Both the position numbers and the translations under genes were made by a program. The notes under the pieces are model-generated. The model was not told the origin of the DNA and did not search any database. It saw only the letters and a list, made by a program, of their open reading frames with translations. Source: Candidatus Poriferihabitaceae bacterium (GTDB taxonomy: Bacteria > Pseudomonadota > Gammaproteobacteria > Arenicellales > Poriferihabitantaceae). From it: a DNA stretch of 64,000 nucleotides. Position 1 is the first letter of the stretch. Every line of letters begins with the position of its first letter. This document shows positions 1 to 64,000 of the stretch, piece by piece. Location: the NCBI GenBank assembly GCA_965204165.1, contig OZ241969.1:4836997-4900996 (forward strand). Direction: 5' to 3'.

Positions 1-1513
1 GCATCTTTCCTTGCCAGACCAACCTGCCCAGAAAAAAGATGGCGTCGTCGTTTGCACCATACATTTCGATCAAAGAGATAGTTTGATCGGTCAGGTCGGG
101 TTGTGCGATCCGGGTAATCGCGCTGTTGTCCTGCGCGGAGCTGTTCTTGTCCTTTTCAACAATATCGAAAACGATACCGCTGAGAATGTTTTTTCGTTTC
201 GATAATGGCAGTTGTGCCGGATCGCCTCCTTCTACAGCGATTTCAGGATGTATAGCCAGCGCATGCTCGCGAATTTTTTCGTCCTTCAGGATCAGCCAGG
301 GCAGTATGGGTCGCAAGCGAGGGGAAACGATGGTCTCTCCGTATTGCTCGCGGAAGATGAGCGCTTCGATTGCGTGTCTTGCAGTGCCCTTCTCCAATAG
401 CTTGATGAACCATTCAGCGGCCAGAATTTCACGAATCTCTCGGTGCCGGAACCGTACTGATCCGTAGATCACGTCGTTGAATATGGCTCTTTCGAGTAGA
501 GTCCGGATGTCGCGCGGCTCCCAACCCGACAGGACCGCATCTGCCTTGATTCCCGTTCGCTCGTGCATTTCGTCCGGAACCTGGATGCCGGGCTCGTCGC
601 AAAGGATGACCGCTGCCGCAAGCATTCTTGCTCCATCGCGTGCCTTATCTGGGTTCAATGGCCGCCGGTCTTCATTATCCGGATGCGGTTCATTGAGCCT
701 CAGTTCAATATTGTGTTCCAGTAGTTCACTCCGATCGCCTAGGACACAGTCGATTTTCCACTTGTGGAGAATCCCCTCCAAATCGAAAGGCCGCTCTGCC
801 AGAGACATGACGTTTGATCGTTTTAGTTCCTCAATCAGGTCATCGATTTTTGGTACTGACCGATGTTCGGCAAAGCACTGGATATCGTTTTCAACCAGCG
901 GATTCAGCTGGAATATCTCCAGTTCACTTTCGGATGATTCGTATAATTCGCCAGGTTCCGAATGCCGATCAGTCGTTTTCACTTGTGGTTTCTTGAAGGG
1001 CAGATAACGCTCGATCAGCTCACGGTCTGACTTTGGGCGCCAGGCATAGGGGCGGCTTGAAATGCAGATATGGGCACGTTGTTGCGCCGGTTTGATGGCG
1101 TTTCCAAATCGGCGAATTGCCTTTTCGAAATCTCTTGGGTCGGAGAGCCGGGCTTCATCGACGGAATCGAGAAAAAACCAGGCTTCGTTCCGGGATGAGA
1201 GCCATTGCTCGAACCCTTCCGTATCCCCGACTTCGAAAGCTTGTTTGAAATCACCGTCGATATCTTCGATGCGAATGAAAAACGCGGGGCGCCCCTCATC
1301 CCTGATAAATTTCGCACGCTCGTTCATTTCGTGGGTCTTGCCTGCCCCGGCCTCTGCCAGAATAACAGTGCGATGCCGCCTGTCTATTTCAGACCAGCAC
1401 CTGCTATTCTGATATCCGAGAATCTCAGAAATTTGCTGTTCGTCCGTGTCGTGTTTCGATCGGGGAATCGGGGAGAAGCGACGTTCAAGCGGAACGTGAT
1501 TGGTGGAGTTCAT
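1..1513 (-). CDS. NACHT/STAND-family NTPase (runs off left window edge; absent from ORF track)
   Basis: Manual translation from ATG 1513 (MNSTNHVPLERRF...) stays open to the edge. Walker A ILAEAGAGKT, Walker B WFFLDSVDE, sensor ISSRP, winged-helix motif FRHREIREILAAEW. Confidence 0.85.
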   Translation of the reverse strand, partial: MNSTNHVPLERRFSPIPRSKHDTDEQQISEILGYQNSRCWSEIDRRHRTVILAEAGAGKTHEMNERAKFIRDEGRPAFFIRIEDIDGDFKQAFEVGDTEGFEQWLSSRNEAWFFLDSVDEARLSDPRDFEKAIRRFGNAIKPAQQRAHICISSRPYAWRPKSDRELIERYLPFKKPQVKTTDRHSEPGELYESSESELEIFQLNPLVENDIQCFAEHRSVPKIDDLIEELKRSNVMSLAERPFDLEGILHKWKIDCVLGDRSELLEHNIELRLNEPHPDNEDRRPLNPDKARDGARMLAAAVILCDEPGIQVPDEMHERTGIKADAVLSGWEPRDIRTLLERAIFNDVIYGSVRFRHREIREILAAEWFIKLLEKGTARHAIEALIFREQYGETIVSPRLRPILPWLILKDEKIREHALAIHPEIAVEGGDPAQLPLSKRKNILSGIVFDIVEKDKNSSAQDNSAITRIAQPDLTDQTISLIEMYGANDDAIFFLGRLVWQGKM

Positions 1514-1738
1514 GCTGATCCCAAATGAATGTCTGAAAATTTGAGTATAAATTCTGGCATGGTAGCCCGTCTGCGTAGCCGATGAAGACACCGCTGAGGT
1601 TGATGATCCAGAGACGGAATAGCACGCCCCAACTGAAACCAAGAGCGGGGCATTTCAACCCCGCCCCCGGGCCATGATGTTGGCGCGGGATGGGCCAATT
1701 ATGGGATATCATCGGCCAGTCATACCAATTGAAAACCC

Positions 1739-2395
1739 ATGAAAACATCGACAAAAGGCGCCCTGGTTGCTGCCCTGATGGCTGTTTTCCCGGTTACCGC
1801 ATTTGCCCTGGACGTTCGGATGGAATGCCGAAGCGCATGGCTCGGCTCTCCCGAACATATCGCTTCCATGTCAAAATCCGCATCCGAACAGGCAATTGCG
1901 AAGCATGATGCCATAGAGAAATGCGTCCGGGAAATGACGGCACACATGGAGAGAGGGAATACGGACCCGACACAAGCCTTGCAGCAGACACCATCCGGAT
2001 CGCTGGCTGCGCCCGAAGATGGCATATCCGAGCCGGTGGCGGATGCGGATCCCCGGCTTCATGACCAGTCCTGGATCGATGAATGGGAAAAACGCTGGCT
2101 GTGCGATGGCCTGACGCTCTACAAGTCAGGAGATTTCGGCAAGGTTGTACTTGATGGCATCGACGAAATACCAACCCATTTCACGATTCAGGGCCTTAGC
2201 CCAAGATGGGATTGGGATGGTGAGGATGACCGGAGTTGGGACAATGAAAGCGTGTATCGTTATGCGATTGTGCTTGGGCGGGGCGGCTCGACTGGCCTGC
2301 TCGATGTGTGGACAGCGTCATTCTATGATTTCAAGATGGCCGACGAAGACGGTTTCGCCGAACCGAGCATGACTTTCATTGGTTGTCACGATTAG
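1739..2395 (+). CDS. hypothetical secreted protein
   Basis: 218-aa ORF with Sec-type signal peptide (MKTSTKGALVAALMAVFPVTAFA). Confidence 0.65.
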   Translation: MKTSTKGALVAALMAVFPVTAFALDVRMECRSAWLGSPEHIASMSKSASEQAIAKHDAIEKCVREMTAHMERGNTDPTQALQQTPSGSLAAPEDGISEPVADADPRLHDQSWIDEWEKRWLCDGLTLYKSGDFGKVVLDGIDEIPTHFTIQGLSPRWDWDGEDDRSWDNESVYRYAIVLGRGGSTGLLDVWTASFYDFKMADEDGFAEPSMTFIGCHD

Positions 2396-2624
2396 GTGGC
2401 CGACGGCGTTGTTGAATTTTGGCGATGACTGATCCGGCAATTGGCTATTTTCCCTGGATAGGATGCGGACACAATTGACCGACCGGGAACCCCGGGTAAT
2501 CCTGGCAGTATTCGATGCGGCTGCTTTCGTAACGACAGTCCTGGAGGAGAAGTAATCCGGCTTGCTGGCGCATAGCGTTGCCTCGTTCGCAGGTTATCCT
2601 TTGCGAACTGCCGTCATCGAAGCT

Positions 2625-3583
2625 CTACGTCACGGGGGTGGGCCTGGTATCGTCCCGATGCCCCCCGACCAGCGAGGAAACGGCCAGCAGGGCTCCGAGG
2701 CTGTAGACCAGCAGGCCCGCCAGGGTGAACCCGGAAAACGCGACCCTGCCCTCGATCAGCTGCAGGCAGAAGACCACGAGGGGGCCGAGCGCCGTGATTG
2801 TGCTGAGCAGCAGGACGCCCACGCCCGAGACGGCCTTCTGCATCGCGTAGAGCGGAAAAGCCATGATCGCGAACCCAATGAGTATGGCGGTTGCCACCTC
2901 CCCCGCATCGACCGGCCCCTTGTAATCGAGTTGCAGGTACCAGCCTGCGGCTGCGAGGAGAATGTAGACCGGGAACCGGAATGCGAAAACCGTTGACGGC
3001 CCAAGGCTGCTGGTGTCCAGTGTCCTGCAATGAACAAGCATCAGTGCGAACGCGCTACCGGAGAGGACCGAACAAGCAAGGCCGGACAATGCCGTGGCAT
3101 GGGTGGAGCCGCGAACGAACCCGGAGAAGCCGAACAGCGTGGCGCCTGCGAGAACGACAATTCCGAGCACGACGAGGCAAAACCCGACCTTTTCCCGCAT
3201 GCTTTTCAGGTCTGCAGGCTCCCCGATCCCCAGGCGGGCGAACACGATCGCGGAGACGGGCATGGCCGCCGCCGACACCGTGAAGGCCACGGCGGGCTCG
3301 ATCAGCTGGATTGCGAACAGGTACAGGACCCATCTCGCCGCGGTCGAGCAGTTGCAGGCGAAGAGGCCCTTGAGGTTCCATTTGCACAGCCCGAACTGGC
3401 CGGGTCGAACACCCGGATGCCCAGTGAACGGACAAGGGTCGTGATCCCGAAGACCCAGAATCCCAGGAAAAACGAATCCATCTTCTGCAGTACGGCGCCG
3501 AAAAACACCGACTGGGCCGATTCGAGCCGGATGAAGACGGCGCTCCACGCCAGCCTGGCCAGCAATGGCATGCTGGTTCCCAT
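2625..3583 (-). pseudogene. DMT/EamA-like membrane transporter, frameshifted near 3400
   Basis: Many hydrophobic helices in frame 2625..~3390. The plausible hydrophobic N-terminus lies in another frame (ORF 3302..3583). Confidence 0.55.
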
Positions 3584-3788
3584 CAGTCGGCCTCAAGGTG
3601 AAACACGATGGTTTGCCATGGTGAAGGCGTGCGGAGCTTCACTGCGACAGGAGTCATATTCGAATGTACCGGGATTCCGGGGCATGCGGCCCCGGACCGA
3701 AATCGCAGATCATGAACCTCCGGTGCAGACGCTACGCCTGCCGTTTCCTGCCCCGAAGACCCGTCGTCATTGCCACGGAGACGTCTGC

Positions 3789-4115
3789 TCAGTCACTGTT
3801 GCCGGCGCCGGACTCGGTGCCGGGCTCCGGCACGATGGTTGAAATCAACTTTCGGATCTCGCGGACATCCCCCTCCCTCCCAGACGAAATCAGGTCCCGT
3901 GCGATGGCCTGGGCGGTGAAAAGGGAAGCCCTGGCGACCCGGATTTCAGCCTCGGTGCGGGGCCACTCTCCATGATCGAGGGCCTCTATGACCAGGTCGA
4001 CGATGAGCCGGTTCGGAGAAATCCCCCGGTCCCGGGCGGTCCTTTCGATGCGGTTCCACTGCTCCGGCGTGACACGGATGTTCTTCTGGATGCTCTTCCG
4101 GATAGTCTGCGACAT
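3789..4115 (-). CDS. ribbon-helix-helix-like small DNA-binding protein
   Basis: KNIRVTPEQWNRIERTARDRGISPNRLIVDLVIEAL fits the beta-helix-helix RHH pattern. Confidence 0.6.
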   Translation of the reverse strand: MSQTIRKSIQKNIRVTPEQWNRIERTARDRGISPNRLIVDLVIEALDHGEWPRTEAEIRVARASLFTAQAIARDLISSGREGDVREIRKLISTIVPEPGTESGAGNSD

Positions 4116-4441
4116 AGATTATTTTGCCTTTCTGGATGCTGCGGCGCATCGTTCTGCTCCGAATACTACCAGCGTTACCGCCCACGGTTTCCGGTTCGAA
4201 GCCAATTTTTGAATCACCACGCACTCAAGAGAACCCCCTGAAGAGCTGCTTGCCCGGCAGTGATCAACATGGAGCGCAGGTACCAAAACGGTATCATCGC
4301 GCAATACGTCGCATTGCGCCGAGGGCCAAAGCGCCACCACCCTGGTGGCAGGCCAGTCCCGGGTTTCCGGAACCCGTTGTATTGGAACGTAATTTCCCGT
4401 ATGCCCACGGAACACCCCGGTGCCACCATATATGACCCGCC

Positions 4442-4754
4442 CCGGTTTGCAAGAACAGTTGTCGATCCGGAAGGGACAGGCTGCTGCCATATATCCGACC
4501 TTCTGACGGGGATCTCTATGCCCCTGGCCCTGATGGAATGCGCGCCGGCGTGTCCTTATCAATCGGTCGACCTCTACACAGCACACCGCAAGGTGTTTCA
4601 TGAATCGGGTCTTGACGTCACTCAGGTTCTCACTCCGGCGATTTGCCTTTTCTGCCATCACGATCAACTGCTCTCAAGCAACCCTGGTGGGTAACTGCTC
4701 TACTCTAATGTCAGGTTTGATATTTGGAATCCGGAACCGGATTCCTCCAGTGGC
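4442..4754 (-). ncRNA. putative IS1111 seekRNA/bridge RNA region
   Basis: Non-coding region downstream of the transposase with IS1111-type motifs (ttccatcagggcc...ggtcggatatatggcagca...cttgcaaa). RNA ends not defined. Confidence 0.65.
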
Positions 4755-5834
4755 CTACCCCCAGGCAGGCACATGATTCTCCTCGTACGGCCTGCCGGAT
4801 GTCAGCACCGCCCACGCGGTCCGCACCATCCGGTTCGCCAGTGCCACCGTCGCCACGTTCCTGTGACGCCGTTCCAGCAAATCCTTCAGCCATTGGCTTC
4901 GGCGATCCGTCTTCTCCTTCCGGGAAAGCTGATTGACCATCGTCCGCGCCCCATGGACCACCAGGCAGCGCAGATACCGGTCGCCCCGTTTCGATATCCC
5001 CAGCAGACGGTCCTTGCCTCCGGTCGAACGCTGCCCCGGCACCAGGCCGAGCCAGGCCGCGCATTCCCTGCCGTTACGGAACATGCCCGGATCCCCCATG
5101 GTGGACAGCAGCGCGGTGGCCGTCATCGGACCGATCCCGGGAATCGTCATCAGCAGCTGTGCCTGCTCGTCCGACTGGGCAATCTCCTCGATCATCCGGT
5201 CGTATTTCTCCACCCGCCCGTCCATGTGCACCAGCTCGTCGTACAGCTCGGCCAGCACGTCCAGAAACCGGGGAGGCAGGGTGATGTCCGCCGTGCCGCC
5301 GTTCCCCAGGATCTCCGCCACCGCCGGCCGGACCTTCCAGATGCCCAGGGGAATCTCGATGCCGAATTCGGCCAGCAGGCCGCGGATCGCGTTCGTGTGG
5401 GCCGTCCGGTTGGCCACCGCCCGGGACCGAACCCGGTGGATGGCCTGCTGTGCCTGACGGTCCGCGCTCTTGATCCCCACGAAGCGCATGCTCGGGCGCT
5501 GGACCGCCTCGCAGATCGCCGCGGCGTCCGCACGGTCGTTCTTGTTGGTCTTGACGTAAGGCTTGACGAACTGAGGAGCCATGAGCTTCGCCTCATGCCC
5601 CATGGACAGCACGTCCCGGCCCCACTGGTGGGCCCGGCCGCAGGCCTCCATGCCCACCACGCAGGGTGCCAGGTTGGCCAGGTATTCCTTCAGCTTCGCC
5701 GGCTTCAGCTTCCGGTCTACGCAGCTGCGCCCCGATGCGTCGGCGCCGTGGACATGGACCGAGTTCTTCGCCAGGTCGATGCCAATGAATGCGGGAGCGG
5801 ATTTGGGTTTCATGGTATGTTTCGTCTTGGTCAT
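4755..5834 (-). CDS. IS110 family transposase/recombinase
   Basis: IGIDLAK, MEACG, KNDRADA, IPGIGP, GLVPGQRSTGG motifs. Confidence 0.95.
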   Translation of the reverse strand: MTKTKHTMKPKSAPAFIGIDLAKNSVHVHGADASGRSCVDRKLKPAKLKEYLANLAPCVVGMEACGRAHQWGRDVLSMGHEAKLMAPQFVKPYVKTNKNDRADAAAICEAVQRPSMRFVGIKSADRQAQQAIHRVRSRAVANRTAHTNAIRGLLAEFGIEIPLGIWKVRPAVAEILGNGGTADITLPPRFLDVLAELYDELVHMDGRVEKYDRMIEEIAQSDEQAQLLMTIPGIGPMTATALLSTMGDPGMFRNGRECAAWLGLVPGQRSTGGKDRLLGISKRGDRYLRCLVVHGARTMVNQLSRKEKTDRRSQWLKDLLERRHRNVATVALANRMVRTAWAVLTSGRPYEENHVPAWG

Positions 5835-6499
5835 GGTTCATTCCTCGAGTGTGTGAATGATGTAATGGTCATTGTGGCTCCCAGAAGCCGTATCCGACAG
5901 GGATGGACCATGGCCCTTTCCTCTGCCGGATCGCCCGGCCCCCGGCGCCACAATGCAACGGAGTGCTCACTGTAGCGGGTTTCAGGATAGAGGGGAAACC
6001 GCTCCTGGCAGGATGTCCCCGGATCACCGCCTTGCTTGCAGACCAACGACCTGACGGGCTGCACTGTCCCGGCATCGCGCGCCTCCGCGATCCGGCTGCA
6101 TTCCGTTCCGCGGTCCCGCCTGACAGGCGTGTGCGGGATGTCGATGGTGTTGCTGGGTGGCTCATCGCTGATCGGAGTTGGTTGCAGTTTGCTACCCCCC
6201 GAGGGTGAGGCGGGTCATACCATTAATCGGGGACAAGTGTTTCCGGCAGCAGCCAGTCGTCCTTTGGCGGAGGAATCGCATGGGAGTGCCAGTCAAGCGC
6301 ACGCTTGCATAGGAGGGTATCCAGGATGCGTCGGGTGTGACGCGCACACGCCGTAGGGCGTAAGTATGCACGCCAGATCGAGCGATCCCGTCTCCGGCAT
6401 ATTCCCGTGCAGAAACAACGGCTTAGCCAGAGCGGCGTCTGAGCGACGCTGTTCACCGCGCTTGTGATGGAACGGTTCCGGACCCGGTGCGCGGGGACA

Positions 6500-6521
6500 G
6501 GTGGTCATTATAGGAAGCAGT
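6500..6521. repeat. direct repeat copy 1 (GGTGGTCATTATAGGAAGCAGT), candidate att site
   Basis: 20/22 identical to 9126-9147; the two copies bracket the integrase pair. Confidence 0.6.
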
Positions 6522-6536
6522 TCAGCGCATTGCAAG
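6508..6536 (-). promoter_or_regulatory. sigma70-like promoter TTGCAA-17-TATAAT, facing left
   Basis: Minus strand reads TTGCAA tgcgctgaactgcttcc TATAAT; the -10 lies inside the direct repeat. Confidence 0.55.
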
Positions 6537-6690
6537 CGGCTTTTTCGCGCTGTTGGCGAAGGTCTTTCAGACGTCTTTCCAGGCTCGGTTCCGGAGGGGA
6601 GGTTCGCTGCCGGAGTCCATCGGAGCCGCTCCCGCCGGATGCCCCGCATTCGGGGCGCGCCGGCGGCGACGAACGGTCGGCGGCCGTGTC

Positions 6691-7890
6691 TCATTCCGTC
6701 CGGGTCCGGCGACCGCCGGCCATGGCGCCGGCGATGATGCCGCCGATCCGTTCGGCCGCCGCGGCGAGATGGCCGTCGGCGAGGTGGGTGTAGGCTTCCG
6801 TCGTGCGATGGCTCCGGTGGCCGAGCAGCCTGCCGACCTGTGGCAGGTTCTCGCCGGACATCACGGCCTGGCTGGCGACGGTGTGGCGGAGGTCGTGGAG
6901 CCGCAGGGTGCCGAGCCGGGCGTCGGTGCGGACGGCATGCCAGCAGGAAGCCAGGCTGTGCTGACCGCGGCCTTCGGCGTAGCGGGGGAAGAGGAACGCG
7001 TCGGGATCGCGCGTTCGGGGAGAGCCGGTCGTGTCGATCGGGCCGGCGATGGCGGCGACGAGGTCGCGGGCCGCGGCGCCGAGGGGCACCGTGCGCGGTC
7101 CGGTCTTGGCGTCGGTCAGCCGGATGGCGTCGTCGCCGATGTCGCGCCAGCGGCGGTCGAGCACCTCGCTGCGGCGGCAGCCGGTCAGCGCAATGAGGCG
7201 GATCGCGGCGACGGCCTCGGGCCACCCGGCCTCGCGCCCGTCGAGGGCGCGGCCTAGTCGTTCGAGCTCGCCGGCGTCGAGGCAGCGGGCGACGTTGCGG
7301 CGCGGGTTCTTCGCGATGCCGAGGCAGGGGTTGGTCCCGGGCGGGCGCCAGCCCCATTCCTCGGCGCGGAACATCATCGTGCGGAGAATCTCGAAGGCGC
7401 GGTTGGCGGCGCCGGGGCGTTCGGTGCTGGCGGCGTCGAACCAGGCGGCGACGTCCTCGGGGCCGATGCGGTCGACCGGCGTCCTGCCGAAGGCGGGCAG
7501 GAGCCGCGCCTTGAGGTAGGTGCGGACGGTCCTGCGGCCCGAGGGCTTCAGGTTCGGGGCGCAGCGCCGCAGGTACTCCCCGGCGAAGGCGGAGAAGTCC
7601 GGGACGCGCCGCGCCCTGCGACGCTCCTCGGCGGGGTCCCCGCCGGCGTCGATGCGCGCGCGGAGGTCGCGGGCGCGGCGCCTGGCCTCGGCGAGTTCGA
7701 CCTCGCCGTGGCGGGCGATGACGAACCGCCGCGTGCGGCCCCCGATGCGGGCCTGGAGGACGTACACCTTGCGCCCGGAGGGATGGACGCGCAGCCCGAA
7801 GCCGGGCTGCCCGCGGTCGAACAGGATGGTCTCCCGGGGACCGGCGGCGCAGTCCCGGGCCAGCCGGGGGGTGAGGTCAACCCTGGGCAT
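6691..7890 (-). CDS. tyrosine integrase with arm-DNA-binding N-terminus (pair 1, gene 2)
   Basis: GFGLRV arm domain; catalytic R (TGCRRSE), K (DAKTG), HDLRH, LGH, Y (TEAYTH). ATG 7890 with GGGAGG RBS overlaps the upstream gene. Confidence 0.92.
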   Translation of the reverse strand: MPRVDLTPRLARDCAAGPRETILFDRGQPGFGLRVHPSGRKVYVLQARIGGRTRRFVIARHGEVELAEARRRARDLRARIDAGGDPAEERRRARRVPDFSAFAGEYLRRCAPNLKPSGRRTVRTYLKARLLPAFGRTPVDRIGPEDVAAWFDAASTERPGAANRAFEILRTMMFRAEEWGWRPPGTNPCLGIAKNPRRNVARCLDAGELERLGRALDGREAGWPEAVAAIRLIALTGCRRSEVLDRRWRDIGDDAIRLTDAKTGPRTVPLGAAARDLVAAIAGPIDTTGSPRTRDPDAFLFPRYAEGRGQHSLASCWHAVRTDARLGTLRLHDLRHTVASQAVMSGENLPQVGRLLGHRSHRTTEAYTHLADGHLAAAAERIGGIIAGAMAGGRRTRTE

Positions 7891-9094
7891 GGCGGCCTCC
7901 CCGGCGCTCGCGGCCGTGTTCGACGATGCCGTTTCCGCCATCGCCGGCCATGGCCGCGCCGATGCGGCCCGAGACCCGGTCGGCGGCATCGGCGACGGAG
8001 CGGGCGGACAGGTGGACGTAGCGCTCGGTGGTCTCGACCAGAGCGTGGCCGAGCAGTCTGGCGATGGTCACCATGTCGGCGCCGTTCATGGCGGCCACGG
8101 AGGCCCAGGTGTGGCGCAGGTCGTGGAGGCGGACGCCAGCCAGCCCGGCGTCGTCCCGGATGCGCCGCCAGTGGTGGGAGATGGTCGAGACCGGCTTGCC
8201 GGGCGAGCGCCCGGGGAAGACGAACGGGCAGTCCGGGTCCCGGCGGGGGATGGCGTCGATGACCCTGCGGGCGGCGCCGGCCAGCCACACGGTGCGGGGG
8301 CCGGACTTGGAGTCGGGGAGCAGGATGCGGCGGTCCCGGATCCAGTCCCACTGCAGGCCGGTGACCTCGCCGGCGCGGCAGCCGGTGAGCAGCAGCAGGC
8401 GGATCACGGCGACGGCCTGGGGGCAGTCGGGTTCGTGGCGGTCGAGGGCGGCGCCGAGCCGGGCCATCTCGTCCGCGGTCAGGAACCGCTCCCTGGGGGC
8501 GGTCCGGTAGCGCCGAGTGCGCCGGCAGGGGTTGGTGTTGTGGTCGCGGTATCCCCACAGCTCGGCCATGCGCATCATGACGGACAGGACCGGCATGGAG
8601 CGGTTCGCGGTGCCGGGGCGGTCCGCCATGGCGGCGAACCAGTCCCGGACGTGCCCGGGTCCGATGCCGTCCACGGCCAGGTGGCCGAGGACGGGGAGGA
8701 TCTCGTTGTGGACGATGCGCCGGTTGGCCTGCCGGGTGCGGGGCTTCCAGTGGCGGGCGTGGCGCTCGAGGAACTCGGCGGCGAAGTCGGCCATGGGGCG
8801 GCCGGGATACCGGGGACCGGCGTTCCGGGCCGGCGGATCGGCGAGCCCGGGCAGGACCCGGCGCGCCTCATGGCGGGCCTGGGGGACGCTCATGGCGTCG
8901 GCGGACCCGAGGGTGACGCGGCGGACCCGGCCCCCGGGGGTCCGGCGGCGCAGGAAGAAGGAGCGGGTTCCGGAGGGATGGACGGACAGGCCGAGTCCGG
9001 AGATGGCGTCGTCCCAGAGGTCGTACTTGCGCTTGCGGGGCCGGGCTGCGGCGACCCGTCTGGGGAAGGAGGTGCGGGAGGTGGATGCGGTCAT
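7877..9094 (-). CDS. tyrosine integrase with arm-DNA-binding N-terminus (pair 1, gene 1)
   Basis: WDDAISGLGLSV arm domain; TGCRAGE, DSKSG, HDLRH, LGH, TERYVH all intact; GAGGAG RBS. Confidence 0.93.
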   Translation of the reverse strand: MTASTSRTSFPRRVAAARPRKRKYDLWDDAISGLGLSVHPSGTRSFFLRRRTPGGRVRRVTLGSADAMSVPQARHEARRVLPGLADPPARNAGPRYPGRPMADFAAEFLERHARHWKPRTRQANRRIVHNEILPVLGHLAVDGIGPGHVRDWFAAMADRPGTANRSMPVLSVMMRMAELWGYRDHNTNPCRRTRRYRTAPRERFLTADEMARLGAALDRHEPDCPQAVAVIRLLLLTGCRAGEVTGLQWDWIRDRRILLPDSKSGPRTVWLAGAARRVIDAIPRRDPDCPFVFPGRSPGKPVSTISHHWRRIRDDAGLAGVRLHDLRHTWASVAAMNGADMVTIARLLGHALVETTERYVHLSARSVADAADRVSGRIGAAMAGDGGNGIVEHGRERRGGRHAQG

Positions 9095-9125
9095 GATGCG
9101 GCTCCTCGGTTCGGGCCGCGCGACC

Positions 9126-9147
9126 GGTGGTCCATATAGGAAGCAGT
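9126..9147. repeat. direct repeat copy 2 (GGTGGTCCATATAGGAAGCAGT), candidate att site
   Basis: 20/22 identical to 6500-6521. Confidence 0.6.
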
Positions 9148-9199
9148 CGCGGCGGCGTTTCTACCAACGGACCGCGCTTCCGGGACCGGAACGTAAATG

Positions 9200-9212
9200 A
9201 ATCAAGTCATTG
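9200..9212. promoter_or_regulatory. IHF-binding consensus site
   Basis: AATCAAGTCATTG matches WATCAANNNNTTR, upstream of integrase pair 1. Confidence 0.5.
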
Positions 9213-9951
9213 ATTCAGAACACGTTTCCATCATCTTGCACGACGGTGAACAGGCGTGCCCGACAGCAATTTCTTGCGTCGGGTGTGAGAGAAAACGCCG
9301 CCGGGCGTAGAAATGAGAGAAGATCGAGGAGCACACCACGAACGATTCGGGATCCCGGCAGAGCGAAGGGATGGAGCCCGGCGGCGTTTGAGCGGGGCAG
9401 CGGAAGCGACCCGCGATGGGGAGCGGCACGCGACCCGATGGAGTTCCCGAAGGGGAAGCGCGACCGACGCGCCAACGGGCAGAGGCACGAGAAGAAACTT
9501 GCGTCGGTGGCGGAGTCCGGTGCGGCTGACGCTGCGGCCCGGGAACCGGTTGACCACTGCGACCATCACCGTGAATTTTTTTCGGCTCGTTGTGGAACAG
9601 GTGGAGATGCCGGACGCGGCGCGCGTGACGGAGACCGGGACGGTCGGAGCGGCGGTCGCGTACGCCGGCGGAAAAATGATTGCGACCGAAGGGAGCAGGA
9701 GAAGAAGTACGTGCCGGCAGCGCCGTGCGGCGAAGCCGGGGGCGGTGACCCGGCACGGGTCCGCCACCGGGACCGTCGCGGAGCATCGGGTCGGCAGCAG
9801 GCGTCGAAGCGGATGCGGTTGCCGCCGCCGCCGCGGACGGGGAATGGAAAGAGCGCCGGGCGCCGCGCAGCGGCGATGGCGCGGCACGGCCGCCGCGCTG
9901 GAAGGGAAGAAGGACCGCGCCGTCGGAACGACGCGGCCCTGTGCCGGTGCC

Positions 9952-10890
9952 TCAGCACCGAAGCACCGGTATGCCGACGCTTTCTGCCTTGTCCGCCAGG
10001 TTCGCGGTGATGCCGGAGTCGCTCGGGAAGAGGATGATGCCCTTCGGCATCAGGTTCAGCAGCTCGTCGTTCCGGCGGAAGGGAGCGGCCTTCCCGTGGG
10101 TGTTCCAGTCGGGCCGGCAGACCACCTGGTGCACGCCGCGGGCCTCGGCCCAGCGGGCGGCGAACTTCTCGACGCCGGGCCCGCCGCCGTGGACCAGCAC
10201 CATGTCCGCGTACTTGCGGTGCGCGGCGTCCAGCTTGCGGAAGACCGCGTCCGGGTCGCCGTCCTTCCCGCCCGCGACGGCGATCAGGGTTCCGTCCGGG
10301 AGGTTCTCCTTCGCCGCGGCGCTGTCCCTCGCCCGGAGGAAGTCCCGGGCGTCGATGGCGGCGGAGGTGAGGACCCCGGTGCGGCTGGTGTGCGATCCGG
10401 AACGCGGGCGCCACATCTCCCCGGTCTGCGCCTGGTACTGCGCCGCCGCCGCGTCCCGCATCTCCTCGAAGGCGTCGCGCCTGCCGCCCAGGTTCTTCGC
10501 CCGGTCGGTGAGCAGCTCCAGCTCCCGCGACTTGATCTCGGTCCCGTCCTGTTCCTTCTGCAGGTCGCGGAGCTCCGGCGCGATCCGGTCGATGTTTCTG
10601 TCGAGCCGCCTGATCTGCGCGTCCAGCATGTTCACGAAACCCCAGAGGAGGGAGCCGGCCTCGTCGGCGATCTGGAACCCGGTGATGCCGATGGAGTCGG
10701 CGAGGACCGAGAACGCCTCGGCCACGGCGCCGATGGCGGTGTCCCGCTCCCAGACCTCCCTGGGATCGAACTCGCCGCGCTCGGGGGTCGCTCCGTGGAG
10801 CTTCGCCTGCTCGCAGATCATGGCGGTGATGGATTGATCTCCGGTGTCGATGCTGTCAAGGTTGTCGATGGTGTTGTCGATGTCTAACAT
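9952..10890 (-). CDS. DUF2493 (SLOG/YspA-like) domain protein, ICE/plasmid-associated
   Basis: C-terminal IAVAGGKD...LVHGGGPGVEKFAARWA...PDWNTHGKAAPFRRNDELL signature; ATG 10890 after GGAGA. Confidence 0.8.
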   Translation of the reverse strand: MLDIDNTIDNLDSIDTGDQSITAMICEQAKLHGATPERGEFDPREVWERDTAIGAVAEAFSVLADSIGITGFQIADEAGSLLWGFVNMLDAQIRRLDRNIDRIAPELRDLQKEQDGTEIKSRELELLTDRAKNLGGRRDAFEEMRDAAAAQYQAQTGEMWRPRSGSHTSRTGVLTSAAIDARDFLRARDSAAAKENLPDGTLIAVAGGKDGDPDAVFRKLDAAHRKYADMVLVHGGGPGVEKFAARWAEARGVHQVVCRPDWNTHGKAAPFRRNDELLNLMPKGIILFPSDSGITANLADKAESVGIPVLRC

Positions 10891-11059
10891 TGTGAATTCT
10901 CCGAATGAACAATAGGAAGTGAAGGGGCGAAGCCCCGCATGCGCTGGAAGGGAACTTCCTGCGTATTCATCCCTCATCGCCGCGCGCAGAGCCGCCACCG
11001 GGGCCCAGGGACATGGGTCGGCGTGCCGCGCGATGGTGCGGGCGTATATGGACGCCGCC

Positions 11060-11530
11060 GGGTTTGCAACCCCCCGGCTTCACGCTTTGGCAGTTTGACA
11101 AGTCGTCGAGCGCGGTCGTATATCAGGCCTCTGATTAAGCGGCATCACGATGTGCCGCGGGCCGGTATGGATATCAGCGGAACAGGTCCAGATCGCACTG
11201 TAGGCCTTTAGGCCGATGCCCGCACATGGTTTTCCTGTTCCCGGCTATTCGACTGTTTGCCCCTACTGCCTCTGCGCTCTTTCGAGTGGTTGCAACAACC
11301 CGGTCTCCCGGTTCCTCGTGGTTAACTCACGATCGCCGGAAAGCCGGGACGGTTCCGGAGTATTCCCCGGAATCGTTCAGGTGCCGGTCCGGCCTGCCTT
11401 GCAGACCGCAGCGGCGAAGTTCTTTTCCAGGGCCGGGGAGGCCTTTGCAGGCCCGTCCTGGCGCCGAACGCGGGACACCCTCGGCCATACGAGGTCGCCA
11501 ACCCATGTCTGAGTGTCTCCGGACACATTC
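11060..11530 (-). ncRNA. putative seekRNA/bridge RNA region
   Basis: IS1111-type downstream non-coding region; contains segments matching both insertion-site flanks (see findings). Confidence 0.7.
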
Positions 11531-12586
11531 TCACGCTCCCGCGGCCTGGATGCCGGCAGCCCGGACTACCGCGTCATGCCGATAGTCCTCCCCCTTCATC
11601 AGCAGCGCCCACATGATCCGTGCCATCTTGTTGGCCAGCACGATGGCGGCCTGGATCGTCGGCTTGCGTTCGAGCAGCCGCTTCAACCAGGGGTCCGGCT
11701 CCTTGCCCCAGCGGGTCGTTCGCTGGATCACGGTCATCGCGCCGGTGATCAGCAGTCGGCGCAGGTCCCGCTGACCCATCTTCGACAGCTCCCCGATCCT
11801 GGTCTTCCCCCCGGACGATTTCTGAAGGGGCACGAGACCGAGCCAGGCTGCGAAATCCCTGCCGCACCTGAAGTCCTCCATGTCCGGCGCAAAGGCCAGG
11901 AACGCCAGTCCCGTGATCGGGCCCACGCCCGGAATGGTCCGAAGACGTCGAATGGTTTCATCATCCCTGGCGGCCGCCCGGCCCTGGCGGTCCAGTTCGA
12001 CAATCCGGGCATCGAACGCGCGGATCTGCTTTACGAGCATGTCCGCCATCTCCCGGGCGAGGTCGGGAAGCCGGGAGTCTTCCCGGTCCTCCAGCACCGC
12101 CTCCAGGGTCTTGACGTTGGCCCGCCCCCTGGGCGCTACCAGGCCGTACTCCGCCAGCAGTCCCCGCAGGGAATTGATGGTCTGCGTACGCTGACGGACC
12201 ATGAGGTCCCGGACCCGGAACAGCATGGCCCGTGCCTGCTGGCCTTCGTCTTTTACCGAAACGACCCGCATCGTCGGGCGTGAGGCCGCCTCCGCGATGG
12301 CTTCCGCATCCGCCATGTCGTTCTTGTGCCGTTTGACGAACGGCTTCACATAGGCGGGCGGCAGAATATGAACCCGGTGGCCCAGCTGGCGGATCTCCCG
12401 TGCCCAGTGATGGGCCCCACCGCAGGCCTCCAACGCAACCAGGCAGGGGGGCTGCTTGCCCAGAAAGTACAGCAGCTTCCCCCGCGTGACCCGCTTGCGG
12501 AATGCCACCGAGCCATCCTTGTAGGCCCCGTGGAGCTGGAACAGGTTCTTTGCCAGGTCAATACCGATGATGCTAATCTTTTTCAT
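11531..12586 (-). CDS. IS110 family transposase/recombinase
   Basis: IGIDLAK, LEACGG, KNDMADA, IPGVGP, GLVPLQKSSGG motifs. Confidence 0.95.
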   Translation of the reverse strand: MKKISIIGIDLAKNLFQLHGAYKDGSVAFRKRVTRGKLLYFLGKQPPCLVALEACGGAHHWAREIRQLGHRVHILPPAYVKPFVKRHKNDMADAEAIAEAASRPTMRVVSVKDEGQQARAMLFRVRDLMVRQRTQTINSLRGLLAEYGLVAPRGRANVKTLEAVLEDREDSRLPDLAREMADMLVKQIRAFDARIVELDRQGRAAARDDETIRRLRTIPGVGPITGLAFLAFAPDMEDFRCGRDFAAWLGLVPLQKSSGGKTRIGELSKMGQRDLRRLLITGAMTVIQRTTRWGKEPDPWLKRLLERKPTIQAAIVLANKMARIMWALLMKGEDYRHDAVVRAAGIQAAGA

Positions 12587-13047
12587 GGATGTCGTCTCTC
12601 GTTGAAGGAGTGTTCAATGCCAGCCTGCTGGCACCTGCTTCACTATGAAGCAGTAGAGAGGCGGCGTCCATTCCATCGCAGTGACGACCGCAGGGAGGAA
12701 TGAGCCACGGTCGCGTGGCGCGCCGGCGCTAGGCGCGCCAGCGCCGTTGTCCCTGGAGGCGCGGCCGGAACGGAGCGGAGCGCAGTGGAGGACTCCCCCC
12801 TGGGAGTTGACGGAGAGAGCACGTGGACACACTGGGAATGTAGTAGGGAGTAGTACTGTCCCCCCAATGAGGTCGCGTCAGGCGTACAACGAGGAGAGCC
12901 GAGTGAAACGCCGTGGGTGCATGGACAGCACCAGCGACCGACAAGCCGCGCCGCAGGCGCTCATTGTGGGCAGGACGCCCACCGGGCGGTGGGTGTGTGA
13001 GGAAAGCGGCGGGAAGTGGACTTGCATGGCGGCGCTGGCCGTGACCA

Positions 13048-13281
13048 TCAGAATCGCCATCCCTGGAGCGGATGCGACTGGAGCCGCTTTGTGATGGTTT
13101 GGTGGACCTTGCTCCGGTCGTTCTGCCTGTACCAACCACGGCAGTCCTCGATCAACAAAATCAGGTAGAAGGGCTGGCCGGTCAGCGGATCCTCATGGCG
13201 ATACAGGTCGCCGACGGCCTCGCCGTCGTGACGGATGATGGCCTCGTCGTCGCCGGTTTTCTGGAAGGTGATTCGGGGCAC
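13048..13281 (-). CDS. small hypothetical protein
   Basis: 77-aa ORF with GGAG RBS and globular composition, in the leading-region gene cluster. Confidence 0.5.
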   Translation of the reverse strand: MPRITFQKTGDDEAIIRHDGEAVGDLYRHEDPLTGQPFYLILLIEDCRGWYRQNDRSKVHQTITKRLQSHPLQGWRF

Positions 13282-13424
13282 GGTTCACTCCGGTCGGTGT
13301 GCTGGTTGACATGACGCGCGAAGGCCCTCTCTCCGCCCCCGCGCGGTTCACCACCCGCCCCCCTGTCCATCAACTCCATCGCCATGCCGGCGGGCGCGGC
13401 GAAGCCGGCCGTCGCGGACGCTGC

Positions 13425-13459
13425 AAAAAAAAAGCCGCAGTCCCTGCGGGACTGCGGCT
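13425..13459 (-). terminator. intrinsic terminator after ssb
   Basis: 12-bp stem AGCCGCAGTCCC/GGGACTGCGGCT followed by a U-tract on the minus strand. Confidence 0.8.
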
Positions 13460-13484
13460 GGAGTGGAGGAGACGGAGAGGCGGC

Positions 13485-13937
13485 TCAGAACGGCAGATCC
13501 TCTTCGATCCCGTCGGCGTTCACCGGTGCGGAATCCTGTGCTGCGGCCGGGGCCTCGGCGGCCTGCGCCTGGGCGCCTCCGTCCGGCCTGGCGGGCCGGT
13601 CGAGGAACTGGATTCTGGAACCGGGCACGAGCATGATCTCCGTGGAGAACCGGTCGGCGTCCTCGCCGTCCTTGCGCCACCGGCGGGTCTGGAGCTTGCC
13701 GTCGACGTAGACCAGGCGGCCCTTCTTCGCGTGCTTCTCCAGCATGGTGATGAGGCCGTCCTGGAAGGTGACCAGGCGGTGCCACTCCGTGCGGTCGACC
13801 CGCTCCCCGTCCCGGATGTAGGACTCGTCGGTGGCGATGCTGAGGTTGGCGACGCGTCCGCCGGACGCGAGGTGGTTGACGGTGACGTCCTGTCCGATGC
13901 GGCCGATCAATGAGGCCTTGTTGAGTCCGAAAGGCAT
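13485..13937 (-). CDS. ssb: single-stranded DNA-binding protein
   Basis: NKASLIGRIGQD, TEWHRLV, KGRLVYVDGKLQTRRW and acidic tail EEDLPF; AGGAGG RBS. Confidence 0.95.
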   Translation of the reverse strand: MPFGLNKASLIGRIGQDVTVNHLASGGRVANLSIATDESYIRDGERVDRTEWHRLVTFQDGLITMLEKHAKKGRLVYVDGKLQTRRWRKDGEDADRFSTEIMLVPGSRIQFLDRPARPDGGAQAQAAEAPAAAQDSAPVNADGIEEDLPF

Positions 13938-14910
13938 ATGTACCTCCTGAGGTAACGTTGGTTGATGAAACGGAAAAAACGGATAAAACGGAAAAACGAT
14001 GGAACGAACCCCCGGGGGTCCGGGTTCTTCTTTCTCCCGGCCCCCCTTCGGTTCACCTTCTCCAGACCCCTCTTTCCCTCCGTCAGCCTTCGGGACGAAG
14101 GTCGAGGGCCGGCTCAGAGGAAACGTCGTCGAGGATCTCCCGGACAACCTGGCTGTCCAGGCCGATCTCGCCGAGCAGCTGGTCGGGGCTGGTGGGGATT
14201 TCGGATGCTTCGGGCATTTCGGAATTGCCCCCGATTTCGCGGATGTGCATGATGGTTCTCCCGTGTCGGGTTGATGGAAAGTTCGATGAACCCCGGGGAG
14301 GCGGCCGGAGCCGGGCTCCCTCCCACCTACCCGGGTTCACTCTTTCCGTCTCTGCCCTCCGACTCCGGAACGGGGCCTGGAAGGGCGGACAGGGGCGTGG
14401 GGACCAGGGTGGGGGCCGGGCCGGAAAAAGGCGGAAAAAAGCCCTGCGGGGCCGTCAGGGGCCGCTGCCGATGGATGCGGGTGGGTTTCCGTTCCGGCGC
14501 AGACCGGCGCCGGCTCCGTCCCCGGCGCATCGCGTGCGGCGAGCCGTGGTCCCGCCGGTTCCATGATCCCCGTCCGGCTGCCGCCCGGGACGGCTTGACC
14601 GTCTTCCGTGACAGCGGCGGTGTATACTGGCCCGGCACGCGCCCCCCGTCTCCTTACCGGGTGACATGCCGGCCGGCATCGCCCGACAGGGGGCGCGTGC
14701 TTCTTCCGGATTCTTCCGGGTTCTTCCGGGTTCTGCCGGACCGTTGATGATCATCCGCCGCCGCGGCCGACTCCACCGGGGCAGACGCGGGCGGGCCGGC
14801 AGCCGGCCGCCCGTGAAACAGGGGGCGGTGGCCCGGCGGTCACGGACATGGCCGTGCTGGATCACGGGCCGGCGGTACCCCGTCCGGCTACGGAGTGCGG
14901 TGGAGGGCAA

Positions 14911-15345
14911 TCACGCCCAGCCGACCGACCCCGCCAGCGGGTGGTTCTCGGCGACGACCTCGAAACGCCCCTGCCGGAGCCTGAGAAACGCGGCGCCGGC
15001 GTCCGCGTCGGCCCGGCTGTCGAAGGGCCCGTGCTCCTCCCCGGTGTCCAGGTCCACCACGGTGTATTCGGGCTCCCAGGCGGGCATCCCGCGGAAGTGG
15101 GCGGACCGGGTGTAGCTTCTCTCGGCACAGCTCGGACAGCGGGCCGCTCCCTGACTGGGCTGGCCACAATCGGTACAGACCATTTCCCGCCTTCTCCGCC
15201 AGTACCGTTTCCGGGACGCGGCGTTGCGCCGTTCGACCCGTCCGCTGCCGGCCTCCAGGGCATTGCAGGAAAGGCAGGTGGCGGTGCCGTCGAAGGCGGG
15301 GGCGTGTCCGCACCTCGTGCAGATGCCGGCGGCCCTGGAGTGGGT
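14911..15345 (-). pseudogene. multi-CxxC zinc-ribbon protein, 5'-truncated
   Basis: CTRC, CLSC, CTDC, CPSC motifs; no plausible start before the DUF5372 module boundary at ~15345. Confidence 0.5.
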
Positions 15346-15386
15346 TTTCAACTGCACGTCACCTGTGCATCGAGAAGCAGCGCTTT

Positions 15387-15695
15387 GTGGTGACGCACCC
15401 TTTTCACCCTCTTCACGGACGCGAGTTCGATCTGATCGAGACCACGTCGATGGTCGGGGTTGGACTGGTCCACTACACGGATGACGACGGCACGGTGCGC
15501 ACGATGCGTCAGGCATTCACAAGCGTCGCGGCGGTGGATCCGTTCGTGCGGGTGGCTGCGGGCCGGTCGGCGTTTCGCGTATCGGACCTGCTCGCGCTGT
15601 CGGCATTGCTGGCCGGCCTGGACGGGGATGCCTGCGACGGGAACGAGGGCGACGGCGATACGGACAGTGTCAAGGAGATTATGTCCCATGTGTAA
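15387..15695 (+). CDS. DUF5372 (y4bD-like) protein
   Basis: VTHPFHPLHGREF...DPFVRVAAGRSAFRVSDLLAL signature. Confidence 0.7.
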   Translation: MVTHPFHPLHGREFDLIETTSMVGVGLVHYTDDDGTVRTMRQAFTSVAAVDPFVRVAAGRSAFRVSDLLALSALLAGLDGDACDGNEGDGDTDSVKEIMSHV

Positions 15696-15877
15696 GAACG
15701 TTTTTGTCATACATGAGAAAGGAACGGAGCCTGGCGGGATGGGCCTGATAGAGAGAAACGGGAATATTCCTATATATATTCAGGGTTATTCGTACATTCA
15801 CAGGAGAAATCCTCTTGATTCGGCATTCATAATGTGCATAAATAGATTTACATTCATTTTTCAACGGACCCCACGCG

Positions 15878-16336
15878 ATGGCCAGACATTCCACCGATGC
15901 AAAGACCCGGGCCCTCAGGGAGCATGGCTGCCTGAACCCGAACGCGGAGGCGGTGCGGGACGAACTGTTCCTCTCCAACGCCTTCTTCGATCCGCGCGAC
16001 CTGCTCCAGGTCAAGTACGAGATGCTGCGCCGCGTGCGCGAGGACGGCGTGCCGGTGAGCCATGCCGCGGCCAGCTTCGGGGTCTCCCGGCCCACCTGGT
16101 ACCTCGCGCAGCGCGCCTACGATGCCGGCGGGCTGCCGGGACTGCTGCCGGACCGTCCGGGGCCCCGCCGGCCCCACAAGATCAGCGACGAGGTGGTCGA
16201 GGCGCTGCGGTCGGCGAAGAACGAACGGCCGGAGCTGACGGCCGCGGACCTGGTCGATCTCGTGCGCGCGCGCTTCGGCATCTCGGTCCATCGCCGCAGC
16301 ATCGACCGTGCCCTCGGGCGGGAAAAAAAACGATGA
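15878..16336 (+). CDS. helix-turn-helix protein (y4bC-like)
   Basis: FFDPRDLLQVKYEMLRRV, AAASFGVSRPTWY HTH, GPRRPHK. Confidence 0.8.
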   Translation: MARHSTDAKTRALREHGCLNPNAEAVRDELFLSNAFFDPRDLLQVKYEMLRRVREDGVPVSHAAASFGVSRPTWYLAQRAYDAGGLPGLLPDRPGPRRPHKISDEVVEALRSAKNERPELTAADLVDLVRARFGISVHRRSIDRALGREKKR

Positions 16337-16638
16337 AGGGCGGTCCGCGGAATACCGTGATCGACGCGGCGGAACACTCCGCCTACGGGCATGGCTACGA
16401 GCGGATGCGCCGCCATGCCGTCGAGCCCGGCGCCGTCCACGACCGCCACGGGCACGCCGTGGTGGCGCTGCGCGGCGTCGCGGCCTGGCTGCGGGCATTC
16501 GCCGAACTGCCCGTCCCGCCGGCGGCGGTCTGCGGGGGCGTCTCTGCGGCGACGCTGCCCGCCGATGTCGAAAGGCCGGTGATCGACGTTCTGCTCGAGA
16601 TGCTGAAGGGCCATATGCAGCAGGGGGAGCCGGCATGA
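16333..16638 (+). CDS. small accessory protein (y4bB-like)
   Basis: ATGA overlaps with both neighbouring genes; YERMRRHA motif. Confidence 0.6.
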   Translation: MKGGPRNTVIDAAEHSAYGHGYERMRRHAVEPGAVHDRHGHAVVALRGVAAWLRAFAELPVPPAAVCGGVSAATLPADVERPVIDVLLEMLKGHMQQGEPA

Positions 16639-17636
16639 ACACCGCCCACCAGAAGGTCACCGCGAGCCACCTGAGCCGCGATGCCTACCTGTACGTGCGC
16701 CAGTCCACCCTGCATCAGGTAAGCGAGCATGGCGAGAGCACTCGCCGCCAGTATGCGCTGCGGGAGCGGGCGGTGGCATTGGGCTGGCCGACCGAAAGCA
16801 TCGTCGTGATCGACAGCGATCTCGGCCTGTCCGGCGCCGACAGCGACCGCGAGGGGTTCAAGCGCCTGGTCGCCGAAGTCACCATGGGACGGGCCGGGAT
16901 CGTGCTCGGGCTGGAGGTGTCCAGGCTTGCGCGCAACTCCACCGACTGGCACCGGCTGCTGGAGATCTGCGCCATGAGCGAGACGCTGATCCTCGACGAG
17001 GACGGCGTGTACAGTCCCGGCGACTTCAACGACAGGCTCCTCCTCGGCCTCAAGGGGACCATGAGCGAAGCGGAACTCCACATGATGCGCGCCCGGCTCC
17101 GCGGGGGGACGCTGAACGCGGCCAAGCGGGGGGAATTGCGGATTCCGCTGCCGGTGGGGCTGGTCTACGACCCGCTGGGCCAGGTGGTGCTGGATCCGGA
17201 CCAGCAGGTGCAGCACAGCCTGCGGCTGCTGTTCGACACCTTCACCAGGACCGGCTCGGCCAATGCCACGGTGAAGCACTTCAACCGGGAGAATCTGCTG
17301 TTTCCACACCGTCCTCATGACGGCCCGCACAAGGGAGAGTTGCATTGGAAGCCGTTGCGGTTCGCACGGGTAGTTCGGACGCTGCACAACCCGCGATACG
17401 CCGGTGCTTTCGTCTACGGGCGAAGCCGCAGCCAGCGGCGTCCCGGCGGCGGCAGTGAGACCAGGAAGGTCCCGCGCGAGGAGTGGACCGTGCTGCTGCA
17501 CGATGCCCATCCGGGCTACATCACCTGGGAGCGGTTCGAGCAGAACGAGCGCCAGCTCCGGGAAAACGACTATGCCCATGCGGGCGGAGCGGGACGCCGC
17601 ACTCCCCCGCGGGAGCTCACAACTGCCCACAGTTGA
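16635..17636 (+). pseudogene. large serine recombinase (y4bA-like), truncated by the IS4 element at 17616
   Basis: YVRQST catalytic Ser motif, EVSRLAR, recombinase domain; frame runs into the IS IR and the C-terminal half is missing. Confidence 0.88.
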
Positions 17637-19946
17637 CTCAGTAAGCCTGACCCGGTACATTTCCGGGCATGCAGGTAGGTCTTCACCAGTTTGACGCCGG
17701 GACGGTGAGTTGGTTTTGCGATGCGGTTTCCGAAGCGGGCCGCACGCGGAGTTCGCTGGCCCGTGAGTTGTGCATCCGCGAGGACTGGACGGGGGACCGC
17801 GGCGAGTACTGTCTGGGCTCGGCGCGCAAGGCCCTTCCGGTTCTCGCGGACCGGCTGGGGGTTTCGTTGCCTCCGGCCCGTCCGGCATTCGGCGGACGCC
17901 GGGACGGGGCCCCGGATCCGGATTATCCCGACTGCCGGCTCCGGTGCGGTCTGGCGGAACTGGGCCAGGTGTTGCTGGAGCCGGTATCGGGGAAGGCGGA
18001 CCGCCGCCGCTGGGAGTCGATGATGGCGACGCATCACCCCCGGGGCTGGGCCCGTGCGCCGGGGGGCCAGATGCGCTACTGGGTATGTTCCGCGGTCCAT
18101 GGCCGTCTCGGGGGGATCGGATTCTGCGCCGCGGGCTGGCACCAGAAGGCCCGGGACGAGTTCATCGGCTGGTCGGCGGACGCGCGGGCGGCGAACCTGG
18201 GGAAGGTGGTCAACAACCATCGTTTCCTGATCCTGCCCGGGGTCCGGGTTCACGGTCTGGCCTCGTGCGCGCTGGACCTGGCGGCGCGGCGCGTGGCGGC
18301 GGACTGGGAGGCGGCGTACGGGGTCCGCCCGGCGATGGCCTACACGTATGTGGGTCCCGGCCATTGCGGAACCTGCTACCGGGCGGCGGACTGGCGGCGC
18401 TGCGCGAAGGCCACCACGGCGGGATGCACGGTGTGGATGAAGCCGCTGGCGGAACCCTGGCGTGTGGTATTGTGCGCCGAGCCGGGCCGGGCCATCCACA
18501 GGGCCCCGGCCCTGCACATGGACGGGGCCACGGACTGGGCCGGGCGGGAATACGCGCGCAGCACCCATCCCGACGGCCGGGTCCGGGAGAGGATCGTGTC
18601 CATGGGGCGGGCGTGGCTGGAGCATCCGGGCGCCGCGGTTCCGGAGATCTTCCCGGCGCGGGCGGACCGCAAGGCCGCCTACCGGCTGTTGTCGAACGAG
18701 GGTGTGACCATGAACCACATACTGGAGCCGCATCAGGCGACGATGGTGGAGCGCTGCGGGCTCGAGGAGACCGTCCTGGCGATCCAGGACACCACCACGG
18801 TGAATTACGACGGTCTGGCGGCGACCGGCGGGCTGGTGGACTTCGGCGGCGGCGGGAAAGGCCACACCCTGGGCCTGCTGGCGCATGTGGGACTGGCGGT
18901 CAACGGGGCCGGGCGGCCCCTTGGGGTGTTCTGCCTGGACGGGACCTATTGCGACGAAGGCAGGGACGAGGTGGCGAGCGCGCGCTGGGGGCACGGGCTG
19001 GACCGGGCGGGGGAACTCGCCCGCGCCTGTCCGTCCACGCGGGTGGTCACGGTGTGCGACCGGGAGGCGGACATCTGGGCGTTGTTCGCCCGGGCGGAAT
19101 CCCTGGGCGCGGGTCTGCTGGTGCGCGCGCGGCGGTCGACGAGACGCCGCGTGCTCGTGGAGGCGGGCGGCGAGGAGACCCTGTGGGACCATGTCGCCAC
19201 GCTGCCGAGGGTCGGTTCCCGAACGGTGAAGATCCGGGCCTGCGGCGGCAGGCGGGCGCGTTCCGGTCGCAAGGCGAAGATCGAACTGCGCGCCGGCAGG
19301 GTGAGGGTGCTTCCGCCGGTAAAGCCGGAGAACCGCGCCGGGCACGGGGGACCGATCGAGGTCCTGGCCGTCGTCGCGACCGAGAGGAGCCCGTCTCCGG
19401 GCAGCGAGCCCCTGCACTGGGTGCTGCTGAGCACCGAGGGCGCCGCGGACGCGGCGACCGCCCGGACCGTCGTTGGCTGGTACGAGCGCCGGTGGACCAT
19501 CGAGGAATACTTCCGGGTGCTGAAATCCGGCGCCCGGGTCGAGGACCACCGGTTCGACCACGCCGACGACCTCAGGAAGTGCCTCGCCTTCGACGCCATC
19601 ACCGCCTGCCATGTGTTCGATCTCGAGCGCATGGCCCGCGACAAGCCGGACGTCCCCGCCGACCGGGTCGTCTCCAAGGACGAAATCGCCATTCTCTACG
19701 TCCGGCTCATGGCCCATGGAATCCTCCGCGCACGCCCGCCGCCGGAGCGGCCCCCCGACATCCGTACGCTGGTGGTCGACATCGCCAGGCTCGCCGGATT
19801 CCATCCGCGCAACAGCCAGCCGCTGCCGGGCACCACCATGGTCTGGAAGGGGTATGTCCTGCTCCGTCAGGCCACTTCAACATACCGGGCGCTGAAAACT
19901 ATGGGAATGATCAAAACCGACTGAGTTGAATGTGGGGTGTTGTGAG
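17616..19946 (+). mobile_element. IS4-family element with DUF4338-fused transposase
   Basis: 26-bp imperfect IR CTCACAAC..CCCACA....ACTCAG at 17616-17641 and 19921-19946; no TSD. Confidence 0.85.
17669..19924 (+). CDS. IS4 (IS50/Tn5-like) transposase with N-terminal DUF4338 (DruA-like) domain
   Basis: N-terminal ARDEFIGW, VVNNHRFLILP, GTCYRAADW; DDE LAIQDTT, VCDREAD, YERRWTIEEYFRVLKSG. Confidence 0.88.
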   Translation: MQVGLHQFDAGTVSWFCDAVSEAGRTRSSLARELCIREDWTGDRGEYCLGSARKALPVLADRLGVSLPPARPAFGGRRDGAPDPDYPDCRLRCGLAELGQVLLEPVSGKADRRRWESMMATHHPRGWARAPGGQMRYWVCSAVHGRLGGIGFCAAGWHQKARDEFIGWSADARAANLGKVVNNHRFLILPGVRVHGLASCALDLAARRVAADWEAAYGVRPAMAYTYVGPGHCGTCYRAADWRRCAKATTAGCTVWMKPLAEPWRVVLCAEPGRAIHRAPALHMDGATDWAGREYARSTHPDGRVRERIVSMGRAWLEHPGAAVPEIFPARADRKAAYRLLSNEGVTMNHILEPHQATMVERCGLEETVLAIQDTTTVNYDGLAATGGLVDFGGGGKGHTLGLLAHVGLAVNGAGRPLGVFCLDGTYCDEGRDEVASARWGHGLDRAGELARACPSTRVVTVCDREADIWALFARAESLGAGLLVRARRSTRRRVLVEAGGEETLWDHVATLPRVGSRTVKIRACGGRRARSGRKAKIELRAGRVRVLPPVKPENRAGHGGPIEVLAVVATERSPSPGSEPLHWVLLSTEGAADAATARTVVGWYERRWTIEEYFRVLKSGARVEDHRFDHADDLRKCLAFDAITACHVFDLERMARDKPDVPADRVVSKDEIAILYVRLMAHGILRARPPPERPPDIRTLVVDIARLAGFHPRNSQPLPGTTMVWKGYVLLRQATSTYRALKTMGMIKTD

Positions 19947-20156
19947 CCCTCGGACTGGCCTCCCCAATCCTGGCGGAGGCCGAGCGACGGACCCCGATTC
20001 GTCCCCGAATCCGGATCGAAGGACAGGGCGGCCGAGAAACCCCGGTCCTCCAGGTCGTCGTCGTCGTGACTCACCAGCGCGCGGCCCGAGATGTCGAGAT
20101 CGATGCCGAGTTCCGGGTCATGCCATGAAACCCCGCCGCCGACCTCCACGCCGGAT
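19947..20156 (-). pseudogene. fragment of an autotransporter-like beta-barrel gene
   Basis: GVEVGGGVSWHDPELGIDLDISGRALVSH...FDPDSGTNRGPSLGLRQDWGG resembles the barrels of the two adhesins. Confidence 0.65.
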
Positions 20157-21103
20157 CGATCATGCGTTCGGACGGTTCGCGGAAGAACGACTGCGAGCGC
20201 AACGCGGCGAAGCGTCTGCTGCGTGACGTCCGTCGCGAGCATCCGCACCTGAAGCTGCTGGTGGTGGAGGATGCGCTGGCGTCGAACGGGCCGCACATCC
20301 GGCTGCTGGGGGAACTGGACATGCGGTATGTCCTGGGCGTGAAGCCGGGGGACCATGGGGAACTGTTCCGCCGTGTCGAGGCCTCGGCGGCGACCCGTAC
20401 CGTGGAGAGGTCGGAAGGGGGCGGCAGCCGTTTCCGGTTCCGGTTTCTGAACGGCGTACCGCTGAACCAGGCGAACCCCGATCTGGCAGTGAACTTCCTG
20501 GCGTGCCGGGAGACCCGCCCCGATGGCCGGGAACTGCACTTCTCCTGGGTCACGGACATGGAGGTCACGGAATCGAACGCGCATGACCTGATGCGGGCCG
20601 GACGCGCCCGTTGGCGCATCGAGAACGAGACGTTCAACACCCTGAAGAACCAAGGCTACGGCTTCGAGCACAACTTTGGTCACGGCAAGCGGCATCTGGC
20701 GACGGTGTTCGCCCACCTGACGATGCTGGCGTTCCTCATCGACCAGGTGCGGCAGCGGTGCTGTGCGCTGTTCCGGGCGGCCCGGGAGAAGGCGGGCGGT
20801 TCGAAATACCTGTGGGTGCGGTTGCGCGGGCTGTTCACGGAGTTCTACATTCCGGACCGGGAGACCCTGTACCGGGCGATCGCGTTCGGGCACCGGAAGA
20901 CGGAGTTGGTGCCCTTCGACACTTCCTGACCCGGCGGCCGTGTCCGAATATGCAACGGGCCGGTTCTTCGGGGAATCATGTGGCCAGCAGACAATCCGGC
21001 ACACCGCCCGGAGGGGGTTCCCTCCCCGCGTAGTCGGGGAACAGGGGCTCAAACCATGAAATCCGCCGAATCCAATCCGTGATAGGATTAGCGGGAATTG
21101 CTG
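20157..21103 (+). mobile_element. 5'-truncated copy of the ISNCY (ISDol1-like) element at 38468-40087
   Basis: Near-identical to 39141-40087 (about 3 substitutions seen); keeps the right IR GCGGGAATTGCTG. Confidence 0.92.
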
Positions 21104-21291
21104 AATAGAATGAAGTGCTGATGCCGATGACCGCAACGATGCCTGCAACCTCCACACCGGGAGAACCCGAAATGCTGGATCACATACCTGAAGAACGCGC
21201 CCCGAGCCTGATTTCCATGACCGGGAGCCCCCGGCCCCGGCGGGATTTTCCGCCGTCCCGGATATGGGAAGAATAAAGTCACGGGAGGGAG

Positions 21292-21319
21292 TTGACAGGG
21301 CGGACGGAGCCGATAAAAT
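21292..21319 (+). promoter_or_regulatory. sigma70-like promoter TTGACA-16-TAAAAT
   Basis: Near-consensus hexamers; conserved in the homologous leader at 41517-41544 (minus strand). Confidence 0.55.
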
Positions 21320-21324
21320 GCCTT

Positions 21325-21415
21325 GCCAGCGGCCAGCGGCCAGCGGCCAGCGGCCAGCGGCCAGCGGCCAGCGGCCAGCGGCCAGCGGCCAGCGGCCAGC
21401 GGCCAGCGGCCAGCG
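21325..21415 (+). repeat. heptamer simple-sequence repeat (GCCAGCG)13
   Basis: 91 bp of perfect repeat ending 2 nt before ATG 21418. Confidence 0.97.
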
Positions 21416-21417
21416 GC

Positions 21418-24400
21418 ATGAGGTGCGCCCGGCGCGAGGCCGGCCCGCCTGACCCGGCCGCCGCCCCTCGCGGGCGCGGGCGCAAGCTTCTCTACCTTCT
21501 TGCTGTCCCGTTTGCGGCCCTGTCCCCGTGGCGCCGCCTCGCCCTTCTCCCCGCCGCGCTGCTGCTCTTCGCCCTCCTCGCCGCCGCCGACGCGCGGGCC
21601 CAGGCGCCGCCCGCACCGACGGGTTTGGCGCTCACCGCGGGCGACGGGCAGTTCACCGCGACCTGGAACGCCTCGCCGGGCGCCGGCACCTACGTCATCC
21701 GGTACGCCCCCCAGGGCAGAGCATGGGCCGCGGTCTTCGCGAGGCCCGGCACGGCCACGAGCAAGACGATCGTCAGCAGCTCCGCCATCACGATCTCCAA
21801 CGGGACGACCTACTGGGCCAGGATCAGGGCGTGCGCGGGCACCGCGACCAGCGGCGCGAACTGCAGCGCCTTGAGCGCGCAGGCGACCGTCACGCCCCGG
21901 GCCGCCACCGCACCGCCGCCCACGCCGACGGTTTCGCTGTCGGCCTCTCCGAACCCTGTGACGGAGGGGTCGTCGGTGACGTTGAAGGCGACGCTCTCCG
22001 CGGCGCTGTCGAAAGACGTGACGATCCCGGTGACGACGACCCGGGGCACCGCCGAGCGGGGCGACGTCCCGACGCCGAACTACTTCATGCTGATACCGGC
22101 CGGCGAGACCGCGGCCGCGACCACCATCGCGACGGCGCAGGACACGGACACCGACGACGAGACCTTCACGCTGGCCCTGGCCGTGGGCGAGCTGCCCGCG
22201 GGGGTGTCGGCCGGCCGCCCGAACTCGGTGACGGTGATCATCGACGACGACGACGCGCCGGCGCCGCCCACGCCGACGGTTTCGCTGTCGGCCTCTCCGA
22301 ACCCTGTGACGGAGGGGTCGTCGGTGACGTTGAAGGCGACGCTCTCCGCGGCGCTGTCGAAAGACGTGACGATCCCGGTGACGACGACCCGGGGCACCGC
22401 CGAGCGGGGCGACGTCCCGACGCCGAACTACTTCATGCTGATACCGGCCGGCGAGACCGCGGCCGCGACCACCATCGCGACGGCGCAGGACACGGACACC
22501 GACGACGAGACCTTCACGCTGGCCCTGGCCGTGGGCGAGCTGCCCGCGGGGGTGTCGGCCGGCCGCCCGAACTCGGTGACGGTGATCATCGACGACGACG
22601 ACGCGCCGGCGCCGCCCACGCCGACGGTTTCGCTGTCGGCCTCTCCGAACCCTGTGACGGAGGGGTCGTCGGTGACGTTGAAGGCGACGCTCTCCGCGGC
22701 GCTGTCGAAAGACGTGACGATCCCGGTGACGACGACCCGGGGCACCGCCGAGCGGGGCGACGTCCCGACGCCGAACTACTTCATGCTGATACCGGCCGGC
22801 GAGACCGCGGCCGCGACCACCATCGCGACGGCGCAGGACACGGACACCGACGACGAGACCTTCACGCTGGCCCTGGCCGTGGGCGAGCTGCCCGCGGGGG
22901 TGTCGGCCGGCCGCCCGAACTCGGTGACGGTGATCATCGACGACGACGACGCGCCGGCGCCGCCCACGCCGACGGTTTCGCTGTCGGCCTCTCCGAACCC
23001 TGTGACGGAGGGGTCGTCGGTGACGTTGAAGGCGACGCTCTCCGCGGCGCTGTCGAAAGACGTGACGATCCCGGTGACGACGACCCGGGGCACCGCCGAG
23101 CGGGGCGACGTCCCGACGCCGAACTACTTCATGCTGATACCGGCCGGCGAGACCGCGGCCGCGACCACCATCGCGACGGCGCAGGACACGGACACCGACG
23201 ACGAGACCTTCACGCTGGCCCTGGCCGTGGGCGAGCTGCCCGCGGGGGTGTCGGCCGGCCGCCCGAACTCGGTGACGGTGATCATCGACGACGACGACGC
23301 GCCGGCGCCGCCCACGCCGACGGTTTCGCTGTCGGCCTCTCCGAACCCTGTGACGGAGGGGTCGTCGGTGACGTTGAAGGCGACGCTCTCCGCGGCGCTG
23401 TCGAAAGACGTGACGATCCCGGTGACGACGACCCGGGGCACCGCCGAGCGGGGCGACGTCCCGACGCCGAACTACTTCATGCTGATACCGGCCGGCGAGA
23501 CCGCGGCCGCGACCACCATCGCGACGGCGCAGGACACGGACACCGACGACGAGACCTTCACGCTGGCCCTGGCCGTGGGCGAGCTGCCCGCGGGGGTGTC
23601 GGCCGGCCGCCCGAACTCGGTGACGGTGATCATCGACGACGACGACACTCCCGCCCTGTCCTCGGACGCGAACCTGAGCGCGCTGACGGCGAGCAAGGCG
23701 ACGCGCGCGGCGGGGACGTACACGGGGCTGACCTTTGGGAACTTCTCCGCCGACAGACTCACCTACCATGCCAACGTGGGGGCCACGATCACCCACGTGA
23801 AGCTGACGCCGACGAGTGCGCACGGCGGCGCCTCGATCAAGGTCGGCAAGGGTGCCGGCCTGACGGCGGTGAACAGCGGCACGGAGAGCGGCGCGGTCGC
23901 GCTGGTGTCGGGCGCCGCGAACGGCATCAGGGTCGAGGTGACGGCCGAGGACGGCACGACGAAGAAGGTCTACACCGTCGTGGTGCAGCGGGGGGCCTCG
24001 GACACGGTGGAGCCCCCCGACGGTCCTTCCGGCTTGGCGCTGACCCCCGGGGACGGGAAGCTGGCCGCATCCTGGACCGCCAGCCTCGTCCAGTCGGGCG
24101 TGGTCGACGCCCCCACGCGCTACGAACTCATATGGTACGAGAGCACGGTCGCGAGTCCGGGCTGGGCCGGGAGTCACGTGAGGACCGTCACCGGCAACCC
24201 GCCCGCTACCGACTACGAGATCACCGGACTGACCAACGGCACCGGGTACAGGGTGCGCGTGCGGGCGTGCAACGCGGGCGGTTGCTCCCTGTCCGAAAGC
24301 CGGATCGCCACGCCCCGGGCGCCGACCCGGACGCCCGCCCTGTCCTCGGACGCGAGCCTGAGCGGTCTGACGCTGTCGTCGGGGACGCTGGCCTTCTCGC

Positions 24401-27400
24401 CCGGCACGCTGCGCTATTCCGTGGAGGTGGCGAACGAGGTTGCGAGTCTCGTGGTGACGCCGACGGCCAGCGACGGCGGGGCGAGCGTGACGGTGAACGG
24501 CGGGCCGCCGGGCGCTGCCGTCGCGCTCGGCGCGGGCGAGACCGTGGTCACCGTCCTTGTGACGGCCGCGGACGGGACGACGGTGCGGACGTATGAGGTG
24601 ACGGTGACGCGCGCTGCGGCGCCGTCGTCGCTGACGCTGAGCGCGGCTCCGGCGCCCGCGGAGGGCGGCGGCGTCGTGACGGTGACGGCGATCCTGGACG
24701 CGGCGGCGCCCCAGGGCGGCACGGTGGTGGCGCTGGCGCTCTCGGGCACCGCGGAGGGCGGCGGCACGGACTACCGGCTGTCGTCGCCGACCATCGCGAT
24801 CGCCGCGGGCGAGACGCAGGGCACGGCGACGATCGCCGTGGTGGATGACGCCGAGAACGACCCCGGCGAGACCATCGTCATCGACGCTTCGAGCGTGAAC
24901 CCGGCGCTGACGGCGGACCCGCTCACGCTGACCATCGCGGACAATGACAAGGCGGTGGCGACGGCGCTGACATTGCGCGCGGCGCCCGCGCCTGCGGAGG
25001 GCGGCGGCGCGGTGACGGTGACGGCGGCATTGAACGGCCCGGCGCCGGAAGGCGGCACGGTGGTGACGCTCTCCGTGGGTGCGGCGAGCACCGCCACGGA
25101 TGCCGACTACCGGCTGTTGTCCACGATCATCCGGATTGCTGCGGACGAGACCAGCGGCACGGCGGTCCTGAGCGTGATCGACGACGCGGTGGACGACGAC
25201 GGCGAGACGATCGTGCTGAGCGCGACGAGCGACGCACCGGCGCTGACGGCGGACCCGCTCACGCTGACCATTGCCGACAATGACGCGGTTCCGGCGTCTC
25301 TGCGCCTGGCGTCCTCGCCGGCTCCTGCGGAGGGCGGCGGCGTCGTGACGGTGACGGCGATCCTGGACGCGGCGGCGCCCCAGGGCGGCACGGTGGTGGC
25401 GCTGGCGCTCTCGGGCACGGCCGAGGGCGGCGGCGTGGACTACACGCTGTCCTCCGCGACCATCGCGATCGCCGCGGGCGAGACGCAGGGCACCACGACG
25501 GTCACGATTGTTGACGATGCGGTCGAGGACCCGGGCGAGACCATCGTCATCGACGCTTCGAGCGTGAACCCGGCGCTGACGGCGGACCCGCTCACGCTGA
25601 CCATCGCGGACAATGACGCTGCGGTGGCGACGGCGCTGACATTGCGCGCGGCGCCTGCGCCTGCCGAGGGCGGTGGCGCGGTGACGGTGACGGCGTTGCT
25701 GGACGCGGCGGCGCCCCGGGGCGGCACGGTGGTGGCGCTGGCGCTCTCGGGCACGGCCGAGGGCGGCGGCGTGGATTACACGCTGTCCTCCGCGACCATC
25801 GCGATCGCCGCGGGCGCGACGCAGGGCACGGCGACGGTCACGATTGTTGACGATGCGGTCGAGGACCCGGGCGAGACCATCGTCATCGACGCTTCGAGCG
25901 TGAACCCGGCGCTGACGGCGGACCCGCTGACGCTCACCATCGCCGACAATGACAAGGCGATGAACCTGATGCCGTCGTTCGGGACGGCGACGGTTGCCGA
26001 CCGGTCGTTCATGGCGGGCACGGCGATTACGGCGCTCTTGCTGCCGGCGGCGGCGGGCGGCGACGGGGCGCTGAGCTACCGCCTGACGCCGGCCCTGCCG
26101 CCGGGGCTCGTGCTGGACGCGGCCACGCGCACGTTGCGCGGTACGCCGACGGAGCCGCGGGGGTCGCGGCAATACACCTGGACGGCGACGGACGCGGACG
26201 GGGACAGCGCCATGCTGACCTTTGCGCTCGCGGTGACGGAGGATGCGCGCCCTGCGGAGGTGGAGGAAGCCGTGAAGCGGGCGCTTGCGGCGTTGGCGCG
26301 GCGCGCAATGGCGGGGGCGCTGGACAATATCGGCGCGCGGTTCGCCGACATCGGCGCGAGCGGGATGTCGCTGGCGGGCCGGCGGGTGCCGCTGGAGGGC
26401 GGCGCCGCGCAGGCGGCGATGGCGGAGGACGCCGGGCTCCGGCGCTGCGCAGCGGATCGGCGCCCGGCCGACGGCGGCGCGTCCGGCGCACCGGCTGGCT
26501 GTGCGCCGGCGGGGTGGAGCCGGTCGATGACGGCGGCGGGCCTGTTCGGGGCGAGCGGCTTCTCGCTGCATCTGGGCGCGTCCGGCGGAGAGGACGGGGT
26601 TTCCACCCCGGCGGCAGCGCTGTGGTCGGTATGGGGAGGGGGCGACCTCGGGACGTTCGCGGGCCGCGGTGCGGCGGGGCTCGGCTACGACGGCAGGCTT
26701 CGCACGGGCTGGCTGGGGGTCGACGCGCGGTCCGGGTCCTGGGTTGCCGGGCTGGCGGTGTCGCGCGATGAGGGCGAGGCGGACTACGGCTTCGCCGAGG
26801 GCGCTCTTGCCGGCCGGGGCCGGCTGGAGGCGGCGCTGACCTCGGTCTACCCCTACGGGCGCTGGACGCTGGACGACGGGCTGGAGCTGCGCGCGGTCGT
26901 GGGCGCGGGCTGGGGCGAGGCGCGCCACAAGCCGGAGGCCGGGAAAGCCGGGACGGGCGGCCTGTCGATGCGGATGGCGTCGCTGGGGGTCAGGCGCGCG
27001 CTTCCCAATGTCGCCGGCATGGCGCTGGCGCTACGGGCGGATGCGAGCGTGACGCGGATCGAGACCGGCGACGGCCCGGAGGCGATCCATGGCCTGAGCG
27101 CCGACAGCTGGCGGCTGCGGGCGGGGCTGGAAGCCTCGAGGCGCATCGCGCTCGCGGGCGACGGCGCGTTCGAGCCGTTCTTCGAGGCGGCGGCGCGTCG
27201 GGACGGCGGCGACGATCTCGAGGGGAGCGGCGTGGAGCTTGCCGGGGGGCTGCGCTGGCGCGCGCCGGGCGTGTCCGTCGAGGCGCACGGCCGATGGCTT
27301 GCGATGCACAGCGAGGACGGCGCGGAGGAGAAGGGCGCGAGCCTGACGGCGCGGGTGGGTCCGGGCGCCGACGGGCGGGGCCTGTTCTTCTCGCTTGCGC

Positions 27401-27729
27401 CCCGCTGGGGTGCGGCGACGGGCGCGGCGCGGGCGCTGTGGAACGAGGAGATGCCGAACCCGGCGGCGTCGGACGGCGCTGCCGCGGTGGACGCGCGGGT
27501 GGGCTACGGCATGGCGCTGTTCGGCGGCCGCTTCACCGGCACGCCCAACCTCGGCTTCGGGCTGTCGGACGGCGGGGCGCGCGACTACAGGCTCGGCTGG
27601 CGGCTCAACTCCGCGGTGCCGGGCGACACCGGCTTCGAGGTCAGCCTCGACGCGACGCGGCACGAGGCCGCCAACGACAACGCGCCGCCCGAGCACGGCG
27701 TGATGCTCCGGAGTTCGATCCGCTGGTGA
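21418..27729 (+). CDS. giant autotransporter-like adhesin (FN3, Calx-beta-like, cadherin-like beta-sandwich and Ig repeats, C-terminal beta-barrel); start uncertain (TTG 21292 or ATG 21418)
   Basis: Signal peptide ...LLAAADARA|Q; FN3 (PTGLALTAGDG...YWARIRA); IIDDD repeats; SDANLSAL; LPPGLVLD Ig; barrel ending in W. Confidence 0.88.
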   Translation: MRCARREAGPPDPAAAPRGRGRKLLYLLAVPFAALSPWRRLALLPAALLLFALLAAADARAQAPPAPTGLALTAGDGQFTATWNASPGAGTYVIRYAPQGRAWAAVFARPGTATSKTIVSSSAITISNGTTYWARIRACAGTATSGANCSALSAQATVTPRAATAPPPTPTVSLSASPNPVTEGSSVTLKATLSAALSKDVTIPVTTTRGTAERGDVPTPNYFMLIPAGETAAATTIATAQDTDTDDETFTLALAVGELPAGVSAGRPNSVTVIIDDDDAPAPPTPTVSLSASPNPVTEGSSVTLKATLSAALSKDVTIPVTTTRGTAERGDVPTPNYFMLIPAGETAAATTIATAQDTDTDDETFTLALAVGELPAGVSAGRPNSVTVIIDDDDAPAPPTPTVSLSASPNPVTEGSSVTLKATLSAALSKDVTIPVTTTRGTAERGDVPTPNYFMLIPAGETAAATTIATAQDTDTDDETFTLALAVGELPAGVSAGRPNSVTVIIDDDDAPAPPTPTVSLSASPNPVTEGSSVTLKATLSAALSKDVTIPVTTTRGTAERGDVPTPNYFMLIPAGETAAATTIATAQDTDTDDETFTLALAVGELPAGVSAGRPNSVTVIIDDDDAPAPPTPTVSLSASPNPVTEGSSVTLKATLSAALSKDVTIPVTTTRGTAERGDVPTPNYFMLIPAGETAAATTIATAQDTDTDDETFTLALAVGELPAGVSAGRPNSVTVIIDDDDTPALSSDANLSALTASKATRAAGTYTGLTFGNFSADRLTYHANVGATITHVKLTPTSAHGGASIKVGKGAGLTAVNSGTESGAVALVSGAANGIRVEVTAEDGTTKKVYTVVVQRGASDTVEPPDGPSGLALTPGDGKLAASWTASLVQSGVVDAPTRYELIWYESTVASPGWAGSHVRTVTGNPPATDYEITGLTNGTGYRVRVRACNAGGCSLSESRIATPRAPTRTPALSSDASLSGLTLSSGTLAFSPGTLRYSVEVANEVASLVVTPTASDGGASVTVNGGPPGAAVALGAGETVVTVLVTAADGTTVRTYEVTVTRAAAPSSLTLSAAPAPAEGGGVVTVTAILDAAAPQGGTVVALALSGTAEGGGTDYRLSSPTIAIAAGETQGTATIAVVDDAENDPGETIVIDASSVNPALTADPLTLTIADNDKAVATALTLRAAPAPAEGGGAVTVTAALNGPAPEGGTVVTLSVGAASTATDADYRLLSTIIRIAADETSGTAVLSVIDDAVDDDGETIVLSATSDAPALTADPLTLTIADNDAVPASLRLASSPAPAEGGGVVTVTAILDAAAPQGGTVVALALSGTAEGGGVDYTLSSATIAIAAGETQGTTTVTIVDDAVEDPGETIVIDASSVNPALTADPLTLTIADNDAAVATALTLRAAPAPAEGGGAVTVTALLDAAAPRGGTVVALALSGTAEGGGVDYTLSSATIAIAAGATQGTATVTIVDDAVEDPGETIVIDASSVNPALTADPLTLTIADNDKAMNLMPSFGTATVADRSFMAGTAITALLLPAAAGGDGALSYRLTPALPPGLVLDAATRTLRGTPTEPRGSRQYTWTATDADGDSAMLTFALAVTEDARPAEVEEAVKRALAALARRAMAGALDNIGARFADIGASGMSLAGRRVPLEGGAAQAAMAEDAGLRRCAADRRPADGGASGAPAGCAPAGWSRSMTAAGLFGASGFSLHLGASGGEDGVSTPAAALWSVWGGGDLGTFAGRGAAGLGYDGRLRTGWLGVDARSGSWVAGLAVSRDEGEADYGFAEGALAGRGRLEAALTSVYPYGRWTLDDGLELRAVVGAGWGEARHKPEAGKAGTGGLSMRMASLGVRRALPNVAGMALALRADASVTRIETGDGPEAIHGLSADSWRLRAGLEASRRIALAGDGAFEPFFEAAARRDGGDDLEGSGVELAGGLRWRAPGVSVEAHGRWLAMHSEDGAEEKGASLTARVGPGADGRGLFFSLAPRWGAATGAARALWNEEMPNPAASDGAAAVDARVGYGMALFGGRFTGTPNLGFGLSDGGARDYRLGWRLNSAVPGDTGFEVSLDATRHEAANDNAPPEHGVMLRSSIRW
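21916..23646 (+). repeat. five apparently identical 348-bp (116-aa) tandem repeats
   Basis: Units start at 21916, 22264, 22612, 22960 and 23308; the fifth is a few bases short. Confidence 0.95.
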
Positions 27730-28538
27730 GAGGCGGCAGGCAGTGCGCCCGTCCAGTTCCAGGTCGGGGCTCGCAGTCGAACCGCCGGAAACGCGCTCTA
27801 TATCTACTACCTGACTATGTCGGGCACCACGAGGCCAAGTTCGAATCCGGTCCACAGGGAAAGGCTTCTTCGAAATCGCTTGCCGTGAGTACCCGACATA
27901 GTCCTGCCGGCGAGGAGGTCGCTTTCCTCGAATCCAGAGGCGCGGAGGTCCTCGCCGTGGAGGGCGACCACGGATCCATGTCCGACGGTCCCGCCGCCGC
28001 CAGGATCGTGGAACTGGTCGAGAACCGGGGCGAAGCGGTCACCCGCGCCCGACCGCCGCATTCGCGCAGACATCCGATGCCGTCACTTGGGAATCCGGCA
28101 GGCCCCTGAGACAAGGCCCCGGATTGAATTCCGCAACGCCTGCTACGGCCTGTTTGGCTATTCCACGGAAAGTTGCCACCTGTTCCACAGTGAAAGTTGC
28201 CACCCATTCCACGGCAAAGTTGCCATTTCATCCAGGGCACCTTCTCATCGGAGCGAAGCGACGCAACGGTCATCAGGCTGTAGGACTCAGATCCTCTCGC
28301 CCGGTCGCGGGTGCGTGACGAATCTTACGCCACGCACCCCCGTATTTCCAGTTTCCGGCGATCACCGGCGCCACCGCCTTTGGCTTTTCAAGGTCATTTA
28401 TTGACCTGCTTTTTCTCACCTGCAAGACAGCCCTGGTCCGTGATGACGGGCGACAAACTTGTTTGTCGCGCGGCATTGCGGAGAGCAAGCGAAGCGCGGT
28501 AGTGCGGCGGACGCCGATCCCGTTTCGGGTTGCCGGTT

Positions 28539-29312
28539 TCATTCCGGACCGGACTCCGGATCCCCGGATCCGGCCATCATGGCCACGGACTTCTTCTTCC
28601 GCATGGACTCGCCCTTGAGGCCGATCCGGTAGGCATTGTGCACCAGCCGGTCGAGGATCGCGTCCGCGAGGACCGGATCGCCAACGCCTTCGTACCAGCT
28701 CTCCACCGCCAGCTGGCTGGTCACCACGGTGGAACGGGCCCCGTACCGGTCCTCGAGGAGTTCCAGCAGGTCGCGGCGGTTTTCGGTGTTCATGTTCTCA
28801 AGGCCCCAGTCGTCGATCAGCAGGACGTCGACCCTGGCGAGGGCCGACAGCAGCTTGGGATACCGCCCGTCTCCCTTGGCGACGGCCAGGTCCCGCAGCA
28901 GTGCGGGGAAACGGACATACCGGGCATGGTATCCCTCCCGGCACGCTTTCTGGGCCAGCGCACAGGCGATCCAGGTCTTGCCAACGCCGGTGGGTCCGGT
29001 GATCAGGATATTGAGATGGTCGGCGACCCAGCGGCAGGCTGCCAGTGACTGCATCAGGCCCCTGTCGAGGCCCCTGGGGGCACGGTAGTCGATATCCTCC
29101 ATGGCGGCGTTGTGCCTGAACCTGGCGAGCCGCAGGCGGGCGGTGAGCCGGCGGTCTTCCCGCTCGGTGGCCTCCCGGTCCACGAGGAGCCCGAGTCGCT
29201 CCATGAAGTCGAGTTCGTCAATGTCGGATATACTCGTCTGGTCGGCGAGGGCCGCGGCCATGCCGGTGAGTTTCAGTTTCTGGAGCTTGTCCAGGGTGGG
29301 ATGGTTCAACAT
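28539..29312 (-). CDS. istB: IS21 helper ATPase IstB
   Basis: GPTGVGKT Walker A, LLIDDWG, DAILDRLVH, GESMRK. Confidence 0.95.
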   Translation of the reverse strand: MLNHPTLDKLQKLKLTGMAAALADQTSISDIDELDFMERLGLLVDREATEREDRRLTARLRLARFRHNAAMEDIDYRAPRGLDRGLMQSLAACRWVADHLNILITGPTGVGKTWIACALAQKACREGYHARYVRFPALLRDLAVAKGDGRYPKLLSALARVDVLLIDDWGLENMNTENRRDLLELLEDRYGARSTVVTSQLAVESWYEGVGDPVLADAILDRLVHNAYRIGLKGESMRKKKSVAMMAGSGDPESGPE

Positions 29313-30366
29313 GTTGGTTTCTCCGGTTGTCGTTGAAGTCAAGAGGTCAGTGGTAATAGGAGGGGCCCCGGACATTCCCATGGTCATCCGGAAGGATGGA
29401 CTCCTGGGCGGGCTCCGGTTTTTTCCGGTCGAGTCCGTTCTTGAGGATCGCCTCGACGCTCCGGTACTTGAGGGTCTTCAGGTACAGGGCCCGTTTGCAG
29501 GCGGCGTTGAGCCGCTCGTTGCCGTAGGACTGGCCGAGGCGCATGATGCCGAGGCAGGCGCGGAAGGCCTGCTGGGGATGTTGGCGCGAAGCCATCATCT
29601 TCTTCACCAGCGCCGCGGTGTCGGGGCCAGCCTTTCCGGCCCATGCGACGATGCGCTCCGGGGACCATTCCCCCACCTTGCGGTGCTTCTCTGGCATGTG
29701 TTCCGAGGCAGTGGTGTGCCTGCCCCGCAGCCAGGAGCGCCGGTGGCTCGCGACCCGCTGGCCCTTGTGGAGGCATTCGATGGTGTTGCGGGTGGCCCGG
29801 AGTTCGATCTCGATCCCGACGAGTGCGCAGGGAACGGAGTACCAGTGCTTGTCGAACTCGACGTGATAGTCCGTGCTGTGGACGCGGACCTTCTTCCACT
29901 CGGCGAACTCGTAGGGCTCCCGGGGCAGTGGTTTCAGGGCCGGCCTGTCGAGCTCCTCGAAGAGTTCCCGGCGGCTGCCGGGGAGCTTCTGGAACGGCTT
30001 GTTGTTGAGTTTCTCCAGCAGCTGCCCGATCTCGATGTTGACCTCCCGCAGGGAGAAGAACCGCCGGTTGCGCAGGGCCGCGAGGATCCAGTGTTACGTC
30101 CCTGATTAAACCGTCATGGATGATGGTTTTTGACCCGGACTGTTCCGTGCCGGGGTGGTGCACTATCTGATATAAAGCGGGACGCTTTTCTTCCGGGCAG
30201 CTGTTTTCCGGCAGCCCCTTTCGAGCAGCGGGATTCGAGCAGCCGTCATGGTGCCGACGTTGGCGCCGTGACGGTTTTCCCCTGTTCATCCCGGCCGGCG
30301 GTGACCGCCGTGGGTTTCGGGTGAATCAAAAAAGAAAGTGGCCCGCGCGATGGCGATCGCCGGGCC

Positions 30367-31044
30367 GTGAGCGGTGGAGGGCCCATTCAACTTCGACATA
30401 AAACGGGACTGACCGCTGAGGAGTATGTTATCCGGGAGGGCTGGCGGGAGGCAAGCCCCCCGCCGTGCCTTCTGGGCCTGGGGGCGGGATGCGGGATGTG
30501 CGGGCACGGGACCTACGAACGGGTGGAGCCGGCGGGGATGCGGGTGAGGCGGTGGTACTGCGCGTTCTGCCACACCACGTTCAGCGCGCTGCCCGACTGT
30601 CTGGCGTGCGGGGTGCGCGGGACCCTGGAGGCGATCGAGGAGATCGCGGTGGTGGCCGAGGCGTCCGGGAAGATGGCGGCGGTCCGTTTCTTTTTTGACT
30701 CCCATGTGGATCCGGTGATTCCATGGCGGCTGGTGCGCCGGCGGTGCGGGTGGATGGAGGACCTGCTGCGGATGCTGCCCGGCCTTCATCCGCGGTTCTT
30801 CGGCATGAAGCCGACGCTGGCGGACCTGCGCGCCCGGCTGGATTCGCAGACGGCGCTCCGGGACCTTCGGGCGCACTGTCACGGGCAGCTGGGCTCGATC
30901 ACGTTTCCTGTTGGATTCCGTCTGCCGCCGCGGCGCTGGAATCCATCGAGGGGGCCGCCAACAGGAAACGGCCATGGTTCGGGGTCGGCTGGGGGATCAG
31001 AATCGGTCCCACAACCATCCGGACCCCATGGAGGACCGCCATGA
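30367..31044 (+). CDS. DUF6431-like zinc-ribbon protein
   Basis: HGTYER...RVRRWYCAFCHTTFSALPDCL motif; stop overlaps the transposase ATG. Confidence 0.6.
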   Translation: MSGGGPIQLRHKTGLTAEEYVIREGWREASPPPCLLGLGAGCGMCGHGTYERVEPAGMRVRRWYCAFCHTTFSALPDCLACGVRGTLEAIEEIAVVAEASGKMAAVRFFFDSHVDPVIPWRLVRRRCGWMEDLLRMLPGLHPRFFGMKPTLADLRARLDSQTALRDLRAHCHGQLGSITFPVGFRLPPRRWNPSRGPPTGNGHGSGSAGGSESVPQPSGPHGGPP

Positions 31045-32363
31045 GCCGCAAGAATCCCCCCGAACCCAACGAAATCGCGCTGTTCCGGTACCGCGTCATA
31101 GCGACCCTGTTGCCGGAGCCCCATGGCAAGGTGGCGCCGAAGGCCCGGGAGCTGTCGGAGCGGACGTGGGACATCCCGGGATCGGATCGCACCCGGGTGG
31201 CGTCGGAGACCATCCGGGGCTGGCTGCAGGACTACCGCAGGGACGGGTTCGACGCCCTGGTTCCGAAGGCGCGGGCCGATCGCCACGGGCAGCGCCGCCT
31301 GTCCCCGGAGACGGTGGAGGCGCTGGCGGGGCTGAAGCGGGCCGAGCCGCACCTGAGCGTGCGCAGGCTGATCGCGCAGGCCCATGACCGGGGGCTGGTG
31401 CCGCGGTCGGTCCGGCTGCCGCGGTCCACGGTGGGCCGGATGCTGAAGTCGCTGGGCCTGATGGACCCGCCGCCGGGGAACGGTCCCGGGGGCGTCGACC
31501 GTCGGCGCTTCGCCTACGAGTGGGCGGGGGAGCTGTGGCAGTCGGACGTGCTCCACGGCCCCCGGGTCCGGGACCGCCGGGGCCATGCCCGCAAGGTCTA
31601 CCTGATCGCGTTCCTGGACGACGCCACCCGGGTGATCCCCCATGCGGCCTTCGCCTTCTCCGAGAGCGTGGCGGCCTTCCTGCCGGTGTTCCGCCTGGCC
31701 ATCGAGAGGCGTTGCATCCCGGACAGGCTCTATTGCGACAACGGGGCCAATTACCGCTCCAAGGCCCTGGAGATCGTCTGCGCGCGGCTGGGGACCGCAC
31801 TGATCCACGCCAAGCCCTTCCAGCCGGCGGGGAAGGGAAAGATGGAGAGATGGCTCAGGACGGTTCGCCAGCAGTTCCTCTCCGGGCTGGTCCCGGAGGA
31901 CCTCCGGAGCCTCGATGCCCTCAACGGCAAGCTGCAGGCCTGGATCGAGGGGGAGTACCACCGCAATCCCCACCAGGGCCTGGGCGGCCGGACCCCGCTG
32001 GAGCAGTGGGCCCTGTGCGCCTCCGGGGTTCGCCTCGTGGACCCCGGCATGGACCTCGCCGACCTGTTCCTGCTCGAGAAGCGGCGCAAGGTCAGGAAGG
32101 ACCGCACCGTGCACTTCGAGGCCCGCGTCTACGAGGTCGATGCCTGGCTGATCGGGGAGTACGTGATCCTGCGGTACGACCCCGCGGCCCCGCCGTCCCG
32201 GCCCCTGGCCGTGGTCCACCAGGGCAAGGGCGCCGGCATCGCCACGCTGGTCGACATCCACGCCAACGCCCGCATCCGGCGCCGCCCCGCGTCGGACGGC
32301 CTGTCCTTCCGGAACGCCGGTTCCGGTCCCGATCATCCCGAATCATCCGACACGGAGGAATGA
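31041..32363 (+). CDS. DDE transposase (rve core, Mu-like C-terminus)
   Basis: WQSD, FLDDATR, YCDNG, GKGKMERWLRT; N-terminal HTH; GGAGG RBS. Confidence 0.92.
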   Translation: MSRKNPPEPNEIALFRYRVIATLLPEPHGKVAPKARELSERTWDIPGSDRTRVASETIRGWLQDYRRDGFDALVPKARADRHGQRRLSPETVEALAGLKRAEPHLSVRRLIAQAHDRGLVPRSVRLPRSTVGRMLKSLGLMDPPPGNGPGGVDRRRFAYEWAGELWQSDVLHGPRVRDRRGHARKVYLIAFLDDATRVIPHAAFAFSESVAAFLPVFRLAIERRCIPDRLYCDNGANYRSKALEIVCARLGTALIHAKPFQPAGKGKMERWLRTVRQQFLSGLVPEDLRSLDALNGKLQAWIEGEYHRNPHQGLGGRTPLEQWALCASGVRLVDPGMDLADLFLLEKRRKVRKDRTVHFEARVYEVDAWLIGEYVILRYDPAAPPSRPLAVVHQGKGAGIATLVDIHANARIRRRPASDGLSFRNAGSGPDHPESSDTEE

Positions 32364-32364
32364 C

Positions 32365-33165
32365 ATGTACAGGACCCACTTCGCACTCACCCGCTACCCC
32401 TTCGAGCCCTCCATCGGGATCGACGAACTGTTCCCGACCAGGGGGCAGGAGGAGGCCGACGCACGGATCCGCCACCTCCTGGAACTGCGCGGCATCGGCC
32501 TGCTCACCGGCGAGCCCGGCTGCGGCAAGTCCACCGTCTGCCGCCGGATCGCAGGCAACCTCCATCCCGGCCTCTACCGCCACCGGTACATCTCCCTGAC
32601 CACCGGCAGCGTCGTCGACCTCTACACCGCCATCCTGCAGGCCTTCGGGCTGCCCCTGACGAAGCAGCGCGCCCAGGCCTTCCACGCCATCCGCGAGGAA
32701 GTCTCCCGCCAGGTCAAGGACGGCCGCCAGATGCCCTTCCTCGTCATCGACGAGGCCCATCTCCTCGCCGCCGGCCTGCTCGAGGAACTCCGCCTGCTCA
32801 CCAACTACCGCATGGACTCCGACAACCGCCTGTGCCTCCTCCTCGCCGGCCACACCGAGCTGCGAAAGCGCCTCGCCATGGCCGTCTACGAGTCCCTCAG
32901 CCAGCGCGTCGTCGTGCGCTGCCATCTCGACGGCCTCGAACGCGAGGAGGTCACCGGATACCTCGAGCACCGCCTGAAGCTCGCCGGCGCCGCCGTCCCC
33001 CTGTTCCGGGACGAGGCCGTCGAGGCCATCGCACAGGCCACCAACGGCGTCCCCCGGCGCATCGACCGCGTCGCCCACCTCGCCCTGTGCGCCGCCGCCA
33101 TCGGCAAGCGCGACCTGGTGGACACCAGCGACGTCCAGAAGGCCGTCGACGACACCGGGACATGA
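32365..33165 (+). CDS. ExeA/TnsC-like AAA+ ATPase
   Basis: GEPGCGKS, LVIDEAH, SLSQR, GVPRRID. Confidence 0.9.
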   Translation: MYRTHFALTRYPFEPSIGIDELFPTRGQEEADARIRHLLELRGIGLLTGEPGCGKSTVCRRIAGNLHPGLYRHRYISLTTGSVVDLYTAILQAFGLPLTKQRAQAFHAIREEVSRQVKDGRQMPFLVIDEAHLLAAGLLEELRLLTNYRMDSDNRLCLLLAGHTELRKRLAMAVYESLSQRVVVRCHLDGLEREEVTGYLEHRLKLAGAAVPLFRDEAVEAIAQATNGVPRRIDRVAHLALCAAAIGKRDLVDTSDVQKAVDDTGT

Positions 33166-34010
33166 ACCGCTACCATCCGGAGCGGCTGCGCCGCCTGCGC
33201 GACCTCCCGCTCGACACCGTCGCCGCCGCCGTCGGCTACCGCCGGGATCCCCGCGACCGGACCCGCTGGAAGAAGACCGGCAGCGTCATCGGCATCGACG
33301 GAACCCGGTTCTACGACCACCTCCTCCAGCAGGGCGGCGGCGGCGCCATCGACCTGGTCATGCACGCCTGCCGGTGCCAGTTCCCCCGTGCCATCGACGT
33401 CCTCGAGCGGATCGCGCCCCCGGGAACCGTGGAACCCGCCGACGGGGATCGCTGGGCCGCCGTGCGGAAGTACCTGCAGGATCATCGGTCCATCGACGAA
33501 AACCTCGTCGAGCGCTGCCGCCAGGAGGGCATCGTCTCCGCCGACCGCCGCGGGAACGCCGTGTTCGTCATGCGCGGCACCGACGGCGGCACCGTGGGCG
33601 CCGAACTCGTGGGGTTCGACAGCCGATCCGGAAAAACCGTCTTCCGGGGCCTCGCCAGGGGCTCCAGCCGGAAACGCGGCGCCTTCCGGATCACCTGCCC
33701 GACGCGGCCCGACAACCGGGAACCCGTCGGCGGAACCGTCCTCATCGTCGAGTCCGCCATCGACGCCCTGTCCGCATGGCTCCTGCCCCTGTCCCGCAAA
33801 CCCGACTGCATCCTGTCCACCGCCGGGGCCACCGCCAGACTGCCCCCGTGGCTCCATGACCCCCGCGTCCGCACCATCCTGTGCGGGTACGACGCCGACC
33901 CCACCGGGGACCGGTGCGCCGAATCCCTCCGGACGGACCCACGCGTCGTGCGAATCCGCCCCGAGGGCGTCAAGGACTGGAACGACCTGCTCCGGGCCAC
34001 CGTCTTCTGA
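33162..34010 (+). CDS. DUF3991/Toprim primase-like protein
   Basis: GGGAIDLVMH, LIVESAIDALS, YDADPTG, KDWNDLL; ATGA overlap with the ATPase. Confidence 0.85.
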   Translation: MNRYHPERLRRLRDLPLDTVAAAVGYRRDPRDRTRWKKTGSVIGIDGTRFYDHLLQQGGGGAIDLVMHACRCQFPRAIDVLERIAPPGTVEPADGDRWAAVRKYLQDHRSIDENLVERCRQEGIVSADRRGNAVFVMRGTDGGTVGAELVGFDSRSGKTVFRGLARGSSRKRGAFRITCPTRPDNREPVGGTVLIVESAIDALSAWLLPLSRKPDCILSTAGATARLPPWLHDPRVRTILCGYDADPTGDRCAESLRTDPRVVRIRPEGVKDWNDLLRATVF

Positions 34011-37000
34011 ATCCCGGGCGGGACCGCGGCCTTCCCGGCCCTGGCGCGCTTCTCCTCAGGCTTCCTGAAAACTGCCGGGAAGAAATCCCGAAATAATCCG
34101 GGCCAGAAATAAAGTTGGCACAATCCAGGCCAAACCGTCCCACTTGCCTTCCAGATAATCCGGGACAGCCAGGTTCAAATTATGTGAGTCCTAACATCCA
34201 GCGCTCTGCCAAAAGCACGCTCAATTCCGCTTTAGCCTTCTCCCGCGGGCGCCGGACGCGCGCAGGCACCACAGCCAGGTCATGGTGCTCCGCCATTTCC
34301 TGGTAGGTGGGGTTGATGTCGGGCTCGTACCGGTGGGCCTTCACCACCGCGGACCGCAGGTTGTCGGGCACGACAATCTCGGGACAGCCACCCATCCAGG
34401 AGAAGCAGTTCTGGTGGGACGTGATCCAGTCTTCCAGTCCCTGGGTCCAGGTGACCTCGGCATAGGTGTAGCCCGACGCACCCAGCGCCGCCACGAAGAG
34501 CTGGGCCTGGCGCTCCTCCCCCGTGGACGGGTCGATGATCCCCACCGTCATGCCGGCGTAGTCCACGAACAGCTTCTCACCCGCCTTGTGGTCCTGCCGC
34601 ATCACCAGATCCAGCTTGCCGGCCCACTTGCGGTAGTGCCGGCAGAACCAGGAATACTCGTATCCCTCGGGGTTCCCCTCCCGGTACTCGTCCCACAGCA
34701 GTTGCAGGGTCACGCCCTTGCGACGGAGCTCCTTGTGGATGTACACCCAGTCCGGGACCCCCCGCTTCCTGGCCAGCCGCCGGGGCTCCGGCGGTGGAAA
34801 CAGGCGCCGCTCGAGATCGGCGTCGTTCAGATTATCCGGAAGTGGCCACGAAAGCCCCTCCTGGTCCAGCCGCAACAGATAGTTGCTGACCGTGGTGTGG
34901 CTGATCCTGCAGATCCTGCCGATTTCCCGGTTGCTCAACCCTTGCTGGTTCAGCCTCAGGATTTCCTTGATTTTTCGCATGGATAGACTCTTGTGTGGCA
35001 TGGGCGCCTCCTCGTTGAAAAGGCGGGCACCATACCGGGTTGTCAATCATGCGTCGTTCGGCTCCGATGGGAGTGTATGCCTTGGTGAAAGTGGCAACTT
35101 TCACCGTGGAATGAGTGGCAACTTTGCCGTGGAATCGGTGGCAACTTTCAGCGTGGAATGGGTGGCAACTTTGCCGTGGAATACCCAGCCTGTCCCGATC
35201 GTCCCGCCCATCCGGTTGAATTCGCCGGATTCCCCGTCGGCCGACGCCCTCTCCGTCATCGAAACGCATCCGGACGTCTACAACACGGGGCTGACCCGGG
35301 CGCGCGGCTGTCGCCGGACGATGGAGTGCGCCGAACACCACACCCCTGACCGGAAGACGGTCCGGTTCGCCCTGAGCCGGAAAAACCCGTTTCCGCACAC
35401 GCCCCGTATTTCGGCATCACCGGGGCCTGACGCGCAGGACCGGCAGGGCGCCGGCGGCGCCCCGCCATGTCCGGACTACCAGCGGACCACGCCCCTCAGC
35501 AGCACGCCGTGCCTCGCGTCCCCGTCCGCGGGCTCGTTCCGCACCGCGTCCAGGCTGAGACCGATGCGCGGCCCTTCCGTCCGGACCGGCTCCAGCCGCC
35601 AGCCCACGCGCCAGTCGGTCGCCCCGCCGTCCGCGCCTGAAAAACCCACGTTCGGCGTGCCCGTGTACCGGCCCCCCGACACCGCAATCCCGTAGCCCGC
35701 CTCGGCGCGGAGACCCCGGCCCGCCTCGAACTCTCCTCCAGGCGCCAGCTCCCGCGCGTCCCTCGCGCCCCACAGACGGTCCGCCGAACCCGAAGGCGTC
35801 CCGAAGGTCGGCGACAGGCTGAACGACAGACCCCGGCCACGCTCGCCCGGGTCCAGCCGCACCGTGGCCGACGCGCCCCATTCCTCGTAATCCGAATCCG
35901 CGTGGGACGCCAGCACCCGCGCCTTCGCCTCCAGCGACAGGCCCGTGGCCGGGTTGGCGTAGCTCACGCCCGCGCCGATCTCCACGCCCGTCCCCGTCTC
36001 CGCGTCCCCGCCGTCATGGCGAAGGCCCAGTTCCAGCACGGGCCGGAGCGTCCTGCCTTCATCGAGCCAGAACGTCCGCCCGCCCTCCAGCAGCACCCGC
36101 ACCCGGTTTGTTTTCGCTTCAGTCGCCACGGAGTTCGCGGCCGTGGCGGAGTCCGTCCGCACGTACAGCGCGTCCGCCTTCAGCGCGAGGTCCATGCCGC
36201 CTTTCCCGTATTTTCCGTCTTTCCCGCCCTGCTCCAGCAGCGCGCCCCGGGCCCCCAGGGCGCCCATCCGCATCGACAGGTCCGTCCTCACCGGGGCCGT
36301 GCCGTCGTCGAACGTGATCGCCATGTCGCCGGTGCCCCAGCCCACCAGGCCCCAGGCCGACACCCGGTCCGTGATTTCGTAGCGGCCGTAGGGGCTCACC
36401 GTGGTCATCGCGCTCTCCAGGCTGCCCTTCGCCCCCGTCTGGGCGCCGGAGTCGTCGAACGTGCCCTCGCCCTCGCTCAGGCCGATCGCCACCCCGGCCA
36501 GCATCCGGCCCCAGTCGGCGTCCGTCCCCAGGGTCCCCGTCGTCACCTCGCCGTCGATGCCGAGGCGGCCGCTGTCGGAAGCCCGCTCGCCGTCGAACCC
36601 GCCATGCGCCACCCGGCCCCAGGCCGCGAGGCCCGGGCCCGAGCCGTCCATCCGGCCCGCCGTGTGGAACGAACTGCCCAGCAGCATTTCGCGGCCCGTC
36701 ATCGAGATCTTGCCCGTGTTTCCTGCTGTTCCCGCAAGGCCGGAATCATTCCAGCGGTCCCCGGCGCCGAGCCGCGCGAACGGATCATGATCGTCCGCCT
36801 GCGCCGGCGAACCGGAACGCTGCGCAAGGCCCGTCAGCACGTCCATCAGCGGATCGCCGTCCTCCCCGCCCGACAGGTCCAGGGGCTGGCCCGCCAGCGT
36901 CGCGTGGGTCCCCGGCGCGAGGTCGCCCTCCAGCCTGCCGGACACCGCGTCCGCCACGTGGCTCCCCGCCGTGCGCCCGAACCGCGACAGCCACGCCCGC

Positions 37001-38467
37001 TGCAGCTCGTCGTCGTTCCTGACGACCCCCTTCGCCTCGCGGTGGATCTTGCGCAGGTACGCCCCCCGCGGGTTCGAGAGCTTCAGCCCGAACGTCTCCT
37101 TGCCCTCGTCGATGGCGTCGTCGAGGATCGCCACGCTCACCGTCTTCGCCGTCTCGCCCGCCGCGAAGGTCAGGGTGCCCGACGTCGCCGTGTAGTCCTC
37201 GCCCGCCGTGGCCGTGCCGTCGGCGGTCGCGTAGTCCACCGAGACCGCGCCCGACGCCGCGCGGCTCAGCGTCACCGCGAAGTCGAGGCTCGCGTCCTTG
37301 CCTTCCTTCGCCCGCGCGTCCTGGGCCCGGATGCGCGCCGGGCCCCGGACCTTCGCCGACGCCCCGCCGAGCGCGATCTTCACGTCCTTCCAGGACTCCG
37401 GCTTGACGCGCACCCGCCACAGCACCGGGTCCAGCGGCTCCACGCCCGTCACCTTCCCGGCCGTCACCTTGAACGCGTCGGGAGCGGGCTTCGAGCCCGA
37501 CTGCACGTCCAGCGCGAACGCCGTCCGCCCGTCATGCTCCGCCGGGACCTTGCCGAACTCTACCGCCACGGTCTGGGTTGCCGCCCGCGGCGTCGTCTGC
37601 TCGCCCTTCACCCGGACCCACCCGCTCGAGTGCTCGCTGCGCTCCGACCGCAGCCGGCCCACGAAGGCGCGCACGAACACCCCGGTCGCCACGCCGTTCC
37701 TCAGCCCGGTGATGGTGTAGCCGTTCACACCGGCCTCCACGGCAACGCCGTTGTTGCCCGACGGGTTGGCCCACACGCCCGCCTCCTGGCTCCAGCGCAG
37801 CGCGTGCTGCACCCGCTCCGCAGCGACGCGCGGGTGCGCCACCGCCGTCCAGTTCACCGTCAGGCTGCCGTCGCCCGGCACCACCCGCACGTCGGCCGGC
37901 TCCGGCGTGACCAACACCTCCTGCTGCTGCTGCGGACCCGCCGCGACCCTCGCACTCGACGTGTTCGACAGCGACCGCCCGTCCGGCGTGCACACCGCGC
38001 CCGACGGCTCGTCGTCGCAGTCCCGCCCGCCAGCGAGCGTCACCGTCACGTCGCTCGGCGACGTCGGCCGCACCGTGACCCGCCACAGCCCGGCGCCGAT
38101 CTGCTCAACGCCCGTCACCCGGCCCTGCGTCACCGCGAACGACCACAAGCGCGGCGACCGGCTGAAACTCCCCACCGTCTCGCTCAGACGCACCCGGAAC
38201 GCGAACTCCGTGCCGTCATGCTCCTCCGGCACGTCCTCGAAGACCGCCGTCAGCGGGTCGCCCTGCTGCTCCCCGCCGGAGCCCGGCCCCTCGCCGCCCT
38301 CGAATTCCGCGGTCCCGGACCCGCCGCCGTAGGCGCTGCCGACGTTGATGTCGTACGTCACCGACGACCTCCCCCGCGGCAGGTACACGGTGACCTGGTT
38401 TGTCATTATCTGGTTCTCCACGTCCTTCGGGACTCCGAGAAGGCACAGGTTGAACGTGGTGCTCCGC

Positions 38468-40087
38468 CAGCAATTCCCGCCATCATCTGTAGTCCAATAA
38501 AGACGTGGGTTTGAGGCGGTGCTGGGGGAAGGCGGTTCGCAGACTTTTCCTGAAAAGGCGGTATGATCCGTCTGATTTCACGATATCGGATGATCTGTCA
38601 TGTCGAAAGCCGTGTTTCGCAAGACCCTGAGCGTTCCGGGTCTGCTTCGGGTGGTGCGTGGGCATTTTGATCGCATTGAGGATCCCATCGTGAGCCGGGG
38701 CCTGGCACTGACGGACTGCCTGATGTCGGGTCTGGCGGTATTCGCGCTGAAGTACCCGTCGCTGCTGAGTTTCGAGCAGGACGCACGGGACGAGGGCCGG
38801 ATCCGGTCGAACCTCAGGGAACTGTACGGGGTTGGCCGCGCGCCGTCGGACACGGCGATGCGCGAGCGCCTGGACCTGGTGGACCCGCGTGCGCTGCGGG
38901 GTGCCTTCAAGGGTGTGTTCGCGGCCCTTCAGCGTGGCAAGGGTCTGGAGGGTTTCACCTGGCTGGGCCATCATCTGCTGTCGGTGGACGGGACGGGGTA
39001 CTTCTCGTCGAAGAGTGTGCATTGCGACCATTGCTGCGAGAAACATCACCGTGACGGCAGCACCACCTGGTACCACCAGATGCTGGGGGCGGTACTGGTC
39101 CACCCGGAGCACCGGGAGGTGTTCCCGCTGGCGCCGGAACCGATCATGCGTTCGGACGGTTCGCGGAAGAACGACTGCGAGCGCAACGCGGCGAAGCGTC
39201 TGCTGCGTGACGTCCGTCGCGAGCATCCGCACCTGAAGCTGCTGGTGGTGGAGGATGCGCTGGCGTCGAACGGGCCGCACATCCGGCTGCTGGGGGAACT
39301 GGACATGCGGTATGTCCTGGGCGTGAAGCCGGGGGACCATGGGGAACTGTTCCGCCGTGTCGAGGCCTCGGCGGCGACCCGTACCGTGGAGAGGTCGGAA
39401 GGGGGCGGCAGCCGTTTCCGGTTCCGGTTTCTGAACGGCGTACCGCTGAACCAGGCGAACCCCGATCTGGCAGTGAACTTCCTGGCGTGCCGGGAGACCC
39501 GCCCCGATGGCCGGGAACTGCACTTCTCCTGGGTCACGGACATGGAGGTCACGGAATCGAACGCGCATGACCTGATGCGGGCCGGACGCGCCCGTTGGCG
39601 CATCGAGAACGAGACGTTCAACACCCTGAAGAACCAAGGCTACGGCTTCGAGCACAACTTTGGTCACGGCAAGCGGCATCTGGCGACGGTGTTCGCCCAC
39701 CTGACGATGCTGGCGTTCCTCATCGACCAGGTGCAGCAGCGGTGCTGTGCGCTGTTCCGGGCGGCCCGGGAGAAGGCGGGCGGTTCGAAATACCTGTGGG
39801 TGCGGTTGCGCGGGCTGTTCACGGAGTTCTACATTCCGGACTGGGAGACCCTGTACCGGGCGATCGCGTTCGGGCACCGGAAGACGGAGTTGGTGCCCTT
39901 CGACACTTCCTGACCCGGCGGCCGTGTCCGAATATGCAACGGGCCGGTTCTTCGGGGAATCATGTGGCCAGCAGACAATCCGGCACACCGCCCGGAGGGG
40001 GTTCCCTCCCCGCGTAGTCGGGGAACAGGGGCTCAAACCATGAAATCCGCCGAATCCAATCCGTGATAGAATTAGCGGGAATTGCTG
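38468..40087 (+). mobile_element. ISNCY (ISDol1-like) element
   Basis: IR CAGCAATTCCCGC at both ends; 9-bp TSD GTGCTCCGC. Confidence 0.93.
38600..39913 (+). CDS. DDE transposase (ISNCY/ISDol1-like)
   Basis: SVDGTG, KNDCERNAA, VEDAL, RWRIENETFNTLKNQGY. Confidence 0.92.
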   Translation: MSKAVFRKTLSVPGLLRVVRGHFDRIEDPIVSRGLALTDCLMSGLAVFALKYPSLLSFEQDARDEGRIRSNLRELYGVGRAPSDTAMRERLDLVDPRALRGAFKGVFAALQRGKGLEGFTWLGHHLLSVDGTGYFSSKSVHCDHCCEKHHRDGSTTWYHQMLGAVLVHPEHREVFPLAPEPIMRSDGSRKNDCERNAAKRLLRDVRREHPHLKLLVVEDALASNGPHIRLLGELDMRYVLGVKPGDHGELFRRVEASAATRTVERSEGGGSRFRFRFLNGVPLNQANPDLAVNFLACRETRPDGRELHFSWVTDMEVTESNAHDLMRAGRARWRIENETFNTLKNQGYGFEHNFGHGKRHLATVFAHLTMLAFLIDQVQQRCCALFRAAREKAGGSKYLWVRLRGLFTEFYIPDWETLYRAIAFGHRKTELVPFDTS

Positions 40088-41441
40088 GTGCTCCGCTGCC
40101 CCGCCTGGATGTAGGCCATCGGATACTTGCGATCGGAATTCAGGAAGACCGGGTCCCACGCATCCATCGGATCGCAATGGCTTACCAGGTCGGGATCCCT
40201 CACGTCCGTCCACACACGGCTGCCGACCCTGCCGTACGTGCCCAGGGATATGATGGTCTCCGCGGCGACCGCCGTGGGCACCGATACGGTCACCGTGTGG
40301 GTGCGCGGCGCCGGGCTCGTCACGGTCACGGTCACAGGCTCCGGCACCTCGACCACGGCCAGAGTCACCGCGAAGTTGCTCGCCCACACGGCGGGGTTTC
40401 TTTGTGGGTCGGTGGGGTGTGGATGACCGTAGGAGCCCCAGCGCATGTCGTCGACGGGCCAGGAGGCGGTGGCCGAAGTGCCACTGGCGGTCAGATTCCT
40501 CAGGGGGAACCGCCTTTCGGCGCCAGCGGGATACTTGACGATCAGCATCAGCGACCTTGCAGCGGTGATCGCGGCGGCGCTGCCCGAGCTCAAGCCCGCG
40601 AACACAGTGCCGTTGCGGTGATAGAAATCGCTGATGGTGTAGGTATTGCCCGCGTAAGTGAACCTGTTGGCGCCCATCGCGAGGGGGCAAGTGCCCCCCG
40701 ACACACCGGTCCTGCAGCCGGACGAGTCCGTGCCCCATCGCGTCGGCTCGAGGGCCTTCGCCGCCATCGTGGTGGACCAGATCTGGTTCTTGTCGTGATG
40801 CCGGGTTCCGTCCGGCCAAGTCCACGGCGACTTCGCCGGAATCTCCAGCTTCACCGCGACCTGCTGGCCGTCGGTCCATTGCGGGTCGACATACCAGTTG
40901 TGCCAACCGGTATCGCTAAATCTAACAACTCCACCAACGGGTAGCCGCACAGTGCCGAGATGCAACACCATCCCGTCAAACTTCGACCCTGCTCTCGGGG
41001 CCCCTGCAGGCGAGCCCGGTACTTCTACCCCGCGCAACTGCAACGATACCCGACCATTGTTGTAATAAAGGTTGTTGACGGTATAATCCTCACCGTTGTG
41101 CTCGAGTTCATCTTCCGTGAGCGCCGAGGAGCAGCCAGTGCCATCGCAGCCGAGATACGCCCCGTCGTCGTCGATATCATCGACTGTCAGCGTCGCCGAC
41201 CAGACGGTGGTCTGCGCCGCGGCGGGCGCGGCCGCGAACAGGCCGAGCGCCCCGAGCAGCAGCGCGAGGACGGGGAGGCGGGCGGGGCGGCGCCATGCGG
41301 ACGCTGACCGGCGCGAGACCGCCGGAGCGGCGCCATGGCCGCCGGTCGGTCCGGATGAAGGGGAGAGGGGGTTGCGTGCGCGCCCGCCAGCGGCGGCGGC
41401 CGGTTCAGGCGGGCCGGCCTCGCGCCGGACGCACCTCATGC

Positions 41442-41511
41442 CGCTGGCCGCTGGCCGCTGGCCGCTGGCCGCTGGCCGCTGGCCGCTGGCCGCTGGCCGC
41501 TGGCCGCTGGC
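41442..41511 (-). repeat. heptamer repeat (GCCAGCG)10
   Basis: 70 bp perfect repeat in the same position relative to the adhesin-2 ATG (41439). Confidence 0.97.
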
Positions 41512-41946
41512 AAGGCATTTTATCGGCTCCGTCCGGCCTGTCAACTCCCTCCCGTGACTTTGTTCTTCCCATATCCGGGACGGCGAAATCCACCGCCGGG
41601 GCCGGGTGGCCCGCGGCCATGGAGCCCGGTTGCCGGACGCGTTCTTCTGGCATTGGATCTGTCATTTCGGTTTCTCCCGGTGTGGAGGCTGCAGGCATCG
41701 TTGCGGTCATCAGCATCAGCTCTTCATTCGAAGGACTTGCAAAATTGCCTGAGTGAGCGGGGTTTCGACCGCCAGCAGGCGATTTTCGAAGCAGGGCCAA
41801 GGGGTCGGACGGTGGTATAGTGAGTTCTTGTCCAACACACTGGTTCACCGCACAACCCGATACCCCGTGCGACGACTATATCCAACCTCCGCTACCTTTT
41901 CAAGACTGACTGACTGACTGATGAACTTTTTTCCGTTATCAATATA

Positions 41947-43735
41947 TAGTGTCCGGCAGAAAACCCATAAATTGCTGATTGGAAAGGCGTAATCGGGAAA
42001 TCGGCGTGATGAAGATGTCCCGGATTCATCGGCTGGATGGTAAAATCATGGGGAATTTGCTGGTTTTTCCCGAATCTTCGCCCTGGTCCCTACCCGATGA
42101 GACATACCCTCCATCCCCAACTGGAGATCGGCGCATGCCAGATTGCCGATATCCGGATCGACCCGAAATCCCGGGACGATATCCCCGCGCTCCTGATCGG
42201 CCTGCAGCATCTGTATACCGACGAGTCATTGCGCAACCGTCTGTTCGACCTGCTGGAGCGCGAGGTTCTGCCGGATGTGGACCTGGACACTGGCAGGCCG
42301 GGGATGCACTTGTGGTCGATTCTGGTGATGGCGATCCTGAAGCAGGGACTGAACTGCGACTTCGACCGTCTTGAGGGACTGGTGAACCACTATGACGTGA
42401 TCCGCCAGATGCTGGGGCACAGTGTGTACTCGGACGAGAGTTATTCGGTGCAGCAGATCAAGGACAACGTCAGCCTGCTGACGCCGGGGGTGCTGTCGAA
42501 GGTTGGAGAACTGGTGGTGGAATCGGGCCACCGGGTGTCAAAAAAAAAGCCTGGAGACTGGTTGCGCGGTCGGTGTGATTCCTTCGTGGTGGAAACGGAT
42601 GTGCATTACCCGACGGATACGGGTCTGTTGTGGGATGCGCTGCGCAAGTTGCTTGGCCTGATGCAGGAGGCGGCCCTGGAGGACGGGGTTTCGGGGTGGC
42701 GCCAGGCGAAGGACCGGCGCAGGAAGCTGAAGCGCCTGTTCAACGGGGTTCGACGGGCGCGTGATGCGCACGGCCGCCCGGAGCGGGTGAAGGGTTTTCT
42801 CGATGCCGCCCGGCAATTGATTGCCCAGGCCGATGGCACTTTGGATGTTCTTGCCGGGATGGCAAGGGTGGAGTGCCGGCTGGTTCGGATGAACCGGATC
42901 CGGCAGTATCTGTGGTATGCCGCCCGGCTTTCGGACCAGGTGGACCGTCGGTTGCTGCGGGGGGAGACGATTCCCCAGGGCGAGAAGATCTACTCGATCT
43001 TCGAGCCCCATACGCGCTGGATCTCGAAGGGGAAGGTGGGCCGGCCGGTGGAACTGGGGGTTCCGGTCTGCGTTCTGGAAGACCAGCACGGCCTGCTGCT
43101 GCACCATCGGGTGATGTGGAAGGAAAGCGATGTGGAGATCGCGGTGCCGATGGTGGAGGAGGCCAGGGGGAAGTATCCGGACCTGGGGCTTTGCAGTTTC
43201 GACAAGGGGTTTCACAGTCCGGAGAATCGCCGTTGCCTGGATGAATTGCTGGAGGACAATGTCCTGCCCCGCAAGGGCCGCTGGACGCGGGCTGACCGGG
43301 TGCGTGAGACGGGCTCCGTGTTCCGGGCGGCCCGGCAACAGCATCCGGCGATCGAGTCGGCGATCCACAATCTGGAGCACCGGGGTCTGGACCGTGTGCG
43401 CAGCCATGGCGTGGAGGGGTTCGAGCGGACGGTGGCGCTGTCGATACTGGCATGCAACGTGCATCGCGTCGGACGGATGATCCGGGACAGGGCCCGTGAG
43501 GCCGAGCGGCGACGACGGGCGGCATGACGGATCGGCTTTCGTCAGCTGAAGTTGAAAGTCCCGCCCCGACAGGGTGGGCATGGAGCCCAATGTCCGGAAT
43601 CAGGCCGAAACGCCCTGACAATCAATTCCCTCTACTGTTTCCCGGAAATCCATAGAGTCACTCAATGACTGGATGCTGGCGAAATATTTTCACGCCGGGA
43701 ATCCGTCGGAAATCGGGGTTTTCTGTCTGACACTA
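41947..43735 (+). mobile_element. IS element (IS5-related/ISNCY)
   Basis: IR TAGTGTC.G.CAGAAAACCC at both ends. Confidence 0.85.
42097..43527 (+). CDS. DDE transposase (IS5-related/ISNCY)
   Basis: GRPG, CDSFVVETDVHYPTD, KIYSIFEPH, SFDKGF, AIESAI. Confidence 0.88.
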   Translation: MRHTLHPQLEIGACQIADIRIDPKSRDDIPALLIGLQHLYTDESLRNRLFDLLEREVLPDVDLDTGRPGMHLWSILVMAILKQGLNCDFDRLEGLVNHYDVIRQMLGHSVYSDESYSVQQIKDNVSLLTPGVLSKVGELVVESGHRVSKKKPGDWLRGRCDSFVVETDVHYPTDTGLLWDALRKLLGLMQEAALEDGVSGWRQAKDRRRKLKRLFNGVRRARDAHGRPERVKGFLDAARQLIAQADGTLDVLAGMARVECRLVRMNRIRQYLWYAARLSDQVDRRLLRGETIPQGEKIYSIFEPHTRWISKGKVGRPVELGVPVCVLEDQHGLLLHHRVMWKESDVEIAVPMVEEARGKYPDLGLCSFDKGFHSPENRRCLDELLEDNVLPRKGRWTRADRVRETGSVFRAARQQHPAIESAIHNLEHRGLDRVRSHGVEGFERTVALSILACNVHRVGRMIRDRAREAERRRRAA

Positions 43736-44061
43736 CCTAGTGTAACGTCATGCCTCATGTATCGGATAGAGGCGTTCCAATCTCAGACGTGCATCCTCAG
43801 TAGTGAACTGCTAATCCACCTTGGCCTGGATCCGATCTCGTAAGTCTTGTCAGTCAGCGACCCCACCGGCAAGGACATCTACGCTGTCGATGCGCCCATT
43901 CAGGCATTGGTGGTTCATCACGTTGGGTTCGTCCGAGGCGACCGGAACACTGGCACCCCCTTGAGGCAGCGACATTGCTGATCCAGAATTCCTGTGATAA
44001 TCGGGAGCAGCCTCGATCGAACCGCACGTGTTGGACAGGAAGCTTACGTTGGAGCGTTGAT

Positions 44062-44090
44062 TTGATATTATATTAGTATAATATTACAAT
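44062..44090 (+). promoter_or_regulatory. promoter TTGATA-17-TACAAT with palindromic operator
   Basis: ATATTATA-TTAG-TATAATAT palindrome (44065-44084) spans the spacer. Confidence 0.55.
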
Positions 44091-44117
44091 ACAACAAAAA
44101 TATACTTCCTGAATACC

Positions 44118-44342
44118 ATGTCAATATCAAAGACGCCCCAAAGGAAAGACGCTAGGGATATAGAATTAGATAAGATTATCGAGAAAGGCGACGAACGACC
44201 CGGTCGGCGTACAGTGCAGATTTCGTTATCGATTCCAACCAAACTTCTAGATGCGATCGACGAAAGGGCGCAAAATCTTGGGATCTCGAGAGCGGCATTG
44301 ATAAAACAGGCCAGTGCGCTTTTCCTTGAAAATAATCAATGA
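44118..44342 (+). CDS. CopG/RHH transcriptional regulator
   Basis: QISLSIPTKLLDAIDERAQNLGISRAALI RHH pattern. Confidence 0.8.
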   Translation: MSISKTPQRKDARDIELDKIIEKGDERPGRRTVQISLSIPTKLLDAIDERAQNLGISRAALIKQASALFLENNQ

Positions 44343-44366
44343 ACAAAAATCTACTTAGGACAATCA

Positions 44367-45266
44367 ATGAGCAAATTACCACACCCAATTCCATACCAGG
44401 GAAGCAAACGCAGACTGGCACCAATAATTTCCAGATATCTACCTGAAAATATAGCGACATTTTACGAACCCTTTGCTGGCTCTGCCGCGATGACGATTTA
44501 TGCCGCATACCACAGGCTAGCCAAAAAATTTATCGTAGCCGACAGTCTTGAACCGATTGTGATTCTCCTCCGCTCTATTGTGGAAAATCCTGAGAAAACT
44601 GCTTCCGAATATCGTCAAGTCTGGGAGGGGCAGCAGGAAACCGGCCATGGTTTCTTCAATGAAGTTCGTGAACGCTACAATGCAGAGAGAGATCCGATTG
44701 ATTTGTTGTACCTAATCTGTCGCTGCGTCAAGAATTCAGTACGTTTTAACAGTAGGGGGAACTTTACGCAATCTGCGGACAAGCGTCGTCTCGGGATGCA
44801 CCCAGATAAGATGCGGACAGCAGTGTTGGGAGTTTCATCGATACTTCAAAATAGGGTCGAGTTTCGTTTCGGTGACTGGCTGGAAACGTCAGCGGATGCG
44901 AAGCCCGGGGACTTCCTATACATGGACCCACCATACCTCGGTACGTCCATTGGTCCAGACAAGCGCTATCACCAGCAACTAATGCAAGAAGACTTGGTTG
45001 CCGGTCTTGAGAATCTACGACAGCGGAAGGTGCCTTTCGCATTGTCATATGACGGAATGACTGGTGAGCGTGAGTATGGACCTCCTCTGCCTGACGAACT
45101 TGGACTTACTCGCTTATTGCTCTACGCCGGAACTTCCTCTCAGGCAACTCTTTCAGGACGCCATGAGAAGACGGTTGAAAGTTTGTATGTCACTCCCGGC
45201 CTTGCGGAGCCGGTAAATGGTGTGATCCGAATGACACCTGAACAGGTTAGCCTAGAATTTCGATAG
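44367..45266 (+). CDS. N6-adenine DNA methyltransferase (D12/Dam class)
   Basis: YQGSK, EPFAGS (motif I), DPPY (motif IV). Confidence 0.93.
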   Translation: MSKLPHPIPYQGSKRRLAPIISRYLPENIATFYEPFAGSAAMTIYAAYHRLAKKFIVADSLEPIVILLRSIVENPEKTASEYRQVWEGQQETGHGFFNEVRERYNAERDPIDLLYLICRCVKNSVRFNSRGNFTQSADKRRLGMHPDKMRTAVLGVSSILQNRVEFRFGDWLETSADAKPGDFLYMDPPYLGTSIGPDKRYHQQLMQEDLVAGLENLRQRKVPFALSYDGMTGEREYGPPLPDELGLTRLLLYAGTSSQATLSGRHEKTVESLYVTPGLAEPVNGVIRMTPEQVSLEFR

Positions 45267-45971
45267 TTTCTTGAGTAACGCCGCCACCGTCGTGTCCTCG
45301 TGCTCAGCACGGGCTCGAAGTCTTTCAAAAGAATCGACTTCAGAACCGCGCCACTCAACATCAATTCTACGAATTTGCTCTCCCGCAACATGTGTATAGT
45401 TCTCTGGAAAAGCCCAAAAGCACGTTCGACAAACCGCTTCGCTTTGTTCGTTCTTCCAGTTACTACATTGTTCACATGACCAAGATTTCGCTCGCTGACT
45501 CGATCCATCAAGAAGCATATACTCCTCAAGGTTGTCCATGTCATCTGAGTCGTCACCGGCAACCTCGTAGGGCACCCGGTGATCAATTTGGAGATATCGT
45601 GCTTCCAACTTTTCGCCGGTAATTGCATCCCTAGAACCGTACCGCTCAATTAATGCGTTACGGAAAGGTTTAGAGAATGCTTTGCGACCGCCTATTCTTC
45701 CACGTTTTATCTTATCCGGATCCCCGAATCGATACGCCCCGATCTTTCGCCCAGTCCGCGTGCTGTTAATTTTGAAAGTATCGATCGGTACCCCATGATC
45801 TCGCACATCACGCACCGCCCGAGGCGGGTGGTCGTACCCATATTGGGTTTGTAATTCCTCGGTAGTGACATAGCCATGCTGCAAGATATGGTCAATTACA
45901 GTGCGAGGGCGCTTGGCAGTCACCTTCTCACATAGCTCAAGGATTCGGGGATGAACTTTGCTATTCGACAT
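45252..45971 (-). CDS. HNH restriction endonuclease, SphI/NspI-like
   Basis: GYDHPPRAVRD, LQIDHRVPY, RAKSWSCEQCSNW, CRTCFWAFPENYTHV recall the SphI family; convergent with the MTase. Confidence 0.8.
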   Translation of the reverse strand: MSNSKVHPRILELCEKVTAKRPRTVIDHILQHGYVTTEELQTQYGYDHPPRAVRDVRDHGVPIDTFKINSTRTGRKIGAYRFGDPDKIKRGRIGGRKAFSKPFRNALIERYGSRDAITGEKLEARYLQIDHRVPYEVAGDDSDDMDNLEEYMLLDGSSQRAKSWSCEQCSNWKNEQSEAVCRTCFWAFPENYTHVAGEQIRRIDVEWRGSEVDSFERLRARAEHEDTTVAALLKKLSKF

Positions 45972-46442
45972 TCTTATACAGTGCCGCACGACAGTTTCCC
46001 CGTCGAGCGATACTTACTCTTCATATTTTTCAGAAATCTACACTACAACAATCATTTAACGCTCGCTCTGCTTATCCCATTTTTATCTTAAGCCTCTTGA
46101 TCAAAGCGCCATACATCACCTCAGTGACAGCGATGGAAGGCGAACTTCCTTGTAACAAAAGCTTTCGATAGTGTCGAGAAGTTATTTTCGACAGATTTCC
46201 GTCAATAACCGCCATTTAGACGATTTAACGAGTTCAACGGATGGAGATATAGACATTTGATACTTTAAAATGTTTATTATTATATTTATATTATTCATTT
46301 TACGTTCATTATTCTTATTATATTCATATTTTAATTGTAACTACTCACCCCTTATTTGCCCCATATCCCATCTGTAGGTTGACAGTATAGAATATTTTCC
46401 CTATCGTTCGGGTTTCGGACCACGAGACGAACCCGCACACAG

Positions 46443-47132
46443 ATGGGGAACCGCTATTTCGGCTCCAAGGGAGCTTCGGGGCTGTGCCAGCCTCTGATCG
46501 CCCTGATGCCGCCGCACTCGGTGTATATCGAAACCCACCTTGGCGGTGGGGCGATCATGAAGCGCAAGCCGGGGGCCCTGCGGAACATCGGCATAGACTG
46601 CAACGCCAGGGCGCTGGAAGGATTCCAGTGCGACTATCCGGTGGAACTGGTGCATGGCTGCTGTCACCGGTATCTCCGGACGTTTCCGTTTGACGGCACG
46701 GAACTGGTCTACTGCGACCCGCCGTATCTGCAAAGTACGCGCAAGTCGGGCCGCCGCTACCGGCACGACTACAGGAACAGCGACCACGAGGGCTTGCTGG
46801 CGCTGATCCGCGGCCTTCCCTGCTCGGTGATGATCTCGGGGTATCCTTCGCGGATGTACGACGACTGGCTGGGGGATTGGGGCAGCGTGTCGCTTCAGGT
46901 GATGAACCAGGCGGGTGTGGTGACGGAGAAGGTGTGGTTCAACTTCACGCCGGACCGGGTTCACTGGCCGCGTTATGCGGGCCGGAACTTCACCCATCGC
47001 CAGGCGGTGAAGCGCAAGGCCCAGAGTTGGGGCCGGCGCTACCGGGGGATGCCGCATGGGGAACGCCTGGCGGTGCTGTCGGCGATGATGGCGGTGGAGG
47101 CGGAGGAGGCCGTGGAGGCGAGGGAGGAGTGA
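46443..47132 (+). CDS. DNA adenine methyltransferase-like protein
   Basis: YFGSK, YIETHLGGGA, YCDPPY, MISGY, TEKVWFNF. Confidence 0.85.
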   Translation: MGNRYFGSKGASGLCQPLIALMPPHSVYIETHLGGGAIMKRKPGALRNIGIDCNARALEGFQCDYPVELVHGCCHRYLRTFPFDGTELVYCDPPYLQSTRKSGRRYRHDYRNSDHEGLLALIRGLPCSVMISGYPSRMYDDWLGDWGSVSLQVMNQAGVVTEKVWFNFTPDRVHWPRYAGRNFTHRQAVKRKAQSWGRRYRGMPHGERLAVLSAMMAVEAEEAVEAREE

Positions 47133-47136
47133 ATCC

Positions 47137-48594
47137 ATGGGGACGGTGAACCGGGTTGCGCTGCGCGAGGAGTTCGATGCGCACCGGGAGAGTTTCCGGT
47201 CACTGTGCAGGGAGGGCAAGGTCAGCGCGGAATGCGAGGTGCTGTTCAACGCCCTGTTGATGCTGATGGAGTTGATGATGGCGGTGTTCATGGAAAAGAC
47301 CACCCGCAAGACGCCGGTGAACGCGAGCCTGCCGCCGTCCCGTGAGGGGAAGGATGAGACCGCGGCACGCCCCGGGAGCCGTGGCAGGGGACCGGAGCAG
47401 CCGCACTGGGAAACGGGCCATACCCGTCTGGTGAGTGAAACCGGGGTATCCCCGGTGACGGAATGTTCGGCCTGCGGCAGGAACCTGGTGCGGGTACGGT
47501 GCGAGGGCCATGAGCGTCGCACCCTGGTGGACATCGTGTTCGAGACCCGGGAATACCACGTGGATGCCGAGATCAAGACCTGTCCGCGCTGCCATGCCGA
47601 GAACCGGGGCGCCTTTCCGGACGGCCTGCCGGGTCCGCTGCAGTACGGACACGGCATCATCGCGTTCGCCGCCCACCTGATGGTGGCGCAGATGGTGCCG
47701 CTGAAGCGTGTGGTCCAGACCATGAAGGCGATGACGGGACGGGCCATTGCCGAGGCGACCCTGCTGGCCTGGCTGCTGCGCCTGCACGATGCCCTGGCGG
47801 ACTGGGAGGCTGCCGCCGTCGAGTGCCTGCTGGCCGCGCCGGCGCTGCATGTGGACGAGACCTCGATCCGCATCGACCGCAAGAACCACTGGCTGCACGA
47901 CTGCAGCGCCGGAGACCTCACCCTGAAGTTCTGCCACCCCAAGCGGGGCGGCGAGGCGATCCGGGACATCGGCATCATCCCCCGGTACGGCGGCGTCCTG
48001 GTCCATGACCGCTGGGCCAGCTATCTTGCCTGTGACCACTGCGACCACGCCCTGTGCGGCGGCCACCTCCTGCGGGATCTGCAGTTCCTCATCGACGCCC
48101 ATGATCCGGCCTGGGCGAGGCGGATGAAGAAACTGCTCCGGGACGCCGCCCGCAAGGTCAGGGAAAGCCCGGACAAGGTGCTGTCCGCAAAAGAATGCGC
48201 CGCCCTGCAAAAGCGCTACCGGACCATCCTGACCCAGGGGAAGAAGGAACTCCCGGCAACCCCTGTGCGCACCGGCGGGAAAAAGCGCGGGCGCATCGCG
48301 AAATCCGACGCGGAGAACCTGTGGGAGGCCATGGGAAAGCATGAAACCGAAGTCCTGCGGTTCGCCAGGGACCCCGCGGTCAGCTTCACCAACAACCTGT
48401 CCGAAAGGAACCTCCGGATGGCCAAGGTCAAGCAGAAAGTGTCCGGCTGTTTCCGTACATACAAATACGCCGTCGCATGGTGCCGGGTCTCAAGCTATCT
48501 GCTGTCCATGTCCTATCAGGGTTACAATCCTCTTGCCGCCATCGAGATCGCTCTCAAGGGAAAGGCCGCCCACATGCTCAAGACACCTGAATGA
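47137..48594 (+). CDS. IS66 family transposase (single-ORF type)
   Basis: NASLPPS, Zn finger CSAC/CPRC, HVDET, VHDRW, TNNLSERNLR, KQKVSGCFR. Confidence 0.93.
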   Translation: MGTVNRVALREEFDAHRESFRSLCREGKVSAECEVLFNALLMLMELMMAVFMEKTTRKTPVNASLPPSREGKDETAARPGSRGRGPEQPHWETGHTRLVSETGVSPVTECSACGRNLVRVRCEGHERRTLVDIVFETREYHVDAEIKTCPRCHAENRGAFPDGLPGPLQYGHGIIAFAAHLMVAQMVPLKRVVQTMKAMTGRAIAEATLLAWLLRLHDALADWEAAAVECLLAAPALHVDETSIRIDRKNHWLHDCSAGDLTLKFCHPKRGGEAIRDIGIIPRYGGVLVHDRWASYLACDHCDHALCGGHLLRDLQFLIDAHDPAWARRMKKLLRDAARKVRESPDKVLSAKECAALQKRYRTILTQGKKELPATPVRTGGKKRGRIAKSDAENLWEAMGKHETEVLRFARDPAVSFTNNLSERNLRMAKVKQKVSGCFRTYKYAVAWCRVSSYLLSMSYQGYNPLAAIEIALKGKAAHMLKTPE

Positions 48595-48951
48595 CCTTCA
48601 GGTGCTCCACAGGGGGCTAGTAGTTACTTTTAATTTACACTATTTATGGCATATTTCTCTGTATATCGTTTTTTATCCATATTGGAATCAGAAAATGCCT
48701 GAAAAAGCAAATACAATCCATCCGGAAGCTCTTCGAGTTACCCGCAAGCGTAAAAACATGACCCAAGAAAAACTGGCGGAAGCACTGAAGTGCAGCAAGG
48801 ATACCGTCAGCCGTTGGGAACGTGGCACCACCCTCCAAGTGCGGCCACGTCTTCGGGATGCATTGTGCGTCGTGCTCCGGGTGAAATGGGAAAAACTCTC
48901 CGAGCCACCCGATGAAACCGAAGACCCCTGGGTCAGGACGAAGCAGATATC

Positions 48952-50570
48952 CAGCAATTCCCGCTGGTTTAAAAAGTCAAGCAAATACAAGGTGATAGAG
49001 AGATACGGAAAAAACTTTTTCGTAAAGTTTTTCAGGAATTCTGGTATCATACAGTTCCAATTTCATGAACCAGGTGAAATTGGATGCGTGAACCATCAAA
49101 TCGCAAACACTTGAGCGCACAGGGATTGCTGCAGTCGATCCGGTCGAGTTTCGAGGAGATTCCGGACACGAAGCGCACCCGCAAGTTCCCGTTGTCGGAC
49201 GTCATGATGTCGGCGCTGGCGATGTTCGGTCTGAAATATCCATCGCTGCTGCAGTTCGAGCGGTCGCAGTCCGAGGAAGCGGTGCGGCACAATCTGAAGC
49301 ATCTGTACGGGGTGGCGCAGGCGCCGAGCGACACGTACATGAGGGAACGGCTGGACGAATTGGACCCGGGGGTGTTCGAGCCGGTATACAAGCGGCTGTT
49401 TGCGCTGCTGCAGCGGGGCAAGGGTCTGGAGGGTTTCGAGGTGCTGGACGGCCGCTATGTGCTGTCGGTGGACGGCACCGGGCTGTTCTCCTCGCAGAAG
49501 GTGCATTGCGCGCACTGCTGCAGCAAGCATCATCGTGACGGTCGGGTGACGTACTATCACCAGTTGCTCGGTGCGGTGCTGGTGCATCCGGACTGCCGCG
49601 AGGTGATCCCCCTGATGCCAGAACCGATCCTGAAGGGGGACGGATCCGGCAAGAACGACTGTGAGCGGAATGCCGCAAGGCGGCTGCTGAAGCGTGTCCG
49701 TCGCAACCATCCGCATTTGCGGTTGCTGGTGGTTGAAGATGGCCTGGCCTCGAACGGTCCGCACATCCGGCTGCTGGAGTCACTGGACATGCGCTATGTG
49801 CTGGGTGCGAAGGAAGGGGACCACCGGTTTCTGTACGACTGGGTGTCGAAGACCCGGGGCGTTCCGGAACATGAGTGCCGGGACGGGCAGGGGGTAGTGC
49901 ATCGCTTCCGGTATCTGAACCGGGTGCCGTTGAACGACGACCACTTTGATCTGGAGGTGAACTTCCTTGAGTACCGGGAGCACCGTCCCGGGGGCAAGGT
50001 GCAGCGCTTTTGCTGGGTCACCGATATCCCGATCGACGAATCGAACCTGATGGAGTTGATGCGGGCCGGCCGGGCCCGCTGGAAGATAGAGAACGAAACC
50101 TTCAACACGCTGAAGAACCAGGGTTACGGCCTGGAACACAATTATGGTCACGGCAACAAGCACCTGTCGACGGTGCTGATGCACCTGATGATGCTGGCGT
50201 TTCTGGTGGACCAGATCCAGTTGCGCTGCTGTGCCGTATTCAATGCGGCACACCAGGCCATGTACAGCCGCGCCGCGCTGTGGCGCAAGATGAGGGGCCT
50301 GTTCAGCCTGTTCCTGATAGACAGTTGGGAGAAACTGTATCAGGTCATTGCGCGGGGGTACAAAAACAATCCCGCGCTGCCTGAACCGCCCTGAATCACG
50401 CCGTGACCGGCGGGTGTTCAGGTCGATTCTTCAGCGTTTACCGACCCGATGAGTTCTACAGCCCCAGTGGTGGCTGTAACGACCGCTGCGCCCCGATCCC
50501 TTTAAAACCACAACCTCCTGCGGATCACACTCCCTGACACAATGGAGCTAACCCTTAGCGGGAATTGCTG
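48952..50570 (+). mobile_element. ISNCY (ISDol1-like) element, divergent relative of 38468-40087
   Basis: Same IR CAGCAATTCCCGC; 9-bp TSD GCAGATATC. Confidence 0.93.
49084..50394 (+). CDS. DDE transposase (ISNCY/ISDol1-like)
   Basis: SVDGTG, KNDCERNAA, RWKIENETFNTLKNQGY. Confidence 0.92.
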   Translation: MREPSNRKHLSAQGLLQSIRSSFEEIPDTKRTRKFPLSDVMMSALAMFGLKYPSLLQFERSQSEEAVRHNLKHLYGVAQAPSDTYMRERLDELDPGVFEPVYKRLFALLQRGKGLEGFEVLDGRYVLSVDGTGLFSSQKVHCAHCCSKHHRDGRVTYYHQLLGAVLVHPDCREVIPLMPEPILKGDGSGKNDCERNAARRLLKRVRRNHPHLRLLVVEDGLASNGPHIRLLESLDMRYVLGAKEGDHRFLYDWVSKTRGVPEHECRDGQGVVHRFRYLNRVPLNDDHFDLEVNFLEYREHRPGGKVQRFCWVTDIPIDESNLMELMRAGRARWKIENETFNTLKNQGYGLEHNYGHGNKHLSTVLMHLMMLAFLVDQIQLRCCAVFNAAHQAMYSRAALWRKMRGLFSLFLIDSWEKLYQVIARGYKNNPALPEPP

Positions 50571-51236
50571 GCAGATATCCGTCAATATGGACCTGCGAAA
50601 CTCATTGCAACTTGTAGCGGAAAGGTACGGTGTTCGTCTGCAGAATGTTCTGGAGATCGCTCCTCTTTTATTTGTCATCGTTGCAGAGCGAAGCCTTATG
50701 TGGCGCCAGAAACGGCTCAAGGAGATTTCCGCCGTGTGGAACGAGGCGGAAGGTGCATTGCTGAACAGGAGCGGCCACTTGGGTGGAGTCATCGCTGCCC
50801 GCAGCGTGTCAGCGGAAGAACAGTTGCAGGAAGAGGAGAAATCCCTGGAACGTAGAGACGTGTTCGGGCGTGATATCGATTACCTACAATGGACTGAGGA
50901 CAATGAGGGACCATTCCTCCATTATGTTCGTGAACTCATGAAGGGCCTCCCGGAAGGGGCCGTTACAGACATCGAGTCCTTCAACGGTGACACGATTGGT
51001 GCATTCGATATTGCAATCGATACCCTGGAAAAATGCACTGGATTGTCCAGGGACAACGAGGAGGACCGCCCCGTAATTGGCCATATCCGTCTCGGACTCA
51101 TAGATCTCAGCGAATGCATGCGTGTCAGGCGAGACAGGGATGAATCCAGCTATCGCCAATGGCTCTCGGATGAGCTGGAGCGAATCAAGGAGGAACTGGG
51201 TGAGGATGTTTTTCCACTGGACGGAGACCTGTACTC

Positions 51237-51506
51237 ATGAAAAAGAGCCAACACATCAGAACCCGCTGCCAGCAACGCGGGATCCCAGAGGACGGTCCGG
51301 ACCTCATCGCCTATTTCGGCACGGAAACATCGGATGGCGTGATACTGACCGGCAAGGATATTTCGGATGCCGAGAGGGAGATGAAACGAATAATGAACCG
51401 CCTATCGAAACTGAAGGATGTTTTCATACCCATAGACGGCACAACTATGAAAACGGCCTACCGGGTGGACAGGCGCCGAAGGCGTCTCCAGACCGGTAGA
51501 TGGTAG
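51237..51506 (+). CDS. DUF4258-like small protein
   Basis: SQHIRTRCQQRGI...KTAY pattern; ATGA overlap with the XRE gene. Confidence 0.55.
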   Translation: MKKSQHIRTRCQQRGIPEDGPDLIAYFGTETSDGVILTGKDISDAEREMKRIMNRLSKLKDVFIPIDGTTMKTAYRVDRRRRRLQTGRW

Positions 51507-51670
51507 TTTGACAGGGGATGAGAAATTTGAAATGTAGAAGTGCTATGGTGCCTGAATAAAGCTATGGGAGTAACAGCCTGGAATAGGCGGTATTGTTGCA
51601 TTCATCAATTGTAGAAGTCGGCACTTGATCTAACAGTTACCGGTTTGATGGGGCGACTGTCAGTTGAAGT

Positions 51671-52903
51671 CTAGTTCACAAACTTCTCCTGCCAGATTTT
51701 CCCGCCGTCCTCTTCAGCAGGACGATACCGCCTGAACGCATCCGCGGCAATGCTGTCCGAGATCCGGACCGCCGCCTCCCTGACCGAATTCCGCGCAAGG
51801 TGCGCGTACCTGGCTGTGGTCTCCACCTGGCTGTGACCGAGCAACTTCCCGATCGCCGGGAGGCTCTCCCCCAACGCCAGCGCCCTCGATGCGAAGGAAT
51901 GACGGCAGTCGTGTATCCGCATGTCACTGATCCCCGCGCGTTCGCAGACGATCTTCCAGGGCGCCTGCAGGCTCTTCCTGTGCTTGCCCTCGGCTTTCCC
52001 CGGAAACACCCAGGGATTCCCGTTGATGCGTGGAATCCCCGAAAGCACCTTCACCGCCTCCGGGGACAGCGGAATGGACCGCTTGCCGGTCTTCGAATCC
52101 GGCAGATTCAGTTCCCCCGCATCCAGATCCACTTCCTGCCACTTCAGGGTCAGGATCTCGCTCTTCCGACAACCGGTCAGCAAAAGAAGGCGAATCGCCG
52201 CGACCGCGTGGACCGGGACGCCCTTGAGGTCCACGGCCTCGGCCAGCGTCCGGCCCAGCCTCCTGAATTCCTCGTCGCTCAGGAAACGCTCCCGCTTGCG
52301 TTGCTTGTACTTCACGATCGTGCGGCACGGGTTCCTGCCCTCCGGCAACCGTCCGTTGTCCTCCGCCAGCCGCCAGATGCCCGACAGCGCGTTCACCACC
52401 TGGTTGGCCATGGCGGGCGTCGCCCTCATCGAGTGATGCAGCGCCACCACCCTGGCCCGGCCGATGGACAGCGCCCGCTCCTTACCGAACGCGGGCACGA
52501 GGTGCCTTTCCACCATCACCCGGTACATTTCCCTCGTCTTCGGCTTGCAGCGGGGACCGACGTGTTTCTCCAGCCATTCCCCCGCCAGTTCACCGACCGT
52601 CGGGCATTCCTCCAATCCTGCCTCCATGGGCTCCGCCACAGGCTTCTCCCCCGCCTTGATCCGGGAGATGATCAGGGCCGCCCGGCGGCGCGCCTCGTCC
52701 GCCGTCAGCACCCCGTGACGGCCCACCGTCACCCTTTTTCCGGCCTTGCCGTCGGCGCGGGTCTGGACCACGTAGAACTTGCTCCCGGTCGGATACACCC
52801 GCACCCCGAATCCCGAAAGCTCCGAATCCCAGAACACCGTGTCCTTTTCAACTGCCAGTGCGGCTACCGTGCGTCCGGATATTCTTGTTTGCTTCAGTTT
52901 CAT
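51671..52903 (-). CDS. tyrosine integrase with arm domain (pair 2, gene 2)
   Basis: WDSELSGFGVRV; TGCRKSE, DSKTG, HDCRH, LGH, TARYAH. Confidence 0.93.
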   Translation of the reverse strand: MKLKQTRISGRTVAALAVEKDTVFWDSELSGFGVRVYPTGSKFYVVQTRADGKAGKRVTVGRHGVLTADEARRRAALIISRIKAGEKPVAEPMEAGLEECPTVGELAGEWLEKHVGPRCKPKTREMYRVMVERHLVPAFGKERALSIGRARVVALHHSMRATPAMANQVVNALSGIWRLAEDNGRLPEGRNPCRTIVKYKQRKRERFLSDEEFRRLGRTLAEAVDLKGVPVHAVAAIRLLLLTGCRKSEILTLKWQEVDLDAGELNLPDSKTGKRSIPLSPEAVKVLSGIPRINGNPWVFPGKAEGKHRKSLQAPWKIVCERAGISDMRIHDCRHSFASRALALGESLPAIGKLLGHSQVETTARYAHLARNSVREAAVRISDSIAADAFRRYRPAEEDGGKIWQEKFVN

Positions 52904-52998
52904 CTCTCTCAGTTTCTTTTTCAGGTGTCAGGATTGACCGGAGTCGGAGGCAGGTGCCTGTTCCTGACCGGTTTCCCGTATTCACAGAGTCAACTCTC

Positions 52999-54189
52999 TC
53001 ACCGCCCGCCAGATGCCGGCTGATCGAGCATGGAAGAAATACTCGCGGCGACCTTGTCCGCCGAGGCCTTTTCGGCGTCCTTCATCAGGTGGGCGTACTT
53101 CGCCGTGGTCTCCACCTTCCGATGGCCCAGCAACTCCCCGATCATCGGCAGTCCCTCGCCCAATGCCAGCGCCCTGGAGGCGTAACTGTGCCGCAGATCA
53201 TGAAGACGGACATTTTCCAGCTTCGCCCGATCCATGATCTTCCCCCAGTGATAGCCGAGCGATGGCCCAAGACGGGCCCCGGGACGACTGCCGACTATCA
53301 CCCAGGGGTTGCCGTCGATCCGGGAAATCCCGTCCAGCACCGCCAGCACCGCCGGCGTCAGCGGCACATGCCGCAGCCCGGTCTTTCCATCCCTCAGATT
53401 CAACGTGCCCACGGAACGGTCGACATCATCCCACTTCAGGGTCAGGATCTCGTCCCTGCGGCATCCCGTAAGCAGCAGGAGACGGATTGCATGAATCGCC
53501 GGCAGGCATACGGAACCGTCCGACTCCGCTTCATCCAGCGCGTCCCCCAGTTTTCCGTATTCTTCGGAAGACAGGAAACGTTCGCGGGACTTCTCCCGGT
53601 AGTAGCGCACGGAACGGCACAGGTCACGCCCGGGCGGCATCATCTCCCAGGCCTCCGCGAGCCGGAACATGCCCGAAAGCGTCTTCACGGTCCGGTTCGC
53701 CTGGAAGGGCCTGTCCCGCAGCTTGTGGTGCAGGGCCGAGACATGGGACCGCTCCAGTTCCGACAGGGGAATGTGCCCGAGTTCGGGCACGATATGCAGG
53801 CGGGTCAATCCTTCCGATTTCCGGATCGTGCCCGGCTTGCAGTTGACCCTGACATGGGACTCCATGTACCGTTCGGCCAGGTCGGCCACCGTGGGTTCCG
53901 GCACCGCCGGGGGCGGGACGGGCGGAAGGCCCTGCTTGATCCGGTCGATGACGGTGACCGCGTCCTGGCGCGCCTTCTCGGGCGTCACTTCTCCATAGCG
54001 CCCGAGAGCCTTGCGTTTCGGCTTGCCCGAAGGTCCCCGGACCTGGACGCACCAGACCTTGCGGCCGGTGGAATAGACCCGGACGCCGAACCCCGGGAGG
54101 TCCCTGTCCCAGACCACGGTATCGCCGGAAGAGACGGATAGTGCGTCGACGGCGCGTTTGGTAAGCTTGACGGGTTGCGGTACGGTCAT
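52999..54189 (-). CDS. tyrosine integrase with arm domain (pair 2, gene 1)
   Basis: WDRDLPGFGVRV; TGCRRDE, DGKTG, HDLRH, LGH, TAKYAH; likely ATG 54189. Confidence 0.93.
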   Translation of the reverse strand: MTVPQPVKLTKRAVDALSVSSGDTVVWDRDLPGFGVRVYSTGRKVWCVQVRGPSGKPKRKALGRYGEVTPEKARQDAVTVIDRIKQGLPPVPPPAVPEPTVADLAERYMESHVRVNCKPGTIRKSEGLTRLHIVPELGHIPLSELERSHVSALHHKLRDRPFQANRTVKTLSGMFRLAEAWEMMPPGRDLCRSVRYYREKSRERFLSSEEYGKLGDALDEAESDGSVCLPAIHAIRLLLLTGCRRDEILTLKWDDVDRSVGTLNLRDGKTGLRHVPLTPAVLAVLDGISRIDGNPWVIVGSRPGARLGPSLGYHWGKIMDRAKLENVRLHDLRHSYASRALALGEGLPMIGELLGHRKVETTAKYAHLMKDAEKASADKVAASISSMLDQPASGGR

Positions 54190-54342
54190 GGCGTGGTTTC
54201 CATCGAACATTCGGGCTGAAATAATCTTCGAGGGAAATGGTACTTCAGCCGTAATCGAATCGCAACCGAATGAGGTCAATCCGGGTCGTTTCCAATGGTG
54301 CGTTTGGCCGGTTCTGATTGGGAAACGCGAAAGAAATTCTAA

Positions 54343-54355
54343 AATCAACTTATTG
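54343..54355. promoter_or_regulatory. IHF-binding consensus site near the island's right border
   Basis: AATCAACTTATTG matches WATCAANNNNTTR. Confidence 0.5.
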
Positions 54356-54522
54356 ATATACAACAATTAATCATACGTGAAGGCAGGCAATGTTACGCTT
54401 GGGAATGAGTCTATGGGAATTCTGTTGTATAATTCCCGGTCCCCGCAAAGAACAGACCAGGCGCCCCGGGATTGCGCCCGAGCGACGTATAATCCGCGTC
54501 AAAATCAATCTGTCAATACAAA

Positions 54523-55491
54523 ATGTCCACCGTTGCCCTGCTTTTTCCGGGTCAGGGATCACAGTATCCCGGCATTGGCAAGGATCTCCATGAACAGCAC
54601 CTGGTGGTGCGAGACACGTATACCGAGGCGTCGGAAGTACTCGGGTTCGACATTGCGCGACTGTCCTTCGAGGATCCGGCGTCCGAGATCAACCTGACAC
54701 GCAACACCCAGCCGGTGCTGCTGACCCATTCCATCGCCTGCCACCGGCTGTTCGACGAACTGACCGGCGGGGGCATATCCCCCTCCATGGCGGCGGGCCA
54801 CAGCCTTGGCGAATACTCAGCCCTGGTCGCGGCGGGCGCGCTCAGTTTCGCGCTGGGGCTCAAGCTGGTGCGGCGGCGGGGCGAACTCATGGGAGAGTTC
54901 GGCGAAGGCGAAATGGAAGCGCTCATGGTCGATCTCGAATCCGCCACGACCCTGGCCGAGCAGCACTACTGCGGCATTGCCGCATGCAACCTGCCGGAGC
55001 AGATCGTGGTGGGAGGCCGCCCGGATGACCTGGACGCGCTGGTCGCCACCATGGGGGAAAGGTTCCCCCGCAAGCGCAGCGCCCGCCTGAAAACCGAGGG
55101 CGCCTTCCACACCTACTACATGGTGGAGGCGGCCAGGCGATTTCGCCCGGTGCTGGAAGAGGCCGGATTCGGGACGCCCGCATTCCCCGTGCTGTCGAAC
55201 TTCACCGGCGGCGTGCATGACGCAAGCCCCGATTCCATCCGCTCCGGCCTGTTCCTGCAGCTGTTCAATCCGGTGCTGTGGCACCGCAACCTGCTGACCG
55301 CCGGCGGGCTTGGCGCGGACATCATGATCGAGTTCGGCGGCGGGCTTGGGGGCGGGGAGACCGCGGCGGACAAGCGGCCCAACCTGGAGGGCATCGTGAA
55401 AAAGGCATTCCGCGGCACCGAGAACCAGCCGGCCTATTTCCCGGTGATCAATGCCAGAACGCTGGAGGAAACCGTCGCGGCACTGGGCTGA
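54523..55491 (+). CDS. fabD: ACP S-malonyltransferase (FabD-like)
   Basis: FPGQGSQ, TQP, GHSLGE, AFH motifs. Confidence 0.8.
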   Translation: MSTVALLFPGQGSQYPGIGKDLHEQHLVVRDTYTEASEVLGFDIARLSFEDPASEINLTRNTQPVLLTHSIACHRLFDELTGGGISPSMAAGHSLGEYSALVAAGALSFALGLKLVRRRGELMGEFGEGEMEALMVDLESATTLAEQHYCGIAACNLPEQIVVGGRPDDLDALVATMGERFPRKRSARLKTEGAFHTYYMVEAARRFRPVLEEAGFGTPAFPVLSNFTGGVHDASPDSIRSGLFLQLFNPVLWHRNLLTAGGLGADIMIEFGGGLGGGETAADKRPNLEGIVKKAFRGTENQPAYFPVINARTLEETVAALG

Positions 55492-55567
55492 CAGCGGCCC
55501 GTCCCGGTCAAGCAGCTGTGGTCGAGCATCCCCGGATGGACCATCCCCGGTCCATGGCGCCCGCCGC

Positions 55568-56518
55568 CTATCCCTGGTGCAGAACCCGCACGTGTTCGGT
55601 CACCGACCGCGCCAGGGCCTGCAGGTCGTACCCGCCTTCCAGTACGGCAGCGAGCCGCCCGGCGCAGCACTGGTCCGCCAGATCCATCACCGCCCGGGTC
55701 ATCCAGGCATAACTCTCATCGGTGAGGTTGATGAAACCCAGGGGGTCCGCCTGGTGGGCGTCGAAGCCGGCGGAAACCAGGATGAAATCCGGGTTGAACG
55801 CCCTGGCCTTCGGCAGCACCACTTCCTCGAACGCCTGCCGATAGTGTTCGTCCCCTGATCCGGGGCTCATGGGACAGTTCACCGTGGCGCCCTCGCCGGC
55901 ACCGCCACCGGTTTCCGAGCGGGCGCCGGTGCCCGGGTAGTGGGGATACTGGTGCAGGCTGATGAACATCACGCTGGGGTCCCGCTCGAAGGTGTGCTGG
56001 GTGCCGTTGCCGTGGTGGACGTCCCAATCCAGAACCAGCACGCGTTCGACGCCGTGCCGCTGCTGCAGGTAGCGCGCGGCGATTGCCACGCTGTTGTACA
56101 GGCAGAACCCCATGGCCGCATCGTGTTCCGCATGGTGGCCCGGCGGCCGCACCAGGGCAAAGCCATTGTCCGCGTTCCCTTCCATGACCTCGTCGGCCAG
56201 TGCCAGCAGGCTGCCGGTGGCCCTGGATGCCACCTCCGCGGATTCCGTTGAAACCGCCACATCCGGCGTATCGATCCAGGGGCTGCCGTCTGCGCAGGCC
56301 TGCCGGATGCGTTCGGCGTAGCCCGGCCTGTGAACCAGCTCGATCCACCGCTGCTCCACGGGCACCGCCGCCACCTGCTGCAGGTTTCCGTACCAGTCCT
56401 GGCGTGAAATCAGCTCCTGCACCGCACTGAGGCGCGCACTCCGCTCCGGATGACCCATTCCGGTATTGTGTGTCTGGAAAACGGGGTCATGGACGTAGGC
56501 GGTTTTCATGTCGGTCAT
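55568..56518 (-). CDS. histone deacetylase-family amidohydrolase
   Basis: HPE, RPPGHHA, DWDVHHGNGTQ, SAGFDAH, LEGGY. Confidence 0.95.
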   Translation of the reverse strand: MTDMKTAYVHDPVFQTHNTGMGHPERSARLSAVQELISRQDWYGNLQQVAAVPVEQRWIELVHRPGYAERIRQACADGSPWIDTPDVAVSTESAEVASRATGSLLALADEVMEGNADNGFALVRPPGHHAEHDAAMGFCLYNSVAIAARYLQQRHGVERVLVLDWDVHHGNGTQHTFERDPSVMFISLHQYPHYPGTGARSETGGGAGEGATVNCPMSPGSGDEHYRQAFEEVVLPKARAFNPDFILVSAGFDAHQADPLGFINLTDESYAWMTRAVMDLADQCCAGRLAAVLEGGYDLQALARSVTEHVRVLHQG

Positions 56519-56681
56519 ACAACGCTTGGCATGCGCCGAGTGTAGCATGGCGCCCCGGCTGCCCATCGGCGGGGAGAAATCATGACCGCCTGGTAGTCCC
56601 GACGAATCAGGACGGATCGGATGCCTCCGTGCCCGGGCGGCCGGATGCGCCGCGGCCCCCGCGGCCCCTCCCCGTTTCCGC

Positions 56682-57737
56682 CTACTTCCGCCGCCGCCGC
56701 CTTGGCCGCCCTTCCCCGCGGTCGGACACGGCCCCGGCCGCGACGCTCATCTCCCCACGCAGCTGCGCCTGGGCACCCGTCGAAATCTCCCCGAGCCGCG
56801 CCTTGAGCAACTCGAGGTCCGGGGGATCCCGCCGGACATGCCCGTCGATGACACCGCGCATGGCCGCCACATGTCCCGGCGTCGTGCCGCAGCACCCACC
56901 GACCACCGTGGCCCCGGCATCAATGGCGATCCCCGCATAATCCCCCATGATCTCCCGGGTTCCGCTGTAGACGATCTTGCCGTCGACATATTCCGGCACC
57001 CCGCAATTCGCCTTGACGATGATCACCGGATGGAAGTCATGCTGCACACAGGCGGCCTTCATGTTCAGGACGGCGGCGACGGATTCCGACGGCCCGACAC
57101 CGCAGTTGACGCCGATCGCGTAGGGCTGCCGGGGCATCGATTTGGCAAATACCACGATGTCCGCGGGCGTCAGGCCCATCATGGTGCGCCCGTTGGTGTC
57201 CACGCTGAAGGTCGTGATGATGGGAAGGCCGACCCTGGCCGCGCCGGTGGCCGCGGCTTCGGTCTCCTCCCTCGAGGACATGGTTTCGATCCAGAAGATA
57301 TCGGCGCCACCTGCCTTGAGTGCTCTCGCCTGCTCCTCGAAGGCGTCCGCCGCGTCTTCCAGGCTGAGGGTGCCGAGGGGCTGCATGATCTCGCCCGTGG
57401 GACCCATGGACCCGGCGACGAGAACCTTCCGGCCTGCACGGTCGGCCTGCCGCCTTGCCAGTCTCGCGGCCTTTTCGTTCAGTTCGGCGACGCGGTGTTC
57501 GGCACCGTGCAGCATCAGGCGATAACGGGTGCCGCCGAAGCTGTTGGTCAGGACGATGTCGGATCCGGCGTCAATGAATTTCTGGCAAAGGCCAGCGACC
57601 TTCTCCGGACAGATATCATTCCAGAGTTCCGGCGATTCACCGGTCTCGAGACCGGTTTCGAACAGGTTCGAGCCGGTGGCGCCATCCGTCAGGAGGATGC
57701 CTTTTTCTTTCAGCAGCGCGTCGAGAGCGTTTTCCAT
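56682..57737 (-). CDS. homocysteine S-methyltransferase family (betaine-homocysteine type)
   Basis: DGATGSNL, GVNCG, GGCCGTT Zn ligands. Confidence 0.9.
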   Translation of the reverse strand: MENALDALLKEKGILLTDGATGSNLFETGLETGESPELWNDICPEKVAGLCQKFIDAGSDIVLTNSFGGTRYRLMLHGAEHRVAELNEKAARLARRQADRAGRKVLVAGSMGPTGEIMQPLGTLSLEDAADAFEEQARALKAGGADIFWIETMSSREETEAAATGAARVGLPIITTFSVDTNGRTMMGLTPADIVVFAKSMPRQPYAIGVNCGVGPSESVAAVLNMKAACVQHDFHPVIIVKANCGVPEYVDGKIVYSGTREIMGDYAGIAIDAGATVVGGCCGTTPGHVAAMRGVIDGHVRRDPPDLELLKARLGEISTGAQAQLRGEMSVAAGAVSDRGEGRPRRRRRK

Positions 57738-57918
57738 GTCCAGGTCCAGGGGGCAGGCAGAATGATATAAACATTCCTTTATATTATTGTATTGTAACGG
57801 ATTTCACCCCTCCGGTAAATGCACCAGACCGCCTCCAACAATGATAGCCTTCCGATGCGGAACCGTGCTTCCGGGAAACGGTCTTACACACCGCAATATA
57901 CAGGAATTCATTCGATCC

Positions 57919-58348
57919 ATGACGTACAGCCTTCGTATCATCCTCCTTCGTATCTTGCTGCCGCTCTGCCTGCTGCTGTCCACGCTCCCCCTTGCGCGCC
58001 GAGGTGGTCGACATATCAAGCGCCGAGCTGCAATCCCTGGTTTCCCGGGGCGTGCCGGTGGTGGACATCCGCGTTGCCTGGGAATGGCGGGAAACCGGCG
58101 TGGTGCCCGGCAGCCGGAAAATGACGTTTTTCGACGACCGGGGCGGGTACGACGCCGGCGCCTGGCTTGCGTCGCTGAGCCGGGTGGCCGGCCGCGACGA
58201 GCCGGTCATCCTGATCTGCCACACCGGGGTGCGCTCCCGGGTCATTGCCAACTGGCTCAGCGGGGGCGTAGGCTACAGTAGGGTCTACAACGTCACCCGG
58301 GGAATCGACGACTGGATCCGCCTCGGCCACCCCACTACAGGAGGCTAG
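57919..58348 (+). CDS. rhodanese-like protein; signal peptide out of frame at a C5 run (57987-57991)
   Basis: VVDIR, LICHTGVRS, GIDDW; the frame from ATG 57919 joins the domain if one C is removed. Confidence 0.75.
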
Positions 58349-58353
58349 CTCCC

Positions 58354-58779
58354 TTGACCAACGACGCCCTTGAACTGGACCGCATCATCGAAACCATGGA
58401 CTTCCTGCCGGACTGGGAGATGCGCTACCAGTTCCTGGATGAGCTGGGCGAGAAGCTTGACCCCATGTTGCCGGAAGACATGGTGTCCACGAACAGCGTA
58501 CCGCCCTGCATGAGCACGGTCTACGTCAAGGCCAGGCCCATGGTCAGCGACCCGTCCCGCATCCGTTTCGAAGGTTTCTGCGACACCCCGACGATCAAGG
58601 GCGTGGTGGCCATCCTCGTGGCGCTGTTTTCCGGCAAGACCCCGCGTGAGGTGGTGGATCTGGACGCCGACGCAATGTTCTCCCGCCTGCAACTCTTCGA
58701 GCACCTGAGTCCCACGCGGCATGTGGGCGTCTATGCCATCGTGCAGAAGATGAAGACGCAGGCGCAGGATCTTCTCTAG
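58354..58779 (+). CDS. sufE: SufE-family Fe-S metabolism protein
   Basis: WEMRYQFLDELG, conserved Cys in VPPCMSTV, HLSPTR. Confidence 0.85.
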   Translation: MTNDALELDRIIETMDFLPDWEMRYQFLDELGEKLDPMLPEDMVSTNSVPPCMSTVYVKARPMVSDPSRIRFEGFCDTPTIKGVVAILVALFSGKTPREVVDLDADAMFSRLQLFEHLSPTRHVGVYAIVQKMKTQAQDLL

Positions 58780-58884
58780 CGCCCTCCCCTTTCCGGAACG
58801 GCACCGGAAGGACCGCGGCCCCTGTGCCGCCCTGCGGTTACGGAAACTTCCATTCCCTGGGCCGCCGGAAGCTGGCGGAACCCG

Positions 58885-59514
58885 CTATCCCACCACCACC
58901 GTATAACTCGGGACCACCGTCTCCGACTCCTTGGCGGTTGCCGGAAACCGCGCCGTCACCATCGCCCGGAGATCCTCGGGAACCCGGAGATAGAGGAAAT
59001 CGGATGCGTTCCGTGCCTCTCCCTCCAGGTAGAACTGCGTGGTCAGCGCGGACATCCCGGGGGCGGATATCCTGGCGTGGATATGCGGCGTGCGGCCGGG
59101 ATAGCTGACGGGGCGAATGGTGCGGAAGCGGTACTCGCCCTGTCCCGAAGTGCGGGTGAATCCATAGCCCTGGAACTCCGGCTCCGAGACATCGCCCCGA
59201 TCCCGCGGATGCTTGTAGGCACCGAAGGCGTCACACTGCCAGATTTCCACCTTCGCGCCGGGGACGGGATTGCCATTGGTATCAACCACCCTGCCGGTGA
59301 CATGCGCGACGATCCCGGTTGCCGGCCGGGACATCCCCTCCACCTGCACCAGGTCGGCATCGGCGTCCAGGGGGATTTTCACGGGGTAGAACGGGCCCGT
59401 GGTCTGCCTCGGGGTCGTCCTGAGGGTCGCGAGTGCCCCCGCGGCCGGAGCCAATGCGGCGAGGCCCGCCGCCCTGACCAGCGTTCTGCGGGTGACCGAC
59501 AGCTTCTGAGTCAT
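58885..59514 (-). CDS. Tat-exported intradiol ring-cleavage dioxygenase-like protein
   Basis: TRRTLV twin-Arg signal; GPFY, EIWQCD..G.Y, YPGRTPHIH. Confidence 0.88.
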   Translation of the reverse strand: MTQKLSVTRRTLVRAAGLAALAPAAGALATLRTTPRQTTGPFYPVKIPLDADADLVQVEGMSRPATGIVAHVTGRVVDTNGNPVPGAKVEIWQCDAFGAYKHPRDRGDVSEPEFQGYGFTRTSGQGEYRFRTIRPVSYPGRTPHIHARISAPGMSALTTQFYLEGEARNASDFLYLRVPEDLRAMVTARFPATAKESETVVPSYTVVVG

Positions 59515-59735
59515 ACGCGTATTACCGTCCTTTTGGCGTGGGCCGGGCATGAACCGGGGTTTTCGGCCTCCTTGCCACGCCCTGCAGCACGGAGATTCGG
59601 CGCCGGGCCATGATCGCCCAGTAGGGTATGGAGACGATGATAGCATCCCTTCGGGCCTTCACGAAAAGACCCCCCTTCCCTGGAGAAGCCCCCGCAGCTT
59701 CCATCGCGGGGACAGGCGGCCGGACCGGCCGGGGG

Positions 59736-59891
59736 CTACTTGATCTTGCCTTCCTTGTAGATGACGTGCTTGCGCACAACGGGATCATATTTCCTGATCT
59801 CCATCTTCTCGGTCATGGTGCGCTTGTTCTTGGTCGTGGTGTAGTAATGACCGGTACCGGCACTGGATACCAGCTTGATCTTGTCTCGCAT
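59736..59891 (-). CDS. rpmG: 50S ribosomal protein L33 (below ORF-track cutoff)
   Basis: Manual translation [51 protein letters not shown]. Confidence 0.97.
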
Positions 59892-59902
59892 GATGAATCC
59901 TC

Positions 59903-60139
59903 TCAGATTTTTTCCCCGCGGGCGCGCATGTCCGTCAGGACCGCATCGATACCCTTCTTGTCGATAATGCGAAGCCCGGTGGTGGAGACCCGCAGTTTCA
60001 CCCAGCGGTTCTCGTTCTCCACCCAGAAACGGCGGTAATGCAGGTTGGGCTGGAACTTGCGCCGGGTCTTGTTGTGGGCGTGGGACACGTTATTGCCCAT
60101 CATCACCTGCTTTCCGGTTACTTGACATACTCTCGCCAT
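59903..60139 (-). CDS. rpmB: 50S ribosomal protein L28
   Basis: [10 protein letters not shown]...[19 protein letters not shown]. Confidence 0.98.
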
Positions 60140-60234
60140 CGCCCGACTCCTGGGTATCATCTGTTGGGTTGTCTCAGGGGGCGCGATTTATACCAGAAAC
60201 AGGCCCCAATGTGTAGTCCGGGCCCCCGCCCCCG

Positions 60235-62349
60235 CAAGGCAAATTTGTTCTGATTCGCCCGAAGAGATCGTTACTGCCGTGCTTGGGATTTATCACGGAT
60301 TATTTTGGCCACTTTGGACTGAATTGGGCGCCATGGTGGTTACACCGGGCAGGTTGATGTTCCCGGAGGTGGATTTCCGTTCCGTTGAGGCATGACTGTT
60401 CCCGCCCCTGTGTGTTGAGGGGCTGAGGATTCGGGGCCTGGAGGGATGCTCAGCCGGTAGCCGGGTTTGGCCTGGCGTTGTCGGTCATCTTGAGGAAGTC
60501 GAGCATGCGTCGGGGATTCCTGGCGAGGTGGCGCATGGTTTCGGCGACGGCGAGTCCCCGGCTCTGTATGATGCCGATGGCGAATCGCCTGAGGCGGGAC
60601 ATGTTCTGGGGACCGTGTCCGGCCCGGATTCGGCTGCGGTCCTCGTCGAAGGTCCAGTCGAGGACATGATGCATGGCCTCGACGGACCAGTGCCCGCGGT
60701 TGAGGGAGAGGATTCGCTCGGGGGAGGCGTCATTTGGGGTCAGGCTGGTGATTCCGTAGGCGATCTCACGGCGTTTCCTGCCGGTTGCGGTTTCGGTGGT
60801 TTCACGCATCACGGCGAAGACCTGTCCGACGTTGGGGAACTGGAGGTAGTGGTTGAGCTTGTCCGAGACCCAGACGGAACGGCGCTCCCGGCGGCCATGG
60901 ACGGGTTTGGGGGCCTGGTCGGTGAAGTCCGGCGGACGGCGCTGGATGTGGCGGTCGAGGAGCAGTCGGATATCGGCGAGCAGGTTTTTCTGGTTGCCCT
61001 TGACGGTGAAGAGGTAGTGGGCGCGGCGTCCGTGGAGATAGTCGGCGAGCTTGCGTTGGGTGAGCATGGCATCGGTGGTGATGGTGCATCCTTCGATGTC
61101 GGAGAGGGTGTCGAGCAGCGGGATGACGATGCCGATCTCGTTGGTGCGTTTGGTTTCGTCATCGGCCCCCGGTTTCAGGCCGACTTTTTTTGACTCCAGG
61201 GGATTCCGGTGTGGTGGCCGACGGCGCCGAGCACATGGGGCCGGTTGCCCTGGTCATCGATGGCGCCCCGGATGGTCTTGCCGTCGACGGCAATGGCGGT
61301 GTCCTTTGGGCCATGGACCTGGTGCCACGCCCGCAGGGCGGCATCGAACTGGTCCGGGTCGATGCGGATGAGGACGCTGCGGATGGCGGACAGGCTGGGC
61401 ACCTGGTGTCCGCTCCTGGAACGGCGTACGCGGAAACGTTCCAGGACCCTGGGGCTGAGGTCGTCGATCCATTCGCTCATGGCCTTGTAGCCGCGCATGC
61501 CGCAGAGCGTGGCCGCTGCGGCCAATGCCAGCATGGTGGACAGGGCGTGGCGGCGGCCCTGGCGGCGTCGGGGATCGTCGATGTCGCGGAAGAAGTCGGG
61601 CAGGGATCGCATCTGTTCGGCGGTGAGAGTCATCCTGGGTACTCCATGTTGCAGTGTGGTGTCGAGGCAGGGGTCCCGGAGGCGGGCGCGGGCGGTGCGC
61701 GACAGGGGATGGACGAAGACGAGCTTGGGATTTGCGTGTTCGCTGTAGCCCGGGCCCTCGCGGCCGAAGCCCCGGGTATGCCCGACCTCGATCCAGTTGG
61801 CGGCGCGGTAGACGGTGCCGTGGAAGCGGGCGGGGTCGACGAAGGTCTCCACCAGCAGGAGGCCGTGACCGAAGCGGAGCGGCCAGTCGCGGGCGAGGCG
61901 GCGGGTGCACAGGGAAAGCACGCGCGAGCCGAGGTTGCGCGGTGCGCCGGGCAGGATCAGGAAGCGCGAGTTGTTGGTGATCAGGTGCAGGCGGCCGAAC
62001 CGGATGCCGTACTCCCAGCCGATCCACCGGTCCCGGGCGCCGCATTTCAGCGCCGATGCCGAGAACATGGCCAGTGCCAGCCAGCGCCCCCGGTGATGGG
62101 CCACATAGCGCAGCGTCTCGCCCCGCGCCGGCACCGCGCCGAGATAGTGATGCGCCTGCATCAGATCCCGGAACCGGGATTCATCTCTCGCCGGTATGAT
62201 GTCTACCGACACCTCTGAAAGGTCCACCTTGCGTATGTCCGTCTGATGGTCTTGTGACGGGATTTATACCAGTACCCGGGGGAAAAGTCCAGTGTTTGGG
62301 GTAAGTCCTTTGACCGGAAGAAAAAACTCTGCAGAAAAGAATTACCCTG
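60235..62349 (-). mobile_element. ISAs1-family element with DUF4338-fused transposase
   Basis: 10-bp TSD CCCGCCCCCG (60225-60234, 62350-62359); imperfect 18-bp IR. Confidence 0.88.
60450..62227 (-). CDS. DUF4338-ISAs1 transposase, two frames joined by a probable -1 frameshift at A7G (61191-61184)
   Basis: HHYLG, NNSRFLILP, GTVYRAANW; AVDGKTIRG; -1 frame gives TNEI, TTDAM, VKGNQ, HWSVE, FDED. Confidence 0.85.
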
Positions 62350-62466
62350 CCCGCCCCCGGGGCGGCGTCCTCCGCCCCGATTCCGCGGGACTGCCCCGAC
62401 AATCCACCCCGCAGGCGCGATGGGAGACTACAATCGCGTTATGGTCAGGTTCCTGCAGATCGCGCA

Positions 62467-63024
62467 ATGCTGAAAAATTCCCGGAGACGCTATGGCCTCG
62501 TGGCCGTGCTGCTGCACTGGATCATCGCCGTCGGCGTGATCGGGGAGTTCGCCCTCGGCCTCTACATGACCGGGATGGACTACTACAACCGGATGAGCCA
62601 GTTTCTGCCCCATCTCCACGAAAGCATCGGCATACTGCTGGCGGGCGCGATCTTTCTTCGGATCGCCTGGTCCATCGCAAACCCCCGTCCGGCGCCCGGC
62701 AGCGGCGTCGGTCCACTGGCGCGTGCCGTCTCGAAGCTGGTCCAGTTCTGCATGCAGTTGCTGCTGGTGGCCATCGTGGTATTCGGTTACCTGCTGTCCA
62801 CCGCCGAGGGCGAAGGCATCCCGGTGTTCGACTGGTTCACCCTGCCGGCGTTGATGGACACGGAGATCAAGGGGGAGGAGGACATCTTCCTGTTCCTCCA
62901 CTACTGGCTGGCCTGGGCGGTGATCGCGCTGGCCTGCCTGCACATGCTGGGCGCGCTCAAGCACCACTTCGTGGACCGGGATGAAACCCTGCGCAACATG
63001 CTGGGCCTCGGCAATGCGGACTGA
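62467..63024 (+). CDS. cytochrome b561 (YceJ-like)
   Basis: LHW, HESIG, LHY, LHMLGALKHH heme-ligand His motifs. Confidence 0.9.
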   Translation: MLKNSRRRYGLVAVLLHWIIAVGVIGEFALGLYMTGMDYYNRMSQFLPHLHESIGILLAGAIFLRIAWSIANPRPAPGSGVGPLARAVSKLVQFCMQLLLVAIVVFGYLLSTAEGEGIPVFDWFTLPALMDTEIKGEEDIFLFLHYWLAWAVIALACLHMLGALKHHFVDRDETLRNMLGLGNAD

Positions 63025-63060
63025 GGCTGGTATAGTCCAGAAATTGAGGAGACTTTGACC

Positions 63061-63657
63061 ATGCTTTCCTACCGGACCAAAACCAGGAACGGCGCCCTGG
63101 TCCTGCTGGCGCTGGCGCTCACGCTGACCGCGCAACCGGGCCTTGCCGCGGACTACGCAATGGACATCAAGGGCAAGCACGCCTTCATCCGCTTCAAGGT
63201 GTCCCACCTGGGATTCAGCTATGTTCTCGGCGAGTTCCCGGATTTCACCGGCCGCTTCAGCTGGGACGCCGACGATCCGTCGGTGGCTTCCGTGGAAGTG
63301 GACATCGATACCACCACCCTGGAAACACACCATGCCAAGCGCAACGTCCACCTCCGGGGAAAGGACTTTCTGCATGTCAGGAAATACCCCACCGCCCGGT
63401 TCGTCAGCACGGGCTACGAGGAAACCGGCCGTGGCGAGGGCCTGCTCACCGGGGATCTGACCCTGCGCGGCGTCACCCTCCCGGTCACCCTGGAAATGCG
63501 GCGGATCGGTGAGGGCAAGGATCCCTGGGGCACCTACCGCGCCGGGTTCGAGGGCACCACCATCATCACCATGGCCGACTTCGGCATCGACTACAACCTG
63601 GGCCCCGCCTCCCGCACCGCGGAGATCTACTTCACGATCGAGGGCATTCGCCAATAG
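63061..63657 (+). CDS. YceI-family periplasmic lipid-binding protein
   Basis: Signal peptide; HLGFS, HLRGKDF, GDLTLRGVT, DPWG. Confidence 0.93.
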   Translation: MLSYRTKTRNGALVLLALALTLTAQPGLAADYAMDIKGKHAFIRFKVSHLGFSYVLGEFPDFTGRFSWDADDPSVASVEVDIDTTTLETHHAKRNVHLRGKDFLHVRKYPTARFVSTGYEETGRGEGLLTGDLTLRGVTLPVTLEMRRIGEGKDPWGTYRAGFEGTTIITMADFGIDYNLGPASRTAEIYFTIEGIRQ

Positions 63658-63716
63658 GCTCCCGCCGGGCCCGGAGCGGCGGCGGACTGAACGGGGGTAT
63701 CTCCCGGGTCAGGTAT

Positions 63717-64000
63717 TCAGGTATTGATCTTGAGCGCAATCCGGGTCGCCTCGGCATTGTCGGAATTCTCGGAATCAGTCTGCGCAACCAGTTCCGCCAA
63801 CAGCTGGCGGGCGAAGGAAAGCTGCTCCTCTCCGAGTTCGGTATATTGCGCGTGGCTGGCGCCGCGGAACACGTCCACCGCGGCCCCGATTTCCGCCACG
63901 GCCCTGTCCGCGGTTTCGATATCGCCGGTCATGGCCGCCAGCTCCCGAAGGGCCACCCCCAGGTTCGCCTTGGCCATCGCCCAGGTCATCGGCGCCTTCT
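63717..64000 (-). CDS. C-terminus of a TPR-repeat protein (runs off right edge)
   Basis: WAMAKANLGVALREL...AVAEIGAAVDVF TPR-like helices. Confidence 0.65.
   Translation of the reverse strand, partial: KAPMTWAMAKANLGVALRELAAMTGDIETADRAVAEIGAAVDVFRGASHAQYTELGEEQLSFARQLLAELVAQTDSENSDNAEATRIALKINT

Follow-up and report, generated by a model that had tools for sequence, protein, structure and literature searches.

Integrases of genomic islands are usually viewed as single enzymes acting with a small excisionase. Those of the P4 and IntSXT type, known as heterobivalent integrases, commonly, though not universally, integrate at the 3′ end of a tRNA or tmRNA gene, and in P4 the arm sites overlap the int promoter. 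In the circles formed by IS911, IS30, and other insertion sequences, the −35 and −10 hexamers come from opposite ends and are assembled into a promoter at the junction. Xer proteins are not known to have an arm-binding domain. RIT elements are flanked by inverted repeats. They are also described as small and multi-copy, with overlapping tyrosine recombinase genes that fall into co-inherited paralogue families (PMC3414803, PMC8138268), and their recombinases are given as three in number and of a "simple" kind lacking arm-binding domains (PMC8138268). As reported in PMC3414803, transposons of the Tn554 type have two adjacent tyrosine recombinases, both required for movement; in related elements one recombinase is abnormally long (611 to 828 aa) and TnpC is often present. 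The account of SEs (strand-biased circularizing integrative elements) and GInt islands in PMC10214605 describes two catalytic tyrosine recombinases in an operon at the island end, a known circular intermediate, and a cargo-free SE of 6,353 bp. In that account, SEs were found in Gammaproteobacteria only and need the core genes intA, tfp, intB, and srap, and the class is defined by four core genes (these or ginABCD) between imperfect inverted repeats, of 13 to 19 bp in SEs.

The locus analyzed here lies in a 64,000-nucleotide stretch of DNA (the window) and consists of two arm-type tyrosine integrases, int1 and int2, plus an attachment site of about 400 bp, and nothing else. We consider it likely that this unit, hereafter element A (6341 to 9288), is a cargo-free integrative element of 2,948 bp that inserts by conservative site-specific recombination at a 14-bp core. 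It shares with P4/IntSXT-type integrases the Arm-DNA-bind_3 (DUF4102), SAM-like core-binding, and RKHRHY catalytic domains. With P4, IntSXT, and lambda-type attP sites, it shares a short core identical in attP and attB, arm motifs on both sides, and an int gene abutting attP. Thus, the attributes of a heterobivalent integrase system (arm domain, catalytic domain, and attP with core and arm sites) are found in element A, the arm binding sites being putative. The differences are that element A carries an apparently obligate pair of paralogous, overlapping, and co-diverging integrases instead of one, has no Xis gene, and does not target a tRNA or tmRNA gene. XerC and XerD acting at dif resemble the pair in being two catalytically competent paralogous tyrosine recombinases and offer a working model for a heterotetramer; however, the genes of element A are mobile, adjacent, and multi-copy. 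Membership of the Xer families themselves was rejected on score, with int1 reaching 61.3 bits against the NCBIfam XerC cutoff of 335 and 53 against the XerD cutoff of 330, and int2 scoring similarly. Like RIT elements, element A is small and multi-copy and consists of little more than overlapping tyrosine recombinase genes. We did not assign it to the RIT class, as it has two genes rather than ritA-ritB-ritC, arm domains in both, and a direct 14-bp core. A Tn554-type transposon was likewise rejected: the integrases are 405 and 399 aa long with the same domain order, and there is no third open reading frame (ORF). So was SE/GInt, given two genes, direct-repeat ends, and a family spanning several phyla. 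A published description of a two-integrase island family was not found in the literature searched.

Ends, copies, and empty sites of element A

The ends of element A were set by comparing eight occupied genomic copies with six empty sites. An exact 14-bp direct repeat, TGCGTCGGGTGTGA, bounds the element at 6327 to 6340 (junction J2, distal to the integrases) and 9275 to 9288 (junction J1, next to int1). It is present at both junctions in all eight copies, the left one carrying two changes in copy c2. Compared with the window, the interiors are identical in six copies (2,934/2,934), match at 2,933 of 2,937 positions in one, and at 2,853 of 2,937 in another. Their flanks are diverged, with identities to those of the window of 69 to 86% over the left 100 bp and 80 to 100% over the right 500 bp. 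The fall from 100% to 69 to 86% occurs exactly at the core, and each of the six empty target sites has a single core and is joined exactly there. Moreover, contig graphs from four public runs in two studies branch at 6327 and just past the right core, and their loose ends at 9275 match flanks of the empty sites. These data support a mobile unit of minimal kind, with two recombinases and no cargo, as the preliminary description had proposed from the window alone. In addition, as the genome offers eight insertions that are nearly identical alongside six targets still empty, attP, attB, attL, and attR can be read directly.

That description had placed the ends elsewhere, at a 22-bp direct repeat (6500 to 6521 and 9126 to 9147), with crossover between its copies releasing a 2.6-kb circle and assembling a promoter for int1. 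The repeat itself is genuine: 20 of 22 positions match, no such match is expected by chance (100 shuffles), and the left copy holds a −10 box. Nonetheless, each of the 16 junctions falls at the 14-bp core, 127 to 155 bp outside the repeats. All eight copies share sequence beyond the repeats up to the core (155 bp on the left and 127 bp on the right), the six empty sites are joined at the core, and a genome BLAST search found no truncated copy that stops at them. We therefore give recombination between the 22-bp repeats almost no credence.

On the int1 side, the flank at 9289 to 9789 belongs to a different repeated mobile element of about 7.4 kb that encodes an SSB, a YAcAr/SLOG protein, and, at its far end, a large serine recombinase. 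This flank has 14 genomic copies, 8 occupied and 6 empty, and insertion took place in the gap that separates the YAcAr gene from a small ORF. This intergenic target follows a terminator-like hairpin (9295 to 9308, minus strand; immediately upstream of the core in the integrase reading direction) and is not a tRNA or tmRNA 3′ end; the window contains no tRNA or tmRNA gene, and no Rfam family reaches its gathering score there. All eight copies thus reside in this host element. Furthermore, a YAcAr homologue, often with an SSB, lies on the same strand upstream of int1 in 36 of 80 related loci, as in the window. The pair might accordingly be an integration module of the SSB/YAcAr/serine-recombinase element, spreading only with it, its identical copies being a product of gene conversion; in principle, conversion between target-element copies could indeed homogenize an insert. 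We find the module reading very unlikely, since six host-element copies lack the pair precisely at the core, identity drops exactly there, 44 of the 80 related loci have no YAcAr gene within 5 kb, and the host element has a large serine recombinase of its own.

It could also be argued that all copies are now immobile relics of one past insertion burst. Copy c7 has a broken int1, copy c8 is 3% diverged, and no circle junction or excision product was seen in the assembled contigs of the four public runs, assemblies of a kind that drop rare forms. On the other hand, six interiors agree at every one of 2,934 positions and have intact ORFs, which points to very recent activity of element A and makes the relic reading unlikely.

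The integrase pair and its relatives

Both integrases are encoded on the minus strand and were identified by Pfam domains and catalytic residues. The upstream gene, int1 (7877 to 9094), encodes 405 aa and starts 194 bp from the right core copy; the downstream gene, int2 (6691 to 7890), encodes 399 aa from the ATG at 7890, a starting Met that is nearly invariant in a 29-row alignment. Both ORFs are intact, and the stop of int1 overlaps the start of int2 by 14 nt, an arrangement predicted to couple the two genes translationally. The proteins are 41% identical and have the same domain order, Arm-DNA-bind_3, SAM-like/central, and Phage_integrase. PF13356 (Arm-DNA-bind_3/DUF4102) scores 37.7 and 57.4 bits in the two against a cutoff of 27, and PF00589 (the catalytic domain) scores 76.3 and 55.6 bits. 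All six catalytic residues, R-K-H-R-H-Y, are present in each. A codon-position G+C screen revealed no third gene in element A, and no recombination directionality factor or Xis-like gene was found in it. Two overlapping, catalytically intact arm-type integrases free of cargo, as first described, are therefore what the element encodes.

Related pairs occur in several phyla, with many copies per genome. An int2-type gene directly follows an int1-type gene in 72 of 80 related loci, and R-K-H-R-H-Y is kept in 43/43 int1-type and 41 to 43/43 int2-type relatives. The paralogue trees are mirrored, upstream and downstream members forming matching clades. For the 16 pairs of this genome, the upstream/downstream label needs 3 and 2 tree changes, compared to 11.3 when shuffled, and none of 500 shuffles was as low. 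Co-folding of int1 with int2 lent weak support: the score was 0.52 (best control, 0.00), with contacts agreeing by at least 70% between runs and a partner pLDDT of at least 77. Of 157 solved complexes, 116 came up to this mark, as did 2 of 215 mismatched pairs; those that did so with scores of 0.60 or below were just 18 of the 157, together with both passing mismatches. The test is blind to hetero- versus homo-oligomers, and like complexes have already been solved. From this conservation and the weak fold score, we infer that int1 and int2 act together as a heteromeric recombinase. The conserved order and adjacency, the retained catalytic residues, and the mirrored clades thus lend indirect support to the earlier suggestion that the recombinases work as a pair.

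Alternatively, the two proteins may act in separate steps or have separate jobs, for example, one integrating and the other serving as an excision/directionality factor or as a regulator at the arm motifs. Such a division would fit the lack of an Xis-like gene in element A, the occurrence of two kinds of arm motif, direct and inverted, and the arm-binding domain in each protein. However, all six catalytic residues are kept in both proteins across the family, although a protein with no more than an architectural or regulatory function could do without them, and the gene overlap would couple their synthesis. We regard separate jobs as rather doubtful, though deserving some weight, and favor joint action of the pair.

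In relatives, the int1-int2 pair occupies one end of 4.6- to 29-kb stretches with the same core, which appear to be islands. The pattern TCACACCNNACGCA occurs 3 to 24 times in each of five relatives' genomes, compared to 0 to 1 times for a control pattern. In these five genomes, same-strand core pairs lie 4.6 to 29 kb apart, and the pairs that could be placed have one core upstream of int1. One locus of another genome, L030, holds the same element at 91% nucleotide identity, in the same target and with the same core on both sides. Sequence comparison shows the gene pair, both predicted active sites, the core, and the putative arm motifs with their set spacing from it to be conserved family-wide. 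Element A thus appears to be a minimal, stripped-down member of a widespread family of mobile islands, the simplest form of a family carrying two catalytically intact, co-evolving, arm-binding integrases. Since its 14-bp core is defined, such an integrase pair might also find use as a recombination tool. Annotation pipelines give these genes just the label "site-specific integrase," and so the family goes unnoticed.

Core, attachment-site arms, and a putative outward promoter

On the strand that encodes the integrases, the core reads TCACACC-NN-ACGCA. In both element A and L030, it lies 194 bp upstream of int1 and 350 bp past int2, and 54 of 66 related pairs have a core-like motif between −184 and −210 relative to int1. 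In c2, L080, and L081, the NN positions are unlike between the two junctions of one element, which places the crossover on the TCACACC side, probably within (T)CACACC.

With the ends at the 14-bp core, all motifs pointed out in the preliminary description fall inside element A. The 22-bp repeats, about 130 to 160 bp from the core on each side, extend to 23 of 26 matches over 6496 to 6521 and 9122 to 9147, both read on the plus strand. The former belongs to the P′ arm (6341 to 6535, minus strand), which shows co-linear homology to the distal arms of four cargo-carrying relatives (local alignment scores of 34 to 73, against shuffled maxima of 24 to 30). This arm contains an inverted repeat, ACGCC-N4-GGCGT (6348 to 6361), an inverted block (6449 to 6472), the repeat copy, and an outward promoter-like site. 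On the minus strand, the P′ repeat copy carries the arm motif CTTCCTATAAT, which A, L030, L080, L081, L052, and L077 share at 161 to 168 bp from their distal cores with 15 to 17 of 18 matches (shuffled maximum, 14); in the P′ arms of two further relatives, L061 and L060, it matches at 13 to 14 of 18, within the shuffled range, and is visible by eye alone. The P-arm copy lies within a family-conserved block, 30 to 55 nt ahead of the int1 start codon; across 64 distinct P arms aligned together, most positions of the block GAAACGCCGCCGCGGCTGCTTCCT show at least 90% conservation. In relatives, kilobases of cargo separate the two motif copies, yet their distances to the cores are fixed, which again argues against the 22-bp repeats as recombining ends and identifies them as attP arm elements. 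Thus, the repeat motif is conserved around homologous pairs, as expected in the first description, but at set distances from the core and not as a boundary. We infer that the P- and P′-arm repeats serve as arm-type binding sites for the integrases.

The outward site, TTGCAA-17-TATAAT (6507 to 6535, minus strand), matches the promoter consensus at 10 of 12 positions and is the sole promoter-like site in 6200 to 9500, where 0.1 is expected. Its −10 lies in the left 22-bp repeat, as first noted, and the site faces 6341, pointing outward across the core. Equivalent sites with 8 to 10 of 12 matches occur in all seven P′ arms examined, from about five lineages, and on this match and conservation we treat it as a putative promoter; the P-arm repeat block scores 6 to 7 of 12. 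Since both hexamers lie within the element, the promoter is not assembled by a crossover, as had been suggested; a circle would instead connect it to the genes. Circularization at the core would put it about 360 nt upstream of int1, so that in the excised circle transcription from the P′ arm would cross attP and enter int1-int2. When integrated, int1 would stand behind the terminator-like hairpin with no good promoter of its own. Excision-coupled integrase expression may thus survive in changed form. As in IS circles, circularization would raise recombinase expression through an outward-facing promoter element at one end; element A differs in having both hexamers in one arm and in connecting across about 360 nt that include attP.

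We tentatively put forward, as a possible though far from secure reading, that element A combines an obligate heteromer (a mobile analogue of XerC/XerD with arm domains), expression switched on by excision because the conserved P′-arm promoter reaches int1-int2 in the circle only, and a cargo-free, IS-like form riding a target-carrying mobile element. If true, such riding may help explain the spread across bacterial phyla. The need for two integrases, the control of direction without Xis, and the coupling of expression to the circular form become testable in element A, for which two genes and a pair of short DNA sites suffice.

An IHF-like site and a pair of inverted blocks, both present as first reported, lie within the core-defined ends and not outside the unit. 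The palindromic IHF-consensus site WATCAANNNNTTR (9200 to 9215) reads on both strands; the window has four matches to the consensus, compared to 0.28 expected. The site is kept in L030, and the sequence at this position differs in relatives at 62 to 69% identity. The P-arm inverted block, CTGTTCACCG-N11-GATGGAA (9226 to 9253, minus strand), is the partner of 6449 to 6472 and is likewise conserved in L030.

Ends, copies and empty sites of element A

The ends of element A, the cargo-free unit holding the integrase genes int1 and int2, were set by BLAST of positions 4000-14000 against the genome, followed by inspection of the junctions. Positions 6400-9300 were matched at eight places in the window's genome, seven of them at 100%. 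All eight copies start and finish with the same 14 bp, TGCGTCGGGTGTGA (6327-6340 and 9275-9288 in the window), one left core copy carrying two changes, and at six other genomic places the left flank, a single core and the right flank follow one another with nothing between. Because the core stands at both junctions of the copies and singly in the empty sites, the unit measures 2,948 bp (6341-9288, one core counted). The preliminary description had bounded the unit by 22-bp direct repeats; this fails, as every motif that it listed falls within 6341-9288 and the ends are the 14-bp core.

The copies of element A are recent insertions into a single target whose own copies have diverged. By exact comparison, its interiors are identical (2934/2934) in six copies and agree at 2933/2937 positions in one copy, whose int1 is broken, and at 2853/2937 in another, and the flanks, compared to those in the window, are 69-86% identical over the left 100 bp and 80-100% over the right 500 bp. 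In a second genome, locus L030 holds element A at 91% nucleotide identity, in the same target and flanked on either side by the same core. Clear damage is seen in just one copy, c7 (G000:C1:1990124-1993690), which has a 3-nt length change and an int1 split over two reading frames. At G000:C1:3969167 (minus strand, locus L017), the usual left flank and 14-bp core are followed by just the opening three bases of element A and then by unrelated sequence; the locus may represent a junction that was truncated or another insert that used this core.

Contig graphs from four public runs (two studies) show branches at 6327 and immediately past the right core, and loose contig ends at 9275 look like empty-site flanks. 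No joint of 9288 to 6341 was seen on 6100-9500 in the contigs of these runs, which, as contigs alone, have no bearing on its absence. The "skip" joints listed on the same stretch have a short side of 21-68 nt, above 30 in a single case, and most likely come from paralogues.

The integrase pair and its relatives

The two overlapping integrases announced are both present as intact open reading frames on the minus strand of 6691-9094: int1 (405 aa) spans 9094 to 7877 and int2 (399 aa) extends from an ATG at 7890 to 6691, with an overlap of 14 nt. Each protein, 41% identical to the other, contains Arm-DNA-bind_3, SAM-like/central and Phage_integrase domains, all above the Pfam cut-offs, and both score far below the NCBIfam Xer and integron-integrase cut-offs. 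They had also been described as catalytically intact, and indeed the six catalytic residues are kept in 43/43 int1-type and 41-43/43 int2-type proteins, the shortfall among the latter being due to alignment gaps. Alone, either integrase is an ordinary P4/IntSXT-like member; however, the obligate pair departs from that pattern.

Co-folding of int1 with int2 gave a score of 0.52 (best control, 0.00) in a test that cannot tell a hetero-oligomer from a homo-oligomer and for which like complexes have already been solved. Its mark is reached by 116/157 solved complexes and 2/215 mismatches, and it is reached with a score of ≤0.60 by just 18 of the 157 solved complexes plus both passing mismatches. 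At least 70% of the contacts agreed between runs, and the partner pLDDT was at least 77. The predicted model weakly suggests that int1 and int2 associate, and we infer that they may form a heteromer.

Including the eight copies of element A, 22 pairs are found in the 5-Mb genome. The 14 further tandem pairs of related arm-type integrases fall into about six families, and the recurring ones among them are repeats of 2.5-4.5 kb; examples of these loci are C1:232111-234593, 328011-330487, 779176-781623 and 3962018-3964396. The BLAST boundaries of pair families B to G of this genome showed no terminal repeat. In a tree of 33 rows, with one or two representatives per pair family of the genome, upstream and downstream members form mirrored clades, although support for the deepest joins is weak and the tree contains some long branches. 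The position label requires 3 and 2 changes on this tree versus 11.3 when shuffled, and none of 500 shuffles was as low.

A species-representative genome collection yielded 80 loci with int1 relatives (45-93% identity), labelled Alphaproteobacteria, Binatia, Thermodesulfobacteriota, Acidobacteria, Nitrospirales, and Gamma- and Deltaproteobacteria; several of the genomes are chromosome-level assemblies, and several hold 4-6 loci. An int2-type gene directly follows the int1-type gene in 72/80 loci, while the others comprise three pairs split by 1.8-4.5 kb, two loci at a contig edge and three without an int2-type gene. Among the 72 int2-type neighbours, 42 align over their full length free of stops, 24 are partial or contain a stop where they align, and six show 42-46% identity. 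Moreover, a cultured Aurantiacibacter plasmid carries an overlapping pair (44% identity) annotated as "site-specific integrase" alone, with a core-like CACACCGTACGCC upstream.

A second, different pair of arm-type integrases, one of the 14 further pairs, lies in the window at 51671-54366 (minus strand), at the right edge of an insertion sequence-rich island and adjoining chromosomal genes. As in element A, a palindromic IHF-consensus site (54343-54358) is located just upstream. This pair recurs at three other genomic places as a repeat of ~2.5-2.7 kb with 79-95% identity; its core was not found.

Core, attachment-site arms and proposed mechanism

A motif with ≤3 mismatches from TCACACCCGACGCA sits 184-210 bp upstream of int1 in 54/66 pairs. 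Among relatives, only L030 has a second core copy close behind int2: across 53 loci, candidate second cores in the 600-700 bp next to int2 matched no better than chance (mean mismatches, 7.9/20 versus 8.1 in controls), and in 47 relatives, the exact words common to the 350-bp region upstream of int1 and the 450-bp region downstream of int2 did not exceed those of controls in length. The pattern TCACACCNNACGCA occurs 15, 24, 3, 17 and 10 times in five relatives' genomes, compared to 0-1 for a control pattern, with same-strand pairs 4.6-29 kb apart, and in the islands that could be placed the core upstream of int1 is one of the two. Judging from these spaced cores, relatives appear to have cargo that separates int2 from the distal core, which would explain both null results; at locus L052, for example, it includes a DNA methylase-HNH fusion. 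Element A is the version without cargo. The NN positions of the core (TCACACC-NN-ACGCA) differ between the two junctions within single elements (c2, a copy of element A, and the related loci L080 and L081) and also vary among empty sites, from which we infer that crossover would take place on the (T)CACACC side.

The direct repeat of the preliminary description (6500-6521 and 9126-9147) was recovered at 20/22 matches, with none found in 100 shuffles, and extends to 23/26. Its right-hand copy is GAAACGCCGCCGCGGCTGCTTCCT, the best-conserved block of the P arm, a 190-bp stretch from the core to int1 that is alignable across 64 distinct sequences. When the flanks of homologous pairs were compared, the motif was kept on both arms. 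For the P' arm, on the distal side, distal ends were taken from cargo-carrying relatives, and the distance of the arm motif GCTTCCTATACTG to the distal core is 161 bp for L080, L081, L052 and L077 and 163-168 bp for element A and L030. In these six, the motif agrees with the P-arm copy at 15-17/18 positions (shuffled maximum, 14); in L061 and L060, the automatic comparison missed it (13-14/18), and it is visible by eye. Furthermore, P' arms throughout the family show co-linear homology, scoring 34-73 against a shuffled maximum of 24-30. Given these conserved distances from the core, the 22-bp repeats are conserved elements of both attP arms. The most economical reading is that they serve as putative arm-type integrase sites, and their distance from the core is similar to that in lambda attP.

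The promoter-like TTGCAA-17-TATAAT (minus strand, 6535 to 6507) claimed from the sequence is the sole such site in 6200-9500, where 0.1 is expected. In 7/7 P' arms examined, the arm motif supplies the −10 of a TTGnnn-17/18-TATAnT facing the core (score, 8-10/12), whereas the P-arm copy reaches just 6-7/12. The double IHF consensus at 9200-9215 and the inverted blocks at 6449-6472 and 9226-9253 exist as described; however, both lie inside element A, not outside the unit as had been thought.

We propose that the coupled int1-int2 genes would be expressed at a basal level and their products would form a complex whose central domains bind the core and whose N-terminal domains bind the arm motifs, possibly with IHF bending at 9200-9215. 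Recombination of attL with attR within (T)CACACC would then yield a 2,948-bp circle. In the chromosome, int1 would stand behind the target's hairpin without its own good promoter; circularised, the element would have its outward promoter reading through attP into int1-int2. Finally, the circle would enter another copy of the core.

Among described systems, RIT elements have three recombinases of a simple kind (PMC3414803, PMC8138268), Tn554 relatives include one very long recombinase (PMC3414803), and SE and GInt elements are described as requiring four genes and having inverted ends (PMC10214605). BIM modules combine one recombinase with an SMC-like protein (PMC3414803), and identity with them is ruled out by that partner. 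A full-text literature search returned no account of a mobile unit built on paired arm-type integrases, and the supplementary tables of PMC3414803 and PMC8138268 might list such pairs. The window contributes a cargo-free member, filled and empty sites, the arm architecture and a conserved outward promoter.

The target element and its surroundings

The core closely follows a terminator-like hairpin, and a YAcAr/SLOG gene and an SSB gene lie upstream of it. Element A has as its target a repeated element of ~7.4 kb, broken up by IS110-family insertions and extending over ~3822-17615 minus 4427-6225, 6341-9288 and 11037-12680. It comprises a small open reading frame (3789-4115), the YAcAr/SLOG gene (9952-10998), the SSB gene (13485-14147), a DUF5372 gene, a gene for an HTH protein and, at the very end, a large serine recombinase gene (16308-17636). 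The target flank has 14 genomic copies, eight of them occupied. Across attB, the empty-site list held overlapping high-G+C open reading frames and no clear gene, and Rfam gave no family at gathering score in the 64-kb window. As in the window, the YAcAr context lies upstream of int1 in 36/80 related loci; thus, another mobile element often carries the site at which the pair family is found. L081 also has a homologue of the small open reading frame past the distal core. Gene sets homologous to the target element flank the integrase pair in other phyla.

A block of ~28 bp (CCGCTCAAnCGCCGC..GGGCT), ~90-115 bp from the core, is common to the target flank (9289-9410) and the P' arms of element A (6341-6460), L080, L052, L061 and L077, and an inverted repeat, ACGCC-N4-GGCGT, is likewise found in both settings 6-10 bp from the core. 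The flank did not match element A's own P' arm significantly (score, 27; shuffled maximum, 30), and its scores against relatives' P' arms were marginal (24-35 versus 24-27 shuffled) and always co-linear.

The two IS110-family insertion sequences (4427-6225 and 11037-12680) have many genomic copies each; one lies 100 bp from the left core of element A and the other inside the target element. Transposase-type open reading frames at 17669-19924 and 61175-62227 have an N-terminal part matching the Druantia DruA family (PF14236), joined to Tn5/IS4-type DNA-binding and DDE domains, and the sequence bearing them recurs ~12 and ~25 times in the genome. Very large Calx-beta/cadherin-like/LapA-type adhesin genes (21292-27729 and 35476-38421) lie in the insertion sequence-rich island and are apparently broken by insertion sequences.

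Follow-up and report, generated by a model that had tools for sequence, protein, structure and literature searches.

A heptanucleotide repeat within a conserved upstream open reading frame forms a candidate expression switch ahead of a family of giant surface-protein genes

To our knowledge, phase variation by simple sequence repeats (SSRs) is described almost only from small-genome, host-adapted pathogens. In Neisseria, the opa genes carry a (CTCTT)n tract in the signal-peptide coding region, where the 5-nt unit is translated with the signal peptide. Like the cassette described here, opa is multi-copy and serves outer-membrane surface proteins, each paralogue having its own tract and display being combinatorial. 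The opa repeats, however, lack the embedding in a promoter and an upstream open reading frame (uORF) found here.

Three other known systems come close to it. In Haemophilus influenzae, hmw1A and hmw2A carry an (ATCTTTC)n heptamer (PMC12721329, PMC8262952). As in the cassette here, this is a heptanucleotide SSR that starts at a promoter -10 box, and is therefore transcribed, ahead of very large secreted adhesins. Both are sets of paralogous loci with a common cassette, two promoter-like sites and a repeat number (n) that varies with copy or strain, and for both, prediction gives a double-stranded repeat RNA. The hmw tract is flanked by promoters P2 and P1 and belongs to a long 5′-UTR whose pairing partner, a G-rich arm, is cut by RNase III, and more repeats give less protein, whereas here the tract comes after both promoter-like sites, within a conserved uORF and 2 nt before a start codon that lacks a Shine-Dalgarno (SD) sequence. 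The two systems share no sequence relationship, hmw comprises 2 loci compared with 20, and the host here is GC-rich and not a known pathogen.

In the Streptococcus gallolyticus pil1 locus, a (GCAGA)n repeat in a leader-peptide gene controls the pilus genes (PMC3894217). That SSR, too, is in a small upstream ORF outside the adhesin gene, although translation of the ORF here is a prediction, and the distance that ribosomes cover on the leader depends on the repeat number, which gives stochastic control of the downstream adhesin, the pilus. Leader length in pil1 destabilises a premature terminator (attenuation), while the four loci that we scanned here hold 0 terminator-like sites. The pil1 unit is 5 nt rather than 7 nt, and the genes here form a Gram-negative-type autotransporter family of 20 copies. 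Here, unlike in pil1, a possible overlap (ATGA) of the uORF stop with the start codon of the adhesin suggests stop-start coupling. Finally, in Escherichia coli K1 neuO, n modulo 3 of an (AAGACTC)n tract decides the frame, and n has a wide range among genomes (PMC13001214). Here as well the repeat is a heptanucleotide for which n mod 3 may matter, but the neuO tract is inside the coding sequence of an enzyme and the adhesin start here comes after the tract.

The cassette thus unites ideas that were described separately, a heptamer behind a promoter (HMW) and a repeat in a leader ORF (pil1), and adds a stop-start overlap. What is new, as read from the sequence, is a tract placed inside a conserved uORF with its own SD and ATG and a possible ATGA overlap at the adhesin start. 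In the literature we found no paper linking sponge symbionts to SSR phase variation, and none naming a GCCAGCG heptamer as phase-variable.

Two adhesin loci and a genome-wide cassette family

We analyzed a window of 64,000 nt from a Candidatus Poriferihabitaceae bacterium (contig OZ241969.1), in which an earlier note had pointed out two giant adhesin genes behind a shared leader and repeat. The leader of copy A (family locus T17, plus strand) runs from its border with an IS-like element up to the tract (21108 to 21324) and aligns to copy B and 16 other leaders. Its promoter-like site P1 (21292 to 21319) has a TTGACA box, a 16-nt spacer and a TAAAAT box, matching the consensus at 11/12 positions. 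A perfect (GCCAGCG)13 tract follows (21325 to 21415; TRF reports 100% matches and 13.3 copies), then GC and an ATGA stop-start motif. Gene A extends from the ATG at 21418 to 27729 and encodes 2103 aa, with a long N-terminal signal region, five identical 348-bp repeats, Calx-beta, Cadherin-like, fn3 and LapA domains and an autotransporter-like C-terminal domain whose last residue is W. The uORF of copy A (21160 to 21276; SD GGAG 21160-21163, ATG 21172) is only 34 aa long, since a 1-nt deletion relative to the other leaders brings in the stop TAA at 21274-21276. A second, short ORF with a GGAG 8 nt upstream starts at ATG 21318 and continues through the tract to TGA 21450-21452; at n=13 it is not in the frame of gene A.

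Copy B (locus T18, minus strand) has its leader at 41512 to 41728, P1 of the same composition and 11/12 score at 41517 to 41544, and a perfect (GCCAGCG)10 tract at 41442 to 41511, followed by GC and ATG 41439. Its uORF (41405 to 41665) starts at ATG 41665, with a GGAG SD 8 nt upstream, and spans 86 codons through P1 and the tract to the TGA at 41407-41405, 34 nt past the tract. Gene B is in two parts. The 5′ part (40086 to 41439) is 97.8% identical to nt 1-1351 of paralogue T16; the 3′ part (35476 to 38467, minus strand), with Calx-beta and the family C-terminal domain, is 97.3% identical to T16 nt 1341-4332. Between them lies a 1618-bp IS (38468 to 40085, no strand assigned) with an 11-nt target duplication, recognized by the match of T16 nt 1341-1351 on both sides of the IS. 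It contains a plus-strand DDE-type transposase ORF (38600-39913; Pfam DDE_Tnp_1, with weak IS4 matches in NCBIfam). The pair in the window are therefore unclean examples of the cassette, gene B being split by the IS and the long uORF of copy A being broken.

All that the earlier note had stated about the sequence of these two loci held. The leaders align from about 21108 and 41728 to about 85 nt past the ATG, with 84% mean column identity, gaps included. Tracts of 13 and 10 units followed by GC-ATG, the TTGACA-16-TAAAAT sites, and an ATG after the tract with no SD (read from both sequences) are all present, and the passengers differ as claimed, gene A carrying the domains listed above and gene B being a 97-98% paralogue of another family member. 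The ATGs at 21318 and 41665 do read through the tract to the TGA stops given above.

A scan of the 4.99-Mb genome returned 20 cassette loci, of which copies A and B are two: 18 (GCCAGCG)n loci and 2 with variant units share a common promoter junction, far beyond chance. All 19 perfect heptamer arrays of at least 4 units in the genome belong to the family, and the P1-GCCTT-repeat junction is found in 20/20 loci. At the 18 (GCCAGCG)n loci n ranges from 5 to 20, and family arrays are 100% pure at up to 20 units; T20 is an octamer locus with an array of 26 units. The downstream genes encode giant surface proteins in nearly all cases. The one unrelated gene, for a TolC-like OEP, has ahead of it the module with (GCCCAGCG)26 as its tract but neither an intact uORF nor the ATGA junction, and so the cassette is portable, in agreement with the earlier proposal of a promoter-plus-repeat module ahead of a surface-protein repertoire. 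Tabulating n mod 3 over 18 loci gave 3/8/7, compatible with uniformity (p=0.31).

Several members are broken: T06 is 164 aa, T07 and T09 are 59 aa each, T05 is truncated, T04 has no start and T18 is split by the IS. IS elements adjoin or interrupt some of the leaders. The leaders of T14 and T19 have insertions of ~3.7 kb and ~2.1 kb at the same leader site. T14 was considered as a natural leader deletion and rejected, as the 5′ half of its leader is present ~3.7 kb upstream, beyond the insertion. Genes remain open with no connected uORF at four loci, namely copy A (uORF broken), T14, T19 and T20. T19 is a complete 1589-aa gene with no ATG after the tract and an ATG at -7 in frame; T04 likewise has no ATG after the tract. 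The leaders fall into two classes that differ by 23 nt, and consequently the frame in which the uORF reaches the tract is not the same in both.

Repeat number evolves much more quickly than the flanking sequence, so that the tract is hypermutable by comparison. Paralogues T07 and T09 have n=7 and 20, with 4 mismatches over 605 nt of upstream flank and 0 over 1500 nt of downstream flank; T03 and T15 have n=12 and 7 despite 521 identical nt upstream; T01 and T02 have n=16 and 9 at 99.6% identity over 1399 nt; and T06, T16 and T18 have n=13, 12 and 10 with 0 mismatches in ~400 nt. Overall, paralogues with 0-5 flank mismatches have tracts that are 2-13 units apart. At one locus of a related organism, three assemblies (L138, L140, L146) have n=7, 9 and 9 with identical 230-nt upstream flanks, these counts coming from short-read assemblies in which tracts may be collapsed. 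Contigs assembled from four sequencing runs (k=31) end at the leader or the tract, and 0 span the tract.

We asked whether the family encodes type Va autotransporters. In the ESM Atlas, the closest clusters to the C-terminal 359 aa of gene A are autotransporter beta-domains (0.99, 0.96, 0.95). Pfam, including PF03797, gave no match at E≤1 with the C-terminal 459 or 474 aa of family proteins, phmmer against PDB with the C-terminal region found no sequence relative (one chance match, E=0.56), and NCBIfam matches to the barrel region were all below threshold. The same C-terminal motif with a terminal W occurs in 13/19 family proteins; gene A also ends in W, and T19 ends in F. Read by eye, the translated N-termini have a hydrophobic stretch and then an Ala-rich site, resembling signal peptides.

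The upstream ORF and the start-codon junction

In the common form of the cassette, a uORF with SD and ATG crosses P1 and the tract and may end at a TGA that overlaps the SD-less adhesin ATG (ATGA). Of 18 leaders, 17 have the SD-ATG motif, and the ORF stays open into the tract in 16 of these 17, copy A being the exception. An open SD-ATG uORF was also seen in related loci whose sequence is otherwise unalignable, and in 9/9 representative leader types; such an ORF arises by chance in 1.9-9.8% of 2000 dinucleotide shuffles of the 220 nt upstream. Indels within the uORF measure 3, 3, 6 and 6 nt. Sixteen pairwise comparisons showed no excess of third-position changes, with position 2 changing most, so the uORF peptide is not conserved.

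The start codon is kept just past the tract. Among autotransporter-family loci in this genome, an ATG or GTG stands 2-10 nt past the tract, in frame with the ORF for the signal peptide, in 17/19 cases despite many indels. In 11/12 related loci there is no ATG, GTG or TTG before the tract in the adhesin frame, and thus the ATG or GTG after the tract is the adhesin start. One claim of the earlier note, that TTG 21292 and TTG 41544 are the starts used in the ON state, is accordingly not supported. Both are in frame with the long ORFs; however, they are the first three bases of the -35 hexamer, and 11/12 related loci have no upstream start in the adhesin frame. The base after the start codon is A (ATGA or GTGA) in 17/17 loci here and in L122 and L070, the 2/2 relatives recovered by a tract-only search; codon 2 is otherwise variable (AGG, AGC, AGT, ACG). 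In the two frames other than that of the adhesin, stops come at +3 and at +34 to +76 past the tract, and the repeat unit is 7 or 8 nt, never a multiple of 3.

The phase in which the uORF would end at the ATGA is found at 0/15 scorable loci here and at 7/10 related loci (Fisher p=0.00025, for a pattern noticed post hoc and with related-locus counts taken from short-read assemblies, in which tracts may have collapsed). The phase that puts the uORF in frame with the adhesin is found at 7/15 scorable loci here and at 1/10 related loci, where the gene is broken.

Leader DNA was found in 1/31 genomes of relatives, G000, which is also the only one of 243 genomes of the order with the tract-ATG junction pattern; in the order of G243 the pattern is confined to that genome (1/25). 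Scanning metagenomes with the promoter-tract junction of this genome gave 0 matches, and scanning with the tract-ATG junction gave 10 loci. Searching genome contigs for (GCCAGCG)4 returned at least 117 stretches in many unrelated genomes; among the matches listed, only L070 and L122 have a homologous context, and L034 ends inside the tract. In the genomes of L122, L070 and L034, G243 and G244 have no tract locus beyond the known one each, and G245 has two tracts, both at contig ends. The arrangement of -10 box, tract and ATG is shared by genomes from two different orders, although their leaders cannot otherwise be aligned.

From repeat number to expression: proposed mechanism and alternatives

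What the sequences establish is the architecture, that it is conserved and that n changes fast; the mechanism is what we infer from them. The arrays are placed in promoter, leader and upstream-ORF positions, a placement that by sequence fits expression control, and we consider it very likely that the cassette switches expression through its SSR in one way or another. It is probably, judging from this arrangement, a slipped-strand contingency system of 20 loci, a chance-driven switch for which surface proteins each cell makes. That n acts through the uORF frame, with n mod 3 determining how ribosomes from upstream arrive at the adhesin start, falls a little short of an even chance in our estimate. 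The loci share the order promoter-like site P2, SD-ATG uORF, P1 inside the uORF, tract, and an SD-less ATG or GTG followed by A. Candidates for P2, which would supply uORF transcripts, are TTCACA-17-TAGAAT at T03 (10/12) and TTGCAA-18-TAGAAT at T09 (9/12). Ribosomes from the upstream ATG would translate across the tract, and n mod 3 would thereby fix their point of arrival. They could stop at the TGA overlapping the adhesin start, where stop-start coupling would yield the native protein (probably ON); carry on into the adhesin in its own frame, giving a fusion with an extended N-terminus; or overshoot and stop 34-76 nt inside the gene (probably OFF). For the leader class of copies A and B, coupling predicts ON at n=2 mod 3. 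Gain or loss of one unit would move a locus to the next state, and each cell would thus draw its own set of surface proteins. Transcripts from P1, which start at the tract, would add a frame-independent part that may depend on tract length. The complete version, a portable three-state switch (coupled ON, fusion, overshoot OFF) at ~17 autotransporter genes and in two orders, of a kind not yet described, we put forward only tentatively, with roughly a third of our belief.

The earlier note had argued for frame dependence from the upstream ATGs, with ON at n=0 mod 3. Frame dependence is plausible, because the SD-led uORF through the tract is conserved, but n=0 mod 3 as the ON phase holds only in the less likely fusion model.

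If the proposal is true, the population would have combinatorial surface diversity, which bears on the ways in which such bacteria may withstand host recognition, phages or grazing. One repeat cassette stands at ~20 loci, nearly all for giant surface proteins, in a bacterium with a 5-Mb genome of 62% G+C that is not a known pathogen. The cassette also lends itself to testing whether a slippery repeat is read out by translational coupling. Its alleles at the 20 loci, with n from 5 to 20, units of 7 or 8 nt and uORFs both intact and broken, form a natural allelic series for reporters.

Some observations run against a reading through the uORF frame. P1 is very good (11/12), and its transcripts would lack the uORF start. 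Were the ATGA phase ON, all 15 scorable loci here would be OFF or fused, which is odd. The uORF peptide is unconserved, four loci have open genes and no connected uORF, and the frame of entry into the tract differs between the leader classes. At copy A, copy B, T03 and T09 nothing terminator-like was found for ribosome reach to act on. An attenuator was rejected on the same count, 0 terminator-like sites in 4 loci; in L140 there is one such site, within the uORF and upstream of the tract.

The leading alternative, which we think unlikely though not by a wide measure, is that P1 drives expression, the tract is untranslated as in HMW1A/HMW2A, and translation starts at the ATG after the tract, with the uORF irrelevant and expression graded with tract length through transcription, RNA folding or processing regardless of frame. 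In favor of it, P1 reaches 11/12 with a 16-nt spacer at copies A and B, T03 and T09, compared with 0.1-0.2 such sites expected from 50 shuffles per region at copies A and B (0.1 at copy A). Across the 20 loci its hexamers vary only at -10 position 3, while the spacer varies at 5/16 positions, and the tract starts 5 nt past the -10 box and ends 2 nt before the start codon. The HMW heptamer likewise lies just past the P2 -10 box and is transcribed (PMC8262952). In 11/12 related loci a TATAAT or TACAAT box sits 2-3 nt ahead of the tract, and in the twelfth, L141, it sits 2 nt ahead of three earlier, interrupted units. However, the relatives' TTGAC[AG] and TATAAT are 20-21 nt apart, and for that spacing we rejected the idea of a perfect consensus promoter there; a promoter scan of L140 found no canonical promoter. 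The module ahead of the TolC-like OEP gene with neither intact uORF nor ATGA, the open genes of T14 and copy A with no connected uORF, and the even spread of n mod 3 (3/8/7, p=0.31 against uniform) all fit control that ignores frame.

The tract RNA is predicted to pair with itself, at about -5.3 kcal/mol per extra unit and -61 kcal/mol for the n=13 tract alone, which recalls the HMW hairpin cut by RNase III (PMC12721329), but its stability does not stand out from that of dinucleotide shuffles (z=-1.36; 17/200 shuffles equal it) and predicted AUG accessibility is constant from n=4 up. Occlusion of the AUG by RNA was rejected on these grounds, the predicted unpaired probability being flat for n≥4. 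Frame-independent control also leaves unexplained the conserved SD-ATG ORF into the tract, the invariant A of ATGA, the lack of an SD or spacer between tract and start codon, and the phase contrast of 0/15 versus 7/10. Further, the leader does not appear to be untranslated in the HMW manner, since by its sequence an SD-ATG ORF would read through the tract in 16/17 leaders and in related loci.

Classical in-ORF phase variation of the neuO or opa type, in which the SD-led upstream ATG is the true adhesin start, the tract is 5′ coding sequence and the copy A and B class is ON only at n=0 mod 3, is improbable. It can point to the only good SD belonging to the upstream ATG, to units of 7 or 8 nt with both other frames stopping soon past the tract, to the 7/15 scorable loci in frame, to T19 (ATG at -7 in frame) and T04 with no ATG after the tract, and to neuO, where a heptamer in the 5′ coding region is ON if n is divisible by 3 (PMC13001214). 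Against it, 11/12 related loci have no upstream start in the adhesin frame and the fusion phase occurs in 1/10, in a broken gene; an ATG or GTG directly past the tract is retained in 17/19 family loci here; the uORF peptide sequence is unconstrained; and TTG 21292 is the -35 hexamer itself. The repeat, as the sequence reads, does not lie downstream of the gene's own start. A fusion would place ~51 + 7n/3 residues in front of the ~50 already lying ahead of the signal peptide's hydrophobic core, and we know of no Sec signal with well over 100 residues before that core.

It is equally improbable that the tract is a GC-rich microsatellite of no regulatory use that arose once in an ancestral gene's leader, spread by duplication and gene conversion and changes length neutrally, a view that suits an IS-ridden, partly decaying gene family with several broken members, IS elements abutting or splitting leaders, and the same heptamer tracts in many unrelated genomes (among the matches listed), but not the recurrence of the tract at the same site in two orders with unalignable leaders, pure arrays of up to 20 units with 19/19 heptamer arrays at one type of site, and a uORF and ATGA motif conserved around the tract.

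Tract copies in the window and the family in the genome

Two surface-protein genes in the window, gene A and gene B, are each preceded by a perfect heptamer tract, (GCCAGCG)13 at 21325-21415 (+) in copy A and (GCCAGCG)10 at 41511-41442 (-) in copy B, followed by GC and an ATG (21418 and 41439, respectively). Their leaders can be aligned from ~21108/41728 to ~85 nt past the ATG, and both carry TTGACA-16-TAAAAT, a promoter-like site beside the tract (P1) that scores 11/12, as against 0.1-0.2 such sites in shuffles (n=50). The tracts, the homologous leader and the promoter-like site described in the earlier note were borne out by this analysis, and its statements on the reading frames of both copies were right. 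The TTG at 21292, which it had proposed as an adhesin start, is the position of the -35 hexamer.

The source genome, a single contig of 4.99 Mb with 62.5% G+C, holds 18 loci (T01-T18, where copies A and B are T17 and T18) of the form TTGACA-16-TA[A/G]AAT-GCCTT-(GCCAGCG)n, with n = 5-20, and every perfect heptamer array of at least four units in this genome (19/19) is a family member. Variant units stand behind the same promoter junction at two further loci, T19 and T20. The family ORFs downstream encode 900-3450 aa with a common N-terminal signal region, and 13 of the proteins share a C-terminal motif with a terminal W; the C-terminal domain of gene A is more divergent and likewise has a terminal W, and the terminal residue of T19 is F. 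At T20 (sequence match L189; G000:C1:4295087-4295294, -, where G000 is the source genome and C1 its contig), the repeat behind P1-GCCTT is an octamer array, (GCCCAGCG)26, and a gene for a TolC-like outer-membrane efflux protein (Pfam OEP, E=2.8e-29) begins 23 nt past it. T20 is a version of the cassette with another unit length before an unrelated gene, and because the cassette precedes such a gene, the promoter-repeat module is portable.

Several members are broken, namely T06 (164 aa), T07 and T09 (59 aa each), T05 (truncated), gene B, and T04, which has no start codon after the tract and a C-terminal domain shortened to ~309 residues, compared with 353-359 in other members (33% identity to that of gene A). 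The leaders themselves are insertion targets. The left end of one element breaks two leaders at an identical site (AAAGTCAC) that lies 45 nt upstream of the tract; the places concerned are G000:C1:4745866 and C1:1285471 and, in the window, ~21090-21107. An element end, ...TTAGCGGGAATTGCTGA, adjoins the T14 promoter and also the start of the copy A leader.

We compared n between paralogues of the source genome with nearly identical flanks. T07 and T09, with 4 mismatches in 605 nt upstream and 0 in 1500 nt downstream, have n=7 and 20, while T03 and T15, identical over 521 nt upstream, have n=12 and 7. The counts are 16 and 9 for T01/T02 (99.6% over 1399 nt), 14 and 17 for T11/T12 (99.0% over 1102 nt), and 13, 12 and 10 for T06/T16/T18 (0 mismatches in ~400 nt). 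T08 and T10, 100% identical on both sides, each have n=5; this pair and T07/T09 lie within one duplicated block. In a related organism, three contigs (L138, L140, L146) have identical 230-nt upstream flanks and n=7, 9 and 9. Together these comparisons show, at the sequence level, that the unit number of the tract changes fast.

Related loci and spread of the cassette

Of 31 genomes searched for the leader DNA, and of 243 in the order of the source genome searched for the tract-ATG junction, the source genome alone gave a match. Searching for four heptamer units gave at least 117 stretches from many phyla; on inspection of every one of the 117 matches listed, two had a homologous context, L122, from a genome (G243) whose record title is 'MAG: Rhodospirillaceae bacterium bin65', and L070, a Vicinamibacteria MAG by its record title, where mis-binning is possible. 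Among 25 genomes of the order of L122, G243 alone has the junction. It is absent from the junction matches in the order of the source genome, and since it is a match from another order, the cassette occurs in at least two orders. With one representative genome in each order (1/243, 1/25) the spread is patchy, which points to horizontal transfer, or else to the region having dropped out of fragmented assemblies. Scanning metagenomes for the tract-ATG junction added 10 further loci, L138-L147.

The related loci carry TTGAC[AG], a 20-21-nt gap and a TA[T/C]AAT box (TATAAT or TACAAT). In 11/12 the box is followed by 2-3 nt, the tract and GCATGACG; in the exception, L141, three earlier interrupted units separate the perfect units from the box. 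Nucleotide comparison across loci shows the architecture of the cassette and its conservation. L122 and the source genome have in common both the cassette and a conserved first ~90 nt of the gene.

Among the matches listed (L021-L137), the same heptamer also forms tracts in unrelated genomes in other contexts. The Planctomycetota MAG maxbin.317 has >25 contigs with the heptamer among the matches listed, in many cases together with ACCAGCG and GCCAGCA units, and Marichromatium gracile and M. bheemlicum have, again among those listed, many heptamer loci followed by GCCAG[G/A]AGATTGAACCGCAAAG.

Start codons, the upstream ORF and the possible role of unit number

An ATG or GTG stands 2-10 nt past the tract in 17/19 autotransporter-family loci of the source genome, in frame with the signal-peptide region despite many indels. 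The start codons sit past the tract, which therefore lies outside the adhesin ORF. Ahead of the tract, 11/12 related loci have neither ATG nor GTG nor TTG in the adhesin frame (the twelfth, L145, has a broken gene), so that at the present n these genes can start only at the ATG after the tract. The start codon is followed by A (ATGA/GTGA) at 17/17 loci of the source genome and at 2/2 relatives found by the tract alone, with the remainder of codon 2 varying (AGG, AGC, AGT, ACG); the 10 metagenome loci were left out of this count because the search pattern required TGA.

Upstream, a Shine-Dalgarno (SD) sequence and ATG, GGAG[A/G]A...AATG, lie at -153 to -183 in 17/18 leaders, and the upstream ORF (uORF) is open through P1 into the tract in 16/17. 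The exception is copy A, where a 1-nt deletion ends the long uORF at TAA 21274; T14 has a copy of the motif ~3.7 kb off, past an insertion. In the related loci an SD-ATG at -107 to -210 is likewise open into the tract, the sequence being otherwise unalignable with that of the source genome. The value of n mod 3 decides whether the uORF ends at the TGA overlapping the start codon (a stop-start overlap), runs in frame into the adhesin, or stops at a TGA 34-76 nt within the gene.

As a control, we made 2000 dinucleotide-preserving shuffles of the 220 nt preceding the promoter and counted SD-ATG ORFs that begin 90 nt or more ahead of the tract and read into it. Such an ORF arose in 1.9-9.8% of shuffles and is present in 9/9 real representative leaders (T16, T09, T11, L138, L145, L122, L070, L147 and L141); the idea of the uORF arose from the source genome, L122 and L070, and L138-L147 came later. 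Besides 1-nt differences adjoining the -10 box, indels in the uORF measure 3, 3, 6 and 6 nt, and its substitutions have no third-position bias. As far as these changes indicate, it is translation of the uORF that is kept, not its peptide.

Further promoter-like sites lie upstream of the uORF in T03 (TTCACA-17-TAGAAT, 10/12), T09 (TTGCAA-18-TAGAAT, 9/12) and copy B (TTGAAA-17-TATAGT, 41903-41875); no second site was found upstream of the copy A uORF. A second small repeat, (ATGCGG)1-5, is present in the leaders of T01, T02, T07-T10 and T13, beginning 3 nt past the upstream -10-like box TAGAAT, so that a variable repeat comes at once behind both promoter-like sites. Upstream of the copy B leader, an (AGTC)4.5 tetranucleotide repeat (41904-41921, -) directly adjoins TTGAAA-17-TATAGT; this repeat is present in the paralogue T16, and T06 has no unit at that place.

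The cassette is a real, non-random feature and very probably a simple sequence repeat (SSR) switch for a surface-protein repertoire. As to its working, we tentatively favor a frame-dependent leader switch, in which n would act through the frame of the uORF. Ribosomes would begin at the upstream ATG and translate the tract, and n mod 3 would choose between coupled initiation at the ATGA, fusion, and overshoot, with P1 transcripts contributing a frame-independent component. Translation of the uORF, the coupling and the identity of the ON phase are what we infer here.

A census of phase bears on this model. Among 15 scorable loci of the source genome, 7 are in frame, 8 have the late stop and 0 are in the ATGA phase; T04, which lacks the ATGA junction, likewise has the late stop, and a connected uORF is absent from T14 and T17. 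The 10 scorable related loci, whose n comes from short-read assemblies and is possibly collapsed, divide into 1, 2 and 7, respectively, with L139 left out (no SD-ATG in view) and L140 and L146 counted once. Under equal phases the probability is 0.0023 for 0/15 and 0.020 for 7/10, and the two sets differ by Fisher's test (p=0.00025), a contrast noticed post hoc. Plain n mod 3 over the 18 loci (3/8/7, p=0.31) does not differ from uniform, since the frame of entry into the tract is not the same in the two leader classes.

The main rival, which we consider somewhat less likely, is a length rheostat like that of HMW1A/2A, with the tract as an untranslated leader. It draws on the strength of P1 and on the loci that have no uORF (T20, T14, T19 and copy A), but it gives no account of the uORF, the ATGA motif or the SD-less start. 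The uORF evidence speaks against an untranslated tract, and a frame-independent model would not predict the contrast of 0/15 versus 7/10 in the ATGA phase. The folding predictions lend the rheostat no support, as AUG accessibility is flat with n and the fold has z=-1.36 against shuffles. Switching within the ORF, of the neuO type, is improbable. It would fit T19 (L190; G000:C1:1287665-1287699), where a variant tract, (GCCCAGC)5, precedes a complete 1589-aa gene with no ATG behind the tract, its sole canonical in-frame start upstream being an ATG at -7 that overlaps the -10 box (TACAATG); the related loci, however, contradict it. That the tract is a neutral microsatellite we likewise regard as very unlikely.

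For HMW1A/2A the literature describes a transcribed heptamer at the P2 -10 box, a hairpin cut by RNase III, and expression inversely proportional to n (PMC12721329, PMC8262952). In S. gallolyticus pil1, (GCAGA)n lies inside the gene of a leader peptide and acts on a terminator (PMC3894217), and in neuO a coding-region heptamer gives the ON state at values of n divisible by 3 (PMC13001214). Set against these descriptions, the present cassette would be a mixture of HMW1A/2A and pil1 in its working, while belonging to neither, nor to the neuO type. A full-text literature search found no paper tying SSR phase variation to sponge symbionts, and none describing the GCCAGCG heptamer as phase-variable.

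Genes and mobile elements around the window copies

Neither gene A with copy A nor gene B is a clean example of the cassette. Gene B, which matches its paralogue T16 at 97-98%, is split by an IS of 1618 bp (38468-40085) with a DDE transposase ORF and an 11-nt target duplication. Gene A is intact and has Calx-beta, Cadherin-like, fn3 and LapA domains. The ESM Atlas clusters nearest to its C-terminal 359 aa are autotransporter beta-domains, and Pfam and PDB sequence searches gave no confirmation of the barrel. The gene holds five head-to-tail 348-bp units that are 100% identical (21914-23646), and a second array of 4 copies of a 336-bp unit with 79% identity (24629-25959); the number of modules in the passenger is probably variable too.

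The copy A leader is adjoined by an IS-like element (17669-21107) with two ORFs, one at 17669-19924 with DruA-like and transposase DNA-binding domains, and one at 20162-20929 with a DDE_Tnp_1 domain. Further on, a ~7-kb block (28160-35182) has an array of 23-24-nt repeats at each end (28160-28239 and 35090-35182), the two in inverted orientation. The block encodes an IstB-like ATPase (28539-29387, E=2e-76), an rve integrase that carries an HTH domain (34180-35046) and additional ORFs without a Pfam match; apart from these last ORFs, it looks like an IS21-type element.
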